From Oscillospiraceae bacterium (GTDB lineage Bacteria; Bacillota; Clostridia; UBA1212), in contig SVJA01000004.1 of assembly GCA_015069195.1 (NCBI GenBank), positions 76,989-140,988 on the forward strand: a stretch of DNA of 64,000 bases, read 5' to 3'. Both the position numbers and the translations under genes were made by a program. Below are positions 1 to 64,000 of the stretch, piece after piece (position 1 is the stretch's first letter; each line of letters begins with the position of its first letter). The notes under the pieces were generated by a model. It worked only from the letters and a program-made list of their open reading frames with translations, was not told the origin of the DNA and ran no database searches.

Positions 1-17
1 TCAGCGATAAGTTTGCC

Positions 18-3000
18 ATGTACGGTGATTTATATAAAGTTAAAGAGAACATGTGCCACAGTCTTCGTTGCGACAAAATAAAAATTACTTGCCGCTCAGG
101 TGAGCCTCTTTTTGATATTTTGCCTGATCCTTCACGCCTTAAGGTATTGTGGGCAAGTATTTTGCAATACCTGCAGTGTGAGCGTGTAAGTTTATGGGCG
201 CTTCTGAAAAACAGCAAAATGAGTTACTCAAGCGGTACGATTTATATTATTTCCGAAAAGGCTACAAAGAGTGCACTTGATGTTATGCGTGCGGATTCGT
301 TCATTGATGAATATATTTACGATACTTTCGGTGAACATTGTCGCATTGTTTTTGAGGATAAAATTCCGGACAGATGTGTTTCTGCAGACGCTGATGACTA
401 TGAGTGTGTGACTGTTGATTTTTCGATTGACGAGTATAATAGAGTTGTTTCGAGTCGCAAAAATACCGAGAAAAAGGACTATTCCGGAAGTTACGACAAG
501 GTTTACGGAGGTTCCGGTTCAAAACCTGTCAGAAGAAGTGAAGAATACAAGGGCAAAGGTTCGGGCAAGAAACGCAGACTTACTCCGGAAGAGGGACAAG
601 AACTTCCGAAGGATTCTTACGGTCGTGAAATTATTATGGGCGGACAGATTGACGAAAAGATTGTCAAAATGCAGGAGATTACCGCTGATTCCGGTTACAT
701 TGCCGTCAAGGGAAGAGTTTTCAAGACAGAGTTCAAAGAACTTTCAAGCGGTTCATATATTGCGGCTGTCTGTATGACGGACGAGCTTTATTCTATAACC
801 ATAAAGTTTTTCTTTGATCCTGAGGATTTGGATTTTGTTAAGAAAAGATTTAAAGACGGTAAATGCTTCATCGTGTACGGCGATGCTACTGATGACAGAT
901 TTGCTCGTGAGATAGTTATCCGGGCAAAGAGTATCGTAGAGTACAAGCCCGAAGTCAGAATGGATAATGCCGAGGTAAAGAGAGTTGAGCTTCACTTGCA
1001 CACAAATATGAGTGCGCAGGACGGTTTGACACGTCCGAAGGATCTTGTCGCTACTCTTGACCGCTGGGGACATACCGCCGTTGCAATTACAGACCACGGT
1101 GTTGTTCAGGCATATCCTGATATGTTTAACTCGGTTAAGTTCGGAAAGAGCGGTCTGAAACTTCTTTACGGAATTGAATGTTATCTCACCGACCAACCCG
1201 GAGAGGTTACAAAAGAAGAAGCAAAGAATATTCCGAGATGGCACTGTATCATTCTCGTTAAAAATCTTGTAGGCCTTAAGAATCTTTATAAACTTATTTC
1301 AAAGTCAAACCTTAACTATTATTATAAGAGACCTCTTATGCCTCGTTTTGAAATAGAAAATCTGCGTGAAGGTCTTATCATAGGTAGTGCTTGCTCCGAG
1401 GGTGAGCTTTACGATGCGATTATAAGCGGCGAGAGTGAAGAGAGACTTTTGGAGATGGCGTCATTCTACGATTATCTTGAGATACAGCCTATTGACAACA
1501 ACCAATATTTGCTCCGCCAGGGCAGAGTGGCCAGTTCTTGGGAACTTCGTGAGATAAATAAGCGAATTGTAGAACTCGGTGACCTCTTAGGTAAGATGAC
1601 TGTTGCGACAGGTGATGTGCACTTCTTAAATCCTGAGGATGCTCTTTACAGAAATGTTATGCAGACTGCTATGGGATTTGACGATGCCGATATGCAGCCT
1701 CCGTTATACTTAAAGACTACGGAGGAAATGCTCCGTGAGTTTGAATATCTGGGTGACAGAGCGTACGAAGTTGTTGTTGAAAATACAAATAAGATTGCCG
1801 ATATGATAGAGTCGATTCGCCCTGTGCCGGACGGATTTTTCCCGCCTGTTATCGAAGGGTCGGATGATAAAATCAGACAGAGTTCATACGACAAAGTAAA
1901 AGAAATTTACGGCGACAGAGTTCCTGATTTTGTTATGGAGCGTCTCAACAGAGAACTTGATGCAATCATCGGTAACGGTTACTCGATTATGTACCTTACT
2001 GCGAAAGAACTTGTTGCAGAGTCTGCGCGAAACGGTTACACGGTAGGTTCTAGAGGTTCGGTAGGTTCATCACTTGCGGCGTTCATGTCAGGTATTACAG
2101 AGGTTAACTCACTTCCTCCGCATTACAGATGCCCGAAGTGTTTTTATAATGAATTTTTCCTGAAACAAGAATACGAGAGCGGTTGTGAACTTCCCCACAA
2201 GGATTGTCCTGAGTGCGGTACTCCGCTTGTCCGTGACGGTTTTGACATACCGTTTGAAACTTTCCTTGGTTTTGACGGCGACAAAGTTCCTGATATCGAC
2301 CTTAACTTTGCATCAGACGACCAGCCGAATGCTCATCGTTATACCGCTGTACTTTTCGGAGAGGATTACGTGTTCCGTGCAGGTACGATTTCAGGTCTTG
2401 CAGAGAAAAATGCGAGAGGTTATGTGCTCAAATATCTTGAGAAAAAAGGTATACAGGCTTCCGAATCGGAGATAAACAGATTGGCGAGCGGTTTTACCGG
2501 TGTAAGAAAGACTACAGGCCAGCATCCGGGCGGTATTATGGTTATACCTAAAGACCATGACATATATGATTTTACTCCGATACAGCACCCAGCGGACAAA
2601 ACGGATTCCGATACGATAACGACACACTTCGATTATCACTTCTTGCACGACAATATTTTGAAGCTCGATATACTCGGACACGATGGTCCCGCAATGCTTA
2701 AATATCTGGGCGACTTTACGGGAGTTGATACAACTTCGGTAGATATAGCCGACGAAAAAGTTCTTTCGCTTTTTAACTCTGCAACGGCTCTTGAAATGGA
2801 CCCGAGAGAACTTCGTATAAATATTGAATTCGGTACGCTCGGTATTCCCGAGTTCGGAACAAGCTTTGCTATGGGCATGCTTAAAGATACTTTGCCGACA
2901 ACAGTTTCAGAACTTGTAAGAATTGCAGGTCTGTCACACGGTACGGACGTTTGGCTCGGTAACGCACAGGACCTCATAAAGAGCGGAACTTGTACGCTTT

Positions 3001-3740
3001 CGCAGGCTATCTGTTGCCGTGACGATATTATGCTCTTTTTGATAAAGATGGGGATGGATAAGAAACAATCTTTTGTAATCATGGAGCAGGTTCGTAAGGG
3101 TAAAGGTTTGAAACCTGAGCAGGTAGAGGATATGATGGAACACGATGTTCCCGATTGGTACATAGAATCTTGTAAAAAGATTAAATACATGTTCCCGAAG
3201 GCTCACGCTGTTGCTTACGTTGTACTTTCGCTTCGTATTGCGTGGTTTAAGGTTTACTATCCGGTTGCATATTACTGCACAAGATTTACATTGAAAGTGG
3301 ATGAATTTGACGCTGAGAATATGATACACGGTGTTGATAAAGCATTTATGAAAATGACTGAAATGAAGAAACAGGGAAGTGCTTTGACTGACAAGGATGA
3401 CCGTCAGCTTATCATTTACGAACAGCTTATGGAACTTTATGCGCGCGGCGTGGAATTTTTGCCGGTAGACCTTTACAAGTCTGATGCAGTGGTGTTCCGC
3501 CCGGAAGACGGTAAAATAAGACCGCCGTTCAGCGCTCTCCAAGGAGTCGGTACAAATGCTGCCCAGGCTATTGTGGATGCCAGAAATGACGGCAAGGGCG
3601 AATTTATTTCTATTGCGGATTTGCGAGCAAGAGCAAAGCTCAATAAAGCAGTTATAGAAACGTTGAGAGCCGAAGGTTGTCTTGACGGAATGCCTGAAGA
3701 CGATAATCTTTCATTACTTGATTTACTTGATGGTATATAA
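18..3740 (+). CDS. polC: DNA polymerase III alpha subunit, PolC-type (may begin upstream of window; lacks exonuclease insert)
   Basis: OB region, PHP motifs (ELHLHT, TDHG, TGDVH), GSRGSVGSS, Zn finger CPKC..CPEC, catalytic PDIDLNF; frame is open to the window edge. Confidence 0.95.
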   Translation: MYGDLYKVKENMCHSLRCDKIKITCRSGEPLFDILPDPSRLKVLWASILQYLQCERVSLWALLKNSKMSYSSGTIYIISEKATKSALDVMRADSFIDEYIYDTFGEHCRIVFEDKIPDRCVSADADDYECVTVDFSIDEYNRVVSSRKNTEKKDYSGSYDKVYGGSGSKPVRRSEEYKGKGSGKKRRLTPEEGQELPKDSYGREIIMGGQIDEKIVKMQEITADSGYIAVKGRVFKTEFKELSSGSYIAAVCMTDELYSITIKFFFDPEDLDFVKKRFKDGKCFIVYGDATDDRFAREIVIRAKSIVEYKPEVRMDNAEVKRVELHLHTNMSAQDGLTRPKDLVATLDRWGHTAVAITDHGVVQAYPDMFNSVKFGKSGLKLLYGIECYLTDQPGEVTKEEAKNIPRWHCIILVKNLVGLKNLYKLISKSNLNYYYKRPLMPRFEIENLREGLIIGSACSEGELYDAIISGESEERLLEMASFYDYLEIQPIDNNQYLLRQGRVASSWELREINKRIVELGDLLGKMTVATGDVHFLNPEDALYRNVMQTAMGFDDADMQPPLYLKTTEEMLREFEYLGDRAYEVVVENTNKIADMIESIRPVPDGFFPPVIEGSDDKIRQSSYDKVKEIYGDRVPDFVMERLNRELDAIIGNGYSIMYLTAKELVAESARNGYTVGSRGSVGSSLAAFMSGITEVNSLPPHYRCPKCFYNEFFLKQEYESGCELPHKDCPECGTPLVRDGFDIPFETFLGFDGDKVPDIDLNFASDDQPNAHRYTAVLFGEDYVFRAGTISGLAEKNARGYVLKYLEKKGIQASESEINRLASGFTGVRKTTGQHPGGIMVIPKDHDIYDFTPIQHPADKTDSDTITTHFDYHFLHDNILKLDILGHDGPAMLKYLGDFTGVDTTSVDIADEKVLSLFNSATALEMDPRELRINIEFGTLGIPEFGTSFAMGMLKDTLPTTVSELVRIAGLSHGTDVWLGNAQDLIKSGTCTLSQAICCRDDIMLFLIKMGMDKKQSFVIMEQVRKGKGLKPEQVEDMMEHDVPDWYIESCKKIKYMFPKAHAVAYVVLSLRIAWFKVYYPVAYYCTRFTLKVDEFDAENMIHGVDKAFMKMTEMKKQGSALTDKDDRQLIIYEQLMELYARGVEFLPVDLYKSDAVVFRPEDGKIRPPFSALQGVGTNAAQAIVDARNDGKGEFISIADLRARAKLNKAVIETLRAEGCLDGMPEDDNLSLLDLLDGI

Positions 3741-3768
3741 AATAAGATGAAAATAAAGGAGTAATTTT

Positions 3769-5895
3769 ATGTTTAGTAAAAAGGTTGAATTTTTAAAAGC
3801 GATTCCTGTATGGGCAGAAGGATTGGAAAAAGAAATTAATCGCCACCTTATGTTCAATACAAATATTGACTTTACCGACAAAAAGAATACAGTGATCAGA
3901 CTTACTGCAAGCTGTGCGTATTCCGTAAAAGTAAACGGTGAGTTCTTTGCAATGGGACCTGCAAGAGCCGGCCACGGACACTATCGTGTAGACGAATATG
4001 TTCTTGATAATGTTTTAGATGGCGCTGCCAACAAGATTGAAATACTTGTTGCGGGATACAATCAGAATAGCTTTTATTGGCTTGATCAGCCGTCGTTTCT
4101 CTGTGCTGAGATTTTAAAGGACGGAGAGGCTATCGCTTGGACTTCTGCTAACCGTGATGACTTCAAGGCATATAATTTTGCTGAAAGAGTTGTAAAAGTA
4201 CAGAGATATTCATTCCAAAGACCTGCGGCAGAAGTGTATGATTACAATCGAAAAACAGACTATACAGCCCCTGTAAAACTTGTTCACGCTACAGCCGAGG
4301 ACAAAGTATTTATCGAAAGAGGAATTTTCTATCCTGAATACGAAAAAGAACCTGCGAAATCAATCATTTGCAAAGGTACGGTGGGCGTTTCCGAAAAAGA
4401 CTCATATTATGACGACAGAGCTATTGTAAATGTCGGTGAAATGATAAAAGGTTTTCCTATCGATGAACTTGAAGTTTGCAGTGTATGGGAAGCTCAGAAA
4501 CTCGACTTTGATGCAACTGATTATACTGTCAGCGACAATGCTCCGATAATACTTCCGAAAGATACTTTTGCTGTTTACGACATGGGTAAAAACAGCAACG
4601 GCCTTATGGGTTTTGATATCGAATGTGAAGAAGATATCACTTTGTATGCGTTGTTTGATGAGATAATTCTTGACAATGATCCGAATAAAATTGACATAAC
4701 ACGATTGACTTGTTCAAATGTCATAATGTGGAAACTTCCTAAAGGAAAATATTCAATTCTTTCATACGAGCCTTACGGATACAAATATCTCAGAATGGTT
4801 TCAATGGGCGGCAGTGCAAAGATTTCCGATATGCACATTCGTCGCGTCGGTTTTTATATGCCGGACAAAAAAATCAAAACCGATAATCCGAAACTCAAAG
4901 CGGTATTTGATGCTGCGATAGAAACTTTCAGACAGAATGTTTGCGACATATATATGGATTGTGCATCGAGAGAGCGTGGCGGTTGGCTCTGCGACAGCTT
5001 CTTTACTTCAAGAGTTGAAAAAACTTTGACAGGAAAGAGCGAAGTTGAAAGAAACTTCCTCGAAAACTTCCTGCAGCCTGACAGCTTCAAGTGTATTCCA
5101 CAGGGAATGCTTCCGATGTGCTATCCCGGTGACCACTATGACTATTCATTTATCCCGAACTGGGCAATGTGGTATGTTGTAGAGCTCGAAGAATATCTTG
5201 CACGCAGCGGTGACGTTGAATTTATTGAAAGTGCAAAGCCTAAGATGTATGCACTTCTCAACTATTTCAAAGGTCTTGAAAACAGCGACGGACTTTTGGA
5301 ACATCTGAAATCATGGGTATTCGTTGAATGGTCGAAGGCAAACGATTTTGTGCAGGATATAAACTTCCCTTCAAATATGCTTTACAGCAAAATGAAAAAA
5401 GTTATGTCAAGACTTTACAATGACAAAACTCTTGCTGACGAGGCAGAGGCGCTTGATAAGAAAATAAAAGAGCTTTCTTTCGGCGGCAAATTCTTCCGGG
5501 ATAATGCAGTTTACGAAGACGGAAAACTTGTTTTGACAGAGAACTATACAGAAGCTTGTCAGTATTATGCGTTCCACACAGGTGTAGCAACTCCGGAAGA
5601 GTTCCCCGAACTTTGGGAAACTTTATTGAAAGATTTCGGTCCTCAGCGTAAACAGACAGGAAAGTGGTCGGAGGTTTATTTTGCAAATGCTTTCATCGGA
5701 AACTATCTCCGCCTTGACCTTTTGAACATCTACGGTTACAACGAGGAAATTCTCGACAACATGGAAGGTTACTTCTACTATATGGCAGAGCAGACCGGAA
5801 CTCTTTGGGAGCATGACGGTACATACGCAAGCTGTTGCCACGGTTTTGCTTCTCATGTAATTTATTGGTTTGATAAGCTTGGAATGCTTGAGTGA
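3769..5895 (+). CDS. alpha-L-rhamnosidase-like glycoside hydrolase (GH78-like)
   Basis: DCASRERGGWLCD, GTLWE and SCCHGFAS motifs resemble GH78; AAGGAG RBS. Confidence 0.75.
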   Translation: MFSKKVEFLKAIPVWAEGLEKEINRHLMFNTNIDFTDKKNTVIRLTASCAYSVKVNGEFFAMGPARAGHGHYRVDEYVLDNVLDGAANKIEILVAGYNQNSFYWLDQPSFLCAEILKDGEAIAWTSANRDDFKAYNFAERVVKVQRYSFQRPAAEVYDYNRKTDYTAPVKLVHATAEDKVFIERGIFYPEYEKEPAKSIICKGTVGVSEKDSYYDDRAIVNVGEMIKGFPIDELEVCSVWEAQKLDFDATDYTVSDNAPIILPKDTFAVYDMGKNSNGLMGFDIECEEDITLYALFDEIILDNDPNKIDITRLTCSNVIMWKLPKGKYSILSYEPYGYKYLRMVSMGGSAKISDMHIRRVGFYMPDKKIKTDNPKLKAVFDAAIETFRQNVCDIYMDCASRERGGWLCDSFFTSRVEKTLTGKSEVERNFLENFLQPDSFKCIPQGMLPMCYPGDHYDYSFIPNWAMWYVVELEEYLARSGDVEFIESAKPKMYALLNYFKGLENSDGLLEHLKSWVFVEWSKANDFVQDINFPSNMLYSKMKKVMSRLYNDKTLADEAEALDKKIKELSFGGKFFRDNAVYEDGKLVLTENYTEACQYYAFHTGVATPEEFPELWETLLKDFGPQRKQTGKWSEVYFANAFIGNYLRLDLLNIYGYNEEILDNMEGYFYYMAEQTGTLWEHDGTYASCCHGFASHVIYWFDKLGMLE

Positions 5896-5919
5896 TAGGG
5901 TAAATAATATAAAATAATC

Positions 5920-5944
5920 TCTGTCCGTTTTTCAAACGGACAGA
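5920..5944 (+). terminator. hairpin downstream of GH78 gene
   Basis: TCTGTCCGTTT-TTC-AAACGGACAGA inverted repeat; no strong U tract. Confidence 0.45.
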
Positions 5945-5964
5945 CACGGACAATTTTCCGCCGC

Positions 5965-5974
5965 GCATATATTT
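5965..5974 (+). promoter_or_regulatory. putative sigmaE -10 element of sigK
   Basis: GCATATATTT, identical to the motifs upstream of yabP and spoVB; resembles sigmaE CATAcanT. Confidence 0.55.
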
Positions 5975-5999
5975 TTGTATATATGCGCGGCGTTAGTTT

Positions 6000-6686
6000 A
6001 TGCCCTTGTTTAAGGAGCTGTTAAAATTGTCTGTAAACGGAAATTCAACGGTTTATTCTGCCGGCGGAATGGCTTTTCCTAAGCCGCTTTCTGCCGAAGA
6101 GGAAAATTACTATGTAGAGCAGTACGCTCTGGGTGATGAAAGTGCTAAAGACATACTTGTTGAACGCAATTTGAGATTGGTTGCACATATTGCAAAAAAA
6201 TACATTTCACCGAATTCGAGCGGTGATGACTTGATTTCGATAGGTACAATCGGTCTTATAAAGGCGGTGGGGTCATTTAAATCAGACAAGGGCATTAAGC
6301 TTGGGACATACGCCGTTCGCTGTATCGAAAACGAAATTTTGATGTATATGAGGGCCGGCAAGAAGTATCAGAATGAGGTGTCGCTTCACGATCCCGTTGG
6401 TACCGATAAAGAAGGCAATGAAATATTGCTTGAAGATGTTTTGAGCCTTGATGATACAGAAATGCTTGATGAAATCGATGCAAATTTCAGATCGGAGCTT
6501 CTTTCAAAGTGTGTTGATAAATATTTGTCTGCACGCGAAAAACAAATTATAAAGCTCAGATACGGACTTGTGGGAGGCAATGAACTTACTCAAAGAGAGG
6601 TCGGAAAGTTGCTCGGGATAAGCAGGTCGTACGTTTCACGCATAGAGAAAAAGGCGTTGGAAAAGTTGGGGAAGGTAATGGTATAG
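6000..6686 (+). CDS. sigK: RNA polymerase sporulation sigma factor SigK (uninterrupted)
   Basis: FPKPLS, NLRLVAHIAKKY, DLISIGTIGLIKA, CIENEILM, GISRSYVSRIEKKAL; alternative TTG start at 6027. Confidence 0.9.
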   Translation: MPLFKELLKLSVNGNSTVYSAGGMAFPKPLSAEEENYYVEQYALGDESAKDILVERNLRLVAHIAKKYISPNSSGDDLISIGTIGLIKAVGSFKSDKGIKLGTYAVRCIENEILMYMRAGKKYQNEVSLHDPVGTDKEGNEILLEDVLSLDDTEMLDEIDANFRSELLSKCVDKYLSAREKQIIKLRYGLVGGNELTQREVGKLLGISRSYVSRIEKKALEKLGKVMV

Positions 6687-6746
6687 GCAAAAATAAAGTT
6701 GTTAAAAATATGGGAAAATATTTTTAACAACTTCATTTTTGCCTAT
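6683..6746. repeat. 28-bp inverted repeat overlapping the sigK stop codon (terminator-like)
   Basis: ATAGGCAAAAATAAAGTTGTTAAAAATA / TATTTTTAACAACTTCATTTTTGCCTAT, 1 mismatch. Confidence 0.8.
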
Positions 6747-6978
6747 TGCGAGTGTTTATCGGGGCAAGAAAGGTAGAAAATATGGAGAAAACATTTTTCA
6801 ACTCACACTGGTTGCCGATTATGAAGAAGTATTGACACGTGCCTAAAAACAGCCGCCTGCAGTTGTTGGCAACGTCCAAGAGAATGTTAAAGCAAATTGA
6901 CTGCGTAAATCTTTTAGATTAAAATATAAATAATAAACATTGTGTTTTATTAGATTGTTTGCTAGAGGCAGAGTGGCT

Positions 6979-7392
6979 ATGGTAAAAATAAATTATGAAG
7001 AATTGATAAAATTGGCTGTTGATGCTATGGATACGGCATATTCGCCTTATTCGAAGTGCCGTGTCGGTGCGTGTCTTTTGGGTGACAGCGGAAGATATTA
7101 TACGGGTTGCAATGTTGAAAATGCGTCGTATTCTGCGACTTGCTGTGCGGAACGGACTGCGATATTCAAAGCTGTTTCAGGAGGTGAAAAAAGATTCAGG
7201 GCGATAGCGATCGTCGGTGGAATCGACGGAGCAATAAAAGATTATTTTCCGCCCTGCGGTGCGTGCAGACAGGTGATGTCGGAGTTCTGCGATGATGATT
7301 TTGAAATAATACTTTTTAATGGCGAAAAAATAACAGTCCGGAAGTTTTTCGAGATGCTTCCGTATCCTTTCGGAAGTGAAAAATTGAATTGA
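6979..7392 (+). CDS. cdd: cytidine deaminase
   Basis: AYSPYS, GCNVENASY, CAERTA, PCGACRQ Zn motifs; GAGG RBS before ATG 6979. Confidence 0.95.
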   Translation: MVKINYEELIKLAVDAMDTAYSPYSKCRVGACLLGDSGRYYTGCNVENASYSATCCAERTAIFKAVSGGEKRFRAIAIVGGIDGAIKDYFPPCGACRQVMSEFCDDDFEIILFNGEKITVRKFFEMLPYPFGSEKLN

Positions 7393-7448
7393 AATCAATA
7401 CGGAATATCTATTAAAAAGACAGATACCGAGTGAAAAAAATAATATTA

Positions 7449-7488
7449 AAAACGGGTTGAACCTAAAACTGTTCAACCCGTTTTTTTT
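7449..7488 (+). terminator. intrinsic terminator
   Basis: AAAACGGGTTGAAC...GTTCAACCCGTTTTTTTT. Confidence 0.85.
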
Positions 7489-7596
7489 GCCTTTTTATTC
7501 TTGTATTTTCTTACAATAGCTGTTGAATTTGGGTGTTGTTAGTACTACAATAATATATTGAAAAGTTGTAATTTATTCTGAAAGGAATAGACACAA

Positions 7597-8040
7597 ATGC
7601 TTGATAAAGAATTAAAAAAATTGAGTAGACGTGAGCTTGTAGATATCATTTATCAAATGAAAAAAAATGAGGAGCAGCTATTGGAACAGATTGCTGTTTT
7701 AGAGGAAAATCTACATGATAAAAGAATCAGAATTGAGGAAGCCGGCTCTATTGCGGAAGCTGCTGCAGATATTACGAATGTTTTTTCTGTAGCTCAGACT
7801 ACCGCTGATTTATATTTGCAGGAAATAGCCTGTATGAAAGAAAAAACCGAAAAAGATTGTGCAAAAATGATTGATGAGGCAAAACAGGAGGCTGAAAGAA
7901 TTTTGTCCGATGTAAAGACTCAACATAAGGAGTTGCGCACTCGCTATCGGGTAGATCATAAAAAGTGGCAACAACTCAGAACAGAGATTCAAAAGTTGGA
8001 AGAGTTGAAAATGTGGATTAAGCAAGGGGATGACGTATGA
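7597..8040 (+). CDS. coiled-coil (DivIVA-like) protein heading the pilus operon
   Basis: helical, charged sequence; AAGGA RBS; ATGA overlap with next gene. Confidence 0.6.
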   Translation: MLDKELKKLSRRELVDIIYQMKKNEEQLLEQIAVLEENLHDKRIRIEEAGSIAEAAADITNVFSVAQTTADLYLQEIACMKEKTEKDCAKMIDEAKQEAERILSDVKTQHKELRTRYRVDHKKWQQLRTEIQKLEELKMWIKQGDDV

Positions 8041-8627
8041 ATAAAAAAATTGAAGAAGATGTAGCGATTCCCTCTTTGCTTGAGATTCAGGATGAACGTA
8101 AACGTATACGAAGAAAAGCTTATTTTGGACAGGCTCTCAGAGGTACTGTTTCTGTTTTGGTAGTAGTAGCTGCGGTAGCTGTTTTGATAGCAACATTATT
8201 TCTGCCTATTCTTCAGATATCAGGAGACAGCATGTCACCTACTTTGGAACATAATGAGATAGTGGTTCTTTTAAAAACAAAAGAGTTTAAACGTGGTGAC
8301 CTGATCGGTTTCTATTATCAGGGTAAGATTTTATTGAAACGCGTGATTGCTTTGCCTGATGATGAAGTGGCAATCGATGCTGACGGAAACGTATATGTGA
8401 ACGGCGAACTTTTGGAAGAACCTTATGTTACGGACAAGACTCTTGGTGATTGTGATCTGGAGTTTCCTTATAAAGTTCCCGGTACCGGTTATTTTGTAAT
8501 GGGAGATCGACGGTCTAATTCTGTGGACAGTCGTAACTCTGTAGTCGGTGCGATTTCGCGCGATGATATCATCGGAAAAGTTGTTATCAGAGTATGGCCT
8601 TTTTCAAGGTTTGGATTTATTTCCTGA
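8037..8627 (+). CDS. lepB: signal peptidase I (pilus-operon associated)
   Basis: TM anchor, GDSMSPTL (Ser), LLKRVI (Lys), GDRRSNSVDSR. Confidence 0.9.
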   Translation: MNKKIEEDVAIPSLLEIQDERKRIRRKAYFGQALRGTVSVLVVVAAVAVLIATLFLPILQISGDSMSPTLEHNEIVVLLKTKEFKRGDLIGFYYQGKILLKRVIALPDDEVAIDADGNVYVNGELLEEPYVTDKTLGDCDLEFPYKVPGTGYFVMGDRRSNSVDSRNSVVGAISRDDIIGKVVIRVWPFSRFGFIS

Positions 8628-8669
8628 AAAAGCAGTAATAAAATTTTTTAAATGAAAGGAGGGAGAGCA

Positions 8670-11600
8670 TTGCAGGATGTTTTGGAAGAAAGTCTGAAAA
8701 AATCGAAGAGAGTCAGAGTGCGGAAAACATGGATGATTTCTATCTTGTTAGTGCTCTCTCTCGTTGTGTCGTTAGATGTATTTTGGTCGTTGCGTCAACC
8801 GGGATGGACTCTCGCGGGTGATGCTGATTGTAAAATTTTAGAGCACACACATGATGACGGCTGCCAAAACGGTGAAATTCCGTGCGAACTTGAGGAACAC
8901 GTACACTGCATCGAATGTTATTCTGATGAAAATGCAGATGTGGAATCTCAATTGGATTGGCAGAAAATGTTTTCCGACTATCCATTTACAGGGAATTTGC
9001 GTGAGGATTTGGTAGGAATTGCAAAGACACAGGTAGGCTATTCTGAAAGTACGTTAAATTTTGAAGTGGGTAGTGATGGGATCAGACGCGGTTATACACG
9101 TTACGGTGCATGGTACGGAGCTCCTTATATGGACTGGTCTGCGGCATTCGTTTCGTATTGTCTTAATTATGCAGGGGCTGATTCTGAGGAAACTCCCGGA
9201 AATACCGGTGCTTCCTCTATGGCAGAGGTCTGGAATAAATTAAATAAATATTTCCCTGCAGATGATTATAAGCCGGTGGCAGGTGATCTGGTATTCTTTG
9301 AAAACAATACAGTTGGTATTGTTACGGATGTACATAATGCTACGTTCTATGTTATTCGCGGTGATGTAAATAATGCTGTATGCAGTTATGCTGTGCCGTT
9401 AAAAGATGCTTCTGTTATAGGCTGGGGTTTAACCTGCGGAACTGCAGATGAAGCAAATCGTCCGTCTGTGGATTATCTACTGAATATTTCCGACGGACCG
9501 GCAGTGTTTATTTTTGAGGGAAGCGAAGTTCCAAAGCAGATACAACCGAAGATGCGTTTTTCACTTAAATCGTCGCGGCCCGTAATAGATTTGACCTCTT
9601 ATCTGGAATCAAACGGCGGCAGCTATTTCTTTACTTTGCTTGATCAGAACAATCAGGAAGTTCCGAAAGATGCAGACGGTAATTATATTGCACAATCTGA
9701 TACAGACTATAAACTGACAATCAGTTTTACCAGCCCTGAAGGTTTTGTACCCGGAACGTATCAATATCGGATTTCCAACGGAGTAACGGTTAACGGTGGA
9801 GACGGCCGATTCATTTTGAAAGACGGAACTGATGTCGGTAGTTGGACCGTATCAGATGATGGTCTGATTACATTGGATTTTAATGATCACATAAACAGCC
9901 GTATAGATATCACAATCAGTGCAACAATGGGAATAAAATTTCCTGAGCAGGACGAGCCTATTGATTTCGACGGAAAAATAATTGTAAAGATCGAAAAACC
10001 TGATGTAGAGAAAATTCCTACAAAGCTTAATAAGTGGGGTGTTCAGGGAAATGCCGAAACCTCCGGTAAGACTGATTCTACTAAAATATATTGGACCGCT
10101 TTGGTAGAAGGTCAGAGAGATTCTAAAATTCCCGGAAGTGTTCTGACGGATAAGATAGTTTCAGGTGAATGGCTTGGTGACCACAGATATACTGAATCCG
10201 ACATGGCAGGAGGTCTTACTTTCGGAGTATCAGAACCTGACCCGGTAACCGGACAGGCAGTTAATTGGCACAGATGGGTGGTTTATCCCGGCGATCCGAA
10301 CCTTACATGGAACGAAGACGGTTGGTCTTATAAATTCCCGGAAACTGCTTTTTGTCAATGGTGTGGTGAGGTTACACTCGGCAGTAATAATTGGTCATAT
10401 ACCGTTGAGTATACAAGTACTCCGATTCAGTCTGCTATAGCAGGTGCAATGGGATATATGAACAAAGTGGAAATAGAAAATCAATATGCAGACGGTTGGG
10501 CAGAGTTTACGCAAGGTGAACTTCACGGTGATGTTATAAAGCACGGTTCGTTTATTTCTGACGCAAGCGGCGGATCTTTCAGATGGGAACTTCAGGCTAC
10601 CATACCGGGGATGCGAGAAGGTCAGAAGAGTGACTACTTCTGGTATATTATGGACTATATGGATGTTCGTGACTACGAACTGAAGCTTTATGATTATGTT
10701 ACAAATGATGTTGATAAGTCTGTTGTTACTGCAGAACAGAACGGTGTTACGATTAAAGTTCCGAGCATTCATGATGCGACTGCAGCTGATCCGTATGCGT
10801 GGCATAACTACTGGTCGGTAGATCACGGAGACGGAATTTATTACGGCAGGCAGCTGAATCTTTTATGCCGATGTCACTGTAATGAAGCAAACTGTCAGTA
10901 TTGGAACAACGGCAGGTGTGAAAGTGAATACTGGTTTGAAGGAAAAGACGGCTATTGGTATACAAACGGATATTGCCAGTGCTGGACTGCAACTGAAAAT
11001 ACAATCTTTACTTTTGCTTACGAGACGGATGACATTTCTATAATAGAAAGATACGGTGGTATGGAAAATAGTTTGCGTAATGAAGCCGTATTGTATAACA
11101 AACCTAATGCTTATGACGGTGTTGTGGTTGCAAGTACGAATGCGCATGTTCCTATTCCGGGATTGTTTAAGAAAGAACTTACTCATGACTTTAACGGTTA
11201 TACAGCTAATTACAAGATTACTGTCAATGAGGGTAAATTGTCTCTTACAGACGGTACTCCGCTTACTATCCATGATGTTATGACGCAAACTCTTGTATAT
11301 ATCAGCGGTTCATTGGTGATTACTGCAGAGGATGCAAACGGTCATAGGACAACTTTGAAACAAGATGTCGATTATACAGTTACATACGACGGTACCGGAA
11401 ATGCTACGGATGAGCACGGCAAGCCGGTTCACATATTGGATATTGAGATACTGCATCCGCAGCCTGTAATGTATATTCTTGACTATGACACTACTCTGAT
11501 GATTCCTACCGGAACAACACAGGCTATAAAATACAGTAACTCCGCTGAAATTACTCTTTGGGGAGAGAAAATTAAGGATCCCGGTGTAGAAAAGGTTTAT

Positions 11601-12119
11601 GCTGATATAAATATTGCAGCTAAAAATTATAAGGTTGAATTATTTAAGACATGTGCATTAACCGGTAAAGCCCTCCGCGGAGCGACGTTCGGTCTTTTTA
11701 ATGAAAACGGCGGTCTTATTGCAACAGATGTGACAGATGCAAACGGAGCACTTAGTTTTCAGTCAAATATTGTAGAGGGTATTATCCTGAGAGAACATGT
11801 GCTTTACTATGTGCAGGAGCTGAAAGCTCCGCCCGGATATATTCTTGACGGAACAAAACATTGGTTTTGTTTCTGCGATGAAAGAGGTGATACTTGCAGT
11901 AAGTATGCAGGTATTATATCAGACACAGGGGCTTTACGTATTCCGTTTGAGCAGGTTGGTAAGATTAATGTAGAAAACCAAATCATGGACTATGACCTGC
12001 CCGCAACCGGTGGCCCCGGAACTTATCCCTTGATACTTACGAGTGTAATATTTATAATTACACCGTTTGTATATAGATTCATTCGAAGGCGCAAGCGAGA
12101 AGGGAGGGGCGTCGGTTAG
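8670..12119 (+). CDS. LPXTG-anchored pilus tip/ancillary adhesin with degenerate CHAP domain and Ig-like domains
   Basis: N-terminal hydrophobic segment, CHAP-like GYTRYGAWYG..WSAAFVSYC, E-box-like QELKAPPGY, LPATG+TM+RRRKR; TTG start after AGGAGG (track start 8652). Confidence 0.8.
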   Translation: MQDVLEESLKKSKRVRVRKTWMISILLVLSLVVSLDVFWSLRQPGWTLAGDADCKILEHTHDDGCQNGEIPCELEEHVHCIECYSDENADVESQLDWQKMFSDYPFTGNLREDLVGIAKTQVGYSESTLNFEVGSDGIRRGYTRYGAWYGAPYMDWSAAFVSYCLNYAGADSEETPGNTGASSMAEVWNKLNKYFPADDYKPVAGDLVFFENNTVGIVTDVHNATFYVIRGDVNNAVCSYAVPLKDASVIGWGLTCGTADEANRPSVDYLLNISDGPAVFIFEGSEVPKQIQPKMRFSLKSSRPVIDLTSYLESNGGSYFFTLLDQNNQEVPKDADGNYIAQSDTDYKLTISFTSPEGFVPGTYQYRISNGVTVNGGDGRFILKDGTDVGSWTVSDDGLITLDFNDHINSRIDITISATMGIKFPEQDEPIDFDGKIIVKIEKPDVEKIPTKLNKWGVQGNAETSGKTDSTKIYWTALVEGQRDSKIPGSVLTDKIVSGEWLGDHRYTESDMAGGLTFGVSEPDPVTGQAVNWHRWVVYPGDPNLTWNEDGWSYKFPETAFCQWCGEVTLGSNNWSYTVEYTSTPIQSAIAGAMGYMNKVEIENQYADGWAEFTQGELHGDVIKHGSFISDASGGSFRWELQATIPGMREGQKSDYFWYIMDYMDVRDYELKLYDYVTNDVDKSVVTAEQNGVTIKVPSIHDATAADPYAWHNYWSVDHGDGIYYGRQLNLLCRCHCNEANCQYWNNGRCESEYWFEGKDGYWYTNGYCQCWTATENTIFTFAYETDDISIIERYGGMENSLRNEAVLYNKPNAYDGVVVASTNAHVPIPGLFKKELTHDFNGYTANYKITVNEGKLSLTDGTPLTIHDVMTQTLVYISGSLVITAEDANGHRTTLKQDVDYTVTYDGTGNATDEHGKPVHILDIEILHPQPVMYILDYDTTLMIPTGTTQAIKYSNSAEITLWGEKIKDPGVEKVYADINIAAKNYKVELFKTCALTGKALRGATFGLFNENGGLIATDVTDANGALSFQSNIVEGIILREHVLYYVQELKAPPGYILDGTKHWFCFCDERGDTCSKYAGIISDTGALRIPFEQVGKINVENQIMDYDLPATGGPGTYPLILTSVIFIITPFVYRFIRRRKREGRGVG

Positions 12120-12204
12120 CTTCCCTTATTACGGCGAAAAAGTGCCGGAGATGAATCGAGAAAATATATAAATTTTGAACTAAATGTAGAAAGGAATTAA
12201 GAAA

Positions 12205-13824
12205 ATGAAAAAGTTTTTATCTATTTTGTTGACAGTAGCTATGCTTTTGACAATGAGCACTACTGTATTTGCTGCAGAAGACACAAGCCTTAATATCACA
12301 GGTCCTGCAGGCAGAACTTATGCAGGTTACAAATTGTTGAATTTGACAACCAGCCTTAAAGAAGGCAGTCATCATCCTGCTGCTTGTGACGGCAATCACT
12401 CTGATGATTGTTACAACTATGCGTATACTGTAGCCGACAAGTATCGCACAATATTGCAGAATGAGACTCATACAAACGGCAGAAATGAACTCTGGGTAAC
12501 TAATGGTAAGCCCGCTACTGCTGCAGGTGTAACAGACGCACAGATTCTTGAATATCTTTCAGGACAGAGCAGTGATAACGGCGACGTTTATATGACTATG
12601 AGACTGGTTGCAGACCGTATCTACCGTGCGATTAAAGCTGCAGGTATAGAAGCTGATAAGACTGATCTTACAGGTGTAAATGACAGCATCGAACAGGGTT
12701 ACTGGATGTTTGCTGACGTAACTAACCTTACAGGTAATGAGACTAATTCTTTGGTTATGGTAGACACAAAGGGTCAGAATGCTGTTACAATCAATCCTAA
12801 GACTGCACTTCCTACTGTAGAGAAGAAGGTAAAAGATATTGATGACAGCGAAGACGATAACATTCTTGATAACGGCTGGAATGATTCTGCCGACCATGAT
12901 ATAGGAGATACTGTTCCATTTAAACTTACAGCAACACTCCCCAGCAATGCACAGTTCTATCAGTCATATAAAATTGTATTCCACGATACTCTTTCAGCCG
13001 GCCTTACTTTGAACGATGCTTCTATCAAGGTTCTTATGTATGAAACAAAGCACAAAGCTGACGTGGATACTGATCTGAACGATTCTATGAAAGATGTTAC
13101 TGCTGATTTTGTTATAACAACTGACGGATTGGCAGATGATTGCACATTTGAAGTTGCTCGTGAGAATATATTTACCATTGAAGGCGTAACAAAAGATACT
13201 GCTTTCGTTGTTTATTACGAAGCAACTCTTAATGATGCTGCTGTAATGGGTAGTGCAGGAAACGCTAACGAAGTATATCTCGAATTCTCGAATGATCCTT
13301 ACGGTGATTCAACAGGTGATACTGAGTCTGATAAGGTTGTAGTATTTACTTACGAATTGATCATTAACAAAACAGATTCACACGGTCATCCCCTCGAAGG
13401 CGCAGGCTTTACTTTGTACAAAAAAGATATTTCAGGAACTTACAATGTACTTGGTACAGAGATTAAGGGCGATGCCATGACAACATTTACTTGGTCAGGT
13501 CTTGATGATGGCGATTACAAGTTGGTAGAGAGCACTGTGCCTGCAGGTTACAACAAAATGTCTGATATAGCATTCTCGGTTTCAGCAGAACACAGCGAAA
13601 TAAACGGTGAACCTTCTCTCACACTCTTGGATGGCGATTTGATGGGTCTCGGTGATGTCGCTACAGGTGCAATCACAAAAGATATTGTCAACAATACAGG
13701 TACCGTTCTCCCTGAAACAGGTGCACAGGGTACATTCTTCCTTATTCTCGGTGGTGCTTTACTTGTAGTTGTTGCTGCAGTATTTATGATTACACGTAAG
13801 AAAATGTCCGTTTATGAGGATTGA
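12205..13824 (+). CDS. major (backbone) pilin, isopeptide-forming
   Basis: signal peptide, pilin motif INPK, E-box YKLVESTVPAGYN, LPETG sorting signal. Confidence 0.9.
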   Translation: MKKFLSILLTVAMLLTMSTTVFAAEDTSLNITGPAGRTYAGYKLLNLTTSLKEGSHHPAACDGNHSDDCYNYAYTVADKYRTILQNETHTNGRNELWVTNGKPATAAGVTDAQILEYLSGQSSDNGDVYMTMRLVADRIYRAIKAAGIEADKTDLTGVNDSIEQGYWMFADVTNLTGNETNSLVMVDTKGQNAVTINPKTALPTVEKKVKDIDDSEDDNILDNGWNDSADHDIGDTVPFKLTATLPSNAQFYQSYKIVFHDTLSAGLTLNDASIKVLMYETKHKADVDTDLNDSMKDVTADFVITTDGLADDCTFEVARENIFTIEGVTKDTAFVVYYEATLNDAAVMGSAGNANEVYLEFSNDPYGDSTGDTESDKVVVFTYELIINKTDSHGHPLEGAGFTLYKKDISGTYNVLGTEIKGDAMTTFTWSGLDDGDYKLVESTVPAGYNKMSDIAFSVSAEHSEINGEPSLTLLDGDLMGLGDVATGAITKDIVNNTGTVLPETGAQGTFFLILGGALLVVVAAVFMITRKKMSVYED

Positions 13825-13863
13825 TTTATTGAAACATAATTGTATGTTTTGTTTGTTTTGAGT

Positions 13864-13904
13864 GTTGAGGCGGATGGCTGTTCCGTCATCCGCCTTAACT
13901 TTTT
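13864..13904 (+). terminator. hairpin/terminator after major pilin gene
   Basis: GTTGAGGCGGATGGC...GTCATCCGCCTTAAC followed by T run. Confidence 0.65.
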
Positions 13905-13920
13905 ATAAGGCAGTGGAGAG

Positions 13921-14790
13921 ATGCGTATGAAGAAGAATAAAATAGGAATACTATTAGTTCTGATGCTGTTCGTGGGCGTCTGTGGACTGCTTTATCCGTC
14001 TGTGAGTCAGTATTGGAACACAAAAACTCAGACTCGCGCCGTAGAAAATTACATGGAAATTTTGGAATCTTTAAAACCTGAAGACTACGAAACTTTTTAT
14101 CAGGAAGCAGAAACGTATAATAAAGAGCTTAATGAACTTACAATACCGTTAGCTGATTATCGTCAGTTAAAAGGATACAACGATATTCTCAATGTAAGCG
14201 GAAATGGTATCATGGGATACATAACTGTTCCTAAATTGGGTATAGAATTGCCTTTATATCATGGGATTTCTGCCGAAGTATTGAATGTTGCTTGCGGTCA
14301 TTTAGAAGGTACGTCTTTTCCCGTAGGGGGAGAAAGTACACATTCCGTTCTTTCTGCACATAGAGGTCTTCCTCATGCTAAACTGTTTACGGAATTGGAT
14401 AAGATGGAGATCGGCGATACTTTTATGATTACGGTATTGGGCAGGACGGTTACATATCAGGTAGATCAGATTAAAGTTGTTCGCCCGAATGATGTTAATG
14501 ATATACGAATCATAGAAGGCGAGGATTTGTGTACACTGCTTACATGTACGCCTTACGGAATAAATTCACATAGGTTGTTGGTGCGCGGAACGCGTATTGA
14601 AAATGCTGCGCCGGTTTTGTATGTCACATCCAACGCTTATAAAATAGATTCATTGGTGGCTACTCCAATAGTAGCTGCACCGATTTTGTTGATTTTGTTA
14701 GTTGTGTTGATGGTCAAGTATAGAGATAAGGGCAGCAAACCGCTTATATCAAAGGAGGATGACGAATGGGTAAAAGAAAAATTGAAATAA
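13921..14790 (+). CDS. srtC: class C (pilus) sortase
   Basis: HLEGTSFP, SAHRGLP, LLTCTPYGINSHRLLVRG, C-terminal TM. Confidence 0.93.
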   Translation: MRMKKNKIGILLVLMLFVGVCGLLYPSVSQYWNTKTQTRAVENYMEILESLKPEDYETFYQEAETYNKELNELTIPLADYRQLKGYNDILNVSGNGIMGYITVPKLGIELPLYHGISAEVLNVACGHLEGTSFPVGGESTHSVLSAHRGLPHAKLFTELDKMEIGDTFMITVLGRTVTYQVDQIKVVRPNDVNDIRIIEGEDLCTLLTCTPYGINSHRLLVRGTRIENAAPVLYVTSNAYKIDSLVATPIVAAPILLILLVVLMVKYRDKGSKPLISKEDDEWVKEKLK

Positions 14791-15731
14791 TTGCTTTCTT
14801 GCTTTGTATATGTCTGTGCCTGTGTCTGAATCCGTGCCATACACAATCTGCTTCAACGACCGAAGCAACAGAATTGATTTATACTGATAAGGATTGCTCG
14901 TTAACTGTTTCATATATTTGTGGGGAAAATAAATTTTCCGATATGCCTGTAAGAATGTATAAAGTTGCGGAAGTGTCTGCGGATTACCAATATACTCTTA
15001 CAGTGTCATTTGCCGATACAGGTCTTATCATTAACGGTATTAAGTCTGTCGGAGAGTGGAACGTTATCCGTTCAACGTTAGAAACGCATATTATTGCAAA
15101 TTCGACAGAACCGGATATAAAAATTATGACGGACAAAAACGGACAGGCTTGTTTTACTGATTTAAAGCCCGGATTATATCTGACGACAACAGAAAAAGTT
15201 ATTTTAGATGATTATATATATTCCTTTGACTCTGCACTTGTTGCTTTGCCAGGACTTGAAGATGACGGCACTTGGCAGTATGAGGTTTCAGTAAATGCAA
15301 AATCAGCGGTTATGCCTCCGATTGAGCCGGATGAAGAAACTGAATTGAAAGTAGTGAAACTCTGGAAGGGTGACAACAGTCAGAAAGAACGTCCGACGGA
15401 AATTGAAGTTGAAATATTCCGTGATGGCACAAGTTATAAGAAAGTAATGCTATCTGAAGAAAATCATTGGTCATACAGCTGGTCGGTAAAAAATGATGGT
15501 GCTGATTGGAAAGTCATCGAACGAAACATTCCTTCAGTCTATACTATGACTGTTGAGAAACGAGGAACAACCTTTATTTTAACGAATACGCTGAATCCTG
15601 AAGATCCGGACACACCACGTCCTCCGCATACCGGAGATACCGCAAACATCATGCTATATATAATCTTGATGACCGTATCCGGAGTTGTATTTGTTGCTAT
15701 TGGATTTATAGGAAAGAGAAAACACTCATGA
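14766..15731 (+). CDS. Cna B-type minor/basal pilin
   Basis: signal peptide, CnaB repeat (VVKLW..RP..LSEENHWSYSW), PHTGD sorting signal + TM. Confidence 0.8.
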   Translation: MGKRKIEIIAFLLCICLCLCLNPCHTQSASTTEATELIYTDKDCSLTVSYICGENKFSDMPVRMYKVAEVSADYQYTLTVSFADTGLIINGIKSVGEWNVIRSTLETHIIANSTEPDIKIMTDKNGQACFTDLKPGLYLTTTEKVILDDYIYSFDSALVALPGLEDDGTWQYEVSVNAKSAVMPPIEPDEETELKVVKLWKGDNSQKERPTEIEVEIFRDGTSYKKVMLSEENHWSYSWSVKNDGADWKVIERNIPSVYTMTVEKRGTTFILTNTLNPEDPDTPRPPHTGDTANIMLYIILMTVSGVVFVAIGFIGKRKHS

Positions 15732-16318
15732 AGAATCTGAAGAATGGTCTTGCTTGGAAAATTTGTGCTATTACAGGTGTTTGTCTGATTGTGGCCGCAA
15801 TGGCGTGGTTGGTGATATGGCAAAGCGGTATTGGTTCTTCTGTAAAAAAGGCGGAATACTATGCAGATACGATTCGTACATTGATTCCGGAACCACAAGG
15901 TGCAGTTTTGACAGAGCGAAGAGATAATAATATGTCAACGCTTTCTATAGATGATACAAATTTTGTCGGTATCATAGAAATGCCTCGCTATGAGTCTGTT
16001 CTTCCTGTATGTGCTGATTGGGGCAACCTGTCTGATTATCCTTGCCGTTTCAGCGGAAGTGTTTATGACCGTACCATGCAAGTCGGAGGTACTTCTCAAA
16101 AGGGACAGTATGATTTTTACCGTGATATTTCTGTGGGAGATTCCGTTTTCTTTACGGATATGGAAGGAAACCGTTATGAATACGCAGTAACCGATATTAA
16201 ATATGAAAATAATGCAGATCAGAATACTCTTAACCGCAATGATTCTGCACTGACTTTGTTTATAAAAAATATTTATGCATTTGAATATATAATAATTTCT
16301 TGTGATGTATTGAACTGA
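15728..16318 (+). CDS. sortase-fold protein lacking catalytic residues
   Basis: TM + GIIEMP..LPV, GDSVFFTD..YEYAV, LTLFIK in place of TLxTC. Confidence 0.7.
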   Translation: MKNLKNGLAWKICAITGVCLIVAAMAWLVIWQSGIGSSVKKAEYYADTIRTLIPEPQGAVLTERRDNNMSTLSIDDTNFVGIIEMPRYESVLPVCADWGNLSDYPCRFSGSVYDRTMQVGGTSQKGQYDFYRDISVGDSVFFTDMEGNRYEYAVTDIKYENNADQNTLNRNDSALTLFIKNIYAFEYIIISCDVLN

Positions 16319-16472
16319 TTTTTAAAAAATATTATGAATTTATTGATCTGAACATATAAATGCGTTCTGCGTTTTGCAGGAGGCATTTTTTGTTTTTGCG
16401 GCAAGGCACTATTTTCCTGAAGAATGAATACCATATTGATGAGAATAATTTTCAGAAAGAAATAGTTTTTAA

Positions 16473-16739
16473 GTGGAAACATTGAACGAATTAAAAACGG
16501 GACAAAAATGTGTTGTAGAAAAAGTTGACACTTCGTTAGATATAAAACGCAGATTGATGGATCTGGGTGTTGTGAAAAATGCTGAAATTGAATGTGCTTT
16601 GATAAGTCCTGTCGGTGATCCGAAGGCTTTTTATATAAAAGGGGCGTTGATTGCGCTCAGGGAAGAAGATTCATCGAAAATAAATGTGAGAATTTGTGAT
16701 AAAGAATCAAACTCCGATGAAAAGGGGTGGGGCGAATGA
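16473..16739 (+). CDS. feoA: ferrous iron transport protein A
   Basis: RRLMDLG, SPVGDP, IALR motifs. Confidence 0.9.
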   Translation: METLNELKTGQKCVVEKVDTSLDIKRRLMDLGVVKNAEIECALISPVGDPKAFYIKGALIALREEDSSKINVRICDKESNSDEKGWGE

Positions 16740-18934
16740 ATTGTTTTACCGTGGCTCTTGCAGGAAATCCTAACGTCGGCAAAAGCACCGTGTTTAATTC
16801 TTTGACCGGTATGCGACAGCACACAGGAAATTGGCCCGGCAAGACAGTGGAAAGCGCTGTAGGATATTTCGATTGTTTCGGGATTCGTTGCAGGATGGTT
16901 GATCTTCCGGGAACATATTCACTTTTGTCACACTCTCAGGAGGAAGAAATTGCAAGAGATTTTATTTGTTTTGAAAATCCTGATTGTGTCGTGGTCGTAT
17001 GTGATGCAACTTGCCTTGAACGCAACTTAAATCTCGCACTGCAAATAATTGAAATAACCGACCGTGTAATAGTTTGTGTAAACCTTATGGATGAGGCGAA
17101 AAAGTTCGGTATTGATTTGGATTTGGATAAGCTTTCTGAATTTTTAGGTGTACCGGTTGTAGGAACGAGTGCAAGGTCAAATAAAGGAATTGATTTGCTC
17201 AAAGAAGCAATTTTTGATATGGCTGAAAAATCGTCGGAACGTATAGGCTTGTCAGCAGAGCACACGGAACGGAAAGCTGTTTTGTATCCCGATGAAATCG
17301 AAAAAGGCATTGAACTGATTTCACCCTACGTGGAGCAAGTCTACACCGGTTACGTCAGTAGTCGCTGGATAGCTCTCAGACTTTTAAGCCGTGATTATGA
17401 AATTATCGAAGGCATTAACAGCAAGCTTCGAAGTAATTGTTTTATCGGTGATGACGAGAGCGTCGGAGACGCTCCGCGGATGCTGGCGGCTGCGCTCCGG
17501 CTCGCGCAGCCGCCGGAAGATGCTTCGGAAATCATTGTTGAGAGCATCTTCCGCCGCGCAAGCGCGGCAGCATCCGTTGCTGCCGGAAGCCAAGGCAGTG
17601 TCGGTGAGAACTTGGCTTCCGGCGCTAAATCCGGTGACGGTAAAAAAGTTGTCAATGCCGCCACCGGAGAATCCGCTGAAAAAAACAAGTTGAAAGAACG
17701 CAACATGCGTTTTGATAAAATATTTACCGGAAAACTTACAGGACTACCGATAATGTTGTTGCTCTTGTGTGTTGTGCTTTGGATAACGATAGAAGGTGCA
17801 AATTATCCATCAATGTTGTTGTCGGAAGTATTGCTCGGGCTTGAAAGTAAGATTTCGGCAGGCTTGAATGTAATAGGTTGTCCGGTAGGATTGCGAAGTT
17901 TTTTGTGCGAAGGCGTTTACAGGGTGGTTGCGTGGGTCGTATCGGTGATGTTGCCGCCGATGGCAATATTCTTTCCGTTGTTTACGATTTTAGAGGACTT
18001 CGGGTATTTGCCGAGAGTTGCATTTAATCTTGATAAATATTACAAAAGTTCAGGCGCTTGCGGAAAGCAATCACTTACGCATAGTATGGGATTCGGTTGC
18101 AATGCGGTTGGCGTTACCGGTTGCAGGATAATTGATTCCCCGAGGGAAAGACTTATTGCGATAATTACAAACTGCTTTGCTCCGTGCAACGGAAGATTTC
18201 CGATGATAATAACGGTGATATCGGTGTTTTTTGCCGTGTTTGCCTCAAAGCATATTAATTCCGTGCTGTCTGCGGCAATAGTTTCGGTTGTTATAGTTGC
18301 AGGAATTTTTTCATCGCTTGTTGTATCGAAATTCTTATCAAAAACGTTGCTCAAAGGTGAGCCGTCGTCATTTGCTATGGAGATGCCGCCGTACAGAACA
18401 CCGCAGGTGGGAAAAGTCATAGTGCGGTCATTTCTTGATAGAACATTTTTTGTGTTGGGAAGAGCGATAACTGCCGCTGCGCCTGCAGGTGCAATAATTT
18501 GGGCGCTTACAAATGTGCGTGCCGGTACTGAAAATATGAGTTTGTTTGAAATATTTGCCGATGTTTTGGATCCTCTTGGTCAACTGATGGGACTTGACGG
18601 AGTGATATTGATCGCATTTATACTCGGATTTCCGGCAAATGAAATTGTTTTTCCTTTAATAATTATGGGCTACACGGCTTCCGGAAGTCTTTCAGAAGTC
18701 GGCAGTATTGAAACGGTAAGGGAACTTCTGATATCAAACGGTTGGACACCTGTAACTGCGATTTGTGTAATTGTTTTTGTGTTGATGCATTGGCCGTGTG
18801 CGACGACCTGTATGACGATAAAAAAAGAAACAGGAAGCTTCAAATGGACTTTGCTTGGCATATTGCTTCCGACTTTGTGCGGAGTGATTTGCTGTATGTT
18901 GATTAACGGAATAGCTTTTCTTGTGAGATGTTAA
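16736..18934 (+). CDS. feoB: ferrous iron transport protein B
   Basis: GNPNVGKS, GNWPGKTVE, DLPGTYSL, NLMD, GFGCN, multiple TM segments. Confidence 0.95.
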   Translation: MNCFTVALAGNPNVGKSTVFNSLTGMRQHTGNWPGKTVESAVGYFDCFGIRCRMVDLPGTYSLLSHSQEEEIARDFICFENPDCVVVVCDATCLERNLNLALQIIEITDRVIVCVNLMDEAKKFGIDLDLDKLSEFLGVPVVGTSARSNKGIDLLKEAIFDMAEKSSERIGLSAEHTERKAVLYPDEIEKGIELISPYVEQVYTGYVSSRWIALRLLSRDYEIIEGINSKLRSNCFIGDDESVGDAPRMLAAALRLAQPPEDASEIIVESIFRRASAAASVAAGSQGSVGENLASGAKSGDGKKVVNAATGESAEKNKLKERNMRFDKIFTGKLTGLPIMLLLLCVVLWITIEGANYPSMLLSEVLLGLESKISAGLNVIGCPVGLRSFLCEGVYRVVAWVVSVMLPPMAIFFPLFTILEDFGYLPRVAFNLDKYYKSSGACGKQSLTHSMGFGCNAVGVTGCRIIDSPRERLIAIITNCFAPCNGRFPMIITVISVFFAVFASKHINSVLSAAIVSVVIVAGIFSSLVVSKFLSKTLLKGEPSSFAMEMPPYRTPQVGKVIVRSFLDRTFFVLGRAITAAAPAGAIIWALTNVRAGTENMSLFEIFADVLDPLGQLMGLDGVILIAFILGFPANEIVFPLIIMGYTASGSLSEVGSIETVRELLISNGWTPVTAICVIVFVLMHWPCATTCMTIKKETGSFKWTLLGILLPTLCGVICCMLINGIAFLVRC

Positions 18935-18953
18935 AATGTTAAGAAAATGTTAA

Positions 18954-18995
18954 TTTCGGGCGTGGTTTCAAATGCGTTTGAAACCACGCCCGAAA
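18954..18995 (+). terminator. strong hairpin after feoB
   Basis: TTTCGGGCGTGGTTTCAAA-TGCG-TTTGAAACCACGCCCGAAA. Confidence 0.75.
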
Positions 18996-19087
18996 GCCCT
19001 TCGTTGCGCCGATTTTTGTATACAAGTATACAAAAATATTATATAATATTTTTAATAAATTTGTTCGATATAAGGGAGGGTGATTGT

Positions 19088-20026
19088 ATGTCAGACAGAG
19101 ATTTGGTTTACGGATCAAGTGATGAAAATGATATTGATTTGTACGAGGAAAAGAAAAAGCTTCCTTTTGCTGCGAAAATGGTCCTTTTGGGAATTGCGGC
19201 GATAGCGGTAATTGCTATTGTGATTTACGCATACACATGGTACAAACGCCCGACAGTAGAGGAATTACAGGCATATAATAATCTTCAAAATCTTTTATAT
19301 GAAAAGAATTCTATGTATCTGTACAATGAAGGTTCTGACGGAACGTATTTAATAATGGGTGATGCGTATATGCAGACGGCGATGTTTTATAATAATTCAG
19401 AAAAATACAGCGCTGATTTAGAATACGACGGAAAGCGTTATGTAGTCGGTAAAGACGGCGAGTCTGTTTATTGCTTCCTTTCACAATTCACGCCATCATC
19501 GGTTTCAAAAAATATATTAAGTATGCATTTCTCGGGTATTACTCCTTCTGAGTACAACAAAAGACCTTCCGTAAAGGATGGTAAATATGTGTATGTGCTT
19601 GAGAAAAAAATCGGCTCGAATACGTTGAAAACGAAATTTGTTTTTAATAAGGACATGTCTGTGTCACAGATTTATATGGATGATATTCTTATTCAGAATA
19701 TTGAGTATGGTGTGCAAAAGGATGCCTTTGCACCTCTTGGAAAGTATGATCTGAAAGATACCGCTAAGGTGAATTTTATAAATATGTATGACCCGTCTGT
19801 CGAATATAAAACATATAATGTTCCGAAAGGTATGGGTATTACCGGTACTTTTCTTTCTTTTAATCCTAACGATCCTGATGCGGAAAGACCGTCGGAGCCT
19901 TGGCTTGGAATATATCTTGATAAAGAGTGTACAATTCCGATAGATGAAACTACAAAAATTGAGGAGAATACAACACTTTATCTGAATTTGCTCGGTGATG
20001 ACCGGGAAGTAGATCGGTACTTATGA
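19088..20026 (+). CDS. membrane-anchored hypothetical protein, paralog 1 (C-terminal InlB B-repeat-like)
   Basis: GGGAGG RBS before ATG 19088; one TM; similar to the next gene. Confidence 0.7.
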   Translation: MSDRDLVYGSSDENDIDLYEEKKKLPFAAKMVLLGIAAIAVIAIVIYAYTWYKRPTVEELQAYNNLQNLLYEKNSMYLYNEGSDGTYLIMGDAYMQTAMFYNNSEKYSADLEYDGKRYVVGKDGESVYCFLSQFTPSSVSKNILSMHFSGITPSEYNKRPSVKDGKYVYVLEKKIGSNTLKTKFVFNKDMSVSQIYMDDILIQNIEYGVQKDAFAPLGKYDLKDTAKVNFINMYDPSVEYKTYNVPKGMGITGTFLSFNPNDPDAERPSEPWLGIYLDKECTIPIDETTKIEENTTLYLNLLGDDREVDRYL

Positions 20027-20055
20027 AAAAATGATTAGTTGATAGGAGAAAAATT

Positions 20056-21012
20056 ATGAGAGAACACGAGGAAATGTACGGCAGAAATTCTGTGAGAGAT
20101 GGTTATATTGATTTGAATAAAATCGAAAAAGAAAAGAAGAAACTCTCTCCGACTATGATTAAAGTTCTTATAGGTATTGCGGCGGTGGCTTTGGTTGCTG
20201 TTGTTATTTATATAATTACATACTTTATGCGCCCGACTGTTGGTGAATTGCAGGATTTTAATACTCTGCAAAATCTTACTGAAAAGTACGGTACATTATA
20301 CTTGAGCACTGTAAATGAAAATGGTTCGGAAGGCAGTTATTTTGTAAAAGACGGAGAATATATACAGACCGCCAAATTCCGTGATTATCTTGGAGATTAC
20401 AAGATAGAACTTGAATATAACGATAAACGATATGTTGTAAGCAAAGATAAAACGGTTTACAGCTATTTATCAAACACACCTCCCGGATCGATTAAGCAAT
20501 TTGAAAATCTGTTTTTTGACATAATTCCTTTTGATGATTTGGATAAGCGACCGACTATAAAAGATGGTAAATATGTATACCGATATAAGCAGAATTTCGG
20601 AACTAATACGTCATATGTGGAATTTGTCTTCAATAAAGATATGTCTGTTTCAAAAATAGCTCTGAACAGTATGCAGGTATGGAATGTAGAGTACGGAGTT
20701 CAGAAAGATTTCTTTGAACCGTTGAAAAAATTTGACCTTAACGATTTGGTAAGAGTTAATTTGAAAAATATGTACGATCCGGACAACGAATTTGAGCCAC
20801 AATACGTCCCAAGAGGAATGTGTGTTACAGGTCATTTTTATGTAACATTATTTGTCCCTGATCCTGAAAATCAGAGTATAGATAATTCAGGAGTGGGAGT
20901 TCTTGAACTTTTTGCCGACAGCGCGTGTGTAGTTCCTTTCAAAGACGGTGATAAGGATTTACCGGTAGAAGAGGATATGACATTATATCTGAACTTGACT
21001 GATGCTGGATAG
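20056..21012 (+). CDS. membrane-anchored hypothetical protein, paralog 2
   Basis: shares RPTV.ELQ..N.LQNL, KDGKYVY, FVFNKDMSVS, EYGVQKD and TLYLNL with the upstream gene. Confidence 0.75.
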   Translation: MREHEEMYGRNSVRDGYIDLNKIEKEKKKLSPTMIKVLIGIAAVALVAVVIYIITYFMRPTVGELQDFNTLQNLTEKYGTLYLSTVNENGSEGSYFVKDGEYIQTAKFRDYLGDYKIELEYNDKRYVVSKDKTVYSYLSNTPPGSIKQFENLFFDIIPFDDLDKRPTIKDGKYVYRYKQNFGTNTSYVEFVFNKDMSVSKIALNSMQVWNVEYGVQKDFFEPLKKFDLNDLVRVNLKNMYDPDNEFEPQYVPRGMCVTGHFYVTLFVPDPENQSIDNSGVGVLELFADSACVVPFKDGDKDLPVEEDMTLYLNLTDAG

Positions 21013-21029
21013 AAAACAGAGTGATACCT

Positions 21030-22061
21030 ATGAAAAAACTTTTCGAAAAAATATTTCATTCCGATAATTTAGCGGTAAATTGCATTGTCAGATTTGTTTT
21101 GTTGTTTTTTTGGTGGTTTCATAACTATAGCGTAAATATGGAACTTTACGTATTGGACTATTACTCATACAAGTTGGCTATTTATCCGATGTTTGAGCCT
21201 TCATATCTGGCAGATACTACAACTTTTTTCTTTTTCCCGCTACTGTTTTTTTGGTTGTTTGATGCAATCTGGATTCAGCAAAACATAAGACCGTTAAAGA
21301 TACATGCTTATGAGTATAAAGAACAGAAAAAACGCTTGGTTATAAGGTACATAATAGAATTGATTGTTCCTTTGCTGCCGTTTTTGGTGGCATGCCCGAT
21401 TTTTTATTTATGTATGCCGGATACCCCGATGGGAAAATCCGCTATGGTTATTCAATGGTGGTTCATTGTAATGACCGGCGAATTTGTTTCGGGTATTGTG
21501 TTGTCGGTTCTTAGTGTGCTTTTGTTTGCGGTAGCATTTTTTATAGTTCCTTTTTATGTTTTTCCTCCTGTATTCAAGGTTGTAAGGGTTGCTTTTGCAG
21601 AATTGAAATACGCATTACTGCACGCAAAGTACATTTACTATGCTAAATTTGCACCCGAAGGCATCAGATTTTCTTTTGAAAGTAATACTCTTTACAGCAG
21701 TAAAATTAAAAAGATTTTCAAGGATTTCAATGAATATTTTGAACAGAACTATATTGACGGTTCTTTGAATAAAAAGATTATGTGTTACATCTATTCAAAT
21801 GCTTCCGATAATTTGCCTAAGAAAGTCGGAGTATATATGACGACGGATAGTGTTTTTGCGGTTGCAGAGTGCGATTTTGCAAGATACAAAAATGATTTTG
21901 ATGAGGATAATATTCTCGAAGAAATATTGATTGCTTTGCCTGCGGCTTTTGAAAAAATCGAACTTAAATATCCGGAGTTTAATGCTAATGAGAAAACTGA
22001 GATGCTTTATAGGTGTGCCGACGCTTTCTATCCAAAGGACAGCGGACTGAAAAGATTGTAA
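21030..22061 (+). CDS. multi-pass membrane protein with soluble C-terminal domain
   Basis: about 4-5 hydrophobic segments followed by a ~130-aa hydrophilic domain. Confidence 0.65.
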   Translation: MKKLFEKIFHSDNLAVNCIVRFVLLFFWWFHNYSVNMELYVLDYYSYKLAIYPMFEPSYLADTTTFFFFPLLFFWLFDAIWIQQNIRPLKIHAYEYKEQKKRLVIRYIIELIVPLLPFLVACPIFYLCMPDTPMGKSAMVIQWWFIVMTGEFVSGIVLSVLSVLLFAVAFFIVPFYVFPPVFKVVRVAFAELKYALLHAKYIYYAKFAPEGIRFSFESNTLYSSKIKKIFKDFNEYFEQNYIDGSLNKKIMCYIYSNASDNLPKKVGVYMTTDSVFAVAECDFARYKNDFDEDNILEEILIALPAAFEKIELKYPEFNANEKTEMLYRCADAFYPKDSGLKRL

Positions 22062-22205
22062 AATTTTTAAAAAATTAACAAAAAAATTTTTCGGAAATAC
22101 TTCACATACGACGAGATTGTGATATAATATTCCAGTCAAACTAATGGTTGGTTTATTGAATTGAATCATTCGTGTGATGATACTTAAATAAGGAGATAAC
22201 TATTT

Positions 22206-22889
22206 ATGAAGAAACTTTATGAAGGTAAAACAAAAAATGTTCTTCTTGACGAAGAGACAGGCATAGTTCACTTGTTCTTTAAGGACAGCGCTACAGGCGA
22301 AAACGGTGTTTTCGATCCCGGTTCAAACTCAGTTGGCGGAAGCGTTGAAGGTAAAGGTAAAGTAGGTCTTGCAGTTTCGAAATATTTCTTTGAATTGATG
22401 GAGAAAAACGGAATTCCGACACACTATATTGATTGTGATATCGACCAAGGTTTGATGAAGGTTCGTAACCTCACAGTTCCGAGACTCGAATTCGTTTTGC
22501 GTTACTTCACAGCAGGTAGTATGTGCAGAAGATTTACACTCGATGAGGGTATAGTATTTGATCCTCCGTACGCAGAAGTTACTTTGAAAGACGACGAGCA
22601 GGGCGATCCGCTTATCAGCGAGAGAATTTGTATTATGAAAGGTATCCTTTCCGAAGGTCAGTATGACGAGGCTCTCGATATTCTCGTAAAAGTCGGTGCA
22701 GTTCTTCGTGAAGAGCTTAAGAAGATGGATCTTACACTTATCGACTTCAAGATTGAGATCGGATATGACGAGAACGGCAAGGTCTATGTTGCTGACGAGA
22801 TTACTCCTGACATCTGGAGAGTTCGTGATACAAACGGAAATATTCCGAACCAGATTGATTGCGCAAAGATGATTCTTGAGAAACTTTGA
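22206..22889 (+). CDS. purC: SAICAR synthetase
   Basis: LYEGKTK, FKDSATG, LKDDEQGDP, DFKIEIG, ADEITPD. Confidence 0.93.
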   Translation: MKKLYEGKTKNVLLDEETGIVHLFFKDSATGENGVFDPGSNSVGGSVEGKGKVGLAVSKYFFELMEKNGIPTHYIDCDIDQGLMKVRNLTVPRLEFVLRYFTAGSMCRRFTLDEGIVFDPPYAEVTLKDDEQGDPLISERICIMKGILSEGQYDEALDILVKVGAVLREELKKMDLTLIDFKIEIGYDENGKVYVADEITPDIWRVRDTNGNIPNQIDCAKMILEKL

Positions 22890-22926
22890 TTTTGCGATCG
22901 GAACATTTTGAATATTATAAAAATTC

Positions 22927-22966
22927 AGCACGGCAAAAGTGTTCATACTCTTTTGCCGTGCTTTTT
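22927..22966. terminator. terminator between convergent genes
   Basis: AGCACGGCAAAAG...CTTTTGCCGTGCTTTTT. Confidence 0.8.
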
Positions 22967-23001
22967 GATTTGTGATCAAATATTATTTGTTGCGTGAAAA
23001 A

Positions 23002-23769
23002 TTAAAATTCAATCTCTATGCCGTCAAACGCTGTTTTCATACCGAATTCTGCAAGGATTTTCTCTGTCTCTTCGTGTGGCAGGTGGAGTGTTCTTGCAAG
23101 GTGTGAAGCAATGATTTTTCCGTTGGGTGCAATCATGTTTTGCTCCCGCATCTCTTTTGTCATGACTCTTAACATCGGAATGGTATTGTGTTCGAAGATT
23201 CTCCAATCGTGGCTGTCGCCTACGGTACAATCCAAAACCGATATATCGAATGTGTGCTTTAACATTTCTTCCCACGAAGGCCTTAAAAACCACGCCCCGT
23301 CAAGTCCGTAAAACAGTTTTCTGCCGTCCGGTGCCTTTATTATGTAGTGGAACGCACGGCTTTTGCCGCCTATGATAACATCATGGTTTGCGAGTAACGG
23401 GATTATTTCATAATTTCCGACAGTATAAGTTTTGAGCGGCTCGAAGAATAAATATTCAATATTTTCGTGATCCCCGACGAAGTCATATATGCTTTCTGCA
23501 CCGCACAACAATATTTTTTGCTTTTCTGCAATTTTTGCTATGCTCTCAGCATACAAGTGGTCATCGTGATCGTGTGTTATGAGAATATATTTGACTTTGT
23601 CAAAAAGTTCCGGATTGTTGCAATCATTGAGATAGTCAAAAATATGCGGTCCGCAGTCTAACATGAGCTCATTGTTGAGGAGTGCAGCGGAGTTTCTGCG
23701 GAAGAAATTTGTTTTGTCATTGACATCCCAATCGGCAGCGCCTGTACCTAAAAAAAGTAATTCATTCAT
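23002..23769 (-). CDS. MBL-fold metallo-hydrolase (PhnP-like)
   Basis: FLGTGAAD, THDHDDH, ANH, SH motifs; GGAGG RBS. Confidence 0.85.
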   Translation of the reverse strand: MNELLFLGTGAADWDVNDKTNFFRRNSAALLNNELMLDCGPHIFDYLNDCNNPELFDKVKYILITHDHDDHLYAESIAKIAEKQKILLCGAESIYDFVGDHENIEYLFFEPLKTYTVGNYEIIPLLANHDVIIGGKSRAFHYIIKAPDGRKLFYGLDGAWFLRPSWEEMLKHTFDISVLDCTVGDSHDWRIFEHNTIPMLRVMTKEMREQNMIAPNGKIIASHLARTLHLPHEETEKILAEFGMKTAFDGIEIEF

Positions 23770-23868
23770 CAAGCGGCCTCCTACTATATTTTGTTGATTA
23801 ATTGAGGTCATTATACCACAAAAAGATAATCCGACAATAATTTAAAAATATAAAGCAATGGTTTTTGA

Positions 23869-23897
23869 TTGACAGTGAGACATTTATTTTGTATACT
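23869..23897 (+). promoter_or_regulatory. sigmaA promoter of rny
   Basis: TTGACA-N17-TATACT. Confidence 0.75.
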
Positions 23898-23983
23898 AAA
23901 CGGGTATAAGTTTCTGCATTTATAACGTTCAGATAAATGAGTACTTTGATAATCAAATATTTTTATAGAAAGGGGAGTATATC

Positions 23984-25570
23984 ATGGATCCCATTGTGAT
24001 AATACTACTGATAGCCCTCCCCTTAATTTCCGCACTTCTTGTCGGTCTTATTTGCTGGAAAGTTTCCGGTAAAAAAGGCGAGACCAGAGGTTATGAACTC
24101 AGAAAAAAAGAAGCTGAAGCTATTTTCCAGAGCGCAGAAGCCGAGGGAAAGCGTATGATTGGTGAAGCTGCCAAAGAAGGAGAACGCAAAAAACGCGAAT
24201 ATCTTTTGGCTGCTAAAGAAGAGATACACAAAAGCAGAATTGAACTTGAGAAGGAAATTAAGGACAGACGCAACGAAGTCCAACAAGGTGAGCGTCGCTT
24301 GATACAAAAAGAGGAAAATTTGGACAAAAAACTCGATGCTTTGGAGCAGAGAGAAAAACAGCTCAATGAAAATGTTGCCGAAATTCAGAAAATTGAGGCG
24401 CAGACAAAAGAGTTGTATGCAAAGCAGCAGGCAGAGCTTGAAAGAATTTCATGCTTGTCCAGAGAAGAGGCTCGTACTTATCTTCTCGCAAATGTCGAAA
24501 ATGACATTCGTCACGAAACTGTTGCCCTTATGAAAGAATATGAGGCTCAGCTCAAAGACGAGTGCGATAGAAAAGCTAAAGAAGTTATCGGTGCTGCTAT
24601 TCAGAAGTGTGCTGCTGACTATGTTTCGGAAATGACTGTTTCTGTTGTACCGCTCCCGAACGAAGATATGAAAGGTCGTATCATCGGTCGTGAAGGTCGT
24701 AACATCAGAGCTCTCGAAACACTTACAGGTATCGATCTTATTATCGATGATACACCGGAAGCCGTTATTCTTTCCGGCTACCATCCGATCAGAAGAGAAG
24801 TTGCCCGTATCGCTCTCGAACGTCTTATCGTTGACGGCAGAATTCATCCTGCCAGAATCGAAGAGATGGTTGAGAAAGCTAAAAAAGAAGTTGATAACGT
24901 TATTCGTCAGGAAGGCGAAAATGCTACTTACGAAACCGGCGTTTACGGTTTGCATCCTGAGATGATAAAACTTCTCGGACGTCTCAAATACCGTACAAGC
25001 TACGGTCAGAGCGTTCTTATTCACTCGATAGAAGTTTCCAGACTTGCAGGTGTTATGGCAGCAGAACTCGGTGTAGACGTAAATCTTGCGAAGAGAGCAG
25101 GGCTTGTTCACGATATCGGAAAGTCTGTTGACTTTGAGCAGGAAGGTTCACACATCGAAATCGGTGCAGAGCTTGCAAAGCGTTACAAAGAGAGTCCCGA
25201 AGTTATCAATGCTATTATGTCTCACCACGGCGATGTAGAGCCTACTTCGATTATCTCCGTTCTTGTACAGGCAGCTGACTCTATCTCAGCCGCAAGACCC
25301 GGTGCCAGAAGAGAAACTCTCGAAGCTTATGTTAAACGTCTCGAAAAACTCGAAGAGATTGCACAGTCATTCGACGGTGTTGACAAAACTTATGCGATTC
25401 AGGCTGGTCGTGAAATCCGTATCATGGTTAAGCCTGATAAGATTTCCGATGACGATATGGTTATTCTTTCAAAGGATATCGCAAAGAAGATCGAGGACGA
25501 TATGGAATATCCCGGTCAGATAAAGGTAACAATGATTCGCGAAACACGCGAGGTTGCTACCGCAAAATAA
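23984..25570 (+). CDS. rny: ribonuclease Y
   Basis: N-terminal TM, coiled coil, KH ([13 protein letters not shown]), HD domain (HDIGK). Confidence 0.97.
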
Positions 25571-25605
25571 TCATAAAAGGTTATTTAACAAAGTACAAAA
25601 ATTAT

Positions 25606-25649
25606 AACGCCGCCGCAATTTCGTCGCAGACGAAATTGCGGCGGCGTTT
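25606..25649 (+). terminator. terminator after rny
   Basis: AACGCCGCCGCAATTTCGTC-GCA-GACGAAATTGCGGCGGCGTTT. Confidence 0.8.
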
Positions 25650-25798
25650 GTATCTGAAAATTTCCACGGAAATTTTACCTGATGAAACAATAATTGATGA
25701 AAATTTCGGGGAATAATGGTTTAATATGGTGTTGAGTTTGATATAATTTATGTTACAATATCACAACACAGCTTTTACTGTGACTTTACAAAGAGGAG

Positions 25799-26278
25799 GT
25801 GTCATCGGCTGTGGTAGATAAGTCTAAAAAAATTGTTGCTCAAAACAGAAAAGCGCATCACGATTACTTTATCGAAGAGACTATCGAGTGCGGTATAGTT
25901 CTAGCCGGTACTGAGGTTAAATCGCTTCGTGCAGGTAAGGTGAATTTGCGTGAGTCCTATGCAGTTGTGCGAAACGGCGAAGTTTTTGTTTGCGGTATGC
26001 ACATCAGCCCCTATGAGCATGGCAATATTTTTAACAAAGATCCGCTGCGTGACCGAAAGCTCCTTCTTCACAAAAAGGAAATACGCAGACTTATCGGTTA
26101 CGTTCAGCAGAAAGGTTTGACACTCGTACCGGTGGACTTGTATTTCATTAGAGGAAAGGCTAAAATAACTATAGGCGTTGCCAGAGGTAAAAAGCTTTAT
26201 GATAAGCGTGACGACATGGCGGCGCGTGAGACTTCCAGAGAGATCGACAGACGACTTAAGGAGTCTTTCAGAGAGTGA
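25799..26278 (+). CDS. smpB: SsrA-binding protein
   Basis: [34 protein letters not shown]; GTG at 25811 may be the real start. Confidence 0.97.
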
Positions 26279-26303
26279 GCTATATTATCGCAACCCACTT
26301 TTC

Positions 26304-26681
26304 GGGGATGTCTTGGTTTCGACGGGGTCGTTGATACACAGACGGCGAGCGGAGGATTCTCGTTGGCCTCCATAAAAACGAGAAATTTAAAATTAAACGC
26401 TGATAATAAATTAGCTCTTCAGGCTGCCTAAGCGCGCCTCGTCGGCATAAAGGTATTCCGAGCCTTTAGTGTCCGGCGTCAGTAAATCGGACCCGACAAC
26501 ACGTAGGTTAGCGTTGTGAACGGTGCAGCCAAAGCTTTGAGGCTGCATGGCTCTTATGAAGCTAGCGCCATAGCGAACCTGTCTGCTGGTGCACTATGAC
26601 GGGAATTTAAATAACAGACTACGCTCGTAGATGTCCGTGGGGATTCGGTTTCGGACAGGAGTTCGATTCTCCTCATCTCCA
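26304..26681 (+). ncRNA. ssrA: tmRNA; tag (A)ADNKLALQAA* at 26399-26431; 3' CCA not encoded
   Basis: 5' GGGGATG..GGTTTCGAC, 3' T-arm GTTCGATT and CATCTCCA acceptor strand; directly follows smpB. Confidence 0.95.
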
Positions 26682-26688
26682 TAAGAAA

Positions 26689-26729
26689 AAAGCAAGTGCC
26701 GTTTCGTTATGCGAAACGGCACTTGCTTT
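26689..26729 (+). terminator. terminator after ssrA
   Basis: AAAGCAAGTGCCGTTTCG...CGAAACGGCACTTGCTTT. Confidence 0.85.
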
Positions 26730-26875
26730 ATACTTCATCGAAATTATTTTTTAATCGATTTTTACATAATTCAAACAAAATGACTTTGTCAACCAATAAT
26801 ATACCCGATTAAAGTTACTTAAATATTGTAAATCAAAGCATGGTAAATTAAAATCAGTATATGAGGAGGTGCAAT

Positions 26876-27553
26876 ATGGATTCAATAGGTTTGATTATAC
26901 GAAAATACAGACAGAAAAAAGACCTTACTCAGGAAGAATTGGGAAAGTCTGTTTTTGTAAGTAAACAATCGGTTTCAAAGTGGGAAAACGGAAGATCTCT
27001 TCCGGACATTGAAACAGTACGCAAGTTATGTACTGTTTTAGATATTGATCGTGATGAGATTATTGAAGGCTCGGTAAAAAACGTAAAAAGGCAACGTGTG
27101 TATTTGGTTGTAAGTTTTGTTATTGCTGTGATATTTTTTCTGACAGCGATATTTTTTATATTTGATGTTCCCGGTTATGTTGAACGGAATATGCAATCAG
27201 GAGTAGCTTATCTGACTGTTTTTGACGGTGGTGAACTGATTCTGTCAGAAGAATATACCGTCAGCACTGATTTAAAATGCAAAGATGTTGTCAACGGATA
27301 TAAAATTGATATTGATTACGGCGAGGTACGCGGCAAGATTGATTTTCCCGGGAAATATCGGATGGAATACGGTTTCATAAACACTAATAATTGGCACAAC
27401 GTTCAGATCAGACTTGATATTACAAATCAAGATGGTTTGGTTACTGTAAGGCAAACAATAACATATGAATCCGATGATGGACTTAGTGTTTTGGTGGACG
27501 AGTCTGTTTCAAATGATGACAGATATGTTTCTGTATTTCGTGATGGTGTGTAG
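26876..27553 (+). CDS. XRE-family HTH regulator with TM and extracytoplasmic domain
   Basis: LTQEELG..VSKQSVSKWENGRSLPD, then a TM segment; GGAGGTG RBS. Confidence 0.85.
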   Translation: MDSIGLIIRKYRQKKDLTQEELGKSVFVSKQSVSKWENGRSLPDIETVRKLCTVLDIDRDEIIEGSVKNVKRQRVYLVVSFVIAVIFFLTAIFFIFDVPGYVERNMQSGVAYLTVFDGGELILSEEYTVSTDLKCKDVVNGYKIDIDYGEVRGKIDFPGKYRMEYGFINTNNWHNVQIRLDITNQDGLVTVRQTITYESDDGLSVLVDESVSNDDRYVSVFRDGV

Positions 27554-27703
27554 TGTGTTATTTGCATAAAAGTTTAAGAAATATTTATTCCGGAATGCTA
27601 TGAAAAAGTATGTGTATATGGTATAAATAAAAATGAATGGTACAAAGTAAAAAGTCGAAAAGATAGAAAGTATATTTGCAATACTTTGAAATGAGGAAAT
27701 TTT

Positions 27704-28630
27704 ATGAAAATTTATAACAGAATAGATGAACTTGTAGGCAAAACACCGCTTATGAGATTAAATAATTACGAAAAGAAAAACGGTCTGAATGCGACAATTC
27801 TTGCAAAGCTTGAATGTTTTAATCCGGCAGGCAGTGTAAAAGACAGAGTTGCTGCCGTGTTTATAGACGAGGCGGAGAAGAAAGGTTTCTTGAAAGAGGG
27901 CTCGGTTATCATTGAGCCGACAAGCGGAAATACCGGTATCGGACTTGCTGCAATAGGTACGGCCAGAGGTTATAGAGTTATACTTACGATGCCTGATACT
28001 ATGAGTGTAGAGAGAAGAAATTTGCTTAAGGCGTATGGCGCAGAGATTGTATTGACTCCGGGTGCTGACGGTATGAGAGGTGCTATTGAGAAGGCGACGG
28101 AGCTTGCCGGTGAAATAAAAGGAAGCTATATTCCGGGACAGTTTACAAATCCTGCCAATCCTGCGGCGCACATTGCTTCGACAGGTCCTGAGATATGGCA
28201 GGATACTGACGGAAAAGTTGATATATTTGTTGCAGGAGCCGGCACAGGCGGTACTGTTTCCGGTGTCGGTGCATATTTGAAAAAACAAAACCCGAATATA
28301 AAAATTGTTGCGGTAGAACCTGAAAATTCTCCTGTTATTTCCAGGGGTATATCGGGAACTCACGGTTTACAAGGTATTGGTGCAGGATTTATTCCGGAAA
28401 CACTAGATGTGGATATAATTGACGAGGTCATTACCGTTACTGAGGAACAGGCTTATACAGCAGGCAGGGCGATGGCTTGTGATGAAGGCGTGCTCGTTGG
28501 TGTTTCATCGGGTGCGGCACTTTATGCGGCTATACAGCTTGCGAAAAGAACTGAAAATGCCGGAAAAAGTATCGTGGTATTGCTTCCGGATTCCGGTGAA
28601 AGATACCTTTCTACACCGATGTTTTTATAA
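27704..28630 (+). CDS. cysK: cysteine synthase A
   Basis: NPAGSVKDR, EPTSGNTG, GTGGT, GIGAGF. Confidence 0.96.
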   Translation: MKIYNRIDELVGKTPLMRLNNYEKKNGLNATILAKLECFNPAGSVKDRVAAVFIDEAEKKGFLKEGSVIIEPTSGNTGIGLAAIGTARGYRVILTMPDTMSVERRNLLKAYGAEIVLTPGADGMRGAIEKATELAGEIKGSYIPGQFTNPANPAAHIASTGPEIWQDTDGKVDIFVAGAGTGGTVSGVGAYLKKQNPNIKIVAVEPENSPVISRGISGTHGLQGIGAGFIPETLDVDIIDEVITVTEEQAYTAGRAMACDEGVLVGVSSGAALYAAIQLAKRTENAGKSIVVLLPDSGERYLSTPMFL

Positions 28631-28830
28631 TATTCAAATAAAAATCCAATTACAATTAATAGTCCGAAATGCGGTGCGGAAGCATTGTGTTTCGGATTTT
28701 TATATAAAAATTTTTAACTTTTTATAAAGTGCTTTTATATAGAGGAAAATCGTGGTAAAATAAACATGTATAGTGTGAAAGTTCACGCGGGTTGTTGACA
28801 TTTTTTCAGTAAAAAAAGTGAGGCTTTAAT

Positions 28831-31101
28831 ATGGCAAGAAACAATCGTATAGAATTTAATGATTTTGACGGTGATAACAAATCTAAAGAAATTTTCGCGG
28901 ATGATGCATTCAGGGATGATGATATCGATGCCGACGTTATGGATGTAGCAGATGCAGAGCAGGATGAGCAGGTGTCTGATTACAAGCATATGAGGGCAAA
29001 AAAGAGCCTTTTTGATGATTCTGATAATCCGGACGATATCAGAGCTGTTCTCGGCACTGCGGGTATTTACGGCTCGGAAGAGGCTTCTGAGTTTGAGGAT
29101 GTTACAAAGTTTGATGATTCGGACGATATCGAAGAGAATGTCGAAAAAGTGTTGTCGAACGATGTTGTAGAGACAGACTTTGATGATATAGATATCGTAA
29201 AGAAAGTTCCTGTGGCAAAGAAGAAAGAGAAAAACGTAAAGCAGAACATTAAAGAAAAAGTTGCTGCCGATGAAATCGTGTCCGCTGATTTTGAGGATGA
29301 TGAGGATGATATGTTTAATCCTCGCAACCGAAGAGAGAAAAAGAAGATTCAGAAGCGTACAGCTATCGTTCTTTGTTCTGCCGGCGGTGTATTGCTTACG
29401 GTGTTTATCGTACTTTTAATTGTTGTTATGAGTATCGCCAACCAATCTACCGTATACAGCGGTGTACGCTTGTACGGAAAAGATCTCGGAGGAATGACAA
29501 AGGAAGAAGTTGCCGACTATATAAACGAAATGTACATTGAGCCTATTACCAATGCCGATGTTAAAGTTGTGCTTGAGGGCAAAGAGTATATTTATCCGAT
29601 GACTGATTTTATCGAGTGCCCCGATGCACAGGAAAAGGCAGAAGAGGCTCATTCCATAATGCGTCACGGCGGATTCTTTGAGCGTTTTATGAATATTTTA
29701 CGTTTAAAGAAAAACGGACAAGAGATATCGCTTATATATAATTTCGTTGATACAGGTCTTGATAAAGTTATGGATTCTGCAGAGTCCGAAAGTTTCAGCG
29801 ATCCGGTAGATCCGACATACATTGTAAAAAGCAATATTGTGTCGTTTACTCCCGGAAAGACCGGCACAAAGATTGATAAGAAAAAGTTCGAGACTGATTT
29901 GCTCGGTTCGCTCAGCGAATACGAAAAAGAAATGTCGAACCTCGGAAGCGGTGAGACTCTTAAAAATATAAGCATAAATGCAGTTGTTGCGACTGTCGGA
30001 TTCAAACAGCTTGACTCTGACAGGATTTACAACGAAACCTTGACTCCTGCAAAAGATGCATACTGCTATAAGATATCGGCTGGAAAAGTCGGTGTGCGAG
30101 AGGCAGTGTCGGGCAGAGGTCTTGACAAAGATAAACTTATAGCGGTTATTGCGAAGATAAATAACTGCGAAGCTACACTTGTAGCAGATGTTCCTTTTGT
30201 TACTGTTTGGGCCAACAAATCTGCCGCGGATGTCAGAGCTTCTCTTTACAAAAATGAGCTCTCTTCCGGATATGTAGAAAACACCATTGATGTGACAGAC
30301 GAGGATGGTATCGACGACCGTGAGGTTCGTGCAGAAAACCTTAAACGAATAGCGTCAAAGCTGAATGGGTATGAAATTATAGACGGTGATGCGCTTGACT
30401 TCGATTCTATAGTCGGTGCGATAAGCAGCAGTAACGGTTATGATTTTGCACGTGAAAATATAAACGGAAGCGGAAAAGTTATCGGCGGCGGTGTCTCAAT
30501 GGCTGCGACCGCGATTTATACGGCAGCTCTTAAATATTCAGGCTTTAATGTGCGTGAGGTTGCACATAGTGAGTTCTTGCCATACTATGGAGAACGTGGA
30601 TTTGATGCTTATATAAACCAGTCTAAAGGTTCAAATCTTATAATTGTAAACAATACGGGTAATGCAATAAGGATTTCTGCAGAATTTGACGGAACCGGTT
30701 TTTATGTAGGTATTTCCGGTACAAAATATGACAGGTACCAGAAGTACAGTCTGTCGGCAGAACTTCTTTCTGAAGAGGCAGATGACTCATTTATAAAGTA
30801 CACCTACAAAATAAAAATAGGTGACTCATCGATTCTTGAAGAAACCGTTGTATACAAAGAGGCATATGACGGCTCGATGTCTACTGAAGAGCCTACGGCG
30901 ACTCCTGACGGTACTTTAGATCCAAATGCTACTTTAGATCCGAATGCTACGGTGGATCCGAGTGCGACACCTAACGGAGATGCTACTCCGGAACCGACAC
31001 CCGGTGGTGATGCTACAGCAGAACCGTCACTTACTCCTTATCCTACAGAGATGCCCTCTGCTACAGAAGCTCCTGTGCCTACCGTGGCAAATGTAAATTA
31101 A
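28831..31101 (+). CDS. VanW-family membrane protein (acidic N-terminus, TM, putative PG-binding region, Pro/Thr tail)
   Basis: GV..GKDLGGMTKEE, GGGVSMAATAIY..AHS..GFDA VanW-like motifs. Confidence 0.75.
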   Translation: MARNNRIEFNDFDGDNKSKEIFADDAFRDDDIDADVMDVADAEQDEQVSDYKHMRAKKSLFDDSDNPDDIRAVLGTAGIYGSEEASEFEDVTKFDDSDDIEENVEKVLSNDVVETDFDDIDIVKKVPVAKKKEKNVKQNIKEKVAADEIVSADFEDDEDDMFNPRNRREKKKIQKRTAIVLCSAGGVLLTVFIVLLIVVMSIANQSTVYSGVRLYGKDLGGMTKEEVADYINEMYIEPITNADVKVVLEGKEYIYPMTDFIECPDAQEKAEEAHSIMRHGGFFERFMNILRLKKNGQEISLIYNFVDTGLDKVMDSAESESFSDPVDPTYIVKSNIVSFTPGKTGTKIDKKKFETDLLGSLSEYEKEMSNLGSGETLKNISINAVVATVGFKQLDSDRIYNETLTPAKDAYCYKISAGKVGVREAVSGRGLDKDKLIAVIAKINNCEATLVADVPFVTVWANKSAADVRASLYKNELSSGYVENTIDVTDEDGIDDREVRAENLKRIASKLNGYEIIDGDALDFDSIVGAISSSNGYDFARENINGSGKVIGGGVSMAATAIYTAALKYSGFNVREVAHSEFLPYYGERGFDAYINQSKGSNLIIVNNTGNAIRISAEFDGTGFYVGISGTKYDRYQKYSLSAELLSEEADDSFIKYTYKIKIGDSSILEETVVYKEAYDGSMSTEEPTATPDGTLDPNATLDPNATVDPSATPNGDATPEPTPGGDATAEPSLTPYPTEMPSATEAPVPTVANVN

Positions 31102-31119
31102 TAATTTTTATGTGAACGA

Positions 31120-31153
31120 TAACGCCCCCTCGGTATTTGCCGAGGGGGCGTTA
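31120..31153. terminator. bidirectional terminator
   Basis: TAACGCCCCCTCGG...CCGAGGGGGCGTTA between convergent genes. Confidence 0.8.
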
Positions 31154-31187
31154 ATCCTATATAACTGTAAAAAAATTTTTATCAGAA

Positions 31188-32267
31188 TCAGTTTCCTAAT
31201 TTCAAAACAGCTTCAATAAATTGGTCGATTGCGGTCTCGGGTTTGAATTTTCCGACAATCTCTCCCTTGATGAACATCAGAAACTCGTTTTCACCGCCTG
31301 CAAGGCCGATATCGGAGTGTTTCGCTTCGCCGGGTCCGTTTACTGCGCAACCCATTACGGAGACTGTAAGGGGCTTTTTGAAGGCTCCTCTGGCTTCTAA
31401 GTCGGAAAGCTTCTGCTCGATGATCTGAGCGGTGCCTATAAGATCAACTCTTGTTCTGCCGCAGGTAGGGCATGAAACGAATTGAATCATTTTTTTGCCG
31501 CCGAGTTCAAGTGAGTGAAGTATTTTTCTGCCTACGCGGACCTCTTCTGCCGGATCGCCTGTTAATGAAACCCTGATTGTGTCGCCGATACCCATTGATA
31601 AAATCGCACCTATGCCGACAGATGATTTTATTGTACCGTTTAATACGGTGCCGGATTCGGTAATTCCGATATGGAGAGGATAGTTTCTTTTTTCTGCCAT
31701 AAGTCTGTAAGCTTCAATTGTCGTAGGAACATTTGAAGATTTAAGTGAAACGGCGATGTCATTAAAGTCCATACTTTCAAGAATGTCAATATGCCCCATT
31801 GCACTTTCTACGATAGCTTCCGGTGTACATCCGCCGTGTTTTTCAAGAAGTCTTTTCTCGAGAGAACCGCCGTTTATACCGATTCTGATCGGAATGTTAT
31901 GCTCTTTGCACATTTTTGTAACGGCCTCTGTTCTCTGTATATCACCGATGTTGCCAGGATTTATACGGACTTTATCAATGCCGTTTTCTATACACATCAA
32001 AGCAAGTTTATAATTAAAATGAATATCTGCCACAAGCGGAATGTGTATTGATTTTTTTATGCCCTTTATAGCTTCAGCAGCTGCTTCGTCGGGAACTGCG
32101 ACTCTTATAATATCGCAACCTGCTTCTTCCAAGCGAAGAATCTGTTCAACGGTAGCTTTTACATCGCGTGTGTCTGTGTTTGTCATTGATTGTACGGCTA
32201 TAGGGCTTCCGCCGCCGATGTAAACTCCGCCGATATTTATTTTTCGTGTTTCATTTCTTGAAAACAT
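31188..32267 (-). CDS. ispG: HMBPP synthase
   Basis: VQSMTNT, ADIHF, RINPGNIG, CPTCGR, MGCAVNGPGE. Confidence 0.97.
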   Translation of the reverse strand: MFSRNETRKINIGGVYIGGGSPIAVQSMTNTDTRDVKATVEQILRLEEAGCDIIRVAVPDEAAAEAIKGIKKSIHIPLVADIHFNYKLALMCIENGIDKVRINPGNIGDIQRTEAVTKMCKEHNIPIRIGINGGSLEKRLLEKHGGCTPEAIVESAMGHIDILESMDFNDIAVSLKSSNVPTTIEAYRLMAEKRNYPLHIGITESGTVLNGTIKSSVGIGAILSMGIGDTIRVSLTGDPAEEVRVGRKILHSLELGGKKMIQFVSCPTCGRTRVDLIGTAQIIEQKLSDLEARGAFKKPLTVSVMGCAVNGPGEAKHSDIGLAGGENEFLMFIKGEIVGKFKPETAIDQFIEAVLKLGN

Positions 32268-32331
32268 ATATTACCTCCGCTGATAAAATAATAATCGTGC
32301 GGCGACAGCAAAGCTTTCGCCGCACAAAAAG

Positions 32332-33624
32332 TTAACTGATAATTTTAAAAACATCTGAAAACATTATGACTACTGCAAGTGCCATCAGAAGTACCAAACC
32401 TAACGTAGAAATAACGCTTTGTACTTTGGGTGAAACCTTCTTTCCGCCTCGAATAAGTTCAATAATTATAAATATAACATGGAAACCGTCAAGCCCGGGG
32501 AACGGAAGCATATTAAATACTCCGAGGTTAACGCTGATAAGTGCAGTCATATTCATAAGTGTAAGGAGTTTCATCCAGAAAGAAATTGATTTTTCACCTA
32601 CAACATCGTCTACTACTGTGGTAAGACCTACCGGTCCTGATACTGCTTCAAGACCTACTGTGCCGTCTATGAGCCAGAAGAGTGAAGTGTATATCGATTT
32701 TACCATCGAAACCAAATACTTACCGCTGTGACCGATTATACGGAATGGATTGTATGTTTTAACAAATGTGAAACTATCACCGCCGAGACGATTGTAATTT
32801 ACTCCTGTAAGATTTACTTCTTCTGTTGTGGTTTTTCCGTCGACTGTCACATTGAGTTCACAGCGTATTTGGGTGGATTCTGATGTAGGTTGCTCAAGCA
32901 GTTTGCTGAAAAGAAGATAAGTCTTTTTATCTGACTTTCCGTCATCGGTAACTACTGTGTACTGATAGCTTTCGGTTTTCTTGCTTTCATTTCCTTCGGC
33001 ATCCTTTTCGGTGGTGAAAAGAATTTGTTTGCGGATATCACAAAAAAGCTCACTACCGTCTTTTTTCTCGTAAAGAAGAGTATAGTGTGAATCCATAACA
33101 TCGGGATCATCATTTTTGTCCTGTATGGCAAATGAATAAATATCATAGTCGGTCGGTGTGAGAACTGTGTGATCATTTATTTCGCAAAGTTTGTCGCCTT
33201 TTTCAATGCCGACAACAGACATTACGGTGTGTTCCGGAACACTTGAAATTGTATTTGTCTGATATCCTGTGAAGAAAAGCATTATTATCGTGATAACGAA
33301 TGCTAAAACTATGTTAAGGAAAACACCGGCAACAAAAATTACAAGTCTTTTGTACCATTTCTGTGAATTAAGCGAGTCCGGAGCGTCTGCATTGCCCTGG
33401 TCGTCTTCGAAAGCACAGTATCCGCCTATCGGCAATGCTCTGATTGAATATTTAGTACCGCTTTTTTTACTTGTCTTAGACCAGATGCAAGGTCCCATAA
33501 ATATAGAAAACTCGGTTACTTTGACCTTAAATATTCTGGCTGCAATAAAGTGTCCCCATTCGTGAACAATAGTCAGAATACTGAGCATTATCAACATAAC
33601 CAATATACTGATAGCTACACTCAT
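32332..33624 (-). CDS. rseP: RIP (site-2) metalloprotease RseP/RasP
   Basis: HEWGH, PIGGY, NMLPFPGLDG. Confidence 0.92.
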   Translation of the reverse strand: MSVAISILVMLIMLSILTIVHEWGHFIAARIFKVKVTEFSIFMGPCIWSKTSKKSGTKYSIRALPIGGYCAFEDDQGNADAPDSLNSQKWYKRLVIFVAGVFLNIVLAFVITIIMLFFTGYQTNTISSVPEHTVMSVVGIEKGDKLCEINDHTVLTPTDYDIYSFAIQDKNDDPDVMDSHYTLLYEKKDGSELFCDIRKQILFTTEKDAEGNESKKTESYQYTVVTDDGKSDKKTYLLFSKLLEQPTSESTQIRCELNVTVDGKTTTEEVNLTGVNYNRLGGDSFTFVKTYNPFRIIGHSGKYLVSMVKSIYTSLFWLIDGTVGLEAVSGPVGLTTVVDDVVGEKSISFWMKLLTLMNMTALISVNLGVFNMLPFPGLDGFHVIFIIIELIRGGKKVSPKVQSVISTLGLVLLMALAVVIMFSDVFKIIS

Positions 33625-34784
33625 TTAATAAGTCCTCCTGCGTAATCATATGCCCACTTTCCGCAATCAATGATCTCTTCAAGAGACGGTTTTACAATTG
33701 TATTGTGCGCGTCCATCGTCTTTTCGATAATATACGGAATTTGTGTGAATTTAATACTTCCTTTAAAAAACATCTCTACGGCTTTTTCATTAGCCATATT
33801 CATAACGGCAGGAAGTGAGCCGCCGATATTTCCTGCTTCGTAAGCAAGCTTTAAGCAAGGGAATTTGTCTGTGTCAGGTGCTTCGAAAGTCATTTGAGCG
33901 ACTTTTGCAAAATCAAGTCTTTCTACATGAGAAGGATATCTTGTGTTATATGTCAAAGCGTGCTGTATCGGAAGTTTCATTGTAGGATTTCCGAGCTGTG
34001 CTATGACACTTCCGTCACGGTATCTGACCATAGAGTGAATGATACTCTGCGGATGCACTATAACCTCGATATCGTTATAGGGTATGTCAAAAAGCCAGCC
34101 GGCTTCGATAACTTCTAATCCTTTGTTCATCATAGAAGCGCAATCTATTGTGATTTTCCCGCCCATATTCCAGGTGGGGTGGTTGAGAGCATTTTCAACT
34201 GTAACATTTTCAAGTTGTTCTTTTGCATAAGTTCTGAACGGACCACCGGACGCTGTGAGAATGAGTTTGTCAACTCCCGAGTGTGATTCACCTTCAAGAC
34301 ATTGCAAAATCGCAGAGTGTTCACTGTCAACCGGTCTTATGGCAACTCCGCGTTTTTTAGCTTCTGCCATAACGATTTCGCCTGCCGCAACAAGAGTTTC
34401 TTTGTTCGCAAGGGCAATTTCCGTACCACACTTTATGGCTTCCATTGTAGGCGGAAGTCCCCTCATACCGACGATGGCTGTAACCAAAACATCAATATCG
34501 GCTTTTGCAAATTCACACAAGCCTTCTTCTCCGACCATAATATAGGGGTTCATATCGGAGAGAGACTCTTTTAAGTATTTGGCGCCTTCTTCGGTATCAA
34601 TACACAAAAACTTTACATTCAGGTCGCGTGCTTGTTGCGCGAGCAACTCAGCGTTAGAACCTGCCGAAAGAGCAGTGATTTCAAATTTCGGCGCGCCTTC
34701 ACAAGCATTTAATTCTTTAACAACTTCTATTGTCTGTCTGCCGATAGAACCGGTAGATCCTAAAATACCGACTTTCTTAATCAT
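33621..34784 (-). CDS. dxr: 1-deoxy-D-xylulose-5-phosphate reductoisomerase
   Basis: GSTGSIG, LANKE, PVDSEH, HPTWNMGGKIT. Confidence 0.97.
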   Translation of the reverse strand: MIKKVGILGSTGSIGRQTIEVVKELNACEGAPKFEITALSAGSNAELLAQQARDLNVKFLCIDTEEGAKYLKESLSDMNPYIMVGEEGLCEFAKADIDVLVTAIVGMRGLPPTMEAIKCGTEIALANKETLVAAGEIVMAEAKKRGVAIRPVDSEHSAILQCLEGESHSGVDKLILTASGGPFRTYAKEQLENVTVENALNHPTWNMGGKITIDCASMMNKGLEVIEAGWLFDIPYNDIEVIVHPQSIIHSMVRYRDGSVIAQLGNPTMKLPIQHALTYNTRYPSHVERLDFAKVAQMTFEAPDTDKFPCLKLAYEAGNIGGSLPAVMNMANEKAVEMFFKGSIKFTQIPYIIEKTMDAHNTIVKPSLEEIIDCGKWAYDYAGGLIK

Positions 34785-34822
34785 AACATACACTACCTTA
34801 CATCAAAAAGCTTAAAGTAATT

Positions 34823-35674
34823 TTAAAAAACAAAAATATTCAAATAATAATAAACAAACGGTATGACAATCAAATATCCGTCGCATCTGTCCAAAATACC
34901 GCCGTGACCCGGGATGAGATTACCGAAATCTTTTATACCGGAATATCTTTTTACGGCAGATGCAAAAAGATCGCCAACCTGTGTAAGTCCGCCTATAATA
35001 ATTCCCAAAATTGCGTAGTGATATAACGGAATTGCCGTGTAAAAACCTCCGAAATAAATTACGGCACCATATATCATAAGAATAACTGTAGACCCTGCAA
35101 AACCGCCTATACTGCCTGCAACAGTCTTTTTCGGACTGAGTGCAGGACAGAGTTTTTTCTTTCCGAAGAATTTTCCTGCAAAAAGAGCAAATGTATCTGA
35201 TGCGATGCATCCCAAAAGTGCCAAAAGTACGAGAAATACGCCTTTTGACATTTCTTCTAAGAATATGAAATAACTGAATCCTACTACAATATAAAAACCT
35301 CCGAACAGAGTGATTGCTGCATCAATAACATTAAATTTAGGATATTTGAGAACAATCGATATTGCAAGTCCGATAAAGATAAGTATCTGTAAAAATGTGA
35401 AAAAATCTACGGGACAAGAGCCGTCTGCGAATTTCACACTCATAGGTGCAACTTCAAACATTTTAGGTAAAAATGTTGCAATAGGGAACAGCAAATACAT
35501 CAATCCGAGTGATCTCATCGGGTTGTGGCCCTTTTCTTTGAATGATTTGTAGAATTCATATAAACCGATTGCCGAAAAAACCAAAATAGTTGATTTCAGC
35601 ACATAGCCGCCTGCTATGATAAGTACGAGCGCTAAAGCTCCGAAGATTATACCGGAAATAACTCTTGTTTTCAT
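34823..35674 (-). CDS. cdsA: phosphatidate cytidylyltransferase
   Basis: SPKKT, KDFGNLIPGHGGILDR. Confidence 0.95.
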   Translation of the reverse strand: MKTRVISGIIFGALALVLIIAGGYVLKSTILVFSAIGLYEFYKSFKEKGHNPMRSLGLMYLLFPIATFLPKMFEVAPMSVKFADGSCPVDFFTFLQILIFIGLAISIVLKYPKFNVIDAAITLFGGFYIVVGFSYFIFLEEMSKGVFLVLLALLGCIASDTFALFAGKFFGKKKLCPALSPKKTVAGSIGGFAGSTVILMIYGAVIYFGGFYTAIPLYHYAILGIIIGGLTQVGDLFASAVKRYSGIKDFGNLIPGHGGILDRCDGYLIVIPFVYYYLNIFVF

Positions 35675-35710
35675 AATTTAAGTACTCCTTAATGTTGAAA
35701 AGTTCCGAAA

Positions 35711-36475
35711 TTAAGAACCGCCGTATCTGCGTTGACGTTTGTTGTAGGCGATAATTGCTTTGTCGAGTTCGTTTGTGTCGAAGTCAGGCCAATTTACATC
35801 TGCAAAATAAAATTCCGTATAGGCAAGCTGCCAGAGTAAATAGTTACTTATTCTGAGCTCACCGCTTGTTCTTATAAGTAAATCCGGATCCGGTGTGCCT
35901 GCAGTATAGAGGTTTTCTCCTATTATTTCCTCGGTAATATCATCCGGTGAAAGCTTGCCGGATAAAACATCTTCGGCAATTTTTTTGACACTGTCTTTTA
36001 TCTCTGCACGACCGCCGTAATTTATGGCAATGTTTACCGTGATATCGATATTGTCCTTTGTTTCGTCTTCTATTTTGCTGATACCTGCATTTAATTCATC
36101 TGAAAGTCTGCTTCTGTCTCCGATAACTTTTATACGGATTTTGTTTTTGTCTTTACCGAGCTCTTCGTTTGAATTGTTCAAAAAGTTAAGAAGCATTCCC
36201 ATAAGGGTTTTTACTTCAGATTCGTCACGTTTCCAGTTTTCAGTGGAAAAAGCGTAAAAAGTAATATATTTTATACCGATGTCGCCGGAATATTTAACTA
36301 TTTTTTTGAACATATCTGCACCGGTCTTGTGGCCTACGGAAACAGGAAGATTTTTCGCTTTTGCCCATCGGCGGTTACCGTCAGGAATTATGGCGATATG
36401 CTCGGGGATTATAAGATTTTCAATTTTTTCTGAAGCAACTGCTTCCTTTTTCTTAAACAAATTTAATTTTGCCAT
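35711..36475 (-). CDS. uppS: undecaprenyl diphosphate synthase
   Basis: IIPDGNRRWA, FSTENWKR, IRTSGELRISN. Confidence 0.96.
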   Translation of the reverse strand: MAKLNLFKKKEAVASEKIENLIIPEHIAIIPDGNRRWAKAKNLPVSVGHKTGADMFKKIVKYSGDIGIKYITFYAFSTENWKRDESEVKTLMGMLLNFLNNSNEELGKDKNKIRIKVIGDRSRLSDELNAGISKIEDETKDNIDITVNIAINYGGRAEIKDSVKKIAEDVLSGKLSPDDITEEIIGENLYTAGTPDPDLLIRTSGELRISNYLLWQLAYTEFYFADVNWPDFDTNELDKAIIAYNKRQRRYGGS

Positions 36476-36506
36476 TATTTAACACCGTTTGTATTTATAT
36501 ATAAAA

Positions 36507-36532
36507 TCCCCCGCCGCCAATGCGGCGGGGGG
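36507..36532 (-). terminator. hairpin between frr and uppS
   Basis: CCCCCGCCGC-CAAT-GCGGCGGGGG with T-rich tail on - strand. Confidence 0.6.
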
Positions 36533-36600
36533 TAAAATCAACTTTTGCGAAGCAAAAGAGTCAGTTTGCAAAACATATTGAAATATCTGTCAAGGATTTT

Positions 36601-37161
36601 TCAGATATCCATAAGGTCTTTTTCTTTATCTGCGACAATTTTATCAACTTCTGCGATATGCTTATCGGTAATGTTCTGAATTTCTTTTTCAGCAACCTTC
36701 TGGTCATCTTCGGTGATTTCGGATTTCTTTTTCATATCCTTGAATGCATCAACTGCATCACGTCTGATGGCACGGATAGCAACCTTCGCATCTTCACCAT
36801 ATTTCTTTACTGACTTCGTGAGCTCGATACGACGCTCTTCTGTGAGAGGCGGGAATACGAGTTTCAACGTTTTGCCGTCATTGTTCGGGTTAATACCGAG
36901 TTCTGACTTTTGGATAGCCTTTTCTACTTCCTTGAGAACTGATGCATCCCAGGGGGTAAATACAAGCATACGTGCCTCGGGAACTGATACATTACCTACC
37001 TGTGTGATGGGGGTTTCGGTTCCGTAGTACTCGATAGTGATTTTGTTGAGAACAGAAGGATTTGCTCTGCCTGCTCTTATTTCTGCAAGGTTTTCTTTGA
37101 GAACAGAAATGGTTTTATCCATTTTGTCCGAATATACATTGTAATCGCTTTTGCTTATCAT
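36601..37161 (-). CDS. frr: ribosome recycling factor
   Basis: IRAGRANP, PPLTEERR, RAIRRDA. Confidence 0.96.
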   Translation of the reverse strand: MISKSDYNVYSDKMDKTISVLKENLAEIRAGRANPSVLNKITIEYYGTETPITQVGNVSVPEARMLVFTPWDASVLKEVEKAIQKSELGINPNNDGKTLKLVFPPLTEERRIELTKSVKKYGEDAKVAIRAIRRDAVDAFKDMKKKSEITEDDQKVAEKEIQNITDKHIAEVDKIVADKEKDLMDI

Positions 37162-37196
37162 AGCTTTCATCTCCTGAATATATTTTAAGTTATTAT

Positions 37197-37901
37197 TTAA
37201 GAAATAAGTGTACCGATAGCTTCTCCGCATACTGCTTTGAGAAGATTTTCGGGCTGGTCAATTCCGAACACATGAACTGCAATGTTATTATCCATGCAGA
37301 GTGAAGTGGCGGTTGTATCCATAACTCCGAGTCTCTGGTTGAGCACGTCAATGTAAGTGATTTTGTCATATTTTTTGGCTTCGGGATTTACTTTCGGATC
37401 ACTGTCATATACACCGTCAATGTTTTTGGCAAGAAGTATAACTTCTGCATTTATCTCGACTGCTCTGAGTGCTGCTGCGGTGTCTGTTGTGAAGAACGGA
37501 TTACCTGTGCCGCAACCGAAGATAACTATTCTGCCTTTTTCTAAGTGACGAGTAGCTTTGTTTCTGATATAAGGCTCTGCTATCTGTCGCATCTCTATAC
37601 CTGTCTGCACACGCACATCTACGCCGAGTTTTTCTAAAAAATCACAGAGTGCAAGGGCATTCATGGTGGTGGCGAGCATACCCATATGGTCTGAACGTGT
37701 TCTATCCATGTTCTGGTTTTTTGCGCCTCTCCAGAAGTTTCCGCCGCCTACTACGACTGCGACATCGACACCGAGGTCGTGAAGTTCTTTTATGTGTTTG
37801 CAAATGTTTGCTATAGTGTCATAATTAAGTCCTGTTTTGTTTCCGCCTGCGAGTGCTTCGCCGCTGATTTTTATCAAAACTCTCTTGTAAATCGGTTTCA
37901 T
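37197..37901 (-). CDS. pyrH: uridylate kinase
   Basis: [23 protein letters not shown]. Confidence 0.97.
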
Positions 37902-38055
37902 AAAACAATTCACCTCTGCAAAATATTTATTTTATATATATTACCACATAAGCATATCAAATTACAAATAAAAAACCGTTTTTTTGAGTGGATTAAGGCA
38001 ATAAAAAATGCCGCTCGTGCGAGCGGCATTTCCGTAATTGATTTGTTTTAAGATA

Positions 38056-38706
38056 TTAGCCGTTAACCTGCTTCATAACTTCTTCTGCAAAGTTTTCTTC
38101 TTTCTTTGCAAGACCTTCGCCCATCTCGTATCTTACGAAACGACGGATAGTGATGTTCTCGCCCAATGTAGCGATTTTCTCTTTAACATAATCGCCGATT
38201 GTCTGGTCGGGGTTCTTTACGAAGCTCTGCTCCATGAGGCAGTAGTCATCGTAGTATTTTTCCATACGACCTGAAACGATTTTGTCAACGATTTTCTCGG
38301 GCTTACCTTCGTTAATAGCCTGCGCACGGAGAACTGCAGCTTCTTTCTCAAGATCTTCTGCCGGAACATCCTCTTTTCTAACGTAGAGCGGGTTAGAAGC
38401 AGCGATGTGCATAGCAATGTCTTTTACGAAAGCTGTGAATACTTCGTTCTTTGCAACAAAGTCTGTTTCGCAGTTAACTTCTACGAGAACACCGATTTTA
38501 CCACCCATGTGGATGTATGATGCAACAACACCTTCAGATGCGATTCTGCCTGATTTTTTAACAGCAGCAGCGAGTCCTTTTTCTCTCAAGTACTCAGCAG
38601 CCTTTTCCATATCGCCGTTTGTCTCTGTGAGAGCTTTCTTACAATCTGCGATACCTGCAGATGTTCTTTCTCTGAGCTCTTTTATCATTTTAGCGTCAAT
38701 AGCCAT
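38056..38706 (-). CDS. tsf: elongation factor Ts (short form)
   Basis: [18 protein letters not shown]; GGAGG RBS. Confidence 0.97.
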
Positions 38707-38761
38707 TTGAAAAACCTCCTGTATATCAATAAAAATTTCTAAATTTGCAAAGGGTAGAGAA

Positions 38762-39502
38762 TTAAGCCTCTTCTGTCTCTGCAACTTCCTCAGCTACAGC
38801 TTCTTCAGCTACTTCTGTTGTGCCTTCGCGACCTTCAATGATAGCGTCAGCCATTCTGCCTGCGATGAGTTTAACCGCTCTGATAGCGTCGTCGTTACCG
38901 GGGATAACGTAATCAACATCATCAGGGTCACAGTTTGTATCAACGATACCTACAACCGGAATACCGAGTTTCTTAGCTTCTGAAACTGCATTCTTTTCAA
39001 CTTTGGGGTCTACTACGAAGAGTACAGAGGGAAGTCCCTGGATATCTTTTATACCACCGAGGTTCTTTTCGAGCTTATCTCTCTCAGCTTTGAGTTTGAT
39101 AACTTCTTTCTTGGGGAGACGATCAAAAGTTCCGTCAGCTTCCATAGCGTTGAGCTTGTTGAGCTTAGCAACTCTTGTCTTGATTGTCTTAAAGTTTGTG
39201 AGCATACCGCCGAGCCATCTGTTTGTAACATAGTACATACCGCATCTCTCTGCCTCTTCAAGGATAGAGTCTTTAGCCTGTTTCTTTGTACCTACAAAAA
39301 GAACTGTACCGCCCTGTTTTGCGATATCCTGGATGAAGTAATAAGCCTCATCGATTTTCTTTACTGTCTTCTGGAGATCTATGATATAGATTCCGTTTCT
39401 CTCTGTGAAGATGTACTCAGCCATTTTAGGGTTCCATCTTCTGGTCTGGTGTCCGAAATGTACACCTGCTTCAAGCAACTGCTTCATTGAAATTACAGCC
39501 AT
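38762..39502 (-). CDS. rpsB: 30S ribosomal protein S2
   Basis: [28 protein letters not shown]. Confidence 0.98.
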
Positions 39503-39602
39503 TTTAATTTCCTCCTTTAGTTTTTTCCTCCGGTAACCATCAACCGCATCCGAGAACCTTTCAGGTCACACCTCGAAAACGTCCGGAAACCGTGCGTATT
39601 TC
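39503..39602 (-). promoter_or_regulatory. rpsB 5' leader (probable S2 autoregulatory RNA)
   Basis: structured ~100-nt UTR (ACGCACGG..CCGGAGGA..AAGGAGG) downstream of a TG-TATACT promoter. Confidence 0.55.
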
Positions 39603-39641
39603 AATAGCTGAAAGAGTATACCACAGAAGATTGCTTTAAAT

Positions 39642-39673
39642 CAACATCTTTTTGCAGCTTTTTGCATATATTT
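39642..39673 (+). promoter_or_regulatory. putative sigmaE promoter of yabPQ
   Basis: AACAT-N17-CATATATT. Confidence 0.6.
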
Positions 39674-39700
39674 ATCAAAAAAAGAAAAAGGTCGGTTTGA

Positions 39701-39991
39701 ATGAACGAAGACAGAAAGAATTCGGTACATGAATGTCCTCAGAATATCAATATGGAGAATAGGGAAGCACTTAAAATAAGCGGCGTAAAGGATGTGAAAT
39801 GCTTTAATGAAAACCTTGCGGAACTTGATACGGTGCTGGGCAAACTCACTGTCAGAGGCGAAGGAATAAAAATCGCAAGATTGAGTCTTGATGAAGGGGT
39901 ACTTGAATTGACCGGCTATATGTACAGTTGTGAATACGAGGATAAATCAAAATTAACAAGAAGAGGTAAGTTTGGCGGAATGTTCGGATGA
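39701..39991 (+). CDS. yabP: sporulation protein YabP
   Basis: NREALKISGVKDV..F, TVLGKLTVRG; yabP-yabQ-divIC-S1 synteny. Confidence 0.88.
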   Translation: MNEDRKNSVHECPQNINMENREALKISGVKDVKCFNENLAELDTVLGKLTVRGEGIKIARLSLDEGVLELTGYMYSCEYEDKSKLTRRGKFGGMFG

Positions 39992-40482
39992 GTAAGAGTT
40001 CAGAGATTATAGCTTCAATAATTGATTTTTTCTCGATGATGTCGGGCGGATTTTTTATAGCGTTATTGTTTGATGTTTTTCGCTCAATGAGAAAAGCCGT
40101 GAGACGAAATAACGGAAAAAATTTGACCATAACGGTGTATTTGCAGGATTTGATATTTTTGTTGTTGTCGTTTGCCGTGCTTGTACTTTTGATATACCGT
40201 GTGAACGGCGGTTGCCTTGATTGGTATATATCACTCGGGTGTATTTTGGGGGCGGTTATTTATTACTATTTTGCTGAGCCGATAGCGGGCAAATTTATAT
40301 TTGTAATCTTTTTTGCAATTGTAAAAGTTTTAAAAATCATATATATGACAGCATATAAGTTGGCTGCAAAGTTGCATTTTCGCGAAAAAGGTAAAGTTTT
40401 TATGAAAAAGTCTGTGAATTTTACAAAAAAACGCAAAAAAATGTTAAAAAAAGCTGGCGTATCTGAAATACATAATATATAA
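39988..40482 (+). CDS. yabQ: spore cortex biosynthesis protein YabQ
   Basis: LLFDVFR, QDLIF, NGG, TM segments; synteny. Confidence 0.8.
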   Translation: MSKSSEIIASIIDFFSMMSGGFFIALLFDVFRSMRKAVRRNNGKNLTITVYLQDLIFLLLSFAVLVLLIYRVNGGCLDWYISLGCILGAVIYYYFAEPIAGKFIFVIFFAIVKVLKIIYMTAYKLAAKLHFREKGKVFMKKSVNFTKKRKKMLKKAGVSEIHNI

Positions 40483-40548
40483 TTATATTTGTTATGGTTG
40501 AATGTATGTTTGACCGTATTTTACACAAGACAAAAGGAGTGCGGCGCT

Positions 40549-40830
40549 TTGTTCGGAAGATTCAGACTTCAGGATTTAAAACTACAAAATATTATTTTTT
40601 ATGCCATTGCTTTGGCTATAGTAGTTATGATTATTACTCAGCAGGGTTCATTGGAATCACAGAGACAGGCTTATGACAAAAAGCTCAAACAGCTTGAGAC
40701 CACCCAGCAGTATAATGCAGAACTTCAGGAAAAAAATGATTATGTAGGTACGGAAGCGTATCGCGAGGAAAAAGCACGCGAAGAAGGTTATGTCGAAGAG
40801 GATGAGATAGTATTCATAACCTCGGATTGA
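40549..40830 (+). CDS. divIC: septum formation initiator DivIC/FtsB-like
   Basis: TM + coiled coil + EEKAREEGYV..DEIVF; TTG start after AAGGAG. Confidence 0.75.
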   Translation: MFGRFRLQDLKLQNIIFYAIALAIVVMIITQQGSLESQRQAYDKKLKQLETTQQYNAELQEKNDYVGTEAYREEKAREEGYVEEDEIVFITSD

Positions 40831-40924
40831 TGTATCTTGTGTTTTGATCTTTTGTTAAATAGTATTTCGGTTACGAGAATTTGTATCGTAAACCCGCAGT
40901 TTGGGTACGGAAGGAAAAATTTAT

Positions 40925-41446
40925 ATGGCAGATGTTGCTGAAATCTTCGAAGGCAGAGTTTTTAGTGTGATGAATTTCGGAGCTTTTGTAAGGCTCAAGG
41001 ACGGTTCTACGGGACTTGTTCATATTTCTGAGATTACAGACGGTTTTGTACAGGATGTAAAAGATTATCTTAAGGTCGGACAGACAGTACAGGTAGTTGT
41101 ATTGTCGGAGGAGTCTGACGGAAAGAAAAAATTCTCGATAAAACGCATAGCAAACCAGCCGCGACTTGACGGAAGAACTGAGGCCGAAGTCAAGGCTGAG
41201 ACTAAAGAAAAGCAGGCTGCAGAGGCTACTGTGGCTACCGGAAAGGAAAAAAAGAAAGAGAAGCCTGTGTCTCGTACAACATCGGTAGCACCGCCTCCGG
41301 ATATCTATGGTGCGGACAAAGATTCTGCCGGTACTGTTTCTTTTGAGGACAAGCTTTCAAAATTTATGAAAAACAGCGAAGAACGCTTAGTTGATATAAA
41401 ACACCGCACCGAAAACAAACGCGGCGGCGGATATGTCAGGAGATAA
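40925..41446 (+). CDS. S1 RNA-binding protein (YabR/YugI-like)
   Basis: FGAFV..GLVHISEI; C-terminal SFEDKLSKFMKNSEERL. Confidence 0.88.
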   Translation: MADVAEIFEGRVFSVMNFGAFVRLKDGSTGLVHISEITDGFVQDVKDYLKVGQTVQVVVLSEESDGKKKFSIKRIANQPRLDGRTEAEVKAETKEKQAAEATVATGKEKKKEKPVSRTTSVAPPPDIYGADKDSAGTVSFEDKLSKFMKNSEERLVDIKHRTENKRGGGYVRR

Positions 41447-41448
41447 TA

Positions 41449-42624
41449 TTGATGTCTGACAGTTATAACAGTGCAGAAAAAACTGAAGATAAAAAAAATA
41501 AAACAGCAGGTTTTACAGACCTGCTTTTATTGTCACTGTCCGTAGATGCATACTATAAATGGCTTCCGAATGAGAGAGTTTTGGTTAAGCAGGATATGGG
41601 TGCGTATATAATGATATACCCGCTTGAGATTATTACTGAAGATGCGGAAAAACTGAAAAATGCCTTTGATGAATTTATCGAAAATAATCGTTTCTCAGAA
41701 AGTTCCAGACGGATATTCAGATATTTTTTATTCATGGTTGACGATTACTCTGTGTATGAAAATGCTTACGCGCAGATACTGAAGGATATAAGCGGAAAGT
41801 GTCAAAAGAACGGAATAATTGCAGAAGTAGATATTCTGGATATAAAAAGCGGTACATTGAAAACCGTAGAGGGCAAAAAAATGTCCGAAAAGAAGGCTCG
41901 TACAATAATCATTGATACCGTGAAACGATACAAAGAGTTGCAGGGTATGGGTGTTGCTACAGAAGAAGTCATAAATGACAAAAAGAGCGAGATGCGAAAA
42001 AAGTACGAAGCTCTCGGAGAAGTGCGAAATGCAGGCTTTTTAAATCCGACAATATTACTTATAATAATAAACATAGCAATTTTTGTATTTGGCTATATGA
42101 CTTCGCTTGATACGGGAGAAGATTTGTTCAAGACGCTCGGCATACAAGATAATGTACTCATAATGCAGGGAGAGTGGTGGAGACTTTTCACAAGTATGTT
42201 CCTACATGCCGATATAGCTCACTTGGCTGGAAATATGCTTTTCTTGTTCTACTTAGGTAAGATAACCATCAGATATTATAGTACTGCTGAATTTTATGCA
42301 GTATACTTTTTGTCGGGACTTTGCGGAAATCTTTTGTCGTTCTTTTTAACCGACTATCGTTCACTCGGCGCGTCAGGTGCGATTATGGGTCTCGGTGGTC
42401 TTGTAATATACAGAATGTTTTTCGGTGAAAGTGCAAGGCTTTTCAGGAAAAGCGGCAACTATCTGATATTTGCGGTGATGATCGCATTTAACCTTCTTTA
42501 CGGAGTTGTTGCTGCAGAAGCTAACATCGATAACTACGGACATTTCGGCGGATTTATCGGAGGATTTTTGATTGCACTTGCGATAAGCGGAATTCGTCGC
42601 CTTATAAAGAATAAAAGGTTGTAA
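41449..42624 (+). CDS. rhomboid intramembrane serine protease with N-terminal soluble domain
   Basis: WWRLFTSMFLH, HLAGNM, GASGA, GHFGG. Confidence 0.9.
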   Translation: MMSDSYNSAEKTEDKKNKTAGFTDLLLLSLSVDAYYKWLPNERVLVKQDMGAYIMIYPLEIITEDAEKLKNAFDEFIENNRFSESSRRIFRYFLFMVDDYSVYENAYAQILKDISGKCQKNGIIAEVDILDIKSGTLKTVEGKKMSEKKARTIIIDTVKRYKELQGMGVATEEVINDKKSEMRKKYEALGEVRNAGFLNPTILLIIINIAIFVFGYMTSLDTGEDLFKTLGIQDNVLIMQGEWWRLFTSMFLHADIAHLAGNMLFLFYLGKITIRYYSTAEFYAVYFLSGLCGNLLSFFLTDYRSLGASGAIMGLGGLVIYRMFFGESARLFRKSGNYLIFAVMIAFNLLYGVVAAEANIDNYGHFGGFIGGFLIALAISGIRRLIKNKRL

Positions 42625-42632
42625 TATTTATA

Positions 42633-44201
42633 TTAATTTGATTTACAAAGCTTACCGGTTTTTATATCGGTAAGCTTTATTGTTTTTGTAAGGAGTGCAA
42701 CGCCAAGCGACAGGAACGATGCGATGCCGCATGCGAGTAACCAACCGTATTTAAAGTTTGAGAGTGCTGATGTCATCATAAAATTTCCGGACACATTGAT
42801 TATAAGTCCTATGCAAAAAGGTTTTACTAGCCATTCGGCAAATTCTATCTGGATGCCGATGTTTTTTACTATGTAGACAAGATTTATTATTGCAGTGACA
42901 GCAGAGCTGATAAGCATTCCTGCAATATATGCGTTGACGCCTTTTACCGGAACAGCAAACCATATGAAACTCATGCGGATTGCATAACCCACAGATGTGC
43001 TAAAAAGCGCAAAACCGTGTTTTTCGAGCCCGTTCAATATTCCTGTCATGGTTTGTTGCAAATAGACTATAACGCAATAAATGGCCATTTTTTGAAGTAA
43101 TTTACCTGTATGCTGTCCTGCGTATAGCATATCACCTACCTGAACACCGAATGTTGTGAAAAATCCGAAGAAAAAGAATCCCATAAGGCAACTGATTCTG
43201 ATGCAACGCGAAATGCGTTGTTGCGCGAGCCGTCGGTGTCCGGAGGCGAGCGCGCCGGCGACAGCCGGAACCAAAGTTGTAGAAAGCGACGAAGTTACAA
43301 TTGTCGGAAACATAATAAGCGGCATAGCCATTCCCGACAGCCTACCGAGCATAGCGAGGCTGCTTTGGTAGTTAAGTCCGCCTGCGATAAATCGGAGAGG
43401 CAAAATAATTGTTTCGACGGTTCCCATAACCGACACGATGAATCGGTTGAGCGAAATCGGTGCAGATTCCTTTGCGATTTGCCCTGAAGTCCGGCGAAGC
43501 TCACGGAATGTCATCTTTCCGCTGTGCCCGTCTTCTTTGCTGTATTTGAAAAATGCTACAGCCACTACCAAAAGGTTTGCCATTTCACCTACAGCAGATG
43601 AAAGTGTGAGTATAGCGCAGGCGTACGTCAGATTTGTTCCTGCAATTTTCTGTGAAAGAAATACTATAAAAAGTATTCTGACAATTTGCTCCGTGATTTG
43701 TGATATTGCTGTCGGAGTAACCCTTGCCATTCCGTAAAAGTAACCTTTTATCGCAGATGCCGATGCAACAATCGGTATGCACGGCGCCAATAACAAAAGT
43801 GAAAGGTATGTTCGGCTGTCACCGAGCAAATCGTTTGCAATTTGCTTGCCGAACAACATCATTGCCGCAGCGGCGACACTGCCTGCAAAAAGCAACAGGA
43901 AAAATGCCGCCTTGGCAGCACGGCGCGCCCCTTTAACACGCCCGAGGGCGCGCTCCTTTGCCGCCATTCCGGAAACGGTAATTGAAACGCCGGAGGTGAG
44001 TGTCAATATGATAAGCGAATATACCGGAAATGTGAGTTGATAGAGTCCCATTCCTTCTGCGCCTATAAGATTTGACATATATATGCGATTTGCAAAGCCG
44101 AAAAGTCTGACGATAAGTCCGGCAATCATAAGTTTGAACGCACCTGATTTGTAGCTTTCGTATTTATTTGATTTGTTTGTTTTTGTGATTTTATTTTTCA
44201 A
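42633..44201 (-). CDS. spoVB: stage V sporulation protein B (MurJ-like flippase)
   Basis: IGAEGMGLYQL, KGYFYG, SQITEQIVRI; TTG start after GAGG. Confidence 0.82.
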   Translation of the reverse strand: MKNKITKTNKSNKYESYKSGAFKLMIAGLIVRLFGFANRIYMSNLIGAEGMGLYQLTFPVYSLIILTLTSGVSITVSGMAAKERALGRVKGARRAAKAAFFLLLFAGSVAAAAMMLFGKQIANDLLGDSRTYLSLLLLAPCIPIVASASAIKGYFYGMARVTPTAISQITEQIVRILFIVFLSQKIAGTNLTYACAILTLSSAVGEMANLLVVAVAFFKYSKEDGHSGKMTFRELRRTSGQIAKESAPISLNRFIVSVMGTVETIILPLRFIAGGLNYQSSLAMLGRLSGMAMPLIMFPTIVTSSLSTTLVPAVAGALASGHRRLAQQRISRCIRISCLMGFFFFGFFTTFGVQVGDMLYAGQHTGKLLQKMAIYCVIVYLQQTMTGILNGLEKHGFALFSTSVGYAIRMSFIWFAVPVKGVNAYIAGMLISSAVTAIINLVYIVKNIGIQIEFAEWLVKPFCIGLIINVSGNFMMTSALSNFKYGWLLACGIASFLSLGVALLTKTIKLTDIKTGKLCKSN

Positions 44202-44235
44202 CGACAGATAACCTCGAAAAGGGACAATACCGTTA

Positions 44236-44266
44236 AAATATATGCTGCAAGTTCTTCGGAAATGTT
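44236..44266 (-). promoter_or_regulatory. putative sigmaE promoter of spoVB
   Basis: AACAT-N17-CATATATT on - strand, same spacing as yabP. Confidence 0.6.
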
Positions 44267-44398
44267 TATATGTAAAAACTGCGTGAGAAATATTGATAAA
44301 TTGTGTTAAAAGTGATACTCTTGTGACATAAGTACAATGTGTCGGAAACATTTGAAAATTTTGAGCATACACTGTTCGAAAAAATCGGGGGTGTTTTT

Positions 44399-45271
44399 AT
44401 GAAGCGGTATAAGATTATTACTTTTATATTAACCATAGCTATTTTGCTGTCGGTGTATGCCGGTGCTAAAGAAAATACCGTTGTTCCTGATCCTGCATTA
44501 GTAAAAATAGACGGTCAATATTATATTCAACTTGCAGATTACGGTGACGGCGGATCATGTTGTCAGATTGCAAAATATATTCAGTTTTCATCTATGGATG
44601 AAATGTATACAAGAATTAAAAACCTCGATTTTACGGAAGAAGAGTTTGATGATATGTGTGATAATTTCAGACGTACTGACAATGGTTTGAAAATTCTTGA
44701 TATAGATAATTTGTATCAGCCGAAGTTTCGGGCGGATGTTTCTCTTGACCGAATCGATTGGTATGGAGATGGTTATGTAACTTCCTGGAGTACTCCTGAT
44801 AACGGTAGCGGTACCTTTTGGTTGTATGATGAAGAGAAAGACCTTCTCGCGTGGAAGGATGAACGGTATTTTTCAGAGGCGTTTTTTGATAGAGAAAATA
44901 TTGACGTTTTAGATTGTTCAGAAAGTGAGACTGATGAGTATACTCGGACAAAGAGAACGTATATGCTTTATAATGACAGAGGATTTGACAAAAAGTATAT
45001 AAGAGAAGAATACAAATTTGTAAACGGCAACTCTTTTTGCGATGTGATGATAAGATACGATTGCGGTTCACCTGCAAACAGTCTGCTGATTCCTGAAGAC
45101 GATCAAGTTCCCGCGGAAGTTCATGTTTTTGCAGGTAACGGTGATGTGTACTGGTATAACATGATGTATGGTAAAGATATAAAATCTGAGGTATATATTG
45201 ACTGGCTGATGTCTTTTGATGTTGAGAATTATATTCCCGCTTCTGCGACAGATAACAATAACAGTAATTAA
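44399..45271 (+). CDS. secreted hypothetical protein
   Basis: signal peptide MKRYKII..VYA; acidic, aromatic-rich body. Confidence 0.7.
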   Translation: MKRYKIITFILTIAILLSVYAGAKENTVVPDPALVKIDGQYYIQLADYGDGGSCCQIAKYIQFSSMDEMYTRIKNLDFTEEEFDDMCDNFRRTDNGLKILDIDNLYQPKFRADVSLDRIDWYGDGYVTSWSTPDNGSGTFWLYDEEKDLLAWKDERYFSEAFFDRENIDVLDCSESETDEYTRTKRTYMLYNDRGFDKKYIREEYKFVNGNSFCDVMIRYDCGSPANSLLIPEDDQVPAEVHVFAGNGDVYWYNMMYGKDIKSEVYIDWLMSFDVENYIPASATDNNNSN

Positions 45272-45298
45272 AATTTAAATATAAGGGAGAAAAATTTT

Positions 45299-46189
45299 AT
45301 GCAAATTAAAAGAATTGATTTGTCGGACGACGGCAGAGTTTATATGATCGCATATATCGGAGACAAGAGCCCCGAAATGCCGTATATGGACAAAAGACCT
45401 GCGGTGGTTGTATGTCCCGGCGGTGCTTACTATATGACATCGGACAGAGAAGCGGAGCCTATTGCTCTTAATTATCTGGCAAGAGGATTCAATGCATTTG
45501 TTGTCAGATATTCTGTTTATCCGCACGCAACATTCCCTAATTCATTGGTAGATGTAAGCCGTGCAATGAAATATATAAGAGATAACGCCGAAGAGTTCGG
45601 TATATATCCTGACAAAATTGCAGTATGCGGATTTTCGGCGGGCGGACACCTTGCAGCATCGATCGGAACATTGTGGAATGATCCGGAAGTTCAGGAGCTT
45701 GCAGGTTGCAGCGGAGAGGAAAACAAACCGAATGCACTTGTCCTTATTTACCCTGTAATATCGTCAACCCGAAATGTGCAACCGGAGTCTATTCGTCATA
45801 TCACAATCGGCATAGAGGATGAAACTAAAAAAGTTGAAGCTTTGGCGAAAGTTTCACTTGAAAATCAGGTCGGAAAACATACCCCGCCTGCATTTATAGC
45901 ACACACATATTCTGACAATGTCGTGCCGGTAGAGAATCCTTTGCTGTTTGCAAGTGCTATGGCGGCTGCAGATGTTCCGTTTGAACTTCATATATTCCAG
46001 AACGGAGGACATGGACTTGCTCTTGCTAGCCATATTACATTCAATAACGAGTACAGCATTGACGAAGATTTTGCTAAGTGGATAGATCTTTCAGCAAAGT
46101 GGCTCTATGATACTTTCGGCAAAAATATTCCGGATGGTCCTTATCCGAGAGTTACTTATGAAAACAGATGCAAAGGCGGTATTGTTTAA
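45299..46189 (+). CDS. alpha/beta hydrolase (esterase)
   Basis: PGGAY, GFSAGGH, DNVVP, GGHGL. Confidence 0.9.
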   Translation: MQIKRIDLSDDGRVYMIAYIGDKSPEMPYMDKRPAVVVCPGGAYYMTSDREAEPIALNYLARGFNAFVVRYSVYPHATFPNSLVDVSRAMKYIRDNAEEFGIYPDKIAVCGFSAGGHLAASIGTLWNDPEVQELAGCSGEENKPNALVLIYPVISSTRNVQPESIRHITIGIEDETKKVEALAKVSLENQVGKHTPPAFIAHTYSDNVVPVENPLLFASAMAAADVPFELHIFQNGGHGLALASHITFNNEYSIDEDFAKWIDLSAKWLYDTFGKNIPDGPYPRVTYENRCKGGIV

Positions 46190-46332
46190 CATAAATTAAC
46201 TGCAAAAATATTGCTTTTTAACTTACATAAAATTAAAAAATATGATATAATGTCAATGTTCAACGTGTTGTCTTGATAGCGGCGTAAGTCCTGTTGGAGA
46301 CAGCACGTTATTTTTATAGGAGGATTGTTATT

Positions 46333-46836
46333 ATGTTTTCGGTTGGAGATGCAGTGGTGTACGAGACCCAGGGTGTATGTAAAATAAGCGAGATTACGTC
46401 GATGACGGCGGGCAAGGTTACTCGTGAATACTATGTTTTGAAACCGGTGTATGAAGACCGTTCGACGGTATATGTGCCGGTGGATAATGATGCCGTGGTT
46501 AATTCTCGTATGAGATTTGTATTTACTGTCGATGAGGTAAATACAATTATTAAAAATGTTTCCGACGGAAATGCCATGGAATGGATAACTGATGATGCCA
46601 AACGCAAGGAGTTTTGTGTAAATACTTTAAAAAAAGGCGACAGAGCAGAACTTATGCGACTTATCGGCATGCTTTATTCTCGTCAGTCAGAGCTGAAAGA
46701 ACAAAAAAAGCATTTTCATATTGCCGATGAACGCTATATGAAAGAAGCAGAGAAACTTATAAATGAAGAGTTTGCTTACGTTCTCGGAATAGATCGAAAA
46801 GAAGTTCAAAATTATATTGCAAAGAATATAAATTAA
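46333..46836 (+). CDS. carD: CarD-family transcriptional regulator
   Basis: FSVGDAVVY..QGVCKI, YYVL, VYVPV; promoter TTACAT-N17-TATAAT. Confidence 0.85.
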   Translation: MFSVGDAVVYETQGVCKISEITSMTAGKVTREYYVLKPVYEDRSTVYVPVDNDAVVNSRMRFVFTVDEVNTIIKNVSDGNAMEWITDDAKRKEFCVNTLKKGDRAELMRLIGMLYSRQSELKEQKKHFHIADERYMKEAEKLINEEFAYVLGIDRKEVQNYIAKNIN

Positions 46837-46846
46837 AAATTAATAT

Positions 46847-46874
46847 AACCGGCGGTGCGAATGCACCGCCGGTT
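46847..46874 (+). terminator. hairpin after carD
   Basis: AACCGGCGGTGC-GAAT-GCACCGCCGGTT. Confidence 0.7.
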
Positions 46875-46942
46875 GTCAGTTGAATGGTTTGTAAAAACAA
46901 AACTGCCGCCCTGTAAAAAAACAGGCGGCCGCTTGCTGTGGA

Positions 46943-47137
46943 TCATTTACTTTCTTTTGCTTTGTCGGAATTGTCACTTGTATCTAAATTATCTAAAGCG
47001 TACTGTAAGCACTGGATAACGATTTTATTCATAGAAGTATTATACTCGCCTGCGAGGCTGTTAAGCTTTTCTACAATGTCAACCGGGATACGAAATGTTT
47101 TATTTACCGACTCAATTCCTTTTTCAAGTTCAAGCAT
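46943..47137 (-). CDS. small ribbon-helix-helix DNA-binding protein
   Basis: NKTFRIP..LNSLA..SMNKIVIQCLQYAL; GAGGTG RBS. Confidence 0.7.
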   Translation of the reverse strand: MLELEKGIESVNKTFRIPVDIVEKLNSLAGEYNTSMNKIVIQCLQYALDNLDTSDNSDKAKESK

Positions 47138-47294
47138 GATAAATTTCACCTCACAATGTATTATTATGCAACAAAATGCAAAAAAAATAAATGAGAAAAA
47201 TATCTTGCAAAAAGCTTGCTTGCCATCGTGAAAAATGATAACATAATTGTGTTATAATCAAATAAAAATTATTGATAGGAGTACAGATAGATAA

Positions 47295-47660
47295 ATGCAT
47301 AATTCAAAAATGGTATACAATGAAGTTGTCATTTCCGGCAATGAAAAAGTAAAAGGTGTTTTGTTTGAGTGGGGCATTAAAGCTTCTGATGGCGTATATA
47401 CTGTCAGCGACAAAAAAGAAATTCCTCTTGAAGAAGTTACTATGGAGCATATAGAACCTACCGGCTTGTTTGACACCGAATGTGGTTTCCATTTGGTGAT
47501 ACACGCTGTTGTAAACGATGTTCTTTATCTTGCGACCGTTAAAAAAAGCACAGATGAAAAAACTTTGGCACGCATATCCGTAGATGTGAATTACGAATAT
47601 ACTTGTACATTGTCCGACGGCACACAGGCTTGCTTTTATATAAAGCCGATATTGAAGTAA
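47295..47660 (+). CDS. hypothetical protein
   Basis: AGGAG RBS, 121-aa ORF. Confidence 0.6.
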   Translation: MHNSKMVYNEVVISGNEKVKGVLFEWGIKASDGVYTVSDKKEIPLEEVTMEHIEPTGLFDTECGFHLVIHAVVNDVLYLATVKKSTDEKTLARISVDVNYEYTCTLSDGTQACFYIKPILK

Positions 47661-47863
47661 ATAAACGTTATTTCGTCTGAAATGAGTTGGATTTAATGTT
47701 TTGCAGCGTTAATGGCGATTTAATTGTTCTCCCTAATGCAGTTCCTGTGAATTGCGGCAGGGAGATTTTTTCTGAAATAAACAGTAAAATAAAAATGTGT
47801 TGTTCAGTTGACTTCTTTTTTGTATTAACATTTGATTGTAAAAACAAACAGGAGGTTGTTATA

Positions 47864-48217
47864 ATGAACACAGACAAAATTTTAGCAGAATCGATAGCAA
47901 AGGAATATGCGCCTAAGCAAAGTTCAAAAATTGTTTCTTTGAAGAAGCTGGATAACAAGGCAAAACTTCCGGCTACTATATTTGCGTATTCATTCGGAAT
48001 TGTATCATCACTTGTTGCAGGTCTTGGTATGTGTCTTGCAATGGAGGTAATAGGCGGGGGCCTGACTTTTATGGTTCTTGGAATAATCATCGGAATAATA
48101 GGCTTTGTCGCTTGTGGTATGAACTATCCGTTGTACAAAAAGATACTCGAAAAAGGCAAAGCTAAATATGCTTACGAAATAATCGAGCTTGCTCGTGAAA
48201 TCAGTAACGAACAATGA
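47864..48217 (+). CDS. small two-TM membrane protein
   Basis: GGAGG RBS, two hydrophobic helices; upstream of TetR gene. Confidence 0.75.
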   Translation: MNTDKILAESIAKEYAPKQSSKIVSLKKLDNKAKLPATIFAYSFGIVSSLVAGLGMCLAMEVIGGGLTFMVLGIIIGIIGFVACGMNYPLYKKILEKGKAKYAYEIIELAREISNEQ

Positions 48218-48251
48218 TAATTTTCAACTGATGCAGGAGGAGTTTTGTAAT

Positions 48252-48872
48252 TTGAATAAGTCTGAAAGTAAATATTTTAACACAGCTATAAAAATGGATA
48301 AGGCATTGCTTGAATTGCTTGAAACAAAACCGTTTGAATATATTACAATAAAAGAAGTTTGTGCAAAAGCCGGAGTGAATCGTTCTACATTTTATCTTCA
48401 TTACGAAAATATATGTGATTTGCTTGCTGAAACTACAAGGTACATGCTGGATTCATTTTTATCATATTTTCCGGAGGACAGTATTCAGATCATAAATAGG
48501 TTTCAGGATTGTGAAGCAAAGGAACTGAATTTTATTTCCGGGAAATATCTTACTCCGTATTTGTCATATGTAAAAGAGAATCGTCGCATTTTCTCAACTG
48601 CCGTATCACATTCGGGATCGTTGGGATTTGATCGTGTGTATAAAAAAATGTTTGAATATATTTTCAATCCGATTTTAGAGAGATTTAATTATCCTTCCGG
48701 CTATAGAAAATACGTTATGTATTTTTATCTTAACGGTATAAATTCTATTGTAGCAGAATGGTTAAAGCGAGATTGTGAGGAAACTATCGATGAAATGATA
48801 GAAATAATAATCGGATGCGTATACGGATTGATTCACGATTTTGATTCGAATGTGTCAGAAATTAAAAATTGA
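48252..48872 (+). CDS. TetR/AcrR family regulator
   Basis: ITIKEVCAKAGVNRSTFYLHY. Confidence 0.9.
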   Translation: MNKSESKYFNTAIKMDKALLELLETKPFEYITIKEVCAKAGVNRSTFYLHYENICDLLAETTRYMLDSFLSYFPEDSIQIINRFQDCEAKELNFISGKYLTPYLSYVKENRRIFSTAVSHSGSLGFDRVYKKMFEYIFNPILERFNYPSGYRKYVMYFYLNGINSIVAEWLKRDCEETIDEMIEIIIGCVYGLIHDFDSNVSEIKN

Positions 48873-48881
48873 TAAAAAATA

Positions 48882-49104
48882 CTACTGAAAATCCTTCTGA
48901 ACCGTCAAGTTTAGCACAGGATCTGATAATCGCTAAACTTCCTGTATCTAAACAAAAAAGCTACTGTAAATCTTTCTGAACCGTCAAGTTTAGCACAGGA
49001 TCTGATAATCGCTAAACTTCCTGTATCTAAACAAAAAAGCTACTGTAAATCCTTCTAAACCGTTAGGTTTAGCGCAGGATTTACAGTAGCTTTTTTGTTT
49101 AGAT
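48882..49104. repeat. 79-bp tandem repeat (about 2.5 copies) ending in a long hairpin terminator
   Basis: units start at 48882, 48961 and 49040; inverted repeat spans 49025-49104. Confidence 0.9.
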
Positions 49105-50511
49105 TTCATCGATTCTGATTAAATTCGCATTTCCCGACTGCCCCGTTGTAACACCGCCGGTAATAACAATTTTATCGCCTTTTTTCAGGTCAAACATACT
49201 CATTGCAATCTTCTGTGCACTGTAAAAAAGAACTTCACTTGAAGGATACTTTTCACACATCGCAGGTGTTACGCCCCAAGAAAGTGCCAGTTTGTGCCAA
49301 GTCTTTTCGTCAGTGGTAAGACCTATGATGTCAACAGGTGAACGGAATCTTGAAACCATTCTGGCAGTCATACCTGAAAGCGAGCAGGCCACGATAGCTT
49401 TTGCGTGGACATCGATAGAAATACCGCAAGTTGCGTGAGACAAAGCATCAACCGTATTATTTATTTCAAAGTCTGAACCGTAGAATATCTTTTTGTAGTC
49501 AATACTTTTTTCTGTGCTCTCTGCAATCTTTGCCATCGTATGAACCGTTTCGACAGGGTATTTACCTGCGGCAGTTTCGCCTGAAAGCATTATGGCACTT
49601 GTGCCGTCGTAAACGGCATTAGCTACATCGGAAATTTCTGCTCGTGTCGGTCTGGGATTCTGTATCATTGACTCAAGCATTTCCGTAGCTGTAATGACTC
49701 GTTTACCGAGCAAACGGCATTTTGTAATGAGTTGTTTCTGAACTGCCGGAAGTTTTTCAAAAGGAATTTCAACTCCCATATCACCACGACCGATCATAAT
49801 GCCTTGACATTCTTCACAGATTTCTTCAATATTGTCGATACCCGGCTGGTTTTCAATCTTTGCAATGAGGTCGGGCATATTATCCGTATGCTGTGACAGA
49901 AAGTTTTTCAAATCAATAAGGTCTTGTTTCTGAGAAACAAAAGAACATGCTATGTAGTCGACATCATTTTGTATACCGAATAGAAGATCTTTTTTGTCCT
50001 GCTCTGAAAGGTAGTCCTGATGAAGAACTTTGCCGGGGAAACTCATACTTTTTCTGTTTTTGAGTTCACCGCCTGATATAACAACAGTCTCAATATTTGC
50101 ACCTTCGATTTTTGTAATCTTAAATGAAAGTAATCCGTTATTGAGAAGAATAGTATCGCCGACTTCTAAATCTTCATTAAGTCTGGGATAACTTACGGAA
50201 ACTATTTTTTCGGTGCCGATAACATCGTCGGTTGTGAATGTGAAAGTGTCGCCGTCTTTCAATTCTATCTGTCCGTTTTCAAAAGTTTTTATTCTGTATT
50301 CCGGACCTTTTGTATCAAGCATAATGGCTATCGGCATATTAAGCTCCGAACGTACTTTTTTGATAAGATTTATCTTCTCCTGGTGTTCTTCGTGAGTTCC
50401 GTGAGAAAAGTTGAGTCTGGCAACGTTCATGCCCGCAAGACACATTTTTTTGAGTATTTCCTCGCTGTCACTTGCAGGGCCTATGGTGCAGACAATTTTT
50501 GTTTTACGCAT
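49099..50511 (-). CDS. pyk: pyruvate kinase
   Basis: KTKIVCTIGP, RLNFSHG, AKIEN, GRGDMG, MLSGETA. Confidence 0.97.
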   Translation of the reverse strand: MRKTKIVCTIGPASDSEEILKKMCLAGMNVARLNFSHGTHEEHQEKINLIKKVRSELNMPIAIMLDTKGPEYRIKTFENGQIELKDGDTFTFTTDDVIGTEKIVSVSYPRLNEDLEVGDTILLNNGLLSFKITKIEGANIETVVISGGELKNRKSMSFPGKVLHQDYLSEQDKKDLLFGIQNDVDYIACSFVSQKQDLIDLKNFLSQHTDNMPDLIAKIENQPGIDNIEEICEECQGIMIGRGDMGVEIPFEKLPAVQKQLITKCRLLGKRVITATEMLESMIQNPRPTRAEISDVANAVYDGTSAIMLSGETAAGKYPVETVHTMAKIAESTEKSIDYKKIFYGSDFEINNTVDALSHATCGISIDVHAKAIVACSLSGMTARMVSRFRSPVDIIGLTTDEKTWHKLALSWGVTPAMCEKYPSSEVLFYSAQKIAMSMFDLKKGDKIVITGGVTTGQSGNANLIRIDEI

Positions 50512-50592
50512 ATATATTACCTCCGAAATTAAAGGATTTATCCAAATCAACTAAGCTACAATAATAATAACATATTTATTTTTAAATTGGTA

Positions 50593-50904
50593 TCAAAAAG
50601 TTGTATTTCTGAATAAACTACAGTCAATAATTTCCGAAAGAAATTTATCTATATCGGCATTTCCGGATGCAAGCAATTCTTTTTGTTCTTTTCTCAAACG
50701 TTTTAATCTGTATTCGAGCTTTGAAGCATTTTGTCTGGTGTCGGTTTCCCAAATACGTTCAATTTTCAAAACTGAGTGGGTGTGTGTATATTTTGCACCT
50801 TTTACGGATTTTGTAGAATGTTCCTCAAAGCGCCGTTTTATATCTGTCGTAATACCTGTGTAAAGCGAATTGTCCTCGCAACGAAGCATGTAGATGTAGT
50901 ACAT
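50593..50904 (-). CDS. GIY-YIG nuclease family protein (YazA-like)
   Basis: YIYMLRC..LYTGIT..RR..EH..GAKYT. Confidence 0.9.
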   Translation of the reverse strand: MYYIYMLRCEDNSLYTGITTDIKRRFEEHSTKSVKGAKYTHTHSVLKIERIWETDTRQNASKLEYRLKRLRKEQKELLASGNADIDKFLSEIIDCSLFRNTTF

Positions 50905-50964
50905 AGGGTGTCCTTGTTCTTGAAAATACTTAGCTGACTAATTACATTTATAGTAATAATAAAA

Positions 50965-51429
50965 CTAACACTTTGAAAAATAATAAAGGATTTGCATATC
51001 TATGTCAAAGTAAAATAATTTATAAACATCAAATTCTTCATAGTTACTGTATTGATTAAAACGTTGCCCTGCTTTTGTGTAGAGATAAAAGAAATCGTCA
51101 GTTGAAACTATCGACTTATCAAAATCGTAATTTTCTTTCCAGTCAACAACTTCTACCCACATTTCAAAGTTTTCAATATGCGCCAGTATTCTTTCTGTGT
51201 CATCGGCTGTGATTTTTCTGAAATAGTCGGTTTCTAACAAATCTTTTTCAGAAACTGATTTGTATCTGTATCGTGCATAGTCGGTATAGTCTCTGAAGCT
51301 ATCTTGTTCGTAAAAAAGTTCGCGGCTTTCATAATCGGGCAATGAATTTATGACGCGTGATGTAGTATCACAACTGCATAAACTGAATAATAAAACAATG
51401 CAAATTAAAAATGCCGCAATTTTTTTCAT
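50965..51429 (-). CDS. putative lipoprotein
   Basis: MKK + hydrophobic stretch + LCSC lipobox. Confidence 0.7.
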   Translation of the reverse strand: MKKIAAFLICIVLLFSLCSCDTTSRVINSLPDYESRELFYEQDSFRDYTDYARYRYKSVSEKDLLETDYFRKITADDTERILAHIENFEMWVEVVDWKENYDFDKSIVSTDDFFYLYTKAGQRFNQYSNYEEFDVYKLFYFDIDMQILYYFSKC

Positions 51430-51733
51430 AGAGATGTCACCTCTGTTTGTTTTTGATTATTAATGTTGAATTAAAAAATAACACTGGGATTATTGTTTGT
51501 CAATAAAAAATTATCGAAAAACAATAATCTGAACGATTCAAATACTGAAATAACGATAAAATAAAGCCGCAAATGCCACACTGACAGGAGATGACGGAGT
51601 GTCAGCGCGGCTTTTGCGACTTTACAGAGGTTTTATTTCCGGCGCCGCATCTTCTCGAGGGATACGGAGAGATGATGCGGCGCTTTGAAATCATATTGTA
51701 AAGGTTGTATTGGTTGAATTTAATTAAAAGTTG

Positions 51734-52726
51734 TTAAATGTATGCCAATTTGTAGAATCTCGGATAGTCTGACAGAAACTGTGCGAGCGTAGTTCTTACG
51801 GCGGAGCCGGGGTCATTGATTGTAAAGTCATCTGCCGTGACAGAACCATTAGCCGTATAGCCTTTGACAAGAACCCAGTGCTGTGTGCCGTAGCTGTTGC
51901 GACTTCCTACGATAACCGCATTTCCGTTTCGAAGTTCCGAAAGGATCTTGCTGAGGTAGTCGCTTGAAGAGTAGAATTTGTACTCTGACGGCCAGTAGAG
52001 AGCACCGCCTGATGTGTAGGAACATTGAGCCTCCGTTTTGTCAGGATAAATCGTTGTACCGGAAATAAAAGACTTGTTCATCGCAACGCAAGTTGTGAGG
52101 CAACCGATTTTGTAGATTGTCTGACCGGAGTTACCGATTTCGTGATATCTCCAACGGCTGTCATACTGCTTGAAGCTCGGCACTGCAAGAGAAATAGTCT
52201 CTGCACTTGAAATACCGCTCGATGAATATTTCTTCACATAGTCCTTGTGAGCAAAACCCGTCTTTATTCCGTTAAAAAGAATTTTGTAAAAGTTGCCTGA
52301 CTCCGAAAGGATTACAACCGAAGTACCTTTGGCAAGTTGCGTGACTAAAGACGCCGAAGTTGATGCCGCACTCCTAATGTTGAGCTTGGTCGAAGCAGTA
52401 TTTACGAACGCTGCATAACTTGATATTTCTTTGATGTAGGCAGCAGAGCAGTAACCGTATGCGCTTGTGGTATACTGAACTTTCCACCAGTTTCCGCTTT
52501 TGGAAACAAGAGTTATGTACGAACCCTTAACAAGCGAAGTTTTAATCGCAGACGACGTTGAAGGGTTGCTTCTGACATTCAATCTGCCTGACGAAATTGC
52601 AACTGTTCCCGCCTTGTAGCTTTCACCGCTCGCTTTCGAGCGTATACTTCCGTTTGTTACAAAAAGTGATGTCAAAATCAAAACGGCAAGTATTAAACTC
52701 AAAGTTTTTTTGACAAATTTTTCCAT
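51734..52726 (-). CDS. secreted 2xSH3b + C39-like cysteine peptidase (putative peptidoglycan hydrolase)
   Basis: LNVRS/LNIRS SH3 repeats; FKQYDSRW, GCLTT, QHWVLV, INDPG. Confidence 0.8.
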   Translation of the reverse strand: MEKFVKKTLSLILAVLILTSLFVTNGSIRSKASGESYKAGTVAISSGRLNVRSNPSTSSAIKTSLVKGSYITLVSKSGNWWKVQYTTSAYGYCSAAYIKEISSYAAFVNTASTKLNIRSAASTSASLVTQLAKGTSVVILSESGNFYKILFNGIKTGFAHKDYVKKYSSSGISSAETISLAVPSFKQYDSRWRYHEIGNSGQTIYKIGCLTTCVAMNKSFISGTTIYPDKTEAQCSYTSGGALYWPSEYKFYSSSDYLSKILSELRNGNAVIVGSRNSYGTQHWVLVKGYTANGSVTADDFTINDPGSAVRTTLAQFLSDYPRFYKLAYI

Positions 52727-52822
52727 AAAATACCTCCGATATCTTTAATTGAATTTCCGCATCGCTTGATGCAACAAAAGGATAACATATGAAACTTCGC
52801 TAGTTAATGTCAATACTTGCCT

Positions 52823-52851
52823 GTATAAAAAAATGACGGATTCAAATACTA
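52823..52851 (+). promoter_or_regulatory. putative forespore (sigmaG/sigmaF) promoter
   Basis: GTATA-N17-AATACTA upstream of the DUF1540-like gene. Confidence 0.45.
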
Positions 52852-52928
52852 AAAACGATAAACCGCGAAGCATAAAAATGATTCAATGCTTCAAAATAAA
52901 ATTTTTGAATTTCAGGAGGAATTTAATT

Positions 52929-53111
52929 ATGAAAAACGGTGGTCAGACAATTAAATGTGACGTAACAACTTGTCAGTACAATGTATCAACTGATTGCAGA
53001 TGTTCTCTTTCCGGTGTGAAAATTTCACCGCGCAAAGGCTGTTCTTCTCACGATTGTGACGAAAGCCTTTGCTCCAGCTACAAATGCAAGGATAATTGTT
53101 GCTACAACTGA
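52929..53111 (+). CDS. small Cys-rich DUF1540-like protein
   Basis: IKCDVTTCQYN..C..I..CSSY; AGGAGG RBS. Confidence 0.75.
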   Translation: MKNGGQTIKCDVTTCQYNVSTDCRCSLSGVKISPRKGCSSHDCDESLCSSYKCKDNCCYN

Positions 53112-53179
53112 TTTACGCAATTTATATTGATTTAAAGAAGATGCGGCGCGCGCCATTGTGACAATACGGGCGCGCGAAA

Positions 53180-53220
53180 CAAAAAGCAGATTTCGGAATT
53201 TCTCCGAAACCTGCTTTTTT
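53180..53220. terminator. bidirectional terminator
   Basis: AAAAAGCAGATTTCGGA..TCCGAAACCTGCTTTTTT. Confidence 0.75.
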
Positions 53221-53261
53221 ATCACAAATTTGTTTTTATTTTATTTCAAGCAAAATTGTTA

Positions 53262-56066
53262 TCAGATTTTGTTAAGAATTGCCATAACTTCAAGGATGCT
53301 CAAAGCGCCGCTTGTTTTGTTATTAACTGCAAGAGCAGCTTTTGCATAAGCACCTGTTACTTTAGAAGCATCTTTGACACCTGCCATAGCAGCAGTAGCG
53401 TCTGCAATGTTTACAGAACCATCACCGTCAACGTCTCCTTCGATAACTATATCGTAGGTTTTGTTACCTGCTGTGACTACCATACCTGTTCCGAGCGTAG
53501 CTGTATTTGCAACTGTTTCTCCGTCTTTTGTGATAGTAGCAGAAGTGCCGAGCAATGTTGTGAGTTCTACGATAGCAGAAGATACTTTTTTACCGCTGAG
53601 TGCTTCAATATCGCTTGTGTTAACTTTTACGATAACCTCGCCGACAGAAGCTTCCTCAATTACGAAATCGTATGAAGCGCTGTCTGCATCAAACATAACG
53701 TTACCTAAGTTGTAAGTGCCTACACTGCCTTTGGCATCGTAAGCTATCCACAATGTGTAGTTACCTGCAGGAATTGTCTGTCCCTTCATTGTACCGCCTA
53801 CGGCAGAAGTTGTAATGTTTCCGCTACCGCTTTTAGCTGTAACAATTGTGTAGAGAAGTGAGCCTGTTGAACCGGGTTTCTGACCTTTTTCATAAAGTCC
53901 GACAAAGAACTCTGCGTTCTGTTTTGTACCCATATAGCTGTCAAGTCCTGAATAAGTGAACATAATGTCATCGCCCACTGCATATGCGGTAGCTCCGGGT
54001 TTAACTGTCGGAGATGTCGGTTTAGAAGAAGTAAATCTTATTGAACGGAGCCAGAGAACGCTGTTTGCGGCAGTTGTGCCGTCAAAGAAGTCGAATCTGA
54101 TCGAGTTAAGATTTCCTGTCCACTTTGAAAGACCTGAAAGGTCTATAACATAATCATGCCACAATCCATCATTATTCCACTGCCAGCCTTTTGCACAATC
54201 TTCGGTAGCACCTGTGATAGAGCCGGGGCAGAGATACATTTTAGCATTTGTGTTGGACGCAGATGTCATAGCAGTTACGATCATATATTTATTTGTAGTA
54301 GCACTCATTGTGCCGAGCAAGCTGTAATCCATAGTGATGCTCGGGTCATCAGATGCAGATGCTGTGATTTTGAGCGCTGTATCACCTTTTTCTGTTGTAG
54401 CCAATGTAATTGTAGCTGCATTTAAAGAACCATTACTTACCCACTGTCCTGCTGCATCGCAGTCAAATACGACATCTGCCGGATCAAGCGATGAAGCGAA
54501 GTCCTGCTCGAATGTTACGGAAACTGTTACATCGGCCGCTTCCATAGTAAATTGGTAAACACAATCTCCACCATTATTCTTTATAGTCTGTGATGTACCG
54601 TAAACAAGGATTTTTGTAGCCTTATAACCTGCAGCCGGTGTAACCTGATAGTTAACTGTTGTACCTGGATAAACATCTGCCGATGTAACATTATTTCCGA
54701 AGTGAACAGTTCCTTGTCCTGCTGCTACTTTCGCTGTCGCTTTGTAGGTAGTAGGTCCCGGCGGAACACTGCCTCTGCCGTATGTGATAGCGGCTGCATG
54801 TGCATCTGAACCGCTTACAGTAATAGTAGCATTACCGTAAACATTACCTGCAGTATCAAATGTTACTACTTTAAATGTACCGGTAGAGCCGTATGCACCA
54901 TAGTTTCCGCCAATCTTACCTGCTTGTAACTGTGTTGTGTAACCTTCTGCAGTAGCATTACCTATGTAATAGTATGCCGGAGCAGAGAAGTATGTAATAG
55001 CTGTAGATTTAGAGTAGCTTGTTGTAGAGTTTGCGAAAAGACCTACATATGAATTCGGTCGTGCACTGTCCGTACGGGCTACGATACCTGCCGGCAATGC
55101 GTATGATGCGGCAGAAGTATATGTCGCATTAGCGTGCCCTGCACCGCCTGTAGAGAAACCGACATTTATAGTACAATTTGCGGAAGGCATTGTGAATGCG
55201 TAAATAGAAGGATTACCGCCGTTCTGAACAGAAAGAGCAGTACCGTTTACAGTAACGGATGTTACTTTGTAGCCGCTTGCCGGAACAGGTCTGAAGAATA
55301 CTGTTGTACCTGCTGCGAATCTAGCAGAAGATACATCATCATAGAAAAATACCGATCCCTGACCACCTGCAACATTAGCTGTTGCTGTGTAGTTTGTGCA
55401 GGATGCTGTAGCTTTTGAAAGCAAGCACCACCAGTCTATTGTGAGATAGTGAGAGTTTATACCGCCGGTGAGCTCTGCCGCTGTCATCCAGTTACCGCCT
55501 GCTGATGAATGTCTTGTATCCCAGTTCGCAGCGGGATCGATAAGAAGATATCTGCCGGATGCAGAATCATAACCTGCGATACACATAAAGTGATTGTAAA
55601 CGTGAACGATGGCAGTACCGCCGTTTTTTAAGTGGTTGATAAATCTGGTGTCACTTACCGTACCGTAATCCATTGTACCTACGGTGAAACCATACTTAGC
55701 ACCAAAAGCTGCCTGAAGAGCGGGATAGATAGTATATCTTGTAGTACCGGATGTACCGTATCCGCCTGTGCTGTACGCCCAAGTAAAAAGATCCTTCAAC
55801 GAAATAATATTTCCGTTAAGGTGGTAAACGGCATTAACGATAGACATAATACCGCAACCGTTTTTCTGAATCGTACAACCTGCACCGCCTGACGGGTCAT
55901 AGTTACCATAGTTTTGGTCAGTCTGGCGGAATACCTGATAGTTTAATGCTGAGCCTGCTGTCGCAGCTTCTGCTGTAATCGCGGTGTCGGAAAGTGTAAC
56001 ACCTGCGAAAACAGAAGTGACAACGAGACAAAGTGCAAGTAAAAAGCTTGTAATTCTCTTACTCAT
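53262..56066 (-). CDS. secreted modular protein A: C39-like peptidase, InlB-B-like repeats, CBM-like domain, dockerin-like C-terminus
   Basis: MSKRI signal peptide; RQTD..GCGIMS..HFM..DPA; DGLWHDYVIDLS; GDVDGDGSVNIAD; start uncertain (track 56108). Confidence 0.8.
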   Translation of the reverse strand: MSKRITSFLLALCLVVTSVFAGVTLSDTAITAEAATAGSALNYQVFRQTDQNYGNYDPSGGAGCTIQKNGCGIMSIVNAVYHLNGNIISLKDLFTWAYSTGGYGTSGTTRYTIYPALQAAFGAKYGFTVGTMDYGTVSDTRFINHLKNGGTAIVHVYNHFMCIAGYDSASGRYLLIDPAANWDTRHSSAGGNWMTAAELTGGINSHYLTIDWWCLLSKATASCTNYTATANVAGGQGSVFFYDDVSSARFAAGTTVFFRPVPASGYKVTSVTVNGTALSVQNGGNPSIYAFTMPSANCTINVGFSTGGAGHANATYTSAASYALPAGIVARTDSARPNSYVGLFANSTTSYSKSTAITYFSAPAYYYIGNATAEGYTTQLQAGKIGGNYGAYGSTGTFKVVTFDTAGNVYGNATITVSGSDAHAAAITYGRGSVPPGPTTYKATAKVAAGQGTVHFGNNVTSADVYPGTTVNYQVTPAAGYKATKILVYGTSQTIKNNGGDCVYQFTMEAADVTVSVTFEQDFASSLDPADVVFDCDAAGQWVSNGSLNAATITLATTEKGDTALKITASASDDPSITMDYSLLGTMSATTNKYMIVTAMTSASNTNAKMYLCPGSITGATEDCAKGWQWNNDGLWHDYVIDLSGLSKWTGNLNSIRFDFFDGTTAANSVLWLRSIRFTSSKPTSPTVKPGATAYAVGDDIMFTYSGLDSYMGTKQNAEFFVGLYEKGQKPGSTGSLLYTIVTAKSGSGNITTSAVGGTMKGQTIPAGNYTLWIAYDAKGSVGTYNLGNVMFDADSASYDFVIEEASVGEVIVKVNTSDIEALSGKKVSSAIVELTTLLGTSATITKDGETVANTATLGTGMVVTAGNKTYDIVIEGDVDGDGSVNIADATAAMAGVKDASKVTGAYAKAALAVNNKTSGALSILEVMAILNKI

Positions 56067-56183
56067 AATGTAGTTTGTCACGCAAAAACGAGCGTAACAA
56101 AAAGTCACATCCTTTCTTTTTTATCAAATAAAAACAATAAACGAGCATGGCTAAAAAGCCATTTTTACCTATTCTATTGAAAA

Positions 56184-56213
56184 TATTTTACTATAATAAT
56201 GGTTGTGTTGTCA
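56184..56213 (-). promoter_or_regulatory. sigmaA-like promoter of gene A
   Basis: TTGACA-N18-TAAAAT. Confidence 0.55.
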
Positions 56214-56215
56214 AC

Positions 56216-56253
56216 AAAAAGGGCTTAGAGGATACATTCCTCTAAGCCCTTTT
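56216..56253 (-). terminator. terminator after gene B
   Basis: AAAAGGGCTTAGAGGA..TCCTCTAAGCCCTTTT. Confidence 0.85.
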
Positions 56254-56279
56254 ATGAAAAGTTAATATGTTGTTTATGA

Positions 56280-58847
56280 TTAAATCTTATTGAGAATTGC
56301 CATTACTTCAAGGATGCTCAAAATGCCTTTTGTCTTGTTATTGCAAGCCAAAGCGGCTTTGGCATATGCACCTGTAATCTTTGTTGCATCTTTGACTCCT
56401 ATCATAGTTGCAACAGCATCTGCTATATTTACAAGTCCGTCTCCGTCAACATCACCTTCGATTATTATGTCATAAGACTTGCCGTTTGAGGTAGCAACCA
56501 TACCTGTTCCGAGAGTAGCAGTGTTTGAAACTGATTCACCGTTTTTTGTAATGGTAGTTGTTGCCCCAAACAATGAGTTAAGTTCTGTAATTGCCGAAGC
56601 TACTGTTTTTCCGCTGGCTGCCTCAATATCGCTTGTGCCTACTTTCACAATAACATCTTCTGTAGTATCTTCTTCTGTTCCGTCTTGGGTACCGTCTTCT
56701 GTGATAACAAAGTCATAAGAAGCACTGCTTGTTGCAAACATAACGTTATTCAAGTTTGTGCTATCCGTAGAGCCTGTTCCGTCATATGCAAGCCACAAAG
56801 TGTAGTTTCCTGCAGGAATTGAAGATCCGAATAATGTTCCTCCTACTGCTGTCTTGGTAAGGTTTATGGTGCCGCTTGTAGCAGTAACGAATGTGTAAAG
56901 GCTGGAACCGATTGCTCCCGGCATTTCACCTTTTTTGTAAAGACCAACAAAGAACAGTGCACCTTGCTCTGTTTCTTTATAACTTTCAAGTCCTGAGTAA
57001 GTGAATGTAATGTCCTGACCTGCTGTGATGCTCGGTGAACCGGCTGTTACGGTCGGTGTACTCGGTTTTGATGTAAGGAATCTTATGGATCTGAGCCAAA
57101 GCTCACTGCCTGTTGCAGTTGTTCCGTCAAAATAGTCAAAACGTATGGAATTGAGATTTCCGGTGAATGTGGAAATACCTGAAAGGTCAATTATATAATC
57201 GTGCCACAAACCGTCATTATTCCACTGCCAGCTCTTTGCACAATCCTCTGTCGCACCTGTGATAGAACCGGGGCAGAAATACATTTTGGCATTCTTATTG
57301 GAGGCGGATGTCATAGCGGTAACTATCATATATTTGTAGTTATCTGTATTAAGCTCCGGAAGCAACGAGTAGTTAAGTGTAAGACCGGGATCATCCGATG
57401 CCGCTGAAATAAGGCTGAGCGCAGTATCATTTTTGGGAGTTACCGAAAGACTAACCGTAGTAGCATTTGCATAGCCGACGCTCGCCCAGTATTTTGATGT
57501 GGAATTATCAAAAACTATATCAGCAGGATCTATAGTGGAATAGTCAATCGTTTCGGGAATATATGTAATGGTCGCAGCGTGTGCGTCCGTTCCGGAAACA
57601 GTAATAGTTACAATATTTGTAACAACGCTTCCGGATGCCGTAAATACCAATACTTTATAAGTACCTGCGACACCGTGTTCACGGAATTTTCCTCCTCTGA
57701 AACCTGTCTGCATATTCAAAGTAGTACCAATAGCTTCCGCATTCTTGTCATAGTATTGTGACGGTGCAGAGTAATAGAAAATGGAGTTTTCTATGGAATA
57801 GTTTGTTTCTGTAGACTTGAAAAGTCCTACAAAAGAATCCGGAGTAGCACTATCTGTACGGACAACGATGCCTTCGGGGTGTGTGAATGTCGCTGAAGAA
57901 GTAAGCATCGAATTCGGCAAAGTCGCTCCTCCTGTTGTAAAGTTAACCGTAACGGTAGCATTAGCTGAAGGCATCACGAATGAATACATATCGGGGTTGC
58001 CGTTGTTTGTCACAGGAATAGAAGTGCCGTTTAAATTGATCGATGATACTTTGTAACCGCTTGCAGGAACAGGTCTGAAAAATACTGTACCGCCTGCTGC
58101 AAATTTTGATGTCGATACATCATTGTAGAAGAATACAGAACCTGAGCCTGAACCTACAGTCGCTGTCGCTGTATAGTTTTTACAAGTAGAGGATGCCTTG
58201 GACAAAAGACACCACCAGTCGATTACAAATCGTTCTGATTCTATACCGCCTTCAAGTTCGTCTGCTGTCATCCAGTTACCTGATATAGAAGACTCTCTTG
58301 CCCAGTTCGGTGCAGAGTCTATAAGAAGAAATCTTCCCGATGCCGGGTCGTAGCCTGCAATACACATAAAGTGACGGTAAACGTGAACGATAGCGACACC
58401 TCCGTTTTGGATATGTGATATAAATGCCGGATCAGTGACTTTTGCATATTTTCTGGTACCGACGGTGAAACCGTACTGAGAACCGAATGCTGCCTGAAGA
58501 TTAGGATAAATAATATCTCTATATGTACCGCTGGAACCGAAACCTCCTGTGCTGTAAGCCCAGTCAAAAAGTTCCTTTAAAGGAATAATATTTCCATTCA
58601 AATAATAAACTGCATTAACGATAGACATAATACCGCAGCCTTTTTCTCTGATAGTAGAGGTTGTACCGCCTGACGGGTCATAGTTTCCGTAAACAGGTTC
58701 TGTCTGACGGAAAACCTGATAGTTTACCGCTGATGTAGCCGCCTCGGAGGTCATGCTGACTTCTTTGCCTGAAAGCTCTGCCACACCTGCAACCGATGTA
58801 ATCACAAGGCAAAATGCAAGTAAAAAGCTTAAAATTCTTTTGGTCAT
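56280..58847 (-). CDS. secreted modular protein B (paralog of A)
   Basis: MTKRI signal peptide, same C39-like/CBM-like/dockerin-like layout; alternative ATGs at 58853 and 58862. Confidence 0.8.
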   Translation of the reverse strand: MTKRILSFLLAFCLVITSVAGVAELSGKEVSMTSEAATSAVNYQVFRQTEPVYGNYDPSGGTTSTIREKGCGIMSIVNAVYYLNGNIIPLKELFDWAYSTGGFGSSGTYRDIIYPNLQAAFGSQYGFTVGTRKYAKVTDPAFISHIQNGGVAIVHVYRHFMCIAGYDPASGRFLLIDSAPNWARESSISGNWMTADELEGGIESERFVIDWWCLLSKASSTCKNYTATATVGSGSGSVFFYNDVSTSKFAAGGTVFFRPVPASGYKVSSINLNGTSIPVTNNGNPDMYSFVMPSANATVTVNFTTGGATLPNSMLTSSATFTHPEGIVVRTDSATPDSFVGLFKSTETNYSIENSIFYYSAPSQYYDKNAEAIGTTLNMQTGFRGGKFREHGVAGTYKVLVFTASGSVVTNIVTITVSGTDAHAATITYIPETIDYSTIDPADIVFDNSTSKYWASVGYANATTVSLSVTPKNDTALSLISAASDDPGLTLNYSLLPELNTDNYKYMIVTAMTSASNKNAKMYFCPGSITGATEDCAKSWQWNNDGLWHDYIIDLSGISTFTGNLNSIRFDYFDGTTATGSELWLRSIRFLTSKPSTPTVTAGSPSITAGQDITFTYSGLESYKETEQGALFFVGLYKKGEMPGAIGSSLYTFVTATSGTINLTKTAVGGTLFGSSIPAGNYTLWLAYDGTGSTDSTNLNNVMFATSSASYDFVITEDGTQDGTEEDTTEDVIVKVGTSDIEAASGKTVASAITELNSLFGATTTITKNGESVSNTATLGTGMVATSNGKSYDIIIEGDVDGDGLVNIADAVATMIGVKDATKITGAYAKAALACNNKTKGILSILEVMAILNKI

Positions 58848-58962
58848 CCCCATATTTGTCATACAACAAGTTGTATGACAAAATTCACCTACTTTCTGTC
58901 AATTTTATTAAACAATAATATGAATCAATGCGGTACAAGCCCGCCGCTTGAAAACTAAATTG

Positions 58963-58992
58963 ATTGTACTTTAAAGGCGGCGGGCTTGTCAA
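58963..58992 (-). promoter_or_regulatory. sigmaA-like promoter of gene B, overlapped by an inverted repeat
   Basis: TTGACA-N18-TACAAT. Confidence 0.55.
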
Positions 58993-59000
58993 TATAAAGA

Positions 59001-59036
59001 GCGGAGCGTGAAGCCCACGAGGGCTTCACGCTCCGC
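59001..59036 (-). terminator. terminator after gene C
   Basis: GCGGAGCGTGAAGCCC-ACGA-GGGCTTCACGCTCCGC. Confidence 0.85.
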
Positions 59037-59073
59037 AACCTAAATTCTACGGATTTTGAAAAAATCTTTTTAA

Positions 59074-62000
59074 TTATTTAAGTGCATTAAGAAGAGCCAT
59101 AACATCAAGAATACTGAGGTTTCCGGAAGTTTTTCCTGAATGCTCGAATGCAGCATCTTTGTGCGCTCCGGCAAGTTTTGAAGTGCCGAGTACATCTGCC
59201 ATAACCGCACTTGCATCAGCTTGTGTAACATCGCCGTCACCATTGACATCGCCTTTGATTACAACTGTATATGTCTTTGTACCTGCGGTAACAATCATAC
59301 CTGTGCCGAGCTTTGTTGTATCTGCTACTGTCTCACCGTCTTTAGTGATTGTTACAGATGCTGTGCTGAGTGATGATTTAAGTTCTGCGATAACATCAGA
59401 TGCCTTTCCGCCGCGTTCGACAAATACGGAAGATTTTCCTGAAGATGCGCCTGTGCCTACTTTGTCAACTACTGACGTAGTCGGAGTTGCGATCTTCTTA
59501 AATGTAGCAGTAACAGTAGAAGTTGCCTTTACAGTAAATGTGGTACCTGAAATCGCGGTACCATTTACAAGGATCTGATTAAGCTCGTAACCTGTGTTAG
59601 GCGTAGCTGTAACTGTAATCGTTGTACCATAGTCAACTGTACCTGTCTTACTGAGTGTAACTTTACCATTGGAAACTGTACCTACAGAAACTGAGTATGT
59701 GAGTTTTGTAAATGTAGCAGTAACAGTGGAAGCCTTTGTTACAGTAAATGTGGTACCTGAGATAGCAGTGCCGTTTACAAGAATCTGGTTAAGCTTGTAT
59801 CCTGTAGCCGGAGTTGCAGTAACGGTAATTGTCGTGTTGTAATCAACATTTCCTGTCTTGGAAAGTGTAACAGTACCGTTTGATACAGTACCTACAGAAA
59901 CCGCATACTGGATTTTTGCAAATGTGACAACAACGGTTGTAGCTTTTGCAGGCATTGTCAAAGTGTAAGTAGCAGCAGCTCCGCTGTTTGTAACAGTAAC
60001 CGCGGTACCGTTTACTTTGATAGAAGAAACTTTATAGCCTGTAGAAGGTGTAACGGTATAAGTTACGGACGCTCCTGATTTACCTGTAATCGATGTGCTG
60101 CCGTTGCTGAATTTGACAGTACCGCTGCCGCTTGAAACAGATGCCGTAGCAGTGTATGTCGCTTCAGAAATCGTAAAGCTGTAAGATGTAGCAGATGCAT
60201 CAAACATAACATTTCCTATGTATGAATTTTCAACTAAGCCTGATGCGTCATAAGCTATCCAAGCTACATATTCTCCTGCGGGGAGGTTCTTTCCTGCCAT
60301 CGGACCACCTGATGCACCTGCAGGGAATGTAAGTGAACCGCTCGTGCCTGTTGTAGCTGCCCACATCTGTGAATCTACAGAACCGGGTTTTTCTCCTTTT
60401 TTATAAATACCTATGAAAGGAATCTGTTTCTGTGCAACAGAGCCATAGCTTCCGAGACCGGAGTAATTCAAAACGATGCTTTCACCGATAGTGTAAGCAG
60501 TCTTATTTGTAGTTACTTTCGGTGCAGACGGAGCTGCTGTGAGGAATCGTATTGAACGGATATAAATAGTTGTGTCTTTAGCTACTGTTTCATTGAAGTA
60601 GTCAAGTCTTATGCTGTTAACTTCACCTTTCCAATTTGAAAGAGCAGAGAGGTTAATAACATAATCATGCCACAAACCGTCATTATTCCATGTTATTGCG
60701 GTTGCGCAGTCTTCCGTAGCACCTTCAATACTGCCTGCAGAAAGATAAAGTCTTGCCTTTGTTATACTTGAAGTGGTCTGCGCTGTGATAATCATGTACT
60801 TGTAATCAGTTGCATTAAGTGAACCGAGCACATTGAAGTCCATGTTGAACCAAGGATCATTTGATGCAGTTGATTTTGCTACCATACACAAATCGCCCTT
60901 AGGAGATGTTCCGAGTGAAATATTTGAATCATTTGTATTTGATTTTAATACCCATTCTACTGCTGCCGGAGTATCAAACACGATGTCGCTCTCCGGTATT
61001 GTATTTGCATTTATATATTTAGCATAGGACGTATGTACAGAAACATATGCATATTGGCCTTTGTATATAATTTTTGCCCAATAAGTGTCCACTATTTCAA
61101 GTGCTGTGATACGTGTTCCGTTCGGAATTTCTGCGAGGACAGTACCTGTAGTAGGAGCAGTTCTTACACTCATAACACCATCTGAACTTGCAATTTCATA
61201 AACACCTTTTTCATAATTGTTTTTCGCAAATGTAACTTCGATTACTGTATTTTTCGCAGGCATTGTGAACTGATAAACATAGTCACCGCCGTTGTTTTTG
61301 ATAGTAACTGCAGTACCGTTCACCTTGATTGAAGAAGCTATGTAACCTGTTGCCGGAGTAACCTGGTAGTTTACTGTCTGACCTACTGTGGCAGTAGCAG
61401 AAGTTACATTATCTCCGAAGTGAACGCTGCCGCTACCGCTTATAACTTTTGCTGTAGTAGTGTAAAGAATTTTTTCAAATGTAACGGAAACAGTTGTAGC
61501 CTTTGCCGGCATAGTAAACTGATAAACGCAATCAGCTCCGCCGTTCTGGATTGTAACAGAAGTTCCGTTCACAAGAATCTTAGATACTTTATAGCCTGCT
61601 GCAGGTGTTGTCTGGTAATTTACTGTCTGACCTACTGTAGCAGTCGTAGAAGTCACATTGTTTCCGAAGTGAACGCTGCCGCTACCGCCTGCAACTTCTG
61701 TCTTTAAGGTGTATGCCGATGCTCCTATTGTGAAATAGCAATACGCGCTCGAACTTGCAAACATAGCATTATTAAGGTTTGCCGAAGATGCTGAGCCCTT
61801 TCCGTCATAAGCAATCCACATCATATATTCGCCTGCAGTAAGACCTGCACTTGTAAGTCCGCCGCCCGCATTTGCTCCTGACGGGAATGAAATCGAACCG
61901 CTTGTTCCGGTTGTAGCAGCCCAATACAAAGAACCTACTGATCCGGGCTTCTGTCCTTTTTTGTAAAGACCTACAAATGGAACAGCATTCTGAATAGGTG

Positions 62001-63672
62001 AAGTGTAGCTTCCGAGTCCGGAGTAGCTTACAGTAATGCTTTCACCCTCGGTATACGTAGTCTTGTTTGTTGTAACTTTCGGTGAAGACGGAGCATCTGT
62101 GAGAAATCTGATGGAACGCAAGTAGAGTGTAGCTCCTGATGCAGTATCTCCATCAAAATAATCAAATCTTATATTGTTAAGATTTCCTTTCCATGTGGAA
62201 AGACTTGAAAGGTTTATAACATAATCGTGCCACAGACCATCATTTGTCCACTGCCATGAAGCGGCACAGTTTTCTGTAGCGCTTGTAATGGAACCGGGGC
62301 AAAGGTACATCTTTGCATTTTTGTTAGCTGCAGATGTTTTTGCCGTTACTATCATATATTTGTAATCTGTTGCACTGAGTGTTCCGAGAACACCGAAATT
62401 CATATTGAATGAAGGATCGTTTGAGGCAGAAGATGTCTTTACCACCATGGCCTTGTCCCCTGACGGACAAGTTCCGAGTGAAACAGATGTAGCATTAGTT
62501 CCTGAAGAACTTACCCATGAAACAGGGTTGCTTGTATCAAAAACGATATCACTTTCGGGAACCGTATTCGTATTTATTTTCTTTGCATATGAAGTTTCTA
62601 TGGATGCATATGCAATCTGACCTTTGTAAACAATCTTTGCCCAATTGGTATTTGTGATTGCTATCGCTGTGAGACGTGTGCCTGCCAGTACCGTTGCGAG
62701 AACAGTACCGTTAACCGGAGCCGATCTGATATTCAGTCCGTTGGAACTTGTAACTTCATAAACACCTGTTGTGTAAGTTGTTTGTACTTGTTTGAATTTT
62801 ACTACAACGCCTATCGGACCGTTTGGCATAGTGAACTGGTATACACAGTCTCCGCCGCCGTTTTTGATTTCAAATGCCGTACCGCCGACAACAATTTCAG
62901 ATGTTGTCCAACCGCTTGCAGGAGTAACCTGGAAGTTTACAGTAGTACCTTGTGAAACCTGTGCAGATGTGACTCCGTTACCGAAGTGAACCGTACCGCT
63001 GCCGCTTGCTACAGATGCTGTCAATGCATATGTAGTCGTAGGATTAGGCTTCGTAGAAGACATCAGACAGTACCAGTCAACAGTAGACAAAGATTTAGAG
63101 TTGAGCTGTGCTGCCGTAAGCCATGTGCCGTAAGGATATGTACCTCTGTTTGTTACGTTTGCCGCAGAGTCATATACAAGATACTGACCGGTAGATCTAT
63201 TATAACCACAGAAGGCCATAAAGTGATTAGGCACGTGTACGATAGCAACACCACCGTTTTCGAGATGTGCTTCAAGCTTACCGCTTGTCGGAAGTTTGCT
63301 CCAAGTAAGATCTGTAATCGTAAAACCATAAGTAGGACCGTATGTAGTGGAAAGCGCAGGGTAGAGTGTATTTCTCATAGTACCCTGACCGTAAGAACCG
63401 TTAAAATGGTTGTTCTGGTATGCCCATTGACCGAGTGTAACAGGATTAATGAAATTTCCTGTGAGGTAGTTTATAGCATTTACTGCGGATAAGATACCGC
63501 AACCTGATGCAGCCATAGTCCAGTTACCAACATAGGTACCGCCCCATCTTGAGTCGCCCTGCTGATAACAAGTGGGTGCTGCTTGTGACTCGACGGGCTT
63601 GCTTGTTACCAAACCGACAGATGTCACGAGTAATGCAAATGCCAAAATGAAACTGAAAATACGTTTCGTCAT
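59074..63672 (-). CDS. secreted modular protein C: C39-like peptidase, 2 SH3b, 2 CBM-like, several InlB-B-like repeats, dockerin-like C-terminus
   Basis: MTKRI signal peptide; YQQGDSRW..GCGILS..HFM..DSA; LNIRSAP; GDVNGDGDVTQAD; start uncertain (track 63762). Confidence 0.8.
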   Translation of the reverse strand: MTKRIFSFILAFALLVTSVGLVTSKPVESQAAPTCYQQGDSRWGGTYVGNWTMAASGCGILSAVNAINYLTGNFINPVTLGQWAYQNNHFNGSYGQGTMRNTLYPALSTTYGPTYGFTITDLTWSKLPTSGKLEAHLENGGVAIVHVPNHFMAFCGYNRSTGQYLVYDSAANVTNRGTYPYGTWLTAAQLNSKSLSTVDWYCLMSSTKPNPTTTYALTASVASGSGTVHFGNGVTSAQVSQGTTVNFQVTPASGWTTSEIVVGGTAFEIKNGGGDCVYQFTMPNGPIGVVVKFKQVQTTYTTGVYEVTSSNGLNIRSAPVNGTVLATVLAGTRLTAIAITNTNWAKIVYKGQIAYASIETSYAKKINTNTVPESDIVFDTSNPVSWVSSSGTNATSVSLGTCPSGDKAMVVKTSSASNDPSFNMNFGVLGTLSATDYKYMIVTAKTSAANKNAKMYLCPGSITSATENCAASWQWTNDGLWHDYVINLSSLSTWKGNLNNIRFDYFDGDTASGATLYLRSIRFLTDAPSSPKVTTNKTTYTEGESITVSYSGLGSYTSPIQNAVPFVGLYKKGQKPGSVGSLYWAATTGTSGSISFPSGANAGGGLTSAGLTAGEYMMWIAYDGKGSASSANLNNAMFASSSAYCYFTIGASAYTLKTEVAGGSGSVHFGNNVTSTTATVGQTVNYQTTPAAGYKVSKILVNGTSVTIQNGGADCVYQFTMPAKATTVSVTFEKILYTTTAKVISGSGSVHFGDNVTSATATVGQTVNYQVTPATGYIASSIKVNGTAVTIKNNGGDYVYQFTMPAKNTVIEVTFAKNNYEKGVYEIASSDGVMSVRTAPTTGTVLAEIPNGTRITALEIVDTYWAKIIYKGQYAYVSVHTSYAKYINANTIPESDIVFDTPAAVEWVLKSNTNDSNISLGTSPKGDLCMVAKSTASNDPWFNMDFNVLGSLNATDYKYMIITAQTTSSITKARLYLSAGSIEGATEDCATAITWNNDGLWHDYVINLSALSNWKGEVNSIRLDYFNETVAKDTTIYIRSIRFLTAAPSAPKVTTNKTAYTIGESIVLNYSGLGSYGSVAQKQIPFIGIYKKGEKPGSVDSQMWAATTGTSGSLTFPAGASGGPMAGKNLPAGEYVAWIAYDASGLVENSYIGNVMFDASATSYSFTISEATYTATASVSSGSGTVKFSNGSTSITGKSGASVTYTVTPSTGYKVSSIKVNGTAVTVTNSGAAATYTLTMPAKATTVVVTFAKIQYAVSVGTVSNGTVTLSKTGNVDYNTTITVTATPATGYKLNQILVNGTAISGTTFTVTKASTVTATFTKLTYSVSVGTVSNGKVTLSKTGTVDYGTTITVTATPNTGYELNQILVNGTAISGTTFTVKATSTVTATFKKIATPTTSVVDKVGTGASSGKSSVFVERGGKASDVIAELKSSLSTASVTITKDGETVADTTKLGTGMIVTAGTKTYTVVIKGDVNGDGDVTQADASAVMADVLGTSKLAGAHKDAAFEHSGKTSGNLSILDVMALLNALK
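59500..59919 (-). repeat. intragenic tandem duplication, 210-bp period
   Basis: AAATGTAGCAGTAACAGT at 59500 and 59710; near-identical 70-aa repeats. Confidence 0.8.
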
Positions 63673-63786
63673 GTGAATATGAAATCTTTGCCGGGACATT
63701 AAAAACCCGCAACGAAAGACTTCTGCCTCCTTTCTGATGCGTTGAAATAAATCAATATACAATAAAAAACATCATATCTAACACAG

Positions 63787-63815
63787 ATGATAACATATTG
63801 AAAAATTGCGGTCAA
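63787..63815 (-). promoter_or_regulatory. sigmaA-like promoter of gene C
   Basis: TTGACC-N17-TATCAT with extended TG. Confidence 0.55.
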
Positions 63816-63882
63816 TGGTGAAAAGGCTTTGTTAACAGAAAGTTATTTTGTTGTATTGTAAGGATTTCGTGAGGCTGGCAAT

Positions 63883-63912
63883 AAAAAACCTCGGCAACTT
63901 TTGTTGCCGAGG
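63883..63912 (-). terminator. terminator of an upstream - strand gene
   Basis: CCTCGGCAAC-TTTT-GTTGCCGAGG flanked by A runs. Confidence 0.75.
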
Positions 63913-63953
63913 GAAAAAAACAAACCTTTTCAGTTTTGATTTTTGATTTTTGA

Positions 63954-63998
63954 TTAGTATTTGCCGTTAACAAAAGATGTACGAGAACCTGTTGCATA
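63954..63998 (-). CDS. probable 3' end of a gene running in from beyond the window (..YATGSRTSFVNGKY*)
   Basis: open frame to the window edge, with a stop followed by a terminator. Confidence 0.35.
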   Translation of the reverse strand, partial: YATGSRTSFVNGKY

Positions 63999-64000
63999 AG

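Follow-up and report, generated by a model that had tools for sequence, protein, structure and literature searches.

Candidate hairpin-split ribosome-binding sites in secreted-enzyme and housekeeping genes of an uncultured family of Clostridia

The leaders of three genes (A, B and C) in the window, by which we mean the whole 64,000-nucleotide stretch of DNA analysed, share one anatomy: a strong Shine-Dalgarno sequence (SD), then a stable hairpin, then the AUG. This anatomy is conserved, and it occurs together with the lack of an ordinary SD. Judged from sequence, each leader is probably a hairpin-bridged (split, or noncontiguous) ribosome-binding site (RBS) such as those of phage T4 genes 38 and 25, and we infer that ribosomes actually initiate by way of the bridged hairpin. 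In the proposed mechanism, the 30S subunit would dock on an unusually long SD (10-13 complementary bases), while the spacer would fold into a stable helix, remain folded and be looped out of the mRNA track. The gap between SD and AUG would then comprise only 4-15 unpaired nucleotides, allowing the AUG to reach the P site, and the folded helix may also conceal competing TTG and ATG codons within it. A sequence-only reading of the window had proposed that an SD-hairpin-AUG architecture, like that of T4 genes 25 and 38, is conserved here and acts at the RNA level; our analysis supports this proposal and finds the architecture to be wider than first noted. We regard the locus as a new cellular instance of a known mechanism, and an unusually rich one.

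The leader strings and coordinates were recovered exactly as that reading gave them. With the hairpin in parentheses, the gene A leader (56117-56064, minus strand) reads AGAAAGGATGTGA-CTT-(TTTGTTACGC-TCGTTTTT-GCGTGACAAA)-CTACATT-ATG, the gene B leader (58897-58845, minus strand) reads AGAAAGTAGGTGA-AT-(TTTGTCATACAA-CTTG-TTGTATGACAAA)-TATGGGG-ATG, and the gene C leader (63735-63670, minus strand) reads AGAAAGGAGG-CA-(43-nt imperfect hairpin)-ATATTCAC-ATG. The extended SD of gene A, AGAAAGGATGTGA (56105..56117, minus strand), is a 12/13 match with a duplex energy of -14.8 kcal/mol; that of gene B, AGAAAGTAGGTGA (58885..58897, minus strand), also matches at 12/13, and that of gene C, AGAAAGGAGG (63726..63735, minus strand), has 10 contiguous complementary bases and a duplex energy of -16.3 kcal/mol. 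Matches were scored against the complement of what we take to be the canonical Firmicute 16S 3' end and not of the host's own 16S; a 16S gene was looked for in 12 genomes of the bacterial family and none was present.

The spacer hairpin of gene A (56074..56101, minus strand) has 10 bp, including one G-U pair, and an 8-nt loop; it starts 6 nt past the SD core and stops 7 nt short of the AUG. In gene B (58855..58882, minus strand), a perfect 12-bp stem with a 4-nt loop starts 5 nt past the core and likewise stops 7 nt short, and in gene C (63681..63723, minus strand) 15 pairs, including two G-U, with internal bulges and a 10-nt loop, start 2 nt past the core and stop 8 nt short. The G-U pairs claimed for A and C are present (one and two, with none in B). 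The GGAGG-equivalent core ends 41 (A), 40 (B) and 53 (C) nt ahead of the AUG, in agreement with the proposed 40-53 nt, and the unpaired remainders of 13, 12 and 10 nt equal the looped-out spacings that had been estimated. The claim that no in-frame start codon sits at normal spacing also holds for all three genes, with the caveat that in-frame codons occur elsewhere in the leaders: a GTG within the SD itself in gene A (56108), an ATG in the 3' arm of the stem (58862) and another 1 nt past it (58853-58851) in gene B, and an ATG in the hairpin loop of gene C (63699-63697). The ATG at 58853-58851 is a possible alternative start for gene B.

Folded alone, the spacers reach -13.2 (A), -13.0 (B) and -14.7 (C) kcal/mol, with z-scores of -4.3, -3.95 and -3.09, respectively; only 0, 1 and 2 of 300 dinucleotide shuffles folded as well as the real spacer. 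The same hairpins are retained in the minimum-energy fold when 81-91 nt of context are included, where significance drops (z -2.3 for A, -2.5 for B and -0.85 for C).

All three genes lie on the minus strand. Gene A (53262..56066, AUG 56066-56064) encodes 934 aa beginning MSKRI, with a signal-peptide-like N-terminus, a Peptidase_C39_2-like domain and a dockerin-like C-terminus. Gene B (56280..58847, AUG 58847-58845) encodes 855 aa and gene C (59074..63672, AUG 63672-63670) 1532 aa, both beginning MTKRI, and in the gene C product Flg_new_2 repeats and SH3_3 accompany a dockerin-like C-terminus. The M[ST]KRI start is supported, as this is where the distant homologs and all 10 paralog alignments begin. 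The description of these products as dockerin-peptidases was borne out in its peptidase half, as the N-terminal Peptidase_C39_2 domain scored 26.7 bits against a cut-off of 24 when scanned alone, but not in its dockerin half, with Pfam Dockerin_1 at a sub-threshold 13.8-21.0 bits against 22.9. A consensus scan alone predicts a sigma-70-type promoter for gene A at 56185..56214 (minus strand; TTGACA, 18 nt, TAAAAT; 11/12), which implies a leader of ~110 nt. The same type of scan predicts promoters for gene B at 58963..58992 (minus strand; TTGACA, 18 nt, TACAAT; 11/12) and gene C at 63787..63815 (minus strand; TTGACC, 17 nt, TATCAT with an extended TG; 10/12). A terminator-like hairpin at 59001..59036 (minus strand), between the end of gene C and the gene B promoter, together with a comparable one ahead of gene C at 63912-63889, indicates that each gene is its own transcription unit.

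The split layout is present in 8 of the 10 paralogs of the peptidase family in genome G000 and in all three copies in G001, the one sister genome in which the gene family is also present. These 11 family leaders are paralogs and orthologs and are not to be counted as independent events. Their SD-to-AUG distances are 35-76 nt, of which only 4-14 nt lie outside the helix (13, 12, 10, 4, 5, 8, 9, 10, 14, 10 and 7 nt), and the entire spacer forms one closed helix domain. Stem energies range from -12 to -22 kcal/mol at 37 °C. Ten of the 11 leaders have z of -2.8 to -5.4 and shuffle p ≤0.017, and the hairpin of paralog G is weaker (z -1.5, p 0.077). The two hairpin-less paralogs carry a normal SD, normally spaced, and distant homologs with an assignable start had an ordinary SD near that start in 26/26 cases (19/19 on genome contigs and 7/7 on metagenome contigs). 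Hairpin presence is perfectly associated with the absence of an ordinary SD. At the split genes the SD duplex available near the AUG amounts to -1.3 to -5.8 kcal/mol, compared with -11.6 to -16.3 kcal/mol for the distal SD, and neither the duplex energies of strict-scan hits nor inspection of the leaders revealed a competing SD at normal spacing.

The layout extends beyond this family. Split leaders with unrelated stems were found at clpX (G000, G001 and G005), ychF (G000, G001, G002, G007 and G008), pfp (G000, G002, G003, G005, G008 and G010) and an ABC-ATPase gene (G000 and G001), in 9 genomes of the bacterial family, and the layout spans at least four unrelated housekeeping genes and three genera. 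The 16 housekeeping leaders have SD-to-AUG spacings of 29-69 nt. The YchF proteins of G000 and G001 are 97% identical, yet their stem sequences are entirely different. All orthologues of the four genes examined in other families (1-4 genomes per gene) were canonical. The sequence-only reading had linked the element specifically to "potentially lytic" enzymes; this link was not supported, as the layout serves clpX, ychF, pfp and the ABC ATPase and is therefore not a control device peculiar to the peptidases.

Taking all 27 split leaders, the linear spacing is 29-76 nt (sd 12.8) and the looped-out spacing 4-15 nt (mean 10.6, sd 2.8), with no correlation between the two (r = -0.18). A single closed helix domain occupies the spacer in 27/27, and shuffle p was ≤0.05 in at least one run for 23/27; the exceptions are paralog G, pfp_G005 (p 0.22) and ychF_G002 (p 0.13), and pfp_G002 is borderline (p 0.037 and 0.057 in two runs). 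Canonical spacing in G000, taken from 634 strong SDs with a start, peaks at 8 nt with a mean of 7.6, and 91% fall within 4-11 nt. At 29-76 nt, against a criterion of >~15 nt for a split RBS, the distal SDs are too distant for direct use.

The looped-out mean lies at the long edge of the canonical range, with the width of the helix base not yet added, and spacings this long would also suit a standby process, in which the distal SD only captures the 30S subunit, the hairpin melts, and the subunit slides or scans to the AUG. The helix would then delay or tune initiation instead of bridging the gap. A strong distal SD with no local SD is common to both models, and a passage of PMC3936740 describes how standby and sliding operate at 5' UTRs that are structured. 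Under sliding, however, there is no need for the helix foot to lie always 3-14 nt from the AUG despite spacers of 29-76 nt. A sliding subunit would also first meet the ATGs of the hairpins, which number 19 in 951 nt, a frequency in line with base composition, and of which several are out of frame. The unpaired flanks contain almost no ATG (1 in 286 nt; Poisson 0.022, Fisher 0.06), and such ATG-poor flanks beside ATG-neutral hairpins are expected if the helix stays folded. We consider sliding unlikely.

The 11 family leaders fall into two classes, with stem bases sharing sequence inside each: class I comprises A, B, E, F, H and L008, the G001 orthologue of A, and class II comprises C, D, G, L009, the orthologue of C, and L010. 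In all six class I leaders a TTG lies 3-8 nt after the SD core, which would fit coupling to an upstream ORF, whereby the SD serves a short leader ORF beginning at a TTG or ATG just after it and ribosomes reinitiate at the main AUG. Reinitiation is conceivable in A, E and H, whose short ORFs end -2 to +5 nt from the main AUG (A has 13 codons with its stop at +5, E has 9 codons and TGATG, and H an ATGA overlap); by reading, the G000 clpX leader also holds an 8-codon ORF with TAG directly before the ATG. The genes begin ATGA or similar, however, and a TGA overlap is therefore automatic for any ORF in that frame. Class II leaders have no ATG, GTG or TTG at 3-11 nt, the sole near TTG of D being at 2 nt and opening a 4-codon ORF. 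The fates of the class I ORFs are inconsistent: that of B runs 67 codons in the +1 frame, to 167 nt beyond the main AUG, that of L008 stops 14 nt upstream, and that of F is in frame, where its TTG and ATG codons would extend the N-terminus. Between the orthologs A and L008 the encoded peptides are not conserved, in G001 the short ORF of clpX loses its register through a 1-nt deletion in the loop, and such a start is lacking from the ychF and ABC leaders. We rejected a conserved coupled leader ORF: only 3-4 of the 11 family leaders have one that finishes at the main start, class II has none, and the arrangement is inconsistent both between A and L008 and between the G000 and G001 clpX genes; coupling is highly improbable.

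The STAB-SD of Bacillus thuringiensis cryIIIA acts on mRNA stability and coexists with a separate, normally spaced RBS. Our leaders resemble it in that a Firmicute 5' UTR contains a strong SD-like sequence a long way from the start codon, and STAB-SD offers a precedent for a stabilising role in which the distal SD, the hairpin or both guard the mRNA from 5'-to-3' decay and the AUG is read without an SD. The SDs do rank among the strongest in the genome (A matches at 12/13, and only 44 sites genome-wide reach 11/13), and the leaders are long, ~110 nt by promoter prediction. A stabiliser gives no reason to hold the helix foot 3-14 nt from the AUG in 27/27 leaders, nor to coincide with loss of the local SD, which hairpin-less paralogs and homologs always have, and the SD lies ~60 nt inside the predicted transcript instead of at its 5' end. 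A STAB-SD-type element was rejected because it requires a separate RBS at the start codon; the split leaders have no such second RBS, and the hairpin is the link between their SD and AUG. On this evidence protection from decay is very unlikely to be the function.

Across paralogs and orthologs the stems differ in sequence while pairing is kept, as had been seen in the first three leaders. In structure-anchored comparisons made by reading, both-sided changes occur at 3/12 stem pairs among A, L008, B and E, and at 3/9 basal pairs between the orthologs C and L009. MAFFT with RNAalifold returned no consensus helix for the family leaders, where sequence alignments leave the stems out of register; for three ychF leaders a helix was found with 0 both-sided changes counted. 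The 11 family hairpins contain 27 G-U pairs, which favours an RNA structure over a DNA operator, as had been argued. A DNA operator palindrome was rejected because these pairs become A-C mismatches on the other strand and stem sequences differ between paralogs. An intrinsic terminator or attenuator, which would have a U run immediately behind a G+C-rich hairpin, was likewise rejected, as the stem runs into CTACATT in A, TATGGGG in B and ATATTCAC in C, and a terminator scan makes no call. The sole exception is the G000 pfp leader, in which TTTATTTTTGTT comes after the stem.

The sequence-only reading had also entertained a regulated gate, in which a protein, an sRNA or temperature sets hairpin formation or SD access and so turns translation on or off. 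Partition-function folds of the split leaders in longer context predict a largely paired SD core (unpaired probability 0.17-0.54), and in leaders A and H the helix can grow to take in the SD and the bases immediately preceding the AUG; both would suit a gate. The loops and stems, however, share no sequence that a common factor could read, and constitutive housekeeping genes carry the same layout. Rfam 15 gave no relevant match at E ≤1 in positions 50000-64000 of the window and no match at E ≤0.1 in the 19 loci with other split leaders. RNA thermometers sequester the SD and/or AUG within a temperature-labile hairpin. Thermometers of the ROSE or fourU type were rejected, since both SD and AUG lie outside the spacer helix and the stems are stable at 37 °C. 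The proposal of a gate is not supported by these results, and we judge it distinctly unlikely.

The suggested genome search for further SD-hairpin-AUG leaders was productive. A strict scan of G000 gave 10 matches, 9 of them credible and one false (recA), against 464 canonical strong-SD genes, whereas 370 kb of G016 gave 0 matches against 154 canonical genes and 400 kb of G015 gave 0 against 125. The outgroup contrast is significant only when paralogs are counted separately (9 vs 0, Fisher 0.03); at 5 vs 0 it gives Fisher 0.16. A lenient genome-wide scan yielded a small excess, 30 observed against 20.2 expected among 215 SD/start pairs. Because the lenient scan finds such arrangements at ~9% of shuffled spacers, the leaders could be chance structures or palindromic-repeat remnants with an incidental far SD. 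This is disfavoured and extremely improbable: 10/11 family leaders keep shuffle p ≤0.017, each hairpin sequence occurs only once in the genome and is no repeat, the layout is kept in orthologs with altered stems, and it is perfectly anticorrelated with a local SD.

The closest known systems are T4 genes 38 and 25, in which folding shortens a spacing of 22 nt to 5 nt and one of 27 nt to 11 nt, respectively, with mutational support, according to passages in PMC3014915 and PMC7297116, which cite Gold 1988, Nivinskas et al. 1999 and Malys & Nivinskas 2009. As in T4, the SD is too distant from the AUG, a stable hairpin fills the spacer, and folding would restore a functional spacing (here from 29-76 to 4-15 nt); the structure is also confined to a narrow clade, with ordinary RBSs in more distant relatives. 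The leaders described here differ in belonging to cellular chromosomal genes, not phage, and in being known from sequence alone. Their spacers far exceed those of T4 in length and are branched in some cases (up to 25 pairs in 76 nt), their SDs are extended to 10-13 bases, and they serve eight paralogs of one family plus at least four unrelated housekeeping genes in three genera. In the noncontiguous translation initiation regions (TIRs) of E. coli thrS and rpmE, as treated in parts of PMC7297116 and PMC3936740, a hairpin lies between an AU-rich or single-stranded enhancer, on its upstream side, and an SD at normal spacing, and it also serves as the operator for a repressor. Those TIRs likewise tolerate a long, stable stem-loop that arranges the elements of the ribosome-binding region, whereas here the hairpin lies between SD and AUG and no repressor is evident.

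Split RBSs are proven for two T4 genes (in a passage of PMC3014915), and such TIRs are called rare in a passage of PMC7297116. The present set adds 27 natural examples from 9 related genomes, covering a large secreted-enzyme family and housekeeping genes, with spacers of 29-76 nt and unrelated stems. It amounts to a natural mutagenesis series on the helix size that the 30S platform accommodates and the looped-out spacing that is permitted. Two peptidase leader classes together with clpX, ychF, pfp and the ABC ATPase form the basis for suggesting repeated origin, and it is possible, if doubtful, that hairpin-split RBSs are a lineage-wide trait of this uncultured Clostridia family, having arisen repeatedly and been maintained in essential genes. 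If so, the initiation machinery of the family may be unusually tolerant of, or even prefer, a looped-out helix beside the SD duplex; alternatively, an unknown trans-acting factor may recognise SD-adjacent helices and co-regulate the gene set.

Mechanical ORF calling places the starts at GTG 56108 (A), ATG 58862 (B) and TTG 63762 (C). Gene finders are prone to mis-call the starts of split leaders in this manner, which would leave spurious residues before the signal peptides of A, B and C.

On the minus strand, the leaders of genes A, B and C match exactly the sequences given in the sequence-only reading, which had described in each a strong Shine-Dalgarno (SD) sequence separated by a hairpin from the AUG of a conserved M[ST]KRI start. 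The linear spacing from SD core to AUG is 41, 40 and 53 nt in A, B and C, respectively. For each gene, the spacer between the GGAGG-equivalent core and the AUG was folded alone and compared with 300 shuffles. Folding energies were -13.2, -13.0 and -14.7 kcal/mol (z of -4.3, -3.95 and -3.09), with 0, 1 and 2 of 300 shuffles folding equally well, and the nucleotides left outside the helix came to 13, 12 and 10, as that reading had counted them. The A and B hairpins are also found within the minimum-energy fold of their 81-nt contexts (z of -2.3 and -2.5), and the C hairpin is weaker in its 91-nt context (z of -0.85).

Genes A, B and C are one transcription unit each. A terminator-like hairpin follows the gene preceding each of them, and a predicted sigma-70-type promoter, near consensus and called on consensus matches only, is located about 110 nt upstream of each AUG. 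A search for RNA sequencing runs over window 55800-63900 returned none. Mechanical calling placed the ORF starts at GTG 56108 for A, ATG 58862 for B and TTG 63762 for C (all minus strand), upstream of M[ST]KRI in every case, and automated annotation of these genes probably has the wrong N-termini. The gene A leader has, close to its predicted 5' end, a small stem-loop, ATGGCT-TTTT-AGCCAT (window 56147-56162, minus strand). A similar one, ATGGC-GTGT-GCCAT, is present upstream of position 550 of L008, the gene A orthologue in the sister genome G001, and the element may be a 5'-terminal stabilising hairpin. Upstream of gene B, a 9-bp G+C-rich inverted repeat, GCCCGCCGC...GCGGCGGGC (window 58939-58985, minus strand), encloses both the probable site of transcription initiation and the TACAAT predicted as the -10 box (58968-58963). 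If this promoter has been called correctly, only the 3' arm would be transcribed; the repeat could therefore work on the DNA itself, or else the call may be mistaken.

The A, B and C proteins are paralogs with a signal-peptide-like N-terminus. Their Cys/His domain, when scanned alone, matches Peptidase_C39_2 at 26.7 bits against a cut-off of 24; their C-terminal dockerin-like repeat is below the Pfam cut-off. With the N-terminal 220 residues as query, tblastn found 10 paralogs in the 2.01-Mb assembly of the source genome, G000, and the layout of strong extended SD, hairpin and ATG, originally noted in three genes, extends to 8 of the 10 (A to H). The remaining two, both on contig C2, are without the hairpin; in these, an ordinary SD precedes the ATG by 6-8 nt. 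In G001, the only other genome of the genus examined, 3 of 3 copies are split. Among 41 related genomes searched, the peptidase family is present only in G000 and G001, plus one partial match in G016. Genome contigs yielded 23 family loci, the only three close ones being the G001 copies, and metagenome contigs yielded 24, all with a best-segment identity of at most 41%. Distant homologs in other bacterial families have an SD about 5-16 nt from the start with no hairpin in between. The SD was canonical in 19 of 19 genome-contig homologs with an assignable start (L029 being without one) and in 7 of 7 metagenome homologs with a start; the latter come from the 8 of 24 loci whose match reaches the N-terminus, the eighth, L037, having received no start. 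When the split leaders are compared with the canonical hairpin-less paralogs and distant homologs, the distal SD is always accompanied by a hairpin, and where the hairpin is absent a local SD is always present.

In all 11 split family leaders, the spacer forms one closed helix domain over a linear spacing of 35-76 nt and leaves an unpaired remainder of 13, 12, 10, 4, 5, 8, 9, 10, 14, 10 and 7 nt. The shuffle p was at most 0.017 in 10 of the 11 and 0.077 in paralog G. Across G000, the spacing of 634 strong SD sites with a start codon downstream peaks at 8 nt (mean 7.6, 91% within 4-11 nt). This peak supports the canonical Firmicute anti-SD sequence used for this bacterial family. The 16S 3' end was not found in G000 by motif or in 12 family genomes by pattern and RF00177, and the RF00177 search matched 16S in 14 of 14 control genomes versus 0 of 12 species-representative family genomes. 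MAG assemblies commonly lack the 16S rRNA gene; with no detectable copy in any of the 12 family assemblies, the anti-SD is not directly readable.

The split leaders form two classes. Class I (A, L008, B, E, F and H) has a stem base resembling TTTGT.../...ACAAA or GTTGCC, and class II (C, D, G, the G001 orthologue of C, L009, and the third G001 copy, L010) has the common base ...TCT.../...AGATTT.... The classes match two deep protein clades in a maximum-likelihood tree of N-terminal domains, midpoint-rooted for drawing only, in which the canonical outgroup homologue L011 falls with the class II clade. Paralog D (G000:C5:6706(-), or L001; 2235 aa) is a mosaic in which a clade I protein follows a class II leader. 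The N-terminal domain shares 84% identity with that of gene A, with which it groups in the tree, but the leader, like that of gene C, is of class II; such a combination suggests that paralogs have recombined close to the start codon.

Alignment with MAFFT followed by RNAalifold gave no usable consensus for class I (n=6), class II (n=5) or four close class I leaders, and no compensatory pair was counted in three leaders of ychF, an unrelated gene with the same layout. For the peptidase leaders this approach is uninformative because the stems are out of register in a sequence-based alignment. With anchoring on the helix base or a covariance model, both-sided changes such as C-G to U-A and G-C to A-U were read by eye, with no statistical test, at 3 of 12 stem pairs in A, L008, B and E; a reading of the same kind, also by eye and with no statistical test, placed them at 3 of 9 basal pairs in the orthologs C and L009. 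A covariance model, R1, built from L008 and gene B recovered A (28.9 bits), F (21.0) and E (16.4), missed H and every class II leader, and also matched the antisense of the B palindrome and two spurious sites. The 11 family hairpins contain 27 G-U pairs, which argue for a structure of the mRNA strand, as the sequence-only reading had held, and disfavour a DNA operator or palindrome. A mobile palindromic insert was rejected, as the hairpin sequences are unique in G000 and are not repeat copies. The leaders had no Rfam family match, and a reading of the spacer hairpins as intrinsic terminators or attenuators was considered and rejected.

We consider it probable that these leaders are hairpin-bridged, or split, ribosome-binding sites (RBS), which is the best reading of their layout. 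In such a model, the 30S subunit would bind the long SD, the spacer helix would remain folded and looped out, and the AUG, a few nucleotides past the helix foot, would reach the P site. ATG triplets number 19 in 951 nt inside the hairpins, about as composition predicts, versus 1 in 286 nt of unpaired flanks (Poisson 0.022, Fisher 0.06); the sole flank ATG is in-frame, one nucleotide after the B stem. The SD-proximal TTG of class I leaders sits in the 5' arm of the stem and so would be masked upon helix formation. Both observations fit a folded helix better than a melted one. Sliding or standby initiation from the distal SD, which has that element in common with the split RBS, is unlikely, as it predicts an unconstrained helix foot and a penalty on internal ATGs. 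A STAB-SD-type stabiliser is very unlikely, as it would leave unexplained both a helix foot that is always 3-14 nt from the AUG and the missing local SD. Against the split RBS itself, the looped-out spacing is at the long side of the canonical range, and the SD core is predicted to be mostly paired, with an unpaired probability of 0.17-0.54 in longer-context folds that have no ordinary-gene baseline. The regulated gate suggested in the sequence-only reading, as an addition to the split RBS, has no feature in support and is quite improbable.

Reinitiation after a short ORF (uORF) following the SD would fit A, E, H and the split clpX leader of G000. However, class II leaders have no start codon at 3-11 nt, the ORF in B crosses the main start (67 codons, out of frame), the short ORF in F is in frame, and indels alter the frame or stop in L008 and in G001 clpX. 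A TGA overlap with the main start is automatic in one frame because the genes begin ATGA, and we regard this explanation as highly doubtful. An in-frame N-terminal extension was rejected for all family leaders but F, where it is possible.

A genome-wide search of G000 for other SD-hairpin-AUG leaders, as the earlier reading had proposed, returned 10 strict matches versus 464 canonical strong-SD genes, a rate of roughly 2%. The strict scan required an SD duplex of -11.5 kcal/mol or stronger, without any long ORF beginning between 3 and 13 nt downstream, and, 25-81 nt past the SD, an ATG opening an ORF of at least 150 codons. The spacer had to form a closed helix (shuffle p at most 0.03) that starts no more than 6 nt beyond the core and stops 3-14 nt short of the ATG. 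The matches are five peptidase paralogs, clpX, ychF, pfp (PPi-phosphofructokinase-like), an ABC-transporter ATPase gene and recA. The recA match is a false positive whose real start and SD are inside the 'hairpin', and paralogs C, F and G were dropped by the filters. Among related genomes, the clpX leader is split in G000, G001 and G005 and canonical in family members G003 and G007; the ychF leader is split in G000, G001, G002, G007 and G008 and canonical in G003, G004, G006 and G009. The ABC ATPase leader is split in G000 and G001 and canonical in G002 and G003, and that of pfp is split in G000, G002, G003, G005, G008 and G010 and canonical in G006 and G009. In other bacterial families the RBS was canonical in every genome examined (G012, G013, G015, G016). 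The stems at these housekeeping genes are unrelated between genera, and the ychF stem differs between G000 and G001 despite 97% protein identity. Across the full set of 27 leaders, linear spacings run from 29 to 76 nt (mean 45.8, sd 12.8) and looped-out remainders from 4 to 15 nt (mean 10.6, sd 2.8), with no correlation between them (r = -0.18).

The strict scan gave 0 matches versus 154 canonical genes in 370 kb of G016 and 0 versus 125 in 400 kb of G015. This outgroup contrast has a Fisher value of 0.03 with the 9 credible G000 matches counted separately and 0.16 with paralogs counted once. A lenient criterion showed a small genome-wide excess (30 observed versus 20.2 expected among 215 pairs). 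The 5 strict matches in G001 come from contigs picked for known cases and so are not an independent rate. An 11-of-13 SD match scan of G000, with 44 sites, was too strict, and a hairpin-first scan gave 115 matches, mostly real starts inside the 'hairpin'. In the G000 pfp leader (C21:21591-21643, equivalent to L058:148-200), a U-rich run, TTTATTTTTGTT, directly follows the spacer hairpin, which for this reason has the look of an intrinsic terminator or attenuator as well; in the other five genomes, the pfp leaders have no such run.

Looping is described as cutting the spacing from 22 to 5 nt in T4 gene 38 and from 27 to 11 nt in T4 gene 25, the latter with mutational and probing support (PMC3014915, PMC7297116), and the ribosome is described as accommodating a long hairpin in the thrS operator without unfolding it (PMC7297116, PMC3936740). 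These precedents make a split-RBS mechanism plausible. The present leaders match the T4 gene 38 and 25 kind anatomically and probably functionally, and all the sequence-level defining features tested were found in them. Unlike the T4 cases, they are cellular, their spacers are far longer and sometimes branched, their SDs are extended, and the layout is found repeatedly, both in a paralog family of 10 members and, across three genera, in housekeeping genes. Within the library and terms searched, the literature offered the T4 cases and noncontiguous TIRs of the thrS/rpmE type and nothing further; split RBSs in Clostridia, a genome-wide set or a bacterial lineage with many cases were not found. 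A bolder and rather unlikely reading, with which the data are compatible, is that the initiation machinery or a factor of this bacterial family might favour SD-adjacent helices.

In G000, an extended SD that is near-perfect (AGGAGGTGAT-like) and normally spaced also precedes at least 7 copies of a very small hydrophobic ORF (M..YE.L...), at C2:64152(-), C5:113565(+), C5:54798(-), C17:26923(+), C21:60075(-), C22:186174(-) and C23:83221(+). Judged from their sequences, they resemble small membrane peptides of a single family, which may be holin-like or type I toxin-like.
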